The position numbers and the translations under genes are program-made. A stretch of 25,245 nucleotides of DNA from Candidatus Coproplasma sp. (lineage in GTDB: Bacteria; Bacillota; Clostridia; Christensenellales; Borkfalkiaceae): assembly GCA_051887795.1 (NCBI GenBank), contig JBJFAG010000010.1, forward strand, positions 1-25,245, in the 5' to 3' direction. Of this stretch, positions 1 through 25,245 are shown one piece after another. Within the stretch, counting starts at the first letter, position 1; every line of letters starts with the position of its first letter. The notes under the pieces were generated by a model. The model ran no database searches. It was not told where the DNA came from and saw nothing but the letters and a program-made list of their open reading frames with translations.

Positions 1-55
1 ACCCTGCGCTTGAAGCGCTTAATCAAGCCACCGGCTTAGCCGGTGGTACTTGACT
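1..55. mobile_element. Probable terminal hairpin (end) of an IS200/IS605-family element lying mostly left of the window
   Basis: Perfect inverted repeat CCACCGGCT(28-36)/AGCCGGTGG(38-46) followed by TACTTGAC(47-54), plus a second stem GCTTGA(8-13)/TCAAGC(23-28). The layout resembles subterminal TnpA hairpins of clostridial IS200/IS605 ends as I recall them. No transposase is visible in the window. Confidence 0.5.
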
Positions 56-196
56 CACCGTGCCTACCGTAAGGGCTGCGTTTTTTAAATAAGGAAAGAA
101 AAATATCCTGCCTAAGGGGGTGAGCGTAACGGCGTTTTGCTGTAAATTATAGGCTTTGTATTTTTAATTCAGGCTGAACATTAAGTTTAAATTCCC

Positions 197-225
197 TTGT
201 TTTATCGGCCTCACAATGATATACT
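197..225 (+). promoter_or_regulatory. Sigma-A-type promoter of amidohydrolase gene
   Basis: TTGTTT(197-202)-17 nt-TATACT(220-225) with extended -10 TG (217-218). It overlaps the ORF-track start at 216, which supports the ATG at 261 as the real start. Confidence 0.55.
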
Positions 226-260
226 GTTTTAAACAGCCTGAGTTTAAGGGGAATTACACT

Positions 261-1169
261 ATGAAGATAATAGACGCGCATGCGCACGTAGCGCAATATA
301 TAGCAGGGTTTACCTCCCGCGGGGAGCTTAGGGGTATAGGCGGCGGTATGGCTAAGTATGCCGATGGCCAGACCTTCAGAATGATACCCGAGAACATGGG
401 CGACTTTGGCGTTACAGGGGAAAAATTAATAGAGGTAATGGATGAAAACGGCGTGGAAAAGGCCGTGCTGTTGCAGGGGCAGTTTCTGGGTTTTCAAAAC
501 GAATACACCGCACAAGTCATAAAGAAATACCCCGACAGGTTTACGGGTGCGGCAAGCTACGACCCGTTTTGCAATAATGCGGACAGCGTTAAACGCTATC
601 TTTTTAAGGAGTTGAATTATAAAGCGGTTAAGTTTGAAGTTTCAAACGGCTCCGGACTTATGGCCTACCATCCCCCCATAGACTTAAACGGGGAAATAAT
701 GAATAAAGAATACGCCTTTGCCGCAGATAACGGGCTTATCTTCGTAATAGATATAGGCAGACCGCGCAACTGCTGCTGGCAGGTTGATTCGCTTGCGGCG
801 GCAATAAGGAAATATCCGCAGGTGACTTTTGTCGTCCGCCACCTGCTTGCACCGCAGAGGGAGGACGTTGAGCTTTTGCAGACAGCCCTTGAAAAGTTCG
901 CCCTGCCCAACGTCTATTTCGATATAGCCTCGCTTGCAAACAATCAAAAGCCTGAAAGCTATCCCTATCCCACCGCGGCGGAGCATTTAAGGTCGGCAAA
1001 GCGAATATTGGGTGCAGACAGGCTTATGTTCGGCACCGATATGCCCTGCGCGCTTGCACGTGACTCTTACGCACACCTTAAAGATTATATTACGGAAAGC
1101 GGCGTGTTTACCCCTGCGGAGCTTGACGACGTGTTTTATAATACGGCAAATTCCGTCTACTTTAAATAA
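261..1169 (+). CDS. Metal-dependent amidohydrolase family protein (Amidohydro_2 / LigY-ACMSD-like TIM barrel)
   Basis: N-terminal IIDAHAH metal motif, conserved His in VVRHL, NVYFD and LMFGTD with catalytic Asp. SD-like AAGGGGAA upstream of ATG261 (ORF track starts at 216). Confidence 0.85.
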   Translation: MKIIDAHAHVAQYIAGFTSRGELRGIGGGMAKYADGQTFRMIPENMGDFGVTGEKLIEVMDENGVEKAVLLQGQFLGFQNEYTAQVIKKYPDRFTGAASYDPFCNNADSVKRYLFKELNYKAVKFEVSNGSGLMAYHPPIDLNGEIMNKEYAFAADNGLIFVIDIGRPRNCCWQVDSLAAAIRKYPQVTFVVRHLLAPQREDVELLQTALEKFALPNVYFDIASLANNQKPESYPYPTAAEHLRSAKRILGADRLMFGTDMPCALARDSYAHLKDYITESGVFTPAELDDVFYNTANSVYFK

Positions 1170-1276
1170 TTTCATCACGTTAATTAAGCGGTTAATCTTA
1201 TTATTGTCAATATTGATTTAAGAAGCGCTTAACAGATAAATAAATAATATTTATTTAAATCTTTTGTTCAAAGCTG

Positions 1277-1305
1277 TTGAAATGTTTTAATAAATGTGTT
1301 ATAGT
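1277..1305 (+). promoter_or_regulatory. Sigma-A promoter of uraA-upp
   Basis: TTGAAA(1277-1282)-17 nt-TATAGT(1300-1305) with extended -10 TG at 1297-1298. Confidence 0.65.
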
Positions 1306-1358
1306 ATTTTACGGAAAATCGGTAAACCCCGAAAATTTATACCAAAGAGGGAAATAAC

Positions 1359-2861
1359 ATGAAGTTAATTTACGGCGTTAAGGACAGACCGAGCTTACCC
1401 CGCACGTTGCTGTTCGCACTTCAGCAGTTACTGGCAATCCTTGCCGCAACCATCGCAGTGCCTATGATTATAGGCAACGGCATGTCGCCTTCGGCGGCGC
1501 TGTTCGGCGCAGGCGTCGGCACGCTTGTCTATCTGCTGTTCACAAAATTCAAAAGCCCTGTATTTTTGGGCAGCTCGTTTGCATTCTTAGGCTCCATGGC
1601 GGCAGCTTTCGCGGGCGGCGTAACCGCTTCGCTCGGCTACCTCGGCCTTATCATCGGTGCAATCTTTGCAGGTCTTGTATACGTAATCATTGCAATAATC
1701 GTAAAGTTTGCAGGGGTTAAGTGGATCAACAAGATCATGCCCGCAGTGGTAATAGGCCCCACGGTTGCCATCATAGGTCTTTCGCTTGCAGGCAATGCAG
1801 TCGGCGACCTTACGACGGGCGCCGTAACTAAGGAGATAACCGAGTGGGTTATTCAGTTCAGCGAGGCGGGCGTTCCTTCCCTCGTAGAGCAGACGGCAAG
1901 TCAGGTTGTCGCTTCCCCTTATATCTGCCTTCTGTGCGGTTTAGTAACCCTTGCAGTCACCATGGTCTGCTCGGTATACGGTAAAAAGCTTCTGAAGATG
2001 ATCCCCTTCATAATCGGTATTTTAGCAGGTTATGCAGTTGCGGCAATCTTCACGGGAATCGGCTTTGCGGCCAGCGTTGACTCTCTCAAGATAATCGACT
2101 TCTCCAAGTTCTCATCTATGCAGTGGTACCCCGACTTCGCATTCGTAAAGGCATTCTTCAATGCCGATTACGGTACGACGGATATCGGTGCGTATATCGG
2201 CACGATAGCCATTGCCTATATCCCCGTTGCATTCGTAGTATTTGCAGAGCATATCGCAGACCATAAGAACATCTCTTCCATAATCGAATCCGACCTCTTA
2301 GCCGACCCCGGCCTTACCAGAACGCTGCTCGGTGACGGTATCGGCTCCATGGCGGGTGCATTCTTCGGCGGCTGCCCCAACACTACTTACGGTGAGTCCG
2401 TTGGCTGCGTAGCAATTTCGGGCAACGCTTCAGTAGTAACCATATTGGTTACCGCAGCTATGGCGATCGTGGCAAGCTTCATTGCTCCGTTCGTCACCTT
2501 CCTTGCAACCATTCCTCCCTGCGTAATGGGCGGTGTGTGCATAGCGTTATACGGCTTTATCGCAGTTTCAGGTCTGAAGATGATTCAGAAGGTAGACCTT
2601 GGCGACAACAGAAATCTGTTCGTCGTATCGGTTATCCTCATTGCAGGCGTCGGCGGTCTTTCCCTCACGTTCGGCAAGATTACGATAACCGCGGTTGCTT
2701 GCTCGCTCATCCTCGGTATATTGACCAACGTTTTAGTAAATATCAAGTCAAAGAAGTCTGCAGCCGCAGCTGAAACAACCGAAACGGCTGAAACAACAGA
2801 AACAGTTGAAACGACTGAAACGGCTGAGACGGTAACCGAAGAAACAAAAGGAGATGAATAA
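1359..2861 (+). CDS. uraA: NCS2/NAT-family uracil-xanthine permease (UraA-like)
   Basis: ALQQLLA start motif, [31 protein letters not shown] signature, many TM helices; directly upstream of upp with TAATG overlap. Confidence 0.88.
2769..2848 (+). repeat. Imperfect 9/18-bp tandem repeat encoding acidic (ETT/ETA/ETV)n tail
   Basis: gctgaaacaacc-gaaacggctgaaacaaca-gaaacagttgaaacgact-gaaacggctgagacggta; protein [26 protein letters not shown]. Confidence 0.8.
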
Positions 2862-3499
2862 TGAAAGAATTTAAGAACGTATTTGTATTCGACCATCCTT
2901 TAATACAGCATAAGGTAGCCATTCTTCGTGATAAAAGGACAAGCATGAAGGAGTTCAGGGAGCTTATTGAGGAAATAACCACCATAATGACCTACGAGAG
3001 CATGCGCGACGTGGAGTTGGTACCCGTTGAGGTAGCGACCCCGTTGGAGGTTACCACCCAGTACAAGGTTGCAGACGACAGCGTGGCAATCGTGCCTATC
3101 CTGCGTGCAGGACTCGGTATGGTAAACGGCGTTCACAAGGTATTCCCCACCGCAAAGGTCGGACATATCGGTATGTACCGTGACGAGGAGACGTTGGAAC
3201 CCCACGAATACTATTGCAAGCTCCCCGCAGATATCGAGCATAAGACGGTATTTTTAATCGACCCCATGCTTGCAACGGGCGGCTCTGCATGCGACGCAAT
3301 AGCTGCTTTGAAACAGCGCGGCTGCAAAAAGATTAAGTTCATGGCGATAATCGCCGCACCTGTTGGCGTTGAAAAGGTGGCTTCAACCCACCCCGACGTA
3401 CCCGTATACATCTCCACTCTGGACAGATGTCTCAACGAAAACGGCTACATTCTCCCCGGCCTCGGCGATGCGGGCGACAGGCTTTTCGGAACCAAGTAA
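2861..3499 (+). CDS. upp: Uracil phosphoribosyltransferase
   Basis: [28 protein letters not shown] (PRPP-binding) and [17 protein letters not shown] signatures. Confidence 0.97.
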
Positions 3500-3517
3500 A
3501 ACTGTTTATATCTACAG

Positions 3518-3548
3518 AAAAAACACGGTTGAAAGACCGTGTTTTTTT
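3518..3548. terminator. Intrinsic (likely bidirectional) terminator after upp
   Basis: AAAAAACACGGT-tgaaag-ACCGTGTTTTTT stem-loop with flanking A and T tracts. Confidence 0.85.
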
Positions 3549-3610
3549 ATGTGTTGAGATAATTTTAACGATAACTGTCAATAAATAATCGGCATACGCC
3601 GTATATTTCC

Positions 3611-3640
3611 TTGCTATGAATATATAAATTATGGTATTAT
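3611..3640 (+). promoter_or_regulatory. Probable sigma-A promoter upstream of signalling operon
   Basis: TTGCTA(3611-3616)-18 nt-TATTAT(3635-3640) with extended -10 TG (3632-3633). Confidence 0.5.
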
Positions 3641-3669
3641 GTTGTGGAGGTAGATAAATTATTGTCTTG

Positions 3670-3707
3670 AAGGGGAGCCGAAATTTGTCAATTCGGGCTC
3701 CTCTTTT
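3670..3707 (+). terminator. Terminator-like hairpin inside the leader of the signalling operon
   Basis: AAGGGGAGCCGAA-atttgtcaa-TTCGGGCTCCTCTT followed by TT; T-tract on + strand only; lies 39 nt before the lipoprotein ATG. Confidence 0.6.
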
Positions 3708-3745
3708 GTATTAAATAAAGTTTTTAAGGAAACATACGAGAGAGA

Positions 3746-5617
3746 ATGAAGAAAAGACTGATTGCAATTTTATTGTCGTTTTGCGCTCTTTTGGGTGCGG
3801 CGTTTGCTTTTGCGGGCTGTAAGAACGAGAAAACGAGGATAGAAATGTATCTTTGGGATAAGTCTATGACAAAGACGCTTACGCCCTGGTTAGAGGAGCA
3901 GTTCCCAGAATACGAGTTCAACTTTGTAGTAGGCTATAACTCTATGGATTACTACACCGACCTTGCCCAAAGGGGCGGGGATATGCCCGATATAATCACG
4001 TGCAGACGCTTTTCCATTAACGATGCGGCGCACCTTTCCGACCGACTTATGAACCTGAACAACACGGAAATAGTCGGCACCTTTTACAGCAGCTATATAG
4101 GCAACAACAGGGAGACGGACGGCGGCATACGTTGGCTGCCCATGTGCGCCGAGGTGGACGGCTATATTGCAAACCTGGATCTGTTTGAGGATAACGGTAT
4201 TAAGGTCCCCGAAAATTATGCAGAGTTCAAAGTGGCCTTAGCCGCCTTTGAGGAGAAGGGAATAAGGGGCTTTGCAGGTGATTGGGGCAACGACTACGCC
4301 TGCCTTGAATTGCTGCAGGGCAATTCCATTCCCCTTCTTATGAGCAGGGAAGGTAAGAGCTGGCGTATGAAGTACGAAAGCGAAACGGACGAAAACCCCG
4401 TGGGGCTTGACGAGGCGGTATGGCCGCAGGTCTTTGAAAGGTTTGAAAGCTATCTGAATGACGTCAGCTACAAAAAGGAAGATTACGGCAACAGCTCCCA
4501 ATCGTATGCGTTCCTCTCAGGACAGCTTGCGATAATGAGGGGTACGGCAACCGACTGCGCCGCAGCCAATGCGGAGGGCATGAACTGCGTTATGCTCCCC
4601 TACTTCGGAGAGACGGAGAGCGAAAATTGGGTGCTTACGTACCCCATGTGTCAGCTTGCAGTGGCAAAGCACGTCGGGGAGGACGCCGTCAGGAAGAAGG
4701 CCGTCATACGGGTGCTTAATAAGATCTTCAGCGAGGAAGGGCAGAGCAAGCTCTCTTCAGGCAGCTCGGTGCTTTCGTATAACAAGGATATAGACTTAGA
4801 GATGGGCAAACCCTTTGAGAGAATTTCGGACTGTGTAGAGAGCAACCGCCTCTATATGAGGCTTGCCTCTGAAGAGTTTTTCTCCATATCCAAAAGCGTA
4901 GTGAGAAAGATGTTAAACGGATACGTCGGCTACAACGGCAGTACGTACGGTGCGGTTGACGCATATGCTGATTTCAACGCTCAACTTACGGCAGAAAAGC
5001 AGCCCGCCGAAGAGGACGTTATAATCACTCAGGCAAACGCTTACTCCTTAGATTTCGGCAAACACGGTATCGAAGCGGCGTCGTCCGTCATGAACACTAT
5101 GCGCCGTGGCAGCGAATGTGAAATTGCGATAGGTTATTCCCCCATTGTAAGCGCTCCCGTATTTGCGGGGGACTACACTAAACAGCAGTTAACCTGGCTA
5201 TTGACGGCCAAGACTGCGGGATATACTGCCGAATACACGGGCGAAGAGATAATAAGCTATATGGACTGGCTTATCAACGTTAAAGAGGACGGCTCCAACC
5301 CCGTCCGCCACTTTAACATGCTGCCCGTAACGAGCGGTATGGAATATTCGGTTAAGGACAACGGTGGGGGAGAATACACCCTCCTGAACGTAAACGTAGG
5401 CGGTCAGCCCATTGAAGAGGACAGGGTATATAAGGTATTTCTTCTGGGTGACGACGGGTATATTACAGACGCCGTCTACTGCAATTGCCCCATGCCCGCA
5501 CAGCTAAAGGCTAAACGCACTGTATTGAGCGGAAAGAACGTAGATATTTTACTGGGCTGTTTAAACGTCACCTCTCAGCTTTTAGAAGCTGAAAGCTACG
5601 TTACGGTAACAAAATAA
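3746..5617 (+). CDS. Extracellular solute-binding lipoprotein (sugar-SBP-like) with C-terminal 5'-nucleotidase C-like domain
   Basis: Signal peptide MKKRLIAILL...FAFAG-C (lipobox). GGDMPDII and NLDLFEDNGIKVPENYAEF are typical of family 1 SBPs. The C-terminal ~200 aa follow the 5'-NT C pattern (M...EIAI...AGDYT..QL...YTGEEII...LPVTSGMEY...VGGQPIEEDRVYKV). Confidence 0.75.
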   Translation: MKKRLIAILLSFCALLGAAFAFAGCKNEKTRIEMYLWDKSMTKTLTPWLEEQFPEYEFNFVVGYNSMDYYTDLAQRGGDMPDIITCRRFSINDAAHLSDRLMNLNNTEIVGTFYSSYIGNNRETDGGIRWLPMCAEVDGYIANLDLFEDNGIKVPENYAEFKVALAAFEEKGIRGFAGDWGNDYACLELLQGNSIPLLMSREGKSWRMKYESETDENPVGLDEAVWPQVFERFESYLNDVSYKKEDYGNSSQSYAFLSGQLAIMRGTATDCAAANAEGMNCVMLPYFGETESENWVLTYPMCQLAVAKHVGEDAVRKKAVIRVLNKIFSEEGQSKLSSGSSVLSYNKDIDLEMGKPFERISDCVESNRLYMRLASEEFFSISKSVVRKMLNGYVGYNGSTYGAVDAYADFNAQLTAEKQPAEEDVIITQANAYSLDFGKHGIEAASSVMNTMRRGSECEIAIGYSPIVSAPVFAGDYTKQQLTWLLTAKTAGYTAEYTGEEIISYMDWLINVKEDGSNPVRHFNMLPVTSGMEYSVKDNGGGEYTLLNVNVGGQPIEEDRVYKVFLLGDDGYITDAVYCNCPMPAQLKAKRTVLSGKNVDILLGCLNVTSQLLEAESYVTVTK

Positions 5618-5641
5618 AAAATTAATTAAGGAGGGCGGTTT

Positions 5642-8560
5642 GTGAAGAGAAAAATAATTGCCGTCGTCACGGCGCTGGTTCTCGCATTGGGCATATTAAT
5701 ACCGTGTCATTTCTATTTCAAATTCGTCAACGCTACCATATATGATGAAAGCACCGCCCACCTCACCGAGATATACCGCCAGGCCAACCAGTCGTTAAAC
5801 AGCTTTATCGGCAGCACCTGGAGTTCGCTGCACGCCTGGGAACCCTATTTAAGGGAGACGGCGGACGACGATAAAAAGGCGGGTTACGTTCAGGACTTAA
5901 AGGAAGATAATAATTTTACAGAATTTTATTTCATCTCCCAGGACGGCAACTATATAACCGTTGAGGGGAAGAACGGCTACTTAGACCTTAAGGAAAAGCT
6001 TGACGAGCTTGTTGATAAAAAGCAGGACGTTGCAATTTATTCGGTTGTACCCGGCAAGCCTGAAATTATTTTATTCGCAGTCCCGGCATCGGGCAGTTTT
6101 TCCGCCGTTTCAGGGGGGCCGTTTGAATATAGCGCAATAGCCGTAAGCTTTGACAACGCCGATTTAATTCAGTCGTTCAGGCTGCATGCCTACGAGGGGA
6201 CGGCGGGCAGCTTTGTCGTGCATAGCGACGGCAGGGTTTTGGTCGATAACTCCCCCGAAGATATGCGTGAAATGCATAACTTTTTGGCGACGCTGAGGAA
6301 TAATACCGACTTAGACGAGGACAAGATTGCTTCGATCCAGAGCGATTTTGTCGACGGCAAATCGGGCAGCGCTTCCTTTGATATGGACGGGGTAAGCTAC
6401 TATCTCGTCTACCAGGCGACGGGGTATGAGGACTGGATGCTGTTGGGGTTAGTACCCACGTCTGTAGTCAATTCAAATATGCACAGTCTGCAGACAAGCT
6501 CCCTGCTCTTAATAATGGCCATATCCGTCATTCTCATCATCGCACTCGTTGCGCTGATCGTCTGGCGCTACCGCCACAACCTCAAGGAAAAGGACAGCGA
6601 GCTTAAGTACAGAGAGGAGCTGTTTTCAATCCTTTCAAACAATACCGACGACATCTTTATTATGCTCAACGGCAAGGATCTGCACGTCGACTATATAAGC
6701 CCTAATATCGAAAGGCTCGTAGGCATTCCCGAAAGCGATTGCAGGGAAAATATACGCGCGGTGGACAGGCTGGTAAGGGATGACGAAACCGTGCTTGTCC
6801 TGGATAAGCTTGCAGAAATTCCCCCCGGGCAGCAGCAGGATTGGGACAGGGAGTATATCCACCAAAAGACGGGTAACGAGCGTTGGTTCCACGTAGTGGC
6901 GTTCTGCAGAAATTTCTTAAAGCAGAAAAAATATATCCTCTTCCTCTCCGACAGGACCAAGGAAAAGGAGATTAACCAGACTTTAGAGGGGGCGGTTGCC
7001 GCAGCGCAGAGCGCGAATAAGGCAAAGAGTACCTTCTTAAGCAATATGTCCCACGATATCCGTACCCCTATGAACGCCATAATAGGCTTCACCACGCTGG
7101 CGGCTGCGGACGTGGAAAATACCGAAAAGGTGAAGGACTACCTGGCAAAGATACTCTCCTCGGGCAATCACCTGCTCTCGCTTATAAACGACATTTTGGA
7201 TATGAGCAGGATTGAGAGCGGTAAAATAAGCTTAGACGAGAGCGAGGTTAACCTCTCTGAGTTGCTCCACGATATAAAGACTATAATCAGCGGTCAGGTA
7301 CACGCAAAACAGCTCGATCTGTTTATGGACGTCATCGACGTCGTTGACGAGGACGTCTACTGCGATAAGATGAGGATTAACCAGGTTCTGCTCAACCTGC
7401 TTTCAAACGCCATAAAATTCACCGCTCCGGGCGGAACGATTGCGGTCAGGGTTGCGCAGATAGGCGGTGCGCCCGAGGGGAAGGGCAGCTACGAAATCCG
7501 CGTCAAGGATACGGGTATAGGTATGAGCGAGGAGTTCGTCTCTCACATTTTCGAACCCTTTGAAAGGGAGCGCTCCTCTACCGTAAGCCGTATTCAGGGT
7601 ACGGGGCTGGGTATGCCTATAACCAAAAACATAATCGATATGATGGGCGGAACCATTCGGGTACTCTCCGAAAAGGGAGTGGGTACGGAGTTTATTATTA
7701 ACCTCACCCTCCGCCTTCAATCCGAACGCAAAACGGTGGAAAGAATAAAGGAGCTGGAGGGGTTAAAGGCCCTTGTAGTAGACGACGATTTCAACACCTG
7801 CGACAGCGTGACAAAGATGCTTACCCAGGTGGGCATGCGCTCGGAGTGGACGCTTTCGGGCAGGGAGGCCGTTCTCCGCGCAAGGCAGGCGATAGAGCTG
7901 GGCGACGAGTTCCGCGCCTACATAATAGACTGGCGCCTGCCCGATATGAACGGTATCGAAGTTACGAGAAGGATAAGAAGCTTAGGCGACGATACGCCCA
8001 TAATCATTCTCACCGCCTACGATTGGCGGGATATCGAGGAGGAGGCGCTTGCAGCCGGCGTTACCGCTTTTTGCTCCAAGCCTATGTTTATGTCCGATTT
8101 AAGGGAGTCGCTCCTCACCGCATTGGGGCAGTGCAGGGCGGAGAAGGCAAGTGCGGTCTACGATTCGAACGTGCAGTCCTTTAAGGGTAAGAGGGTGTTG
8201 CTCGTAGAGGACAACGAACTCAACAGGGAAATTGCAGGCGAACTGTTAACGGGCTACGGCTTTATCGTCGATATCGCAGAAAACGGCAGACAGGCGGTGG
8301 AAAAAGTGCAGGCATGCGGAGAGCAGGTTTACGACGCAGTGCTTATGGATATACAGATGCCCGTCATGGGCGGCTATGAAGCGACGAGGGAGATACGCAG
8401 CCTGAAGGATAGCAGGCTGGCCTCCATTCCCGTAATAGCCATGACGGCAAACGCCTTTGACGAGGACAGGAAAGAGGCGTTAAGCTGCGGCATGAACGAC
8501 TTTTTATCTAAGCCGATAGATTTGAAAGAATTAGTTGCAACGTTGCGTAATTTATTATAA
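5642..8560 (+). CDS. Hybrid sensor histidine kinase: TM-Cache-like-TM-PAS-HisKA-HATPase-REC-REC
   Basis: GTG start with AGGAGG SD; two TM segments; H-box SHDIRTPMNAIIG; NLLSNAIKF, DTGIGM, GTGLG boxes; two receivers with intact acidic sites (VVDD...IIDWRLP; VED...LMDIQMP). Confidence 0.93.
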   Translation: MKRKIIAVVTALVLALGILIPCHFYFKFVNATIYDESTAHLTEIYRQANQSLNSFIGSTWSSLHAWEPYLRETADDDKKAGYVQDLKEDNNFTEFYFISQDGNYITVEGKNGYLDLKEKLDELVDKKQDVAIYSVVPGKPEIILFAVPASGSFSAVSGGPFEYSAIAVSFDNADLIQSFRLHAYEGTAGSFVVHSDGRVLVDNSPEDMREMHNFLATLRNNTDLDEDKIASIQSDFVDGKSGSASFDMDGVSYYLVYQATGYEDWMLLGLVPTSVVNSNMHSLQTSSLLLIMAISVILIIALVALIVWRYRHNLKEKDSELKYREELFSILSNNTDDIFIMLNGKDLHVDYISPNIERLVGIPESDCRENIRAVDRLVRDDETVLVLDKLAEIPPGQQQDWDREYIHQKTGNERWFHVVAFCRNFLKQKKYILFLSDRTKEKEINQTLEGAVAAAQSANKAKSTFLSNMSHDIRTPMNAIIGFTTLAAADVENTEKVKDYLAKILSSGNHLLSLINDILDMSRIESGKISLDESEVNLSELLHDIKTIISGQVHAKQLDLFMDVIDVVDEDVYCDKMRINQVLLNLLSNAIKFTAPGGTIAVRVAQIGGAPEGKGSYEIRVKDTGIGMSEEFVSHIFEPFERERSSTVSRIQGTGLGMPITKNIIDMMGGTIRVLSEKGVGTEFIINLTLRLQSERKTVERIKELEGLKALVVDDDFNTCDSVTKMLTQVGMRSEWTLSGREAVLRARQAIELGDEFRAYIIDWRLPDMNGIEVTRRIRSLGDDTPIIILTAYDWRDIEEEALAAGVTAFCSKPMFMSDLRESLLTALGQCRAEKASAVYDSNVQSFKGKRVLLVEDNELNREIAGELLTGYGFIVDIAENGRQAVEKVQACGEQVYDAVLMDIQMPVMGGYEATREIRSLKDSRLASIPVIAMTANAFDEDRKEALSCGMNDFLSKPIDLKELVATLRNLL

Positions 8561-8612
8561 AATATAATCGAGCGGGGCAGAACGATACGCCCTTATCGTA
8601 AAGGTGTAAATT

Positions 8613-8975
8613 ATGAATATTGAAGAGTTTTACAAAAAGTTGGGCGGGGACTACAGCGAAGTTTCCGCACGTTTGCCTAGCCTTACCCTCGTTGAAAGGT
8701 TTATCGGTAAATTTTTGCAGGACAAGAGCTTTGAAGACCTTTCTGTAAGCATGAAAATCGGGGACAGAAAGGGTGCGTTCAGCGCCTCCCATACGCTTAA
8801 AGGCGTGTGTGCAAACCTCGGTTTCGGCACTCTGCGCTCCTCCTCTTCCAGGCTGTGTGAAGAGCTTCGGGGCGAGGGCGAAATCATTTCCGATACCGCA
8901 TACATCCTGATGAACGAGGTGGAAAGGGATTATTCGGTAGTCATTCAGACAATAAGCCAATATTTAAAAAAGTAA
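8613..8975 (+). CDS. Stand-alone histidine phosphotransfer (Hpt) protein
   Basis: 120-aa helical protein with AFSASHTLKGVCANLGF Hpt motif. Confidence 0.9.
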   Translation: MNIEEFYKKLGGDYSEVSARLPSLTLVERFIGKFLQDKSFEDLSVSMKIGDRKGAFSASHTLKGVCANLGFGTLRSSSSRLCEELRGEGEIISDTAYILMNEVERDYSVVIQTISQYLKK

Positions 8976-9018
8976 GTTTACATCAGAGAGATATATACCC
9001 CAAAGCAAGGTAAAACAT

Positions 9019-11598
9019 ATGAGACGTAAAAAGGAAATTTTAGTAGTTGACGATAATGAAATCAACCGTGAGATGCTTGCTGAAATACTCAAGGAGAAAT
9101 ACAGCGTATTGCAGGCAGAAAACGGCCGTATGGCGCTGGAGCTGTTAAAGGGTAAAGAGGGCATAGCGTTAATTTTACTTGACGTTATGATGCCCGTCAT
9201 GGACGGCTATACCTTTTTGGACAGGATAAAAGAGGATAAGGAGCTGTCGCTCATACCCGTGATAGTGCTGACCGAAGGCAACAGCGAGGAGGCGGAGGTT
9301 GCGGCACTTGCGCACGGCGCCACCGACTTCGTTCCCAAGCCCTACCGCCCTCAGGTTATTTTGCACCGTATCGAGAGCATAATAAATCTCAGAGAGACGG
9401 CCGCAATGGTTAACCAGCTCCGCTATGATAGGCTGACGGGCATCTATACGAAGGAGTACTTTTATCAAAAGGCTCTGGAAAAATTGCAGGAAAACCCCGA
9501 TAAAAATTACTGTATAGTCTGCTCCAACATTGAAAACTTCAAGCTGTTCAACGACGTCTACGGCGTGAATACGGGCGACGAGCTGTTAAAGGAGACGGCC
9601 GCTATTATGCGCAAGATGATGGGTACGAGCGGCGTTTGCGGAAGGTTTTCTGCAGACAGGTTTATCTGCCTTCAGGAATTTGAGCAGGAGGAAGAGGACA
9701 GGGCAAACTTCGGCAAGTTGAATATGTCCGTTTCATCCAACATGAAAAAGGTGGTTATGCGTTGGGGCATATACCACATAAGCGACCGCACCGTTCCCCT
9801 TGAACAGATGTGCGACAGGGCTATGCTTGCCGTAAACAGCATTAAAGGTACTTATAATCAATTCTTTGCCGTCTACGACGACGTCCTCCGTGATAAGCTC
9901 TTAAGGGAAAAGGCGATAACCGACGCTATGGAGGGGGCTTTATCGAGGGGTGAGTTCGTCGTATACTTCCAGCCCAAGTACAGCCTTACGGACAATTGTC
10001 TGGTAGGTGCGGAGGCGTTGGTACGCTGGGTACACCCCGTTCACGGCGTAATATCCCCGGGCGTATTTATTCCGCTGTTCGAAAAGAACGGGTTTATCTC
10101 CCGTCTGGATAAATACGTATGGGAACAGGTTTGCCTCAGGCTGAACGGTTGGAAGGAGAAGGGTTATCCCCTCTTACCCATATCCGTCAACGTCTCGAGG
10201 GCGGATATATACAGGCCTAACCTTGAAACCTTCTTTACCGGGCTTATTGAAAAGTACGGCGTGGACCCCTCCTATCTCCACCTTGAAATAACCGAAAGCG
10301 CCTATGCGGAAAATCAGGAGCAGATAATAACCACTGTTGACTGCTTAAGAAATCTCGGGTTCGATATCGAGATGGACGACTTCGGAAGCGGTTATTCCTC
10401 CCTTAGTATGTTAAGCCGAATGAAGCTGGACGAGTTGAAGTTGGATATGAAGTTCGTCCATAACGAGACGGCTAAACCCCTTGAACACAGCATACTGAAC
10501 GACGTTATCAATATGGCGCACAGGCTCAATTTAAAAGTCGTCGCCGAGGGCGTGGAGACGAGGGAGCAGATGCGCAGACTTCAGACGGTGGGCTGTGACT
10601 TTGTGCAGGGCTTCTTCCTTGCAAAGCCCATGCCCGTTGAGGACTTTGAAAAGCTGCTTTTAGTTCAGCGCAAAAGTACTGCCGCTCCCGGCAGGGACAC
10701 TCATTCCGCAGTGCCTGAAAAATACTCCGTAATTATCGCCGACGAGGACTTGAATTTCAGCGGAGAAGCGGGGCTTGCATTCAAGGACGAATACAACGTT
10801 ATTCAGACGGCGGACGCCGACAAGGTCATTGACGCCGTAAACACCAACGGCGAGGCCATAGGCGCAATCGTGCTGAGCATGACTTTGCCCGACGGCGGTG
10901 CGGCTAAGATCATGAAGTGTTTAAGAAGCGAGTCGGGCTATTGGCAGATACCCGTGCTGGCCACTATACCGAGCAGTTCGAGAATGCAATCGCTCCCCCT
11001 TGCTCTGGAGGCGGACGACTTTTTGTGTAAGCTCCATCCCGTTTTCGACCTGAGAAAGAAGGTTCAGCGTCTTGTAGACGAGGCGGTGACGCACAGGCGC
11101 GTAAACGCCCTTTTAAACGAGGCGCACCACGACTTTATGACGGGGCTTTTAAACCGCAGGGGACTTAACGCCGCAATGGAGCAGTTGAGAAAGGAACACG
11201 TCCCCGTTGCCCTCTGTATGTTCGATCTGGACAACCTTAAAAGGGTAAACGATACCTACGGACACGACGTGGGCGACAGAATGATTTCGTCTTTTTGCGA
11301 TCTGTTAAAGCGCAGTACCCGCAGCGACGACTACGTTTGCCGTTACGGCGGAGACGAATTTGTCGTCATCTTAAGAAAGATTGGCGAGCAGGACGCCCTG
11401 AAGAGGGCAAAAGAGATCTGCGAAAGAAGCAGGAAGATAGTGATCAACGAAAGCGTTACTCTTTCGTGTTCGGGCGGCGTGGTAACGTGCGGCGTCGACG
11501 AACCGCCCTCGCTGGAGCTTATCGAACGCGCTGACGAGGCGTTGTATAGCGCAAAGCGCAATAACAAAGGCAGCTGCAACATGTGGCAGAAGGGTTAA
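9019..11598 (+). CDS. c-di-GMP enzyme: REC - degenerate GGDEF - EAL - pseudo-REC - GGDEF
   Basis: REC with VVDD/LLDVMMP/KP; first GGDEF degenerate (SADRF, 9649-9663); EAL intact (EALVRW, EITES, DDFGSGYSS, EGVE, QG); second REC-like domain has Ser (IVLSMTLP) at the phospho-Asp; C-terminal RSDDYVCRYGGDEF with RxxD I-site. Confidence 0.92.
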   Translation: MRRKKEILVVDDNEINREMLAEILKEKYSVLQAENGRMALELLKGKEGIALILLDVMMPVMDGYTFLDRIKEDKELSLIPVIVLTEGNSEEAEVAALAHGATDFVPKPYRPQVILHRIESIINLRETAAMVNQLRYDRLTGIYTKEYFYQKALEKLQENPDKNYCIVCSNIENFKLFNDVYGVNTGDELLKETAAIMRKMMGTSGVCGRFSADRFICLQEFEQEEEDRANFGKLNMSVSSNMKKVVMRWGIYHISDRTVPLEQMCDRAMLAVNSIKGTYNQFFAVYDDVLRDKLLREKAITDAMEGALSRGEFVVYFQPKYSLTDNCLVGAEALVRWVHPVHGVISPGVFIPLFEKNGFISRLDKYVWEQVCLRLNGWKEKGYPLLPISVNVSRADIYRPNLETFFTGLIEKYGVDPSYLHLEITESAYAENQEQIITTVDCLRNLGFDIEMDDFGSGYSSLSMLSRMKLDELKLDMKFVHNETAKPLEHSILNDVINMAHRLNLKVVAEGVETREQMRRLQTVGCDFVQGFFLAKPMPVEDFEKLLLVQRKSTAAPGRDTHSAVPEKYSVIIADEDLNFSGEAGLAFKDEYNVIQTADADKVIDAVNTNGEAIGAIVLSMTLPDGGAAKIMKCLRSESGYWQIPVLATIPSSSRMQSLPLALEADDFLCKLHPVFDLRKKVQRLVDEAVTHRRVNALLNEAHHDFMTGLLNRRGLNAAMEQLRKEHVPVALCMFDLDNLKRVNDTYGHDVGDRMISSFCDLLKRSTRSDDYVCRYGGDEFVVILRKIGEQDALKRAKEICERSRKIVINESVTLSCSGGVVTCGVDEPPSLELIERADEALYSAKRNNKGSCNMWQKG

Positions 11599-11712
11599 AC
11601 CGCAAAGCTTTTTATAGACATATTATTCAAGGTTTTTATAAAACTCCTCAATAAGCAAGCTTTAAAACACTGCTGACGGGGGATAAAATTCCGTAATTAC
11701 CGTGCAAAAATT

Positions 11713-11741
11713 AAACCGTGAAGAAATTTCACGGTTTTTTT
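11713..11741 (+). terminator. Intrinsic terminator of signalling operon
   Basis: AAACCGTGAA-gaaat-TTCACGGTTT followed by TTTT. Confidence 0.85.
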
Positions 11742-11786
11742 ATAAAAAAGGTTAACTTCTATTTCATTTAACTATATAGAAAAGAT

Positions 11787-11826
11787 AATACCGCAACGGC
11801 TTTGGTTGAGCCAATGCGGTATTTTT
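11787..11826. terminator. Terminator hairpin at 3' end of the minus-strand lipid operon
   Basis: AATACCGCA...GGCT/AGCC...TGCGGTATT(TTT) imperfect stem, 9 nt past the hydrolase stop. Confidence 0.65.
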
Positions 11827-11834
11827 AAACAACT

Positions 11835-12896
11835 TTATAAATTTTCATCAAATAATTTAACTATGCTGTCCATCAGCTCGCCGTTGACCTGGCTGTACAA
11901 GGCGTGGTCTACGGTTGAGTAATAGTCGGCCTTTTCCTCATAAGTCAGCTTTCTGCCCTTTTGCTTTTCCAAGGCGAGCAAGCCGTCCTTAACCTGCAAT
12001 TGGTATTCCTCTGCCTCCGCCGAATGCCATATTCCCGTATGGCTGCCCTGCAACCCTTCGCCCACGTAATAGGTGACAAAAGGGTTGGTTATCTCGTCCT
12101 TGTGGGCAATAATCGACTGCTTTTCAAAGTTTATGGTCTTGTCCGTCTTACCGTGTGCCACAAGCACGGGTACGTTTGATTGGTTAATCCCCTTAATTGC
12201 GTTGCATTTGGTGTAGTCGTCGAAGATGAGCTTCTGGTACATATTGAAGAAGGGTTCGGGGATTCTGCCGATTACGCCTGCGTACTCCTCCGCCTTTTCC
12301 GTCATAAGCATACAGGCGTCGTGCATTGCGGCAATCGAAGCGCAGGCCTTAACGCCGTCGCAGAGGGAGAGGACGGACGTTGCGGCGTAACCGCCCCAGC
12401 TATGCCCTATGAGGAAGAGGGGCATATCAGACAGCGACTGCACGCTTTTAATGTGTTTAATCGTCCCCTCCAAGTCTATCAGGGACTGGCACATACCGAC
12501 AAGGTCGCTGCCCTCCGATTCGTAAGTTCCCTGACAGTTGTAGGAAAAGACGCTGTACCCCGCATTGACCATATGCATGATAATGGGCAGGTAATCGTCG
12601 CCGCCCGACTTCATTCCGTGGACCATTACGACTAACCCCTTGTTTTCCTCCGAGGCATAGTAGTAGCCCTTTAGCTTTACGTCGTTAACCGTATAGTAGA
12701 ACTCGGACCGCAGCAGTCTGTCCTGAACGCGTTCATAGCAGTATTCGCCTGGCGTCAGGGCGTAATCGGGGCGTTCAACCTTGGGGAACAGGGCCTCGTA
12801 GGCAATAATAGTTGATGCGGCAGTCGCAACGTTAACGCCCAGTGCAGCCGCAAGCAGCCCTATCAGCACTTTCTTTTTCTTTGGACTAATACGCAT
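11835..12896 (-). CDS. Membrane-anchored/secreted alpha/beta hydrolase (lipase/esterase-like)
   Basis: Basic plus hydrophobic N-terminus (KKKKVLIGLLAAALGV), VVMVHG oxyanion region, GHSWGG nucleophile elbow, HGKTD acid, and a downstream His (SHTG). Confidence 0.85.
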   Translation of the reverse strand: MRISPKKKKVLIGLLAAALGVNVATAASTIIAYEALFPKVERPDYALTPGEYCYERVQDRLLRSEFYYTVNDVKLKGYYYASEENKGLVVMVHGMKSGGDDYLPIIMHMVNAGYSVFSYNCQGTYESEGSDLVGMCQSLIDLEGTIKHIKSVQSLSDMPLFLIGHSWGGYAATSVLSLCDGVKACASIAAMHDACMLMTEKAEEYAGVIGRIPEPFFNMYQKLIFDDYTKCNAIKGINQSNVPVLVAHGKTDKTINFEKQSIIAHKDEITNPFVTYYVGEGLQGSHTGIWHSAEAEEYQLQVKDGLLALEKQKGRKLTYEEKADYYSTVDHALYSQVNGELMDSIVKLFDENL

Positions 12897-12933
12897 TTCA
12901 TACTCCTATTATGTCTTAAAAGATATGGTTTTA

Positions 12934-13929
12934 TTAGAACTCGCAGTCGACGTTTTGGTGTATTCTTAAAAGCTTTAAATCCATTGAGGCAACCGAGAGT
13001 ATATAGCCTCCGTCAGCGTTTAAGCGCATACTGCGGGTGGTAAACTCCTCCGTCTCTATGGAGTCGGGGGAAAAGGCTCTGCCGCCCTGCATTTTAAAAA
13101 TGCTCTCCTTCTGAGTCCATTTCTCTGCAAGGTAAACGGCTTTGTCGGCCTGGGCGGCGTACTTTTCCTCTTCGCTTCGCGTCAGGAATTTATGCCTTAT
13201 ACTCTCCAGCCTGTCTGTTATCCTTTCAACGTCCACGCCGACCGCCCTGCGGCTTACGCAGACTGCAACTATTTCTCCGCAGTGGGAGAGGGAGAAGCTG
13301 CAGCCGTCCGTAACCCATCTGCCGTTCTCCTCCTTGGCAAAATCCGTCTTTTTAGCGCTTAAGCCGAAGGTATGGAACAGGGCGTATTCAAGCAGCTTCC
13401 AGGCGCAATACTTTTCCCGCTGAACCCTTTCGTTGGTACAGCCTTCAATCTCCTGCCAGCGCTGCTTGCAGGATAACTTTTTCATCTTCAGCCCGTCGGG
13501 AATTTTGGCCGTGTACACGTCAACAATGGGCAGGTTATGGAACATAGCCCGCACGGCGTCTGCCTGGGTACACTTCTTCTCACCCATAACACATTCGTAG
13601 GCGAAGTGTTCGCAGTTGTTATACAGCATATTATAGCCCTTTTCCCCGATGCGGGAGCGGGCCTTCCGCACTGTGATTTCACGGGGGATACGGGCCTTTA
13701 ACTCCCTTTTATCCAGCACCGCCGTCTCTAAAAAACCGCCCTGTAAAAATCCGTCCACGTCAGAGGCGCAGACCTCCACGTCGCAGTCCTTTACCGACAG
13801 TCTGGCGGAAGGGGCAAGCCCGAACTGAATAACTTCCCCGTCGCTGACATATACCCCGTAATGATAGATGTTGCCTATCTTAACGCGGATCATATCCCCG
13901 CTTTCAGGCTGAATCATCTGCCAGTTCAT
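12934..13929 (-). CDS. LRAT/PLAAT-like (permuted NlpC/P60) acyltransferase fused to Sfp-type 4'-phosphopantetheinyl transferase
   Basis: N-term: GDMI...YHYGVYV (H23), EVIQF (Q35), YNMLYNNCEHFA (C106). C-term: FSLSHCG, VGVDVE, WTQKESIFK PPTase motifs. One uninterrupted frame. Confidence 0.85.
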   Translation of the reverse strand: MNWQMIQPESGDMIRVKIGNIYHYGVYVSDGEVIQFGLAPSARLSVKDCDVEVCASDVDGFLQGGFLETAVLDKRELKARIPREITVRKARSRIGEKGYNMLYNNCEHFAYECVMGEKKCTQADAVRAMFHNLPIVDVYTAKIPDGLKMKKLSCKQRWQEIEGCTNERVQREKYCAWKLLEYALFHTFGLSAKKTDFAKEENGRWVTDGCSFSLSHCGEIVAVCVSRRAVGVDVERITDRLESIRHKFLTRSEEEKYAAQADKAVYLAEKWTQKESIFKMQGGRAFSPDSIETEEFTTRSMRLNADGGYILSVASMDLKLLRIHQNVDCEF

Positions 13930-14183
13930 TGCTCTACGTGCGCCTCTATATAGTCGAGTACGTCGCCGACGCAGCCAAAATCGCTGAAGCTTACGTTGTC
14001 AAAGCGGATGTTGAAAAACTCCTCGATAGCGATTACAACGTAGATAATGCCCACCGAATTTAACCCGAGGTCGGTAGTTAAGTTGGATTGTTCCGTACAG
14101 TTATCTAAATTTACGGAATCTCCGAGCGCCAACGCTAAAATTTCCTTTAATTTTTCGGCTATTTCCAATCTCTTACTTTGCAT
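13926..14183 (-). CDS. Acyl carrier protein (phosphopantetheine attachment domain)
   Basis: 85-aa acidic protein, DLGLNSVG (Ser attachment site, N instead of usual D), AIEEFFNIRF helix II pattern; ATGA overlap with LRAT-PPTase. Confidence 0.85.
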   Translation of the reverse strand: MQSKRLEIAEKLKEILALALGDSVNLDNCTEQSNLTTDLGLNSVGIIYVVIAIEEFFNIRFDNVSFSDFGCVGDVLDYIEAHVEQ

Positions 14184-15678
14184 TTTGGTTTCTCACAATT
14201 TTTAAACTTGCTGAACGGATGAAGTCGTTTTCGCGAATGACAATCTTGTTTATCCTCTGTTCGGAGGGGAGGGTTGCGTTAACCTTGTTTATCTCTTCAC
14301 GGAGATAGCTTTCGGGGTCTGCAATCTGCATGGAGGCGAGCAGCGCCTTTCTGGGATAGACCTCCAGCACGAGGCCCGAACGCCCCGGTTCGTGGTTTTC
14401 GTAGATAAGACAATCCTGAATGGCGTCAATCTCGCCGAACTTAGCCTCTATTTCCGCAGGGGAAATGTTTTCGCCCGTAGGCAGAACGATAATCTCCTTC
14501 TTTCTTCCCACTATGTATAAGTAGCCCTCTTCGTCAAGGCGGACGAGGTCGCCCGTCTTAAACCAGCCGTCCTCATAGGCGCTGGCGTTTTCTTCGGGTT
14601 CGCCTACGTAGCAGTCCATCATGTTTATGCCCTTAAGCCAAAGCTCTCCGTCCACGATTTTATAGTCCATACCGTCGTAGATAAAGCCGACGGAAGCGGG
14701 TTTTTTCAGCGCTTCGGGGTTACCGCTTACAAGGTTAGCGCTCTCAGTCAAGCCGTAACCGGGCAACAGCGCAATGCCCAGCTTGTCGTATTCGTGTACG
14801 AGGTAGGGGGCAACCGTTGCGGCGCCGCAGATAATCGTCTTAATGTCGGGTCCGAGCATGTTTCTTTTGAACTGCTTGGAGAGGTTGAGCGCCATTTCTG
14901 CAAGAGCGGGTACCACTACGATAATGGTGGGTTTGAATACCGCTATGTCACGGAACATATCCTTATTGTTACGGCAGATGAAAATTGCACTGCCCGTGTA
15001 AAGGCTGGTTAAGAGGTTACGCACCAACCCGAACACGTGGGTTAAGGGCAGAACCAGCATATATCTCTGACCGAACACGTCCTTAATTCCGTAGCAGCCG
15101 TTCTTCACGCCGCGCATAATCGCCTGGTTGGAGAGGAGTGCGCCCTTGCTCTTACCCGTCGTGCCGCCCGTAAAGATTACGGTGCAGGGGGCCTTGCCCT
15201 CAACATTCTGGCAGGGGGTGGAGTCGTCTCCCCTGACGCTATCCTCAAACAGCTTGAAGTCAGGGCGCCTTTGCTGTAAGAACTTAACCTTCTCTGCAAG
15301 GGCGGGGCTGTAGATTAAAGCGTTCAGCGCATATTTCATAGAGCAGCCGAAAACAGTCGTCTCGTCGAGCTGCGGGGGGATTAAAACGGCAACCGCACCG
15401 ATGGTGGTAACCGCTAAATAGGCCGTTACAAAGGCAGCGCTGTTGGGGATATAAATGCCAACGTTATCCCCGCTCTTTACGCCTTGAGACAGCAGGAAGC
15501 TGCGCATCTTTGCGGCCTCATCTTCAAGCTGAGCGTAGGTAATCGAGCGGTCGTTATCCACAACCGCAACGTCGTCCGCATATGCCTCAACGCAGTGTAA
15601 CCACATCTCGCTTACGCTTGCATAGTCGACTATTTTAGCATAGGTATCCGCATCGGTATACTTTTCAAATACGTTCAT
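14173..15678 (-). CDS. Long-chain acyl-AMP ligase (ANL superfamily; acyl-CoA/acyl-ACP synthetase-like)
   Basis: FTGGTTGKSKG P-loop, LPLTHVFG, GYGLTE, WFKTGD, GRKKEII..GENISPAEIE, terminal SLKIVR Lys. ATG15678 has an AAGGTGA SD; the ORF track uses GTG15687. Confidence 0.9.
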   Translation of the reverse strand: MNVFEKYTDADTYAKIVDYASVSEMWLHCVEAYADDVAVVDNDRSITYAQLEDEAAKMRSFLLSQGVKSGDNVGIYIPNSAAFVTAYLAVTTIGAVAVLIPPQLDETTVFGCSMKYALNALIYSPALAEKVKFLQQRRPDFKLFEDSVRGDDSTPCQNVEGKAPCTVIFTGGTTGKSKGALLSNQAIMRGVKNGCYGIKDVFGQRYMLVLPLTHVFGLVRNLLTSLYTGSAIFICRNNKDMFRDIAVFKPTIIVVVPALAEMALNLSKQFKRNMLGPDIKTIICGAATVAPYLVHEYDKLGIALLPGYGLTESANLVSGNPEALKKPASVGFIYDGMDYKIVDGELWLKGINMMDCYVGEPEENASAYEDGWFKTGDLVRLDEEGYLYIVGRKKEIIVLPTGENISPAEIEAKFGEIDAIQDCLIYENHEPGRSGLVLEVYPRKALLASMQIADPESYLREEINKVNATLPSEQRINKIVIRENDFIRSASLKIVRNQNAK

Positions 15679-15683
15679 GTTTT

Positions 15684-16349
15684 TCACCTTTTATCCTTTA
15701 CATATTTATCATAGCGAGCTTTAAGCTCTTCTTCTCTTTGCTGTAATTGCAGGTTAATCGTCTCAACCTCTTTCATTGAAGGCAGCCTGCCGTCAAAGTT
15801 GATTTCAACGGGGTCGCCGACAACTGCCACGCGGCGCTGCCACCACTTGTTAATCTTGTTTATGTAGACGGGAACTATGGGCTTATTTGCCCTGCATGCC
15901 ATAAGGATAGCCCCTGCCTTAAAGGGCATAACGCCCTCGGCCTTTTCGTTGACCTGCCCTTCGGGGAATATAACCACGGCTTTGTTTTCCTGCAATCTTT
16001 CGCACACTGTATAAAAGGTACTCATGTTGAAATTATCCTTATCTACCATAATGCAGTGCATCTGGTTGAAAAAGAACCTCTTCAATTTAGTGTTATACAG
16101 GTTTTTTGTGGCTATACAGTTTAACCTACGCCGCCAGAATACGCAGTGGACAACTATGGGGTCGGTAAAGCCAACGTGGTTTACCGCCGCTAAAAATCCG
16201 CCTTTGATTTTAGGGCGTTTGTTTAAATAGATAATCTTCGGGCGCATCCAGATCAATGCGGGGATTGCACCCGTAACCTTTACGAAGTCGTAGATAAAAT
16301 TACACGTTCTTCTTTTCTTTTTCGTTTTGCATTTGTCTTTGGAGCTCAT
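15684..16349 (-). CDS. plsC: Lysophospholipid acyltransferase (PlsC family) 2
   Basis: NHVGFTD (HX4D), FPEG, FKAGA, PIVPV motifs. Confidence 0.88.
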   Translation of the reverse strand: MSSKDKCKTKKKRRTCNFIYDFVKVTGAIPALIWMRPKIIYLNKRPKIKGGFLAAVNHVGFTDPIVVHCVFWRRRLNCIATKNLYNTKLKRFFFNQMHCIMVDKDNFNMSTFYTVCERLQENKAVVIFPEGQVNEKAEGVMPFKAGAILMACRANKPIVPVYINKINKWWQRRVAVVGDPVEINFDGRLPSMKEVETINLQLQQREEELKARYDKYVKDKR

Positions 16350-16959
16350 CTTTTAAATCTATCACCTTTTCTCTCAATCTCTTACAAATTGCGTCCAGGT
16401 TCTCCTTTTCGCTCAACTTTTCGTCATACCATTCCCGCACGTCGATGGGGGTGCCTATGATTACTCGCGCCCGCTTATTGTTGAAGTACTGCCCGTCGGT
16501 GTACACGGGAATAACGGGGGCGCCGCTCTGCAGGGCCATATATGCCACGCTGGGTTTAAATTCCAGCGGCTTCTCCTCGTCGGGGAGCGCCAGGCGGGAT
16601 TCGGGGTAAATTTCCACCACGCCGCCCTTGTCAAGTATTTTTTCCGCCTTTGACAGGAAGGAAAAATCGTGGGTGTTGCGGTTGACCTTTATACCGCCAA
16701 GCAGCTTTAAAAGCAGCGTCATGATAAAGTTCTTGCTATACAGCACCTCCGCCATAAGGCAACGCAGCGTCCTGGTCCAGAACACGAACATCATAACGGC
16801 AAAATCCATTATGGATTGGTGGTTGGGCATGACTATTGCCTTACCTTTTATTCTACGTCCCTGTACCTTTTTATCTTCATAGTACACCTTGGTACGGAAG
16901 ATGAAAAGGGGGGCGGGGAAGCCTGTAATTTTAAAAAACCAATGTGATAAAGAGTACAT
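16300..16959 (-). CDS. plsC: Lysophospholipid acyltransferase (PlsC family) 1
   Basis: NHQSIMD (HX4D), IYPESR (block III variant), APVIPV; TGATG overlap with MFS stop. Confidence 0.88.
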   Translation of the reverse strand: MYSLSHWFFKITGFPAPLFIFRTKVYYEDKKVQGRRIKGKAIVMPNHQSIMDFAVMMFVFWTRTLRCLMAEVLYSKNFIMTLLLKLLGGIKVNRNTHDFSFLSKAEKILDKGGVVEIYPESRLALPDEEKPLEFKPSVAYMALQSGAPVIPVYTDGQYFNNKRARVIIGTPIDVREWYDEKLSEKENLDAICKRLREKVIDLKDELQRQMQNEKEKKNV

Positions 16960-18932
16960 CAGCCGTTCGCCTCTTCAATGGGGGTATGTTCTGCCAATAC
17001 CGTCTGGCTTTCGGCATTTACGGTATACAGCTTATTTATATAGTGCTGTAAAAGTGCAAGGGCAACTACGTTTAAGGGCAGAAGGGGCAGGATTACCGCA
17101 AAGGCTATCATCACAATGCGTGCGGTGCCAAGCTTTTTGCCCTGCAATACGCCGACGCCGTCCGCCTTTGCCTTTTCAGCGATAATGCCCGAAAGTTTTA
17201 ATATGGTTGCAACGGAGAAGAAGGGGACGAAGCAGGAGGCGAGCCACCATGCCCAGGATTTGAGCTTTGCACCCGTAACTTCCTTTATGGATTTAAATAG
17301 GAAGCCCAGCCAGATAAATCCGAAGATAAAGCCCGAGAGGATTGACAGGCCTACCTGTACGAAGATTATTTCACCCTTTTCTTCCTTTTCATGGAATTTT
17401 TCGTCCCTTTCTATCTGCGATAAATCAATGTCGGGGTGAAGCTTTTTCAGCTCTTTTGCGACGTTTTCAGGCGTGTAATCTCTCGGCATTTTCCTTGCGA
17501 GAATTGCGCCTAAAATACAGGTAAACGCCACGATGAAGGGGACTAAAATAGTGCCGAGGTTAAACACCTGGGTGTTGGGCGCGCCGAACGCCTCCGCCGC
17601 AACGTCTATTGCAGAGACGACTTCGCCGTCCACAATCTTACTCGTCGCCCACTGCACGCCGGGAACGCCTTTGCAGATGAACAGGTTTTTAATCAGCTCA
17701 TAGATGAGCGAACCTGAAATTGCGCTTGCAATGGAGGTGCAGACCGCATTGCCTGCAAAATACATTGCGGAGTGGTTTTTGTGTGTAAGCTTTTCCTCCA
17801 CGCTGGAGATCTGGGCGGTGATATGATAGGGCATCATGAAGAATGCGCCGATTGCCCAGCTGCCGCAGAAACCGCCCAGACAGCCGAGGACGTATTGCAG
17901 TACCTTGTTGTCGGGGCCTACCACGAAAATCGAGCCGAAGAAGAAGTTTAAAATTGCAATGGCAAAAGCAATCAGGCAGGTCTGGTAGGTAAACCTTATT
18001 CCCTTTTTGGCCTTAAGCTTGTTGAACAGGTACAGCATAATGGGTACGGGTGCGAAAGCGCAGGTGTTGAGAATTGCCATCTCCATGCCGTTCATGCCCA
18101 TACCGCCCAGGATAAGCACGTTCATACTTACAAGGAACATCTGCAGCCCGAAGTAGGTACAGCAGTTTACAAGCTCCCACCGCATAAACACCTTGTTCCT
18201 GAAGGTGAGGCTTAAGCTCTCCTTTAAGGTAACCTTTTCAGGCTTAGCTCCCTGATTTTCGGGGTAATTATACTTGGCGCCCTCTTTAATCATGAACAGG
18301 GGAATTACAAGCGTAAGCATTAAGGGGGAGCAATAATATATAAACTCGTTGATATGCAGCTTTGCACCCGATAAAATTACGGGGACAAGCGCATATACCA
18401 CGCAGTAGGAGATGGTGTCGAAAAAGGCCTTATAGCCCGAAACACGCAGACGCTGCGGCTCGTCCGAACAGGTGGTGGACAGCGAACCGTAGAAGGAGAT
18501 GGTACCCATCGTGTAGGTGGCGAAGAACACTAACGCCCAGAAGATAATCCATATCGTATTGACAAGCTGATTTTCAACCCCGCCAATGGGCAGCCAGCAC
18601 ATTACGTAGGAGAGCGTCATGGGCAGAAGGCATGCTAAAATAGTAGGTCTGCGCCTGCCCCATTTTGTCGACAGCGTATCGGTTACGTGTGCAAAGGGTA
18701 TATCGATAATACCGTCGAACGCCTTGGCAACGGCGTACAGCGCGGGGAATACGGCAGGCAGTATAAAGCAAGCGCCGCTTGCAAACTTCTGAAACTCCCC
18801 TGAGTTTACAAGTGCGGAGGGATTGATTGCGTCCGTGAAGTATGCTCCCATCAGGACCATTAAAAAGTTGGGCCCGAAGCAGGAGAAGGCAAACACAAAC
18901 TCCTTCCACTTTTTGTCTAGTGATTTAACCAT
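16959..18932 (-). CDS. MFS transporter, GPH/MelB (MFS_2) family, with C-terminal membrane extension (DUF4234-like)
   Basis: FDGIIDIPFAHVTD and TKWGRRRP are characteristic of GPH symporters. About 12 TM core, then a charged linker and a ~120-aa hydrophobic extension ending ALLQHYINKL. Confidence 0.8.
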   Translation of the reverse strand: MVKSLDKKWKEFVFAFSCFGPNFLMVLMGAYFTDAINPSALVNSGEFQKFASGACFILPAVFPALYAVAKAFDGIIDIPFAHVTDTLSTKWGRRRPTILACLLPMTLSYVMCWLPIGGVENQLVNTIWIIFWALVFFATYTMGTISFYGSLSTTCSDEPQRLRVSGYKAFFDTISYCVVYALVPVILSGAKLHINEFIYYCSPLMLTLVIPLFMIKEGAKYNYPENQGAKPEKVTLKESLSLTFRNKVFMRWELVNCCTYFGLQMFLVSMNVLILGGMGMNGMEMAILNTCAFAPVPIMLYLFNKLKAKKGIRFTYQTCLIAFAIAILNFFFGSIFVVGPDNKVLQYVLGCLGGFCGSWAIGAFFMMPYHITAQISSVEEKLTHKNHSAMYFAGNAVCTSIASAISGSLIYELIKNLFICKGVPGVQWATSKIVDGEVVSAIDVAAEAFGAPNTQVFNLGTILVPFIVAFTCILGAILARKMPRDYTPENVAKELKKLHPDIDLSQIERDEKFHEKEEKGEIIFVQVGLSILSGFIFGFIWLGFLFKSIKEVTGAKLKSWAWWLASCFVPFFSVATILKLSGIIAEKAKADGVGVLQGKKLGTARIVMIAFAVILPLLPLNVVALALLQHYINKLYTVNAESQTVLAEHTPIEEANG

Positions 18933-18964
18933 TTTTTATATTCTCTCTTTAAATTATTCTCTGG

Positions 18965-20899
18965 TCAGAGCGTAGCTTGCTTTTTTATTACGTCGTAAAA
19001 ATTCTGCGGGGTAAACAGCTTTTCGTCTTCGGGGAAGGAGACTTCGACGTGCAGTTCGGATTTTATGGTGTCAAGCAGTACGAAATAGTCTAAACTGCTT
19101 CCTCCTAAATCGGTAAAGAAATCGGACTGCATTCCCACGTCTTTTTCGTCGATCTGCAGCGCCGTAGCAAAGCACTGCCTGATCTTTTCCTCCAATGCGG
19201 ATAAAACGCCCTCCACGTAGCCGTTTGCGTTGTCTATATCGATTAGGTTAAAACCGCCTGCGGAGTATCTTTTTGCAACCTTTTTTCTGCTGAGTTTAAA
19301 ATCTCCCGGGCCTAAAAGCTCGTCTGCGGTTATGGCAAGCTGCGTAACCACGTCCCTTAAGTTGTTTTCTTTAAGTTTTTCGGCTAACTGTCCGTAAACT
19401 TTTTGAAGCTTTTGGGCAGAGAAGCAATTTTCAATACTTGCAAGCAGGGTGGGCGTTCCGCTTTGGTCTGCAAACAGGCACAGGTTTTTTATGTCGGGTA
19501 CGAATAAACTTGCCTCTATCAGTTCGGGGTTGAGGTTCTCGCCGTTTTTGCAGATAATCAGATCGTCCTTTCTCCCCAGGTTATAGTACCTGCCCTTGCG
19601 TACGCAGACGAGGTCCTTGGTTTCAAACCAGCTGTCAAAGTCGGTAATCAGCTCCTCTTTTCCGTAGACAATGCGGGAGGCCATAGCCCTGCTTCTTACC
19701 AGCAGCTCGCCGTCCTTGGACACGCTGTACTGAGTGGTAGAGAAGGGTGCGCCTATGGAGCCCAAGTTCCTCACTCTGGCGCTCGACGAAGTCTCGACGG
19801 AGGTAATGCCCACTTCTGTCATGCCGAAGCCGTTGGCCATATGGTAACCTATGCCGTTGAAAAAGCGCAATACCTCGCCCGATACGGCGCTGCCCCCCGT
19901 AATTAAAAACTTAATGCTGTCCCCGAATATATTCTCCCTCACCTCTTTGAAGAGGGGTTTTGCAAGCAGCTGGCCGAACCTGCCCGTAGCGTTTACAAAG
20001 TTCAGCGCTCTGCAGAATTTGTTATAGGTCTTTTTGCCCCTCTCTTTAATGGTGCGCATGGCCTTTTTATGTACCGTGTTCCATACAAGGGGTACGGCAA
20101 ATATATGGGTAACCTTATGCTTTTTAATGGTGTTCACCAGCGTCTGGGGGTTCATATCTTTTAAAAACACAAGCGTACGGGAGAAGAAGGTAAACCAAAG
20201 GTATACGGCCGCAAACCCGAAGATATGGTAGAAGGGCATGGCTGCAAGCAGCTTTAATTCCCCCTCGTAATGCTCCTTGAAACGGGGACAGTTTTTAATT
20301 ATCTCCGCACTGCTGCAAATCTGGTGATAGAAGTTCTCCGCAGTATATGCGCACAGCTTTACCGAGCCAGAGGTCCCCGACGACATGAAAAGCACTTCGT
20401 CGCCCCAGACGTCGGGAGTATATTCCCTTCCGCAATCCTTCTCAAAGATTTTATCGGCTGAAAAGGTAGGCACGCCGAAGCTCTGCCCGTCGGATACTAC
20501 TGCGGCAACGCCGTGTTCGGTAAGCGCCTGTTCCAGGACGTTTACGGGCAGACGGGCGTTTAATAAAAGAGGACGGTAACCGCACATAAGAACAGACCAG
20601 AAGGTCTGCAGCCATGCAAGGGAGTTCTGCATATGTAAGCCGATCAGCGAACCCTTTGCAATACCTTTAAAGGCGTCGCTGAAAGCGGTTGCCACCGTCT
20701 TAATCTTATTATCACACTCCCCGTAGGTCACTTTTTTTATGCGATAGCCGTCCGAATATTCTGCAATGACGTTTTCTCTTTCGGAGAACATAAAGTAATA
20801 CAGAGCTTTAAAATCCCTTTCCGACGATTTATAGGCATTGAGCTTGTGTTCGATATACTCATCTACGTCGGAAAAACCGCCAAGGTTGGTTAATTTCAT
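18965..20899 (-). CDS. Acyl-AMP ligase with fused C-terminal carrier domain (A-T didomain)
   Basis: FMSSGTSGSVK P-loop, MPFYHIFG, GFGMTE, WFETKD, GRKDDLI..GENLNPELIE; C-terminal DFFTDLGGSSLD carrier Ser motif; GGAGAG SD. Confidence 0.88.
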   Translation of the reverse strand: MKLTNLGGFSDVDEYIEHKLNAYKSSERDFKALYYFMFSERENVIAEYSDGYRIKKVTYGECDNKIKTVATAFSDAFKGIAKGSLIGLHMQNSLAWLQTFWSVLMCGYRPLLLNARLPVNVLEQALTEHGVAAVVSDGQSFGVPTFSADKIFEKDCGREYTPDVWGDEVLFMSSGTSGSVKLCAYTAENFYHQICSSAEIIKNCPRFKEHYEGELKLLAAMPFYHIFGFAAVYLWFTFFSRTLVFLKDMNPQTLVNTIKKHKVTHIFAVPLVWNTVHKKAMRTIKERGKKTYNKFCRALNFVNATGRFGQLLAKPLFKEVRENIFGDSIKFLITGGSAVSGEVLRFFNGIGYHMANGFGMTEVGITSVETSSSARVRNLGSIGAPFSTTQYSVSKDGELLVRSRAMASRIVYGKEELITDFDSWFETKDLVCVRKGRYYNLGRKDDLIICKNGENLNPELIEASLFVPDIKNLCLFADQSGTPTLLASIENCFSAQKLQKVYGQLAEKLKENNLRDVVTQLAITADELLGPGDFKLSRKKVAKRYSAGGFNLIDIDNANGYVEGVLSALEEKIRQCFATALQIDEKDVGMQSDFFTDLGGSSLDYFVLLDTIKSELHVEVSFPEDEKLFTPQNFYDVIKKQATL

Positions 20900-20926
20900 G
20901 TTCTTCTCTCCAGCAATAAAATCATC

Positions 20927-20974
20927 ATTTCAATGGGGTTGAAATATTTACGTAAATATATTACAAAATATTAC
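20927..20974. promoter_or_regulatory. Candidate operator region in leader of lipid operon
   Basis: IR ATTTCAA-N5-TTGAAAT (20927-20945), perfect 16-bp palindrome ATATTTACGTAAATAT (20944-20959), direct repeats ATATTAC at 20958 and 20968. Confidence 0.45.
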
Positions 20975-20988
20975 GCCAAATCTTTTTT

Positions 20989-21017
20989 ATTTTACTATAT
21001 TCTGCATTTTTCGTCAA
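20989..21017 (-). promoter_or_regulatory. Sigma-A promoter of lipid operon
   Basis: Minus strand TTGACG(21017-21012)-17 nt-TAAAAT(20994-20989). Confidence 0.65.
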
Positions 21018-21105
21018 GCGTATATATTTTAAAAATGCCTATTTTTACGATTGGTATAAGTTACCTTTCAGTGCGGCGCCGTGGCAATATGTGGCGGTGT
21101 AGATA

Positions 21106-21134
21106 TTGACAACGGGCCGATTGGGTTATATAAT
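21106..21134 (+). promoter_or_regulatory. Perfect-consensus sigma-A promoter of cat-TIR unit
   Basis: TTGACA(21106-21111)-17 nt-TATAAT(21129-21134). Confidence 0.85.
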
Positions 21135-21187
21135 AGTTATATAATTTTCAGGCGTGAACGCTTGCCCGTTTGCGTCGGAGGTAGCGT

Positions 21188-21850
21188 ATGCAGATTATAG
21201 ATATTCAGACGTGGAAGAGAAGAGTTCCCTACCTGAACTTTATCAATTACACCAACCCCATATTCTCGCTTTCGACACGGTTGGACGTAACCGCGCTGTA
21301 CGATAGCTGCAAGAAAAGGGGTACGTCGTTCTTTACCGACTTCATGTTCATAGCCGTCACCTGCCTTAACTCTGTTGAGGAGTTCCGCCTTCGTATAAAG
21401 GACGGAAACGTCGTGCTTTACGACAGTATAAGTCCTAGCTATATCGTCATGTCGGACGACGGCGTAATAGTCACGTGCCGCAGTGCAAGCTGTGCCGACT
21501 ATGCAAAGTTTTACGAAAACGCCCGCCGTGATGCGGAGCTGGCAAGGACCAACAAAAAGACCAAGGAGTTTAACGACGGTTCAAACGACGTCTACTATAT
21601 CTCGTGTATGCCCTGGACGGATTTCACCTCGGTGACAAACCCGTACGATTTGAAGGACGCCGAAGCGAGCAGTATACCCCGCCTGACCTGGGGCAAGTAC
21701 ACCGAGGAAAACGGCAGGAAGAGGTTGACAATGGATATAGCCGCACATCATGCGCTTATCGACGGCGAACCCATCTGCAGGGCATTCAACAAAATTCAGT
21801 CCGCCATGGACGATCCCGACAAATTCTTTGCAGAACATACCGCACAATAA
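21188..21850 (+). CDS. cat: Chloramphenicol acetyltransferase (type A CAT) family O-acetyltransferase
   Basis: 220 aa; IDIQTWKRR start, ISCMPWTDFTS, IPRLTWGKY, HHALIDG catalytic motif; GGAGG SD. Substrate is not provable from sequence. Confidence 0.8.
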   Translation: MQIIDIQTWKRRVPYLNFINYTNPIFSLSTRLDVTALYDSCKKRGTSFFTDFMFIAVTCLNSVEEFRLRIKDGNVVLYDSISPSYIVMSDDGVIVTCRSASCADYAKFYENARRDAELARTNKKTKEFNDGSNDVYYISCMPWTDFTSVTNPYDLKDAEASSIPRLTWGKYTEENGRKRLTMDIAAHHALIDGEPICRAFNKIQSAMDDPDKFFAEHTAQ

Positions 21851-21874
21851 ACAGATGATTAAACAGAGGTAAAT

Positions 21875-23218
21875 ATGAAGGATAAAATTTTTATAGCCTG
21901 GAGCGGCTCTAACCTTATTGCTTCAAAGATCAAATCCATACTTGAAACAAAAAACTACAAGTGTACCATAGGCGGTAACTCCGACAACAGCTCTACCTAC
22001 TCTTCGGTAGGCGATACGGTAATCCAGCAGATAAAAAACTGCAATCAGGCGATTGTAATCTTCCAGAACAGGGCGGACGGCAAGGTGAGCAACAACCTGT
22101 TCTTTGAGCTGGGGTACGTGCTTTCGATGTACGGCCAGCAGAAGATACACTGCGTAAAGAGGGCGGACGAGGAAGTAGTGCTGCCTTCCGACTTCGATAA
22201 TTCCTTCGTTGAGCCCATAGTATGCGACAATGACGAGCAATTTGTAGAGGGTATTTTAAAGTACTTCTTTGCCCGTCAGAAGATGTCTATAAATCAGAAC
22301 AAGATGCTGCTGATTAACAACCGCTATCTTATGCACGACTATATTCAAAGACATTTTTCGGAGCAGGGGTCTAAATGTTCGGACTACGAATTGGCGCAAT
22401 ATATCCTGTTCTATATGCAGGCCGCGCAGATGTTCGGCGACGAGGCAAAGGTGTGCAGGGAGCTTAAGCAGTTCAAGGACGACTATCATTCGTATTTTTC
22501 GGACGAGCTGGCAATAGCCGTCGACATTGGCATATCCTACTTTGAATTTTCACAGAACATTCTCATGCGGCCGGACGGGGAATTTTACGTTGAACGCAGC
22601 GTGTTCCGCCGTTTCAGGGACAGCTATATCAAATGCAGGGAAGATTTAGGCGAGGACGACACGGGTATGTTCAGCGAGTGGGCCTACACCTTCATCTCTC
22701 AAAGGCTCAATTACGCCTATATGCTGTTTACCAACAATCCCGAACTGACTGAAGAAAAGTTGGTTAAGAATATCGAACTGAGTAAGGAATGGGGCTTTAC
22801 CGCTTTGAAGGACGTGGAGAGGTTGGAGAGCTATGCGTCGATAAAGGATAACAACGACCATAAGGGCATACTCTCGCTGTTCAGGGCATACCTATACAGA
22901 AATCTGTTCGTCTGCAGCAGAAAACTGCACGACGAAGAGGGGGAGCTGGACTGGCTTATAAAGAGCAAGAAGGAGCGGACCTCGCTTAAAAACAACTTTG
23001 AAATAGGCAGCATAGACTCCCAGCTATACGATAATTTCGCCATGGAGTACTACCTTATCCTTGTGGAATATCTGCACTATGCGGACAGGCTCGGTCTGGA
23101 CGAGGACGACGTTGACGACTACAAGGACGAGATAAAGTGCTATATCGATAAATTCACAAAGCAGGTCAATCACAGCAAATATATCGACCGTATAGCCTCG
23201 CTTTTGAACAAACTATAA
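21875..23218 (+). CDS. TIR-domain protein (CAP12/Pycsar-type nucleotide-binding TIR) with ~300-aa helical C-terminal domain
   Basis: KIFIAWSG beta-A, CNQAIVIF beta-C, SNNLFFELGY with putative catalytic E78, and LPSDF, matching the NVxFElG...lPSD pattern of this TIR clade; GAGG SD. Confidence 0.72.
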   Translation: MKDKIFIAWSGSNLIASKIKSILETKNYKCTIGGNSDNSSTYSSVGDTVIQQIKNCNQAIVIFQNRADGKVSNNLFFELGYVLSMYGQQKIHCVKRADEEVVLPSDFDNSFVEPIVCDNDEQFVEGILKYFFARQKMSINQNKMLLINNRYLMHDYIQRHFSEQGSKCSDYELAQYILFYMQAAQMFGDEAKVCRELKQFKDDYHSYFSDELAIAVDIGISYFEFSQNILMRPDGEFYVERSVFRRFRDSYIKCREDLGEDDTGMFSEWAYTFISQRLNYAYMLFTNNPELTEEKLVKNIELSKEWGFTALKDVERLESYASIKDNNDHKGILSLFRAYLYRNLFVCSRKLHDEEGELDWLIKSKKERTSLKNNFEIGSIDSQLYDNFAMEYYLILVEYLHYADRLGLDEDDVDDYKDEIKCYIDKFTKQVNHSKYIDRIASLLNKL

Positions 23219-23253
23219 TTACAATCTATATCCTGATTTCATATATTTACGTG

Positions 23254-23281
23254 GCGGAGTCTGTTTGCAGTCTCCGCTTTT
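23254..23281 (+). terminator. Intrinsic terminator after TIR gene
   Basis: GCGGAG-t-CTG-tttg-CAG-t-CTCCGC followed by TTTT. Confidence 0.7.
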
Positions 23282-23327
23282 AGTTTGCGGTCAATCTTAA
23301 TTACGGTGACTTTTTATATTGATTTTG

Positions 23328-23356
23328 TTGATATTTTATTACAAATGTTGTATAAT
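23328..23356 (+). promoter_or_regulatory. Sigma-A promoter of final gene
   Basis: TTGATA(23328-23333)-17 nt-TATAAT(23351-23356). Confidence 0.7.
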
Positions 23357-23384
23357 TTATGCAAAAATTTCAGGCGTTTAGTTT

Positions 23385-25245
23385 ATGGGAAAGGTTGATA
23401 AAGGAGAATTTAATAATTCGATAAGAGAAGATAACGTATTCTCCGAGTACAAGCCTTTCAGCGCTGAAAGGTACTATTCGCCTGAAAGTGCCAAATCTCC
23501 TGAGGAAACGGCTTCTTTTAACGAGTCGTTTAATAACGACGGCGGGACTGCCAATGGTAAGGAGCAGCAGTCTGCCGATGCAAACGAACTTCAGAAGCAG
23601 TACGATAAAATAAGGGAGTCGGAATCCTCGCAGACGGGTGAACCATCTTCAACCCCTTCTATGCCCTCGTCGGGGGCAGAGGGCGGCCAGGCTGCGTCAG
23701 GTACCGCCCAGACTGCGGCTACAGTTTCAGGCAGTGCCGCCACGGCGGGCGGTGCAACAGCGGGTGCAACAGTTGCGGCGGCGGTCGTCATCGTCTCATC
23801 CGTAATTTCGGGCGGTTTCATCTCCGATTTCACCAGCCATATAAACAGCTCTGCGGGCATGGATTACGTCGCCATCACCGTGGATATGGACGAGCTTTTA
23901 TCTCAATCCGATAAGAGCTACGGCTTAACCTCCCAGAACTTTTCAATCGAGCTTGACGCGGGCAACTCCTCCCGTAAAATTCAACTTATAGACGGCATAC
24001 ACAGCTATCTATTAACGGGGTTACAGCCCGAAAAAACTTATACATACAACCTGATATGCAACAATCCCCCGCTTGGCAGTAATTCAAACTGCTATTCCAA
24101 GACGTTTACTACGCTCAGTACGGGTGCGCCCGTCGCCGTCTATGACGAGCTGAACAGCTTTGTCACCTATGACGAGGTAACTCAAACCGCTACGGTCGGT
24201 TACAGCGTATACGTCTCGGACTATGGCGGGGTTTTTGATAGTTACGCCTTCTATATTTGCAGCAGCGAGCAGACCGATTTATCTGACGTTAACCGCGTAA
24301 TATATGCCGACGAAACGCTTGGCGAGGACAATTATTTCACCGGCGAGGCGGTCGGTATAACCGATAACGAGCTGTACCTCTACGTCGTGGGCGAAAACAG
24401 CGTGGAGTCGGCAGAACTGTTCTCGCTTAAATTGACGCTGGACCTGCCAGAAGAGTGGCAGACGCCTAAATCCCCCGCCTTTGAAGTCGACGAGGGCGAG
24501 GAAGTTGTAACAACCCTGCCCGACAGCATTTCAGTTGGCGGTGCATTGACTGATTTTAATAAAGACTTCACCTACTTTGCATATATTACGCAGTATGCCG
24601 AAGATGGAACCACGCTGGTTGAAAGACAGGAAGCGGGGTTAATAACAGATCCTGAAAATATGACTTATAGTTTAAACGGTGAGGCATATTACGGGGTTAA
24701 GACCTTTAAATACGTAATCTATGCAGACGATTTGGTAGTATACGAGAGCGGAGAAAAGCAGTTTACTGCAAGCCAGGCGTTTGGGGCAACCTATAACAAG
24801 GTGCAGCCCGCAGACGCTTCTATAGAATATAGTGCAAGCGGAGTAACCATAACTGTTGACACTGGCTTTACCTCGGATTATAGCAATTACGAATATAAAT
24901 TAGTAGTAACCAACTCTTTAGGCGAAGTGTTTGGCCAATACCAAGGCACGGGCGAGGCGGTTATTGAAATTACAGACTATATAGGCCTTGACGAAATCAA
25001 CTTCACATACTACGACCTCGGCACGTTCGCAGACGGCGAGCAGACGCTCGGCGAACATACCACCACGCCTATTACGGGGCAGGCATACTTTGTAGTTGAC
25101 GAAACCGCAGAGGATATCACTGCCCAGCCCGATAGCATAAGCGTTAGCGGTAAGTTAACAGACCTTAACGAAAACTATACCTATACCGCCTACGTAACGC
25201 AGTATAACGAGGACGGCACGGCGTTAGTTGAAAGCGACGAAGCGG
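23385..25245 (+). CDS. Large acidic membrane-anchored surface protein with FN3-like domain and internal repeats (partial, 3' end outside window)
   Basis: Manual translation from ATG23385 (MGKVDKGEFNNSIREDNVF...) stays open for 620 codons to the window end. Hydrophobic VAAAVVIVSSVISGGFI (~23772-23822), LTGLQPEKTYTY FN3-like motif (24012-24047), repeat at 609-nt spacing. The start codon lacks a clear SD. Confidence 0.8.
   Translation, partial: MGKVDKGEFNNSIREDNVFSEYKPFSAERYYSPESAKSPEETASFNESFNNDGGTANGKEQQSADANELQKQYDKIRESESSQTGEPSSTPSMPSSGAEGGQAASGTAQTAATVSGSAATAGGATAGATVAAAVVIVSSVISGGFISDFTSHINSSAGMDYVAITVDMDELLSQSDKSYGLTSQNFSIELDAGNSSRKIQLIDGIHSYLLTGLQPEKTYTYNLICNNPPLGSNSNCYSKTFTTLSTGAPVAVYDELNSFVTYDEVTQTATVGYSVYVSDYGGVFDSYAFYICSSEQTDLSDVNRVIYADETLGEDNYFTGEAVGITDNELYLYVVGENSVESAELFSLKLTLDLPEEWQTPKSPAFEVDEGEEVVTTLPDSISVGGALTDFNKDFTYFAYITQYAEDGTTLVERQEAGLITDPENMTYSLNGEAYYGVKTFKYVIYADDLVVYESGEKQFTASQAFGATYNKVQPADASIEYSASGVTITVDTGFTSDYSNYEYKLVVTNSLGEVFGQYQGTGEAVIEITDYIGLDEINFTYYDLGTFADGEQTLGEHTTTPITGQAYFVVDETAEDITAQPDSISVSGKLTDLNENYTYTAYVTQYNEDGTALVESDEA

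Follow-up and report, generated by a model that had tools for sequence, protein, structure and literature searches.

An eight-gene operon of uncultured gut Clostridia that may salvage and re-acylate lipids

What purpose is served by eight adjoining genes which together specify two adenylate-forming ligases, two acyl carriers, two PlsC-type acyltransferases, a transporter, a phosphopantetheinyl transferase (PPTase) joined to an LRAT-like domain, and an anchored hydrolase? They lie at positions 11835–20899 of the 25,245-nucleotide stretch of Candidatus Coproplasma sp. DNA analysed here (the window), and the preliminary description regarded them as a carrier-protein-dependent operon for lipid acylation and transport. 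An ORF check of the window together with Pfam and NCBIfam searches bore out the positions and domains of all eight ORFs, which are co-oriented on the minus strand (g1 to g8). Five of the seven junctions overlap, as had been claimed: g2 and g3 have 1 nt in common, and the overlaps are 50 nt (g3/g4), 4 nt (g4/g5), 11 nt (g5/g6) and 4 nt (g6/g7), the two gaps being 32 nt (g1/g2) and 37 nt (g7/g8). The eight genes form a real operon. It contains, again as described, no ketosynthase, condensation or reductase domain detectable with Pfam or NCBIfam.

The promoter proposed upstream of g1 was recovered by a consensus scan as TTGACG(N17)TAAAAT (20989–21017, minus strand), a consensus match only (10/12), in AT-rich DNA where such promoter-like sites are frequent (22 found versus 10.8 expected). 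Between this site and the start codon lies a perfect 16-bp palindrome, ATATTTAC/GTAAATAT (20944–20959), 100% complementary and without a spacer, which is a candidate operator. Terminators follow g8: an imperfect hairpin with ACCGCA..TGCGGT arms and a T-rich tail (11781–11820, minus strand) begins 15 nt past the g8 stop codon. It was seen by direct reading and is absent from the list of the strict terminator scan. In addition, a clean two-way terminator of 10–11 pairs with T-runs on both strands (11713–11737) occupies the interval between g8 and a convergent REC-EAL-GGDEF gene.

The first gene product, g1 (18965–20899; 644 aa), joins an adenylate-forming ligase to a carrier domain, with PF00501 at residues 52–404 (E 2e-38) and PF00550 at residues 571–622. 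Its P-loop SSGT..K, the GYGM.E, GR.DDL and GEN.NP motifs and the carrier serine S602 are conserved in 59 homologues. The top NCBIfam matches are MenE-type models (o-succinylbenzoate-CoA ligases), and the closest solved structures in the PDB are distant MenE and FadD-like ligases only. The second ligase, g5 (14173–15687; 504 aa; PF00501, 205 bits), retains all core ANL motifs in 53 homologues. In NCBIfam it comes nearest to the long-chain fatty-acid CoA ligase subfamily, with 213 bits against a cut-off of 476, and its top PDB matches include feruloyl-CoA synthetase and oxalate-CoA ligase. Neither g1 nor g5 reached any curated NCBIfam cut-off, and neither that database nor the PDB offered a near ligase of known specificity. 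The free-standing carrier, g6 (13926–14183; 85 aa; PF00550, 30.9 bits), is a divergent acyl carrier protein (ACP) which scored 34.5 bits on TIGR00517 (cut-off 70.45), the housekeeping ACP of the same genome scoring 80.7 bits. The serine of its D.G..S motif is invariant in the homologue alignment.

Both acyltransferases are of the PlsC type: g3 (16300–16959; 219 aa; PF01553, 67 bits) keeps NHxxxxD and PE.R across 55 homologues, and g4 (15684–16349; 221 aa; PF01553, 77.8 bits) keeps NHxxxxDP and FPEG across 53. In several relatives g4 and the second ligase are a single protein of about 620–724 aa, its domains arranged as in E. coli Aas. Since the housekeeping PlsC shows the same pattern of matches to Aas-type NCBIfam models, those of g3 and g4 are generic, and being no better than the housekeeping ones they indicate no specific kinship with Aas. 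The transporter, g2 (16959–18932; 657 aa), is an MFS_2 carrier (PF13347, 110 bits), as its earlier assignment to the GPH type implied, and scored 51.6 bits on TIGR00792, short of the cut-off of 231. It bears a C-terminal extension of about 230 aa with four membrane segments predicted from hydropathy, in which the motif FVQ.GL..LSG.IFGFIW is conserved across 33 long forms of the protein. A sequence search of the PDB gave no match and thus no solved relative. Because g2 is MFS_2/GPH-like and does not match the LplT part of the NCBIfam LplT-PlsC-AAS fusion models, it is ruled out as an LplT orthologue. Of the suggested counterpart of Aas/LplT there stand the conserved unit and the Aas-order fusions of PlsC and ligase; the LplT identity of the transporter and a particular likeness of the PlsC proteins to Aas do not.

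The seventh gene product, g7 (12934–13929), combines a PLAAT/LRAT-like Cys-His domain at residues 1–130 (PF04970) with an Sfp-type PPTase at approximately residues 136–331 (PF01648). Invariant in 21 homologues are H23, Q35, NNC106EHF, G231xD233, W271xxK274E275 and K279. The predicted structure (pLDDT 89.6) resembles Sfp [E 1e-11, TM 0.72, 4mrt] and PLAAT2/3 [E 4e-7, TM 0.76–0.80; 4dpz, 4fa0 and 7zom] in Foldseek comparisons, and a profile search of the PDB agreed, PLAAT2/3/4 being matched across the whole catalytic domain. The last gene specifies an alpha/beta serine hydrolase, g8 (11835–12896; 353 aa; PF12146, PF00561), with a hydrophobic membrane anchor at residues 9–32; 37 homologues share its GHS.G motif, G..D aspartate and C-terminal histidine. 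The N-terminal residues ahead of the anchor are rich in Lys, from which the positive-inside rule predicts an extracellular catalytic domain. Such an N-terminal hydrophobic segment is found in 67 of 72 operon-linked hydrolases.

Uncultured Clostridia from gut and rumen carry the operon in their hundreds. Synteny, which had been put forward as one of the checks on the proposal, was counted in 59 species-level loci, each having 7.2 kb or more of sequence upstream of the LRAT-PPTase gene. Within this upstream region a PlsC gene occurs in all 59, an ACP in 56, the ligase-carrier fusion in 53 and the second ligase in 51; MFS_2 is near in 47 (upstream in 32, downstream in 15). The gene order is strongly conserved over dozens of species, its recurrence is far beyond chance, and the set constitutes a single conserved unit. 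The string of genes runs on, in about 25 loci, into an anchored hydrolase, DegV/FakB, MFS_2, FakA and further hydrolases. Some variants are without the second ligase or without the whole first unit including its MFS carrier, and some have a single PlsC, ligase and ACP; a scheme of two units is therefore not obligatory. The distribution is patchy: none of three complete genomes from this genus has the LRAT-PPTase fusion, and of the 121 genomes sampled from the order only three have it at full length, one of them being the genome that carries the window.

The hosts themselves are distinctive in that their genomes are without type II fatty acid synthesis (FASII), an observation new in this analysis. 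FabF gave no match in the genome carrying the window (82% complete) and a clear match in one of the 36 other operon-bearing genomes, versus 49 (40%) of the 121 genomes sampled from the order, a contrast among related MAGs which are for that reason not independent observations, and some of which are incomplete, where absence of FabF is not proof. FabZ is present in one of 37 operon genomes, and FabF and FabZ never occur in one genome. PlsX and FakA, the latter usually as two or three paralogues, are each found in 34 of the 37, and the genome carrying the window has its own canonical ACP, PlsX, PlsC and two PlsY. Since FakA, PlsX, PlsY, PlsC and the canonical ACP are retained, the operon is to be seen as an accessory salvage route and not as a housekeeping pathway.

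On balance we favour, with moderate confidence, an accessory system for lipid salvage and re-acylation in gut Clostridia unable to synthesise fatty acids. The PPTase half of g7 would prime the carrier domain of g1 and the stand-alone ACP g6, the two private carriers of the system, onto which the ligases g1 and g5 would load scavenged fatty acids as thioesters at the expense of ATP. From there g3 and g4, the PlsC-type enzymes, would pass the acyl chains on to glycerolipids able to accept them, most probably lysolipids or glycerol backbones otherwise acylated in part. The outward-facing g8 may free these acceptors from dietary or host lipid and g2 may move them to the inner face of the membrane; for this carrier the sequence would suit export or flipping as well as import. 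On this scheme g4, g5 and g6 would constitute a split Aas-like unit; g1, g2 and g3 would make up the second unit, whose carrier is built in. As for g7, its PLAAT-like half might, through an acyl-cysteine intermediate, exchange acyl groups between lipid and carrier thiol, or clear misloaded carriers. Scavenging of lipids released by the surface hydrolase had been entertained in the preliminary description; its direction gains independent support from the missing FabF and FabZ and from the linkage to Fak genes and hydrolases in about 25 loci, the substrates and product being presumed. Against salvage it must be said that the hosts already hold a full FakAB-PlsX-PlsY-PlsC route, beside which a second would be costly in ATP, that many relatives without FASII are also without the operon, and that variants manage without the second ligase or the whole first unit. 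Judged by sequence, the sub-threshold ligases, the non-LplT transporter and the generic PlsC proteins would likewise tell against it.

The same enzymes might instead build a specialised lipid with several acyl chains or an N-acyl group, which the MFS carrier then flips or exports, although we think such a biosynthetic role rather unlikely. Two carrier-bound acyl groups would pass through the two PlsC enzymes and a third transfer would fall to the PLAAT-like domain, giving perhaps a triacylated glycerolipid, a lipid resembling acyl-phosphatidylglycerol or N-acyl-phosphatidylethanolamine, or a lipid signal. PLAAT enzymes are able to N-acylate phosphatidylethanolamine, and g7 matches them in fold and triad. 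With three domains for acyl transfer (one LRAT beside two PlsC), a pair of private carriers and a PPTase of its own, the operon has the logic of a self-contained pathway; the patchy, accessory-like spread is typical of specialised products; and as phosphatidic acid has a separate housekeeping route, the operon may make something else. The operon contains no head-group, amino-acid or sugar-activating enzyme, however; its recurrent partners FakA, FakB and the anchored hydrolases are uptake or salvage functions, variants drop one ligase or a whole unit, and its near confinement to genomes without fatty acid synthesis is better fitted by salvage.

The symmetrical layout of two ligase-carrier-PlsC triads in fatty-acid auxotrophs also brings to mind another full pathway leading from glycerol-3-phosphate to phosphatidic acid, independent of FakAB, PlsX and PlsY. 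One PlsC would be the glycerol-3-phosphate acyltransferase and the other the lysophosphatidic acid acyltransferase, each with its own ligase and carrier, such that particular classes of exogenous fatty acid reach sn-1 and sn-2 while the MFS carrier imports the backbone or the fatty acid. The dedicated auxiliary ACP for exogenous fatty acids of E. faecalis, AcpB, provides a precedent (PMC6509188), and a gene for glycerol-3-phosphate dehydrogenase is found immediately upstream in locus L081. Such a neighbour is found in that one locus only, however; two copies of PlsY are already present in the genome, single-unit variants could not alone proceed from glycerol-3-phosphate to phosphatidic acid, and the LRAT domain, transporter and outward-facing hydrolase are left without a role, all of which makes the proposal improbable. 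We give very little credence to ligases acting on non-lipid carboxylic acids (aromatic, short-chain or dicarboxylic) for esterification to a small molecule or cell-envelope polymer, comparable with carrier-dependent D-alanylation. The o-succinylbenzoate-CoA ligase matches of g1, the feruloyl and oxalate enzymes matched by g5 and the failure of both to reach a curated fatty-acid ligase cut-off might be so read, but all the matches are weak and of a kind common across the ANL superfamily. PlsC-family enzymes use long-chain acyl donors; FakA and FakB, which recur as neighbours, act on fatty acids; and the link with missing FASII points the same way.

A literature search found no description of this gene set, in keeping with the earlier statement that none was known, and salvage and re-acylation are best compared with systems sharing some of its parts. 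In E. coli, LplT and Aas are reported to recycle lysophospholipids: imported lysolipids are re-acylated with free fatty acid, which Aas ligates to bound ACP (PMC13170283). Like that pair and the fused LplT-PlsC-AAS proteins (PRK08633, PRK06814, PRK08043), the operon unites a PlsC-type enzyme, an adenylate-forming ligase (in the operon presumably ACP-dependent) and an MFS transporter, and some relatives even fuse PlsC and ligase in the Aas order. Unlike them, it has an MFS_2/GPH transporter, separate genes in two sets, private carriers (one fused to a ligase, one a divergent ACP), and additionally a PPTase, a PLAAT-like domain and an anchored hydrolase, and its hosts are Gram-positive-type Clostridia. 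The adjacent genes CT775 (LpaT, lysophospholipid acyltransferase) and CT776 (AasC, acyl-ACP synthetase) of Chlamydia trachomatis, which assimilate host fatty acids (PMC5693948), are similarly a split Aas. That pair, however, employs the general ACP of the cell without a dedicated carrier, PPTase, MFS carrier, hydrolase or LRAT domain, and Chlamydia keeps the FASII (PMC5693948) which the operon hosts are missing.

FakAB is described as the usual route of fatty-acid activation in Gram-positive bacteria, and FakAB-PlsX-PlsY-PlsC serves the purpose proposed for the operon, the conversion of outside fatty acids to glycerolipids (PMC10146087). The two are physically joined in the 25 or so loci with Fak genes, and the hosts hold both; activation differs, a kinase producing acyl-phosphate in the one and adenylate-forming ligases presumably charging carriers in the other. 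A second, dedicated ACP such as the AcpB of E. faecalis (PMC6509188) finds its parallel in the extra carriers of the operon. The mammalian PLAAT1-5 (HRASLS) and LRAT proteins (PF04970) have their fold in common with g7, in whose family the histidine and the NCEHF cysteine are invariant; the third triad position is Gln35 in g7 versus histidine in the PLAATs. Where the PLAATs carry a C-terminal membrane anchor g7 has a soluble Sfp-type PPTase, with no membrane segment predicted. Unlike its mammalian relatives, g7 is coupled in translation to an ACP, and this suggests that its substrate is carrier-bound.

The eight open reading frames, arranged head to tail, occupy 20899–11835 of the minus strand and are referred to here, in order of transcription, as g1 to g8. 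By Pfam and NCBIfam they specify an adenylate-forming ligase carrying a carrier domain at its C-terminus (g1), an MFS_2 carrier of 657 aa (g2), two PF01553 (PlsC-type) acyltransferases (g3, PlsC-a, and g4, PlsC-b), a second ligase (g5), a carrier protein of 85 aa (g6), a fusion of an N-terminal LRAT domain to a phosphopantetheinyl transferase (g7) and an alpha/beta hydrolase (g8). According to the ORF coordinates, five of the seven gene junctions overlap, by 1, 50, 4, 11 and 4 nt (4 nt for g4/g5), and the remaining two have gaps of 32 and 37 nt. The ORFs, domain searches and overlaps confirm the eight-gene operon of the preliminary description. Its claim that ketosynthase, condensation and reductase domains are absent also holds: Pfam and NCBIfam revealed no condensation, ketosynthase, thioesterase or reductase domain in the eight proteins, nor was any found in the extended relatives, and on domain content the operon would not be classed as an NRPS or PKS-type cluster.

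The promoter-like site (TTGACG-17-TAAAAT, 21017–20989) and downstream terminator signals reported earlier are present, the former as a consensus match. Because such sites are common in this DNA (22 observed in a consensus scan of the window against 10.8 expected), the promoter is plausible, not proven. Between it and the g1 start codon lies a perfect 16-bp palindrome (ATATTTAC/GTAAATAT, 20944–20959), which may serve a lipid-responsive repressor as its operator. Reading of the sequence 3' of g8 revealed an imperfect hairpin with a T tail, and a terminator scan found a clean two-way terminator at 11713–11737. The genes on both sides are unrelated to the operon. Divergent from it are genes for a CAT-family (CAT-like) acetyltransferase (21188–21850) and for a CAP12/Pycsar-type TIR domain protein with some 300 further residues to which no assignment could be given (21875–23218). 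Converging on the terminator of the operon is a phosphorelay and c-di-GMP set (3746–11598), which includes a lipoprotein-like protein in which a 5'-nucleotidase C domain is weakly matched, a hybrid histidine kinase carrying two receiver domains, and a REC-EAL-GGDEF protein.

The LRAT-PPTase fusion typified by g7 has 624 homologs in the protein collection, all named ones being from Clostridia MAGs, and is encoded in at least 553 genomes of the species-representative set, nearly all of which are MAGs of uncultured Clostridia from gut or rumen (labeled Oscillospiraceae, Acutalibacteraceae, Ruminococcus, Christensenellaceae, Scatosoma or Faecousia). The operon is patchily distributed: three complete genomes congeneric with that of the window lack the fusion, and of the 121 genomes sampled from the order only 3, that of the window included, carry it at full length. 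Synteny, which the preliminary description had proposed as a check, proved to be conserved across the 59 loci with enough sequence upstream of the fusion. PlsC is found upstream in all 59, the ACP in 56, the ligase-carrier fusion in 53 and the second ligase in 51, while the MFS_2 carrier is upstream in 32 and downstream in 15; a separate set of gene calls bears out this order. Four layouts can be distinguished: that of the window; a longer one with no MFS gene between g1 and g3, in which g7 is followed by an anchored hydrolase, DegV/FakB, a 450-aa MFS_2 carrier, FakA, more hydrolases and a deacetylase-like protein; one lacking ligase 2; and a minimal one composed of PlsC, ligase, ACP and fusion only. 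In about 25 loci FakA, FakB and extra hydrolases are physically linked to the operon, and in several genomes PlsC-b and ligase 2 form a single protein of 622–724 aa.

The metabolic background of the hosts is distinctive. The MAG from which the window comes (1.86 Mb, 82% complete) gave no match to the FabF/FabB ketosynthase family and none to FabZ. A clear FabF occurs in one of the 36 other operon-bearing genomes and FabZ in one of 37, the two together in none of the 37. In the control from the same order FabF was found in 49 of 121 sampled genomes (44 of 106 among those at least 90% complete); this contrast, drawn between related genomes, many of them incomplete MAGs and 36 of them picked for having the operon, is suggestive, not statistical. 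PlsX is kept in 34 of the 37 operon genomes and FakA likewise in 34, usually as two or three paralogs; these small-genome Clostridia look like organisms with expanded fatty acid kinase sets. Elsewhere in the genome of the window are a canonical ACP, PlsX, two PlsY and a housekeeping PlsC, the last in a cmk-plsC-ispH cluster. Since FabF and FabZ are missing while PlsX, FakA, PlsY, PlsC and ACP are kept, the hosts look like fatty-acid auxotrophs in which the FakAB-PlsX-PlsY-PlsC route is intact, and the operon is an extra.

Judged by residue conservation, the operon proteins look functional. Each was aligned with 21–61 homologs from related loci. In both ligases the P-loop, hinge and A10-type lysine are conserved, as is the serine that receives phosphopantetheine, both in the carrier of g1 (S602) and in the g6 ACP; the HX4D motif (NHxxxxD) is conserved in g3 (55 homologs) and g4 (53 homologs). 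Neither ligase reaches a curated NCBIfam cut-off, and the best matches of g1 in NCBIfam and PDB searches are MenE-type models. The ligase residue check covered general ANL motifs, and g1 has no close solved relative in the PDB on which an insertion of the kind that bars fatty acyl-AMP ligases (FAAL) from using CoA could be mapped. Identity with canonical AcpP was assessed with TIGR00517, on which g6 scores 34.5 bits, below the curated equivalog cut-off of 70.45, and the housekeeping ACP of the same genome 80.7; g6 is therefore probably not a canonical AcpP.

Across the homologs of g7, H23, Q35 and the NNC106EHF motif are invariant, as are the Sfp-type residues G231, D233, W271, K274, E275 and K279, with E235 nearly so. 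PF04970 is matched at 66 bits (cut-off 24.3). The AlphaFold model (pLDDT 89.6) aligns with Sfp over its whole length (4mrt; Foldseek E 1e-11, 222 columns), and Sfp was also matched by the g7 profile in the PDB (E 4e-13). Residues 1–130 match human PLAAT2 and PLAAT3 (Foldseek E about 4e-7, TM 0.76–0.80), and a fold match to PLAAT2/3/4 is supported by the PDB profile search too. The modeled N-terminal half thus has the catalytic His and NCEHF Cys on an NlpC/P60-type fold, as would be expected of a PLAAT/LRAT enzyme, and the C-terminal half, with its predicted two-lobed fold and GxD..E and WxxKE..K motifs, is an Sfp-type transferase. Unlike mammalian PLAATs, which have a C-terminal membrane anchor, g7 has no predicted hydrophobic or membrane segment, and the PPTase therefore takes the place of the anchor. 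In the operon a bacterial protein related to human PLAAT/LRAT enzymes has a defined genomic context, beside a carrier protein.

The MFS carrier has a normal core followed by about 230 residues (about 430–657; 16959–17650) with four further predicted membrane segments and the conserved motif FVQ.GL..LSG.IFGFIW. This module is found in operon-internal carriers and is absent from the FakA-adjacent MFS_2 copies (about 450 aa) of the longer operons. G2 belongs to Pfam MFS_2 (110 bits; cut-off 27) and scores 51.6 bits on TIGR00792, the GPH cation symporter family, against a cut-off of 231. A sequence search of the PDB gave no match, and in the ESM Atlas the core fell in generic MFS_2 clusters and nothing else. 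Small membrane proteins with an N-terminal zinc ribbon follow the operon in 37 related loci, in one to six tandem copies (L002:12153–12623, L005:11067–12176, L011:12053–13644 and L031 are examples). They are about 150–200 aa long, with the ribbon (CxxCG...CxxC), a variable linker, hydrophobic segments and KPIP.L.LGI, and match no Pfam family; the operon of the window has none. Homology between them and the g2 extension was considered and rejected (hhalign probability 8%).

In g8 the GHS.G motif, Asp and His are conserved. Because its Lys-rich N-terminus precedes a single hydrophobic segment, the positive-inside rule predicts that the catalytic domain is outside the cell. This hydrolase is variable among loci, being often present and in one lineage having a metallophosphoesterase in its stead. 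The 305–315-aa hydrolases of the longer operons (L081:11011–11949 and 15980–16927, with equivalents in L045, L065 and L071) have a hydrophobic segment at the very start, followed by Arg/Lys. Since this charge pattern is opposite to that of g8, they may face the cytoplasm while g8-type enzymes face outward.

Salvage and re-acylation of outside lipid is most likely the scheme into which these parts fit. The PPTase half of g7 would prime the two private carriers, which the ligases would charge with scavenged fatty acids; g3 and g4 would then esterify the acyl groups onto glycerolipid acceptors, supplied by the MFS_2 carrier and released by the outward-facing hydrolase. The linkage of the operon to FakA, FakB and hydrolases, and its near restriction to genomes without type II fatty acid synthesis, support this. 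With two PlsC-type enzymes and a PLAAT-like domain in one operon, the product might alternatively be a specialized multiply acylated or N-acylated lipid, which we consider unlikely. Those two acyltransferases might also belong to a second, complete path that leads from glycerol-3-phosphate to phosphatidic acid; the cell already possesses PlsX, PlsY and PlsC, and we would give this little credence. A role as the sole phosphatidic acid pathway can be rejected, given the canonical ACP, PlsX, PlsC and two PlsY elsewhere in the genome. That the ligases act on non-lipid acids, their MenE-type matches and sub-threshold scores notwithstanding, seems very improbable indeed.

Within the salvage scheme, the LRAT half of g7 might reasonably be read as transferring acyl groups between lipid and carrier thiol, or as clearing wrong acyl groups off the carriers. 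A more specific proposal, and a long shot, is that it is a phospholipid:carrier-protein transacylase in which Cys106 would move an acyl group from an imported phospholipid or lysolipid to the private ACP, whose phosphopantetheine thiol would accept it. Both halves of g7 would then have to bind one and the same carrier, a possible reason for their fusion. An alignment-based complex prediction for the LRAT domain (residues 1–135) with the ACP returned no answer (score 0.04), which speaks neither for nor against binding. If the transacylase is real, no PLAAT/LRAT enzyme before it has been shown to act on a carrier protein, and it would open a new way for exogenous lipid to enter bacterial membranes, by which auxotrophic gut Clostridia could harvest acyl groups from intact host or dietary lipids at no ATP cost.

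Full-text searches for the LRAT-PPTase fusion or for this gene set gave no description, as the preliminary description had supposed. Fatty acid kinase is described as the usual activation route in Gram-positives, ligase-based routes as the Gram-negative one (PMC10146087); it would therefore be unusual for Clostridia to use ligases and carriers. The operon provides a concrete candidate for such a route, in which Gram-positive-type bacteria would employ adenylate-forming ligases together with private carriers. The building of membranes from dietary or host lipid bears on the resistance of such Clostridia to cultivation and on competition for lipid in the gut.

Of the known parallels LplT/Aas is the best described: once LplT has flipped lysophospholipids inward, they are re-acylated by Aas, which ligates a free fatty acid to bound ACP (PMC13170283). 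Shared features are a PlsC-family acyltransferase with HX4D, present in g3 and g4, and the joining of a putative adenylate-forming acyl-ACP synthetase to the acyltransferase: g5 overlaps g4, and the PlsC-b/ligase 2 fusion of relatives has its domains in the same order as E. coli Aas. The transporter differs, being MFS_2/GPH-like; g2 matches only MFS_2/GPH models in Pfam and NCBIfam and not the LplT-containing fusion models (PRK08633, PRK06814), so it is no relative of LplT and at most an analog. Specific kinship of g3 and g4 to Aas was likewise rejected: they match PRK08633 at 43–60 bits, the housekeeping PlsC does so at 55 bits with the same NCBIfam pattern, and such matches are therefore uninformative. 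The suggestion of a possible Gram-positive Aas/LplT counterpart is partly supported. In gene organization the split form in Chlamydia, CT775/CT776, is the closest (PMC5693948). We conclude that the operon is probably an Aas-like lipid re-acylation system, doubled, to which private carriers, a PPTase of its own, a PLAAT-like enzyme and a non-LplT transporter have been added, and which is widespread in uncultured gut Clostridia lacking fatty acid synthesis.

Follow-up and report, generated by a model that had tools for sequence, protein, structure and literature searches.

A CatA-like O-acyltransferase and a TIR–TPR protein are encoded side by side on the forward strand of a Candidatus Coproplasma contig. 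The domains of both proteins are recognizable and their catalytic motifs are intact, the genes are organized as an operon, and the pair has been inherited together since ancient times. The likeliest of the readings considered here, and one that is held tentatively, is that the pair is a conflict system: a two-gene module (three-gene in relatives), in which a ligand-gated TIR glycosidase would work with an acetyltransferase that processes its small-molecule ligand or product. The window, that is, the whole 25,245-nt stretch of DNA analyzed, holds the following features of the unit:

21106..21134, + strand: sigma-70-type promoter of the bicistronic unit, TTGACA-17-TATAAT, 12/12
21188..21850, + strand: CatA-like O-acyltransferase, 220 aa, the conserved partner gene (PF00302, E 7e-29)
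21749-21751, + strand: H188 codon of the CatA-like partner
21875..22276, + strand: TIR domain of the CAP12/Pycsar clade, aa 1-134 (PF10137, structural matches, conservation)
22106-22108, + strand: putative catalytic E78 codon of the TIR domain
22277..23218, + strand: TPR-type helical domain, aa 135-447, including the stop codon (AlphaFold domain model, PlcR match, conservation)
23253..23286, + strand: intrinsic-terminator-like hairpin and U-run at the end of the two-gene unit (dG -16.8 kcal/mol, z -3.06)

The open reading frame at 21875-23218 (+) encodes a protein of 447 residues, which consists of an N-terminal TIR domain followed by an all-helical remainder. In Pfam, the CAP12-PCTIR_TIR family (PF10137) matches residues 4–108 (E 1.9e-11, 44.4 bits against a gathering score of 24.7) and is present in all relatives of the protein. 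In addition, the best structural match of the domain is the TIR of SfSTING (Z 12.5, rmsd 3.5 Å, 27% identity). The two motifs from which the earlier note had read a TIR domain, F77-E78-L79-G80 and L103-P104-S105-D106, are invariant or near-invariant across the family. Here, F77, E78 and G80 are unchanged down to 20% identity, and E78 is invariant in 46–68 sequences over that range. A search of PDB sequences with the family profile gave no match at E 1. These data support assignment of the protein to the CAP12/Pycsar TIR clade, with the catalytic glutamate kept and a non-STING helical (TPR) domain fused to it, and they make a ligand-gated, NAD- or nucleotide-cleaving enzyme in a conflict role plausible.

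The helical remainder was modeled with AlphaFold both within the whole protein (pLDDT 87, C-terminal part all-helical) and alone (pLDDT 93, pTM 0.91, again all-helical), and in these models it is a predicted TPR superhelix. This bears out the description, given before any model existed, of some 300 TPR-like helical residues unlike STING or a cyclic-nucleotide-binding domain; neither Pfam nor structural comparison found a STING, SAVED or cNMP-binding domain in this part. The top structural match is the TPR domain of PlcR (Z 16.1–16.4 over ~220 residues, 223 in one comparison; rmsd 3.8–3.9 Å; 9% identity), which stands ~2 Z units over generic TPR proteins and is to be read knowing that helical repeats often reach Z ~14 by chance and that values of this size are common among them. 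Rap and AimR are also among the structural matches. The TRAF-binding region of ASK1 (Z 10.0–10.2) lies within helical-repeat noise, and in a Foldseek search of the PDB no match reached E 0.001, the weaker ones being LGN-type TPRs only.

Conservation is unevenly distributed over the protein. Residues 135–190 are the best-conserved stretch of all, and the TPR body (aa 191–447) evolves faster than the TIR, with a mean identity of 34% vs 56%. Even so, a set of polar and aromatic residues in the TPR domain is invariant and is kept at 20% identity: H160, E172, Y180, Y339, R342, N343, R368, E391 and Y392. The domain is almost confined to its position behind this TIR (74 clusters). Because these invariant polar residues occur together with a conserved enzyme partner, they point to a conserved small ligand for the TPR domain rather than to a phage protein.

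The partner has the PF00302 fold over its full length and an intact catalytic motif, H188-x3-D192-G193, whose three named residues are invariant in 48 CatA-like partners. The earlier note had called the gene cat, which holds as far as the family is concerned and fails for the resistance enzyme: the protein scores 121.1 bits against the 270-bit equivalog cut-off of NCBIfam chloram_CatA, and it also falls under the cut-offs of CatA_like_1, 2 and 3, so that its identity as a chloramphenicol-resistance CatA was rejected. The gene is instead a dedicated CatA-like partner and no resistance gene. In contrast to CatA, its sub-family is bound to the TIR–TPR gene and not to resistance elements, and homologues of at least 33% identity adjoin a TIR–TPR gene in 14 of the 16 family genomes. 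For annotators, this means that this 'cat' should not be called a chloramphenicol-resistance gene. Loci with the acyltransferase only exist as well; one of them, a single case, has an ADP-ribosylglycohydrolase (ARH) in place of the TIR–TPR gene.

The two genes form one transcription unit in the window. The promoter is followed by a ribosome-binding site, GGAGGT, ~5 nt ahead of the start codon of the acyltransferase, and the gap to the TIR–TPR gene is exactly 24 nt (21851–21874). Downstream of the TIR–TPR stop codon, the terminator-like hairpin was matched in folding stability by 0 of 200 shuffles, and the next gene has its own promoter (23328–23356). Co-transcription over a 24-nt gap to a shared terminator, as first proposed from the letters of the DNA, is thus in agreement with these features.

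The contexts of relatives were taken from GTDB representative genomes only, with the acyltransferase genes located by tblastn and HMM searches. The acyltransferase lies directly upstream of the TIR–TPR gene, on the same strand, in ~50 of 66 loci, at distances between -77 and +79 nt; among these loci are all 8 of the distant paralogues (20–32% identity) as well as copies from Bacteroidota and a gut archaeon. The two proteins co-diverge (mirror-tree r 0.78; Mantel 0/999), and in the tree the linkage is ancestral, with 4–5 losses; one locus, L044, appears as 'noCAT' in the tree only owing to an over-extended start, the acyltransferase being present there. An 11-member sub-clade of the TIR–TPR protein, which does not include the window's copy, is solo, and some of its genes are flanked by divergent genes. 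In 16 loci, about a quarter, a HAD phosphatase joins the unit and in most of them overlaps the start of the acyltransferase gene (-4 or +1 nt). Because the acyltransferase is conserved and co-diverging in ~3/4 of loci, down to 20% identity, the unit is a system of at least two genes. It is old and horizontally moving. The solo clade indicates that the acyltransferase is not essential to the TIR–TPR protein. Pairing of a TIR–TPR protein with a CatA-like enzyme is absent from the papers and defence catalogues open to search, and a literature search linking TIR, acetyltransferase and phage defence found nothing relevant.

So tight a linkage recalls addiction modules. The TIR–TPR protein might be constitutively toxic, as an NADase or as the maker of a toxic nucleotide, and the translationally coupled acyltransferase might neutralize its product by acetylation, so that loss of a labile antidote upon infection or plasmid loss would kill the cell. 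The antidote-first order and the tight coupling (gaps of ~0–25 nt, or overlaps) resemble type II and type IV toxin–antitoxin operons, the co-divergence is strict and the acyltransferase sub-family is dedicated to its partner; in one genome, the acyltransferase has an in-frame stop, which was also counted for this explanation. It is nevertheless very unlikely, as the 11 solo TIR–TPR genes persist without an antidote, acyltransferase-only loci occur too, and searches of plasmids and phages, on which addiction modules are frequent, did not turn up the unit. We know of no enzymatic antitoxin of the CAT family, and this counts against a toxin–antidote pair as well.

The least likely explanation of all is the one from which the analysis started, namely, that the TIR–TPR protein works by itself as a single-gene, self-contained abortive-infection protein, in which direct recognition of a phage protein by the helical domain turns on the NADase of the TIR, with the acyltransferase as a bystander. 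DSR2 is a precedent for a protein that combines an NADase with a helical sensor, the solo clade shows that a TIR–TPR protein can stand alone, and the faster evolution of the TPR body also favours this explanation. Against it, the acyltransferase is conserved and co-diverging for the window's copy and ~3/4 of its relatives, the invariant polar residues of the TPR domain indicate a conserved ligand, and a defence-island context is absent. The terms 'orphan', 'single-gene' and 'self-contained', which the earlier note had applied to the protein, do not fit a gene with a conserved partner in most of its loci.

The window protein can be compared with three groups of known proteins. The first comprises Cap12/TIR-STING and TIR-SAVED of CBASS and PycTIR of Pycsar, which have in common with it the PF10137 TIR and the conserved catalytic glutamate. 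In these proteins a fused C-terminal sensor gates the enzyme, whereas the window protein contains none of the STING, SAVED or cNMP-binding domains. Furthermore, CBASS and Pycsar need a CD-NTase or pyrimidine cyclase, whereas the partner here is an acetyltransferase. Consistent with what had been said of the window at the outset, neither a CD-NTase (PF18144) nor a class III, PycC-type cyclase (PF00211) was found in it or in the 82%-complete genome, and neither ranks with the 25 most frequent Pfam families among 138 genes that flank relatives. Domain order differs too: PycTIR and the TIR effector model of PADLOC have the TIR at the C-terminal end (model positions ~157–268), the window protein at the N-terminal end.

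The closest known architecture appears to be that of the second group, ThsI and BcTpr of type VIII Thoeris. ThsI is the type VIII effector, described as 'CMP hydrolase and TPR' (Yirmiya et al. 2025, bioRxiv 10.64898/2025.12.03.692087), and BcTpr is a protein of the Bacillus cereus BcTir/Tpr system (bioRxiv 10.1101/2023.05.26.542521); the two preprints provide experimental precedent for glycosidase–TPR effectors. Like the window protein, these are ~400–450 aa long and end in a C-terminal TPR-type domain, for which perception of a nucleotide signal has been proposed. Their N-terminal part is a Rossmann-like N-glycosidase of the TIR/NDT/CMP-hydrolase superfamily, to which the N-domain of the window protein is comparable in fold (MilB, Z 11.2). 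The ThsI-like and window catalytic domains each have the motif N-x-x-[FY]-E-L-G, at corresponding positions of the alignment, but the profile probability for the N-domains is only 1%. Further likeness comes from the 'core Tpr architecture' defined by Burroughs and Aravind (2020, J Bacteriol 202:e00365-20): as the two preprints relate it, such assemblies have ThsB-like TIR_2 or calcineurin-like phosphoesterase neighbours, as a few window-type loci do, and solo forms are common, as they are here.

The likeness is, however, one of architecture only, because no homology to ThsI or TPR-S is detectable. PF13281 (MAP3K_TRAF_bd) and PF20308 (TPR-S) have no match in the window protein at E 0.1, and hhalign of the family profile against 40 ThsI-like proteins gave probabilities of 0.2% (whole proteins), 1% (N-domains) and 0.5% (C-domains). 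These 40 are a stand-in set, none of them a tested ThsI. They are homologues of a TPR-S protein encoded in an operon with a TIR gene on E. coli plasmid NZ_CP147111; this operon was located with 70 residues of the TIR domain of Yersinia ThsB (Table S1 of the type VIII preprint) and agrees with type VIII in gene order and Pfam content. The N-domain of ThsI is of another type than PF10137, and a CatA-like partner, with or without HAD, is mentioned in neither preprint. Next to the TIR–TPR gene of the window there is no TIR_2/ThsB gene; the genome has two TIR_2 genes, both on other small contigs. Type VIII Thoeris is reported to be especially abundant in Pseudomonadota (bioRxiv 10.64898/2025.12.03.692087), whereas hosts of the window type are gut anaerobes.

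The third group, the RRNPP receptors PlcR, Rap and AimR, follows the same plan of an N-terminal effector and a C-terminal TPR ligand sensor. The window protein differs in having no HTH, and its hosts include Bacteroidota and an archaeon. When RRNPP-type pro-peptides were sought, no small ORF lying within 400 nt downstream of the gene was conserved beyond near-identical loci; in the window, this space is taken by the terminator and the next promoter.

The favoured conflict reading can be laid out as follows. The TIR domain would cleave NAD+ or a related nucleotide as an N-glycosidase, using E78, under the control of the fused TPR domain, which may bind a conserved small ligand, probably anionic and nucleotide-like. 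The CatA-like enzyme would use acetyl-CoA to O-acetylate this ligand or the TIR product; its substrate is a guess, and a sugar hydroxyl of the ADP-ribose type would be the obvious candidate site. Acetylation could make, mature or neutralize the ligand or product and, where present, the HAD phosphatase might remove a phosphate in the same small-molecule path. By analogy with type VIII Thoeris, this would be an anti-phage or abortive-infection type of system with the ThsB TIR partner swapped for an acetyltransferase. Counted for a conflict module are the TIR_2 and calcineurin-like neighbours, the ARH gene and the ThsI/BcTpr precedent. Counted against it are the housekeeping flanks, the want of a PADLOC model for the acyltransferase, HAD or the whole protein, the failure to find it on phage, viral and plasmid records, the solo clade, which does without the acyltransferase, and conservation of up to 85% between species, which is unusual for a phage-facing sensor.

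A bolder and quite unlikely form of this proposal is that the acyltransferase acetylates an ADP-ribose-type nucleotide made or sensed by the TIR–TPR protein, creating or cancelling a second messenger, with dephosphorylation by HAD; the result would be an immune signalling or guard circuit based on acetylated nucleotides, spread horizontally among gut bacteria and archaea, and one that has no described counterpart.

In bacteria, plants and animals alike, TIR enzymes and their ADP-ribose-derived products have a central place in immunity. In known bacterial systems, the TIR or glycosidase is paired with a signal-making TIR, a cyclase or a nucleotide-binding effector. Here, a CAT-family partner has been kept through divergence to ~20% identity and transfer across phyla and into an archaeon, and such wide retention argues that TIR chemistry and acetyl-CoA-dependent acylation are biochemically linked in a way not yet described. 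Such a link might turn out to involve a hitherto undescribed modified nucleotide or a novel mechanism that gates or detoxifies a TIR enzyme, or the unit might prove to be a new defence system of the Christensenellales, gut bacteria that are hard to culture.

The surroundings of the unit bear on whether it has an immune role at all. Enrichment of homologues in defence islands, an expectation of the earlier note, was not seen: the flanks of relatives are mostly housekeeping (IMPDH, glycoside hydrolases, PFK, AraC), and no relative of the TIR–TPR protein was found in viral contigs, phage records or plasmids. The PADLOC check suggested there turned out likewise, as no system model in PADLOC-DB v2 matches the whole protein, only weak matches to the TIR domain being returned (PycTIR 3.3e-5, PDC-S35); of the partners, the acyltransferase and c7 gave none and HAD a marginal 18-bit match. 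The 731-aa c7 protein also has no Pfam match, and Atlas gives it unnamed clusters only, one with 39% RyR domains.

With such flanks, the unit could be a metabolic or detoxification operon, in which HAD, the CatA-like enzyme and a TIR/NDT-like N-glycosidase salvage or inactivate a gut nucleoside- or nucleotide-like compound (a nucleoside antibiotic, say, or an analogue from the diet), the TPR domain serves as a scaffold for substrate or oligomerization, and no immune role exists. This is unlikely, and still to be reckoned with. All three conserved genes encode small-molecule enzymes, and the fold of the TIR domain also matches the CMP hydrolase MilB (Z 11.2), a deoxyribosyltransferase (Z 10.3) and RCL. 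Now and then the operon also takes in IMPDH, a calcineurin-like phosphoesterase or a nucleoside hydrolase whose gene overlaps by 4 nt; relatives of the acyltransferase also adjoin NagA-like and GNAT enzymes, the hosts are all gut or rumen anaerobes, and conservation is high. On the other hand, the N-domain belongs by sequence to the PF10137 clade, whose characterized members are immune NADases, a large sensor-like TPR domain with invariant polar residues is atypical of a catabolic glycosidase, and no transporter or regulator is conserved with the unit. Expansion into tandem paralogues, a helicase fusion and the TIR_2 partners, all seen in the family, look conflict-like. TIR_2 proteins make up 4 of the 138 flanking genes scanned, and one such ThsB-like gene, c81, adjoins the module in the GTDB loci L029 and L031 and in L074; as a possible relative of the helical domain or TPR-S it was rejected, having no kinship beyond its TIR.

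The distribution of the unit is accessory, and it has been transferred horizontally. It is rare and patchy, occurring in 12 of 168 high-quality genomes of the family and 4 of 350 of the class, and tandem duplications of it occur. The copy from the archaeon shows 61% identity and falls inside the 4-member clade to which the window's copy belongs.

The TIR-TPR protein, which joins an N-terminal TIR domain (residues 1–134) to a helical C-terminal domain (residues 135–447), is encoded directly downstream of a CAT-like O-acyltransferase of 220 aa (PF00302). The source is a metagenome-assembled genome of 1.86 Mb that is 82% complete, and the window is one entire contig of it (25.2 kb). The operon is laid out as follows:

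21106–21134, +, predicted sigma-70 promoter, perfect, ahead of the CAT-like gene
21188–21850, +, CAT-like gene, between the promoter and the TIR-TPR gene
24-nt spacer, +, between the CAT-like and TIR-TPR genes, containing an RBS
21875–23218, +, TIR-TPR gene, a 447-aa ORF
23253–23286, +, hairpin and U-run 3' of the TIR-TPR stop codon (dG -16.8, z -3.1)

The gene after the hairpin has its own predicted promoter (23328–23356). This reading frame (23385–25244, +) is open at the contig end. Its product is large, has an N-terminus rich in Ala, Gly and Ser and repeat units of ~190 aa with weak fn3-like matches, and is probably a cell-surface protein.

Residues 4–108 of TIR-TPR match the CAP12/Pycsar effector TIR domain in Pfam (PF10137; 44.4 bits, cut-off 24.7), PADLOC returns weak TIR-domain matches only and NCBIfam gives no match. 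The F-E78-L-G and L-P-S-D motifs are present and are invariant or nearly so among relatives. A whole-protein AlphaFold model made from 40 homologues has a pLDDT of 87 and a pTM of 0.84, and structure comparison pairs its N-domain with the SfSTING TIR (Z 12.5, rmsd 3.5 Å, 27% identity), with MilB CMP hydrolase and deoxyribosyltransferases as weaker matches. The helical part (313 residues), modelled separately, reaches a pLDDT of 93 and a pTM of 0.91. Here, PlcR supplies the top match through its TPR domain (Z 16.1 over 223 residues, rmsd 3.8 Å, 9% identity), ~2 Z units over generic TPR proteins. As modelled, the helical domain is a TPR-type superhelix, and weak Pfam TPR matches are also found in distant paralogues. 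Since the Pfam match, the motifs and the two models agree, the earlier note's description of a TIR domain followed by a helical remainder is confirmed.

A glycosidase joined to a TPR domain is known from two systems. In type VIII Thoeris, the effector ThsI ("CMP hydrolase and TPR") is activated by cADPR from the ThsB TIR (Yirmiya et al. 2025, bioRxiv 10.64898/2025.12.03.692087). BcTpr of Bacillus cereus has an N-terminal glycosidase and a TPR and both produces an isomer of cADPR and depletes NAD+, and the "core Tpr architecture" occurs solo or with TIR, YspA, patatin, LSDAT or calcineurin partners (Liu et al. 2023, bioRxiv 10.1101/2023.05.26.542521). An acetyltransferase is absent from both preprints. 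A ThsI-like family was reached from a short ThsB fragment in a preprint table, which led to a type VIII-like operon on an E. coli IncP plasmid; the profile of this family (>3,300 proteins with PF13281 and PF20308) was compared with that of the window protein family. Against this stand-in for the experimentally tested ThsI proteins, hhalign gave probabilities of 0.2% for whole proteins, 0.5% for C-domains and 1% for N-domains, the last with the N-x-x-[FY]-E-L-G motifs aligned in register. In addition, neither PF13281 nor PF20308 matches the window protein in Pfam. The protein thus follows the plan of ThsI and BcTpr, a putative glycosidase ahead of a TPR domain, without being detectably part of their family. 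Membership in CBASS or Pycsar fails because no cyclase was found in the window or in the 82%-complete genome and the protein has no cyclic-nucleotide sensor, and membership in RRNPP because there is no conserved pro-peptide gene within 400 nt downstream. On the plasmid itself (NZ_CP147111.1, 1–7114), the TPR-S ("TRAFs-binding") and TIR genes, in type VIII layout, adjoin a TIR and DUF4231 pair of type VII layout beside a recombinase.

The gene had been described as an orphan, which is not borne out. CAT presence was scored with tblastn and HMM searches in 59 loci from GTDB representative genomes and 13 regions from the window's own bacterial family (Borkfalkiaceae). In about 50 of 66 loci, the gene immediately upstream, in the same orientation, is CAT-like, with gaps of -77 to +79 nt, and the two proteins co-diverge: their pairwise identities correlate with an r of 0.78, which none of 999 Mantel permutations reached. 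The linkage is kept in all eight loci with distant paralogues (20–32% identity), and in two of these, from genomes of the same bacterial family, diverged TIR-TPR paralogues stand as a tandem pair behind CAT (L061:6745-10481 and L062:6392-9949). According to the tree, the linkage goes back to the ancestor, with four or five later losses. In the reverse, CAT-centred search of 200 genomes sampled from the family, 16 have a homologue of at least 33% identity, which adjoins a TIR-TPR gene in 14; weaker CAT-like matches are scattered elsewhere. The His-x3-Asp-Gly catalytic motif is intact (H188, D192 and G193 are invariant), and the protein falls far under the NCBIfam cut-offs for CatA and three named CatA-like families. 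The partner is a dedicated enzyme and not a resistance gene co-transcribed by chance. One partner, beside an intact TIR-TPR gene (G175:C13:85426-86085), has an in-frame TAA and may be decaying or reflect an assembly error.

An 11-member clade from five phyla has no CAT, and because divergent genes flank several of its members, real solo forms exist. That the two linked genes form a toxin–antidote pair is improbable.

A HAD-family phosphatase gene lies 5' of CAT in 16 loci, mostly with start/stop overlap. Rarer operonic neighbours are:

c7, a protein cluster of about 730 aa with no family match
c81, a TIR_2 protein cluster
calcineurin-like phosphoesterase
IMPDH
nucleoside hydrolase

With such neighbours, an operon for nucleoside or nucleotide detoxification or salvage comes into question, although we regard it as unlikely. 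We tentatively prefer, at somewhat less than even chance, a ligand-gated TIR N-glycosidase coupled to acetylation. Here, the TIR domain would act on NAD+ or a related nucleotide, the CAT-like partner would O-acetylate the ligand or the product, HAD, where present, would dephosphorylate either, and the module would probably take part in conflicts with invaders such as phages. A dedicated CAT also occurs without TIR-TPR at two loci (L072:4421-6834, -; L073:4825-7350, +). In one, the place of TIR-TPR behind CAT is taken by two ORFs that together make up a split ADP-ribosylglycohydrolase, a small pointer to ADP-ribose chemistry; the other has a GNAT-CAT fusion and then a NagA-like amidohydrolase. 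A CAT-less four-gene variant runs c7, TIR_2 protein (428 aa), HAD, TIR-TPR (L029:141-5732, L031:3821-9347, L074:7077-12603). Cluster c7 (731 aa in this variant), which has no Pfam or PADLOC match and only unnamed Atlas clusters as relatives, one of them with 39% RyR domains, also lies directly 5' of CAT in L032 and L033 and 3' of TIR-TPR in L046.

The earlier note had proposed a stand-alone sensor of phage proteins. Mean pairwise identity is 56% for the TIR domain, 63% for residues 135–190 at the start of the helical domain (the most conserved part), 34% for the TPR body and 44% for CAT. H160, E172, Y180, Y339, R342, N343, R368, E391 and Y392 of the TPR domain are invariant or nearly so, 20%-identity paralogues included. 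Judged from sequence, such constraint is easier to reconcile with a conserved small ligand, probably an anionic one, than with a fast-evolving interface to phage proteins, for which the variable TPR surface may leave room; the stand-alone sensor is the least probable of the readings considered.

More than 300 full-length relatives (~447 aa) were found, and every named source is a gut or rumen metagenome. Among 1.8 billion representatives, a query with the helical domain alone retrieved 74 clusters, and almost all share this architecture; at one locus only, on a contig of 4 kb (L060:936-3908, +, 990 aa), a DEAD/Helicase_C SF2 (Cas3-like) helicase replaces the TIR and the helical domain begins at residue ~166. 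The gene is rare: within the family, 12 of 168 high-quality genomes have it, in 5 of 23 genera, and within the class (Clostridia), 4 of 350 high-quality genomes. Hosts span Bacillota, Bacteroidota, Actinomycetota, Mycoplasmatota and one Methanomassiliicoccales archaeon, whose copy is 61% identical and is placed inside the window's own four-member clade. Given this patchy, multi-phylum occurrence and the archaeal placement, the unit is an accessory one moved by horizontal transfer. Searches of IMG/VR viral contigs, GenBank phages and PLSDB plasmids yielded no member. The suggested enrichment in defence islands was not seen: flanks are mostly housekeeping genes, and a TIR_2 protein is the sole recurrent defence-like neighbour (4 of 138 flanking genes scanned). 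The TIR clade and the glycosidase and TPR plan are already known. What the searched papers and catalogues do not describe is the TIR-TPR family, its helical domain and, most notably, the long-standing coupling to an acyltransferase of the CAT family.

The window's own genome has two further TIR_2 genes on small contigs (L068:184-1866 on C355; L067:2-1300 on C156), with no link to the module. In the first, a nitroreductase, a TIR_2 and a BspA-type LRR domain share an ORF of 560 aa; the second (432 aa) has TIR_2 and a methyltransferase-like domain.

Elsewhere in the window, an acyl/lipid cluster of seven co-directional genes (11835–20899, -) makes up an unusual pathway, carrier-dependent and directed to a lipid or lipopeptide:

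12934–13929, -, LRAT/NlpC-P60 fused to 4'-phosphopantetheinyl transferase
18965–20899, -, AMP-binding enzyme with its own carrier (PP-binding) domain
within 11835–20899, -, alpha/beta hydrolase
within 11835–20899, -, AMP-ligase
within 11835–20899, -, two PlsC-type acyltransferases
within 11835–20899, -, MFS protein

A complete phosphorelay that leads into c-di-GMP turnover is encoded at 5642–11598 (+). Its components are a hybrid sensor kinase, in which dCache-PAS-HisKA-HATPase is combined with two receiver domains, an Hpt protein and a protein of receiver-EAL-GGDEF architecture.
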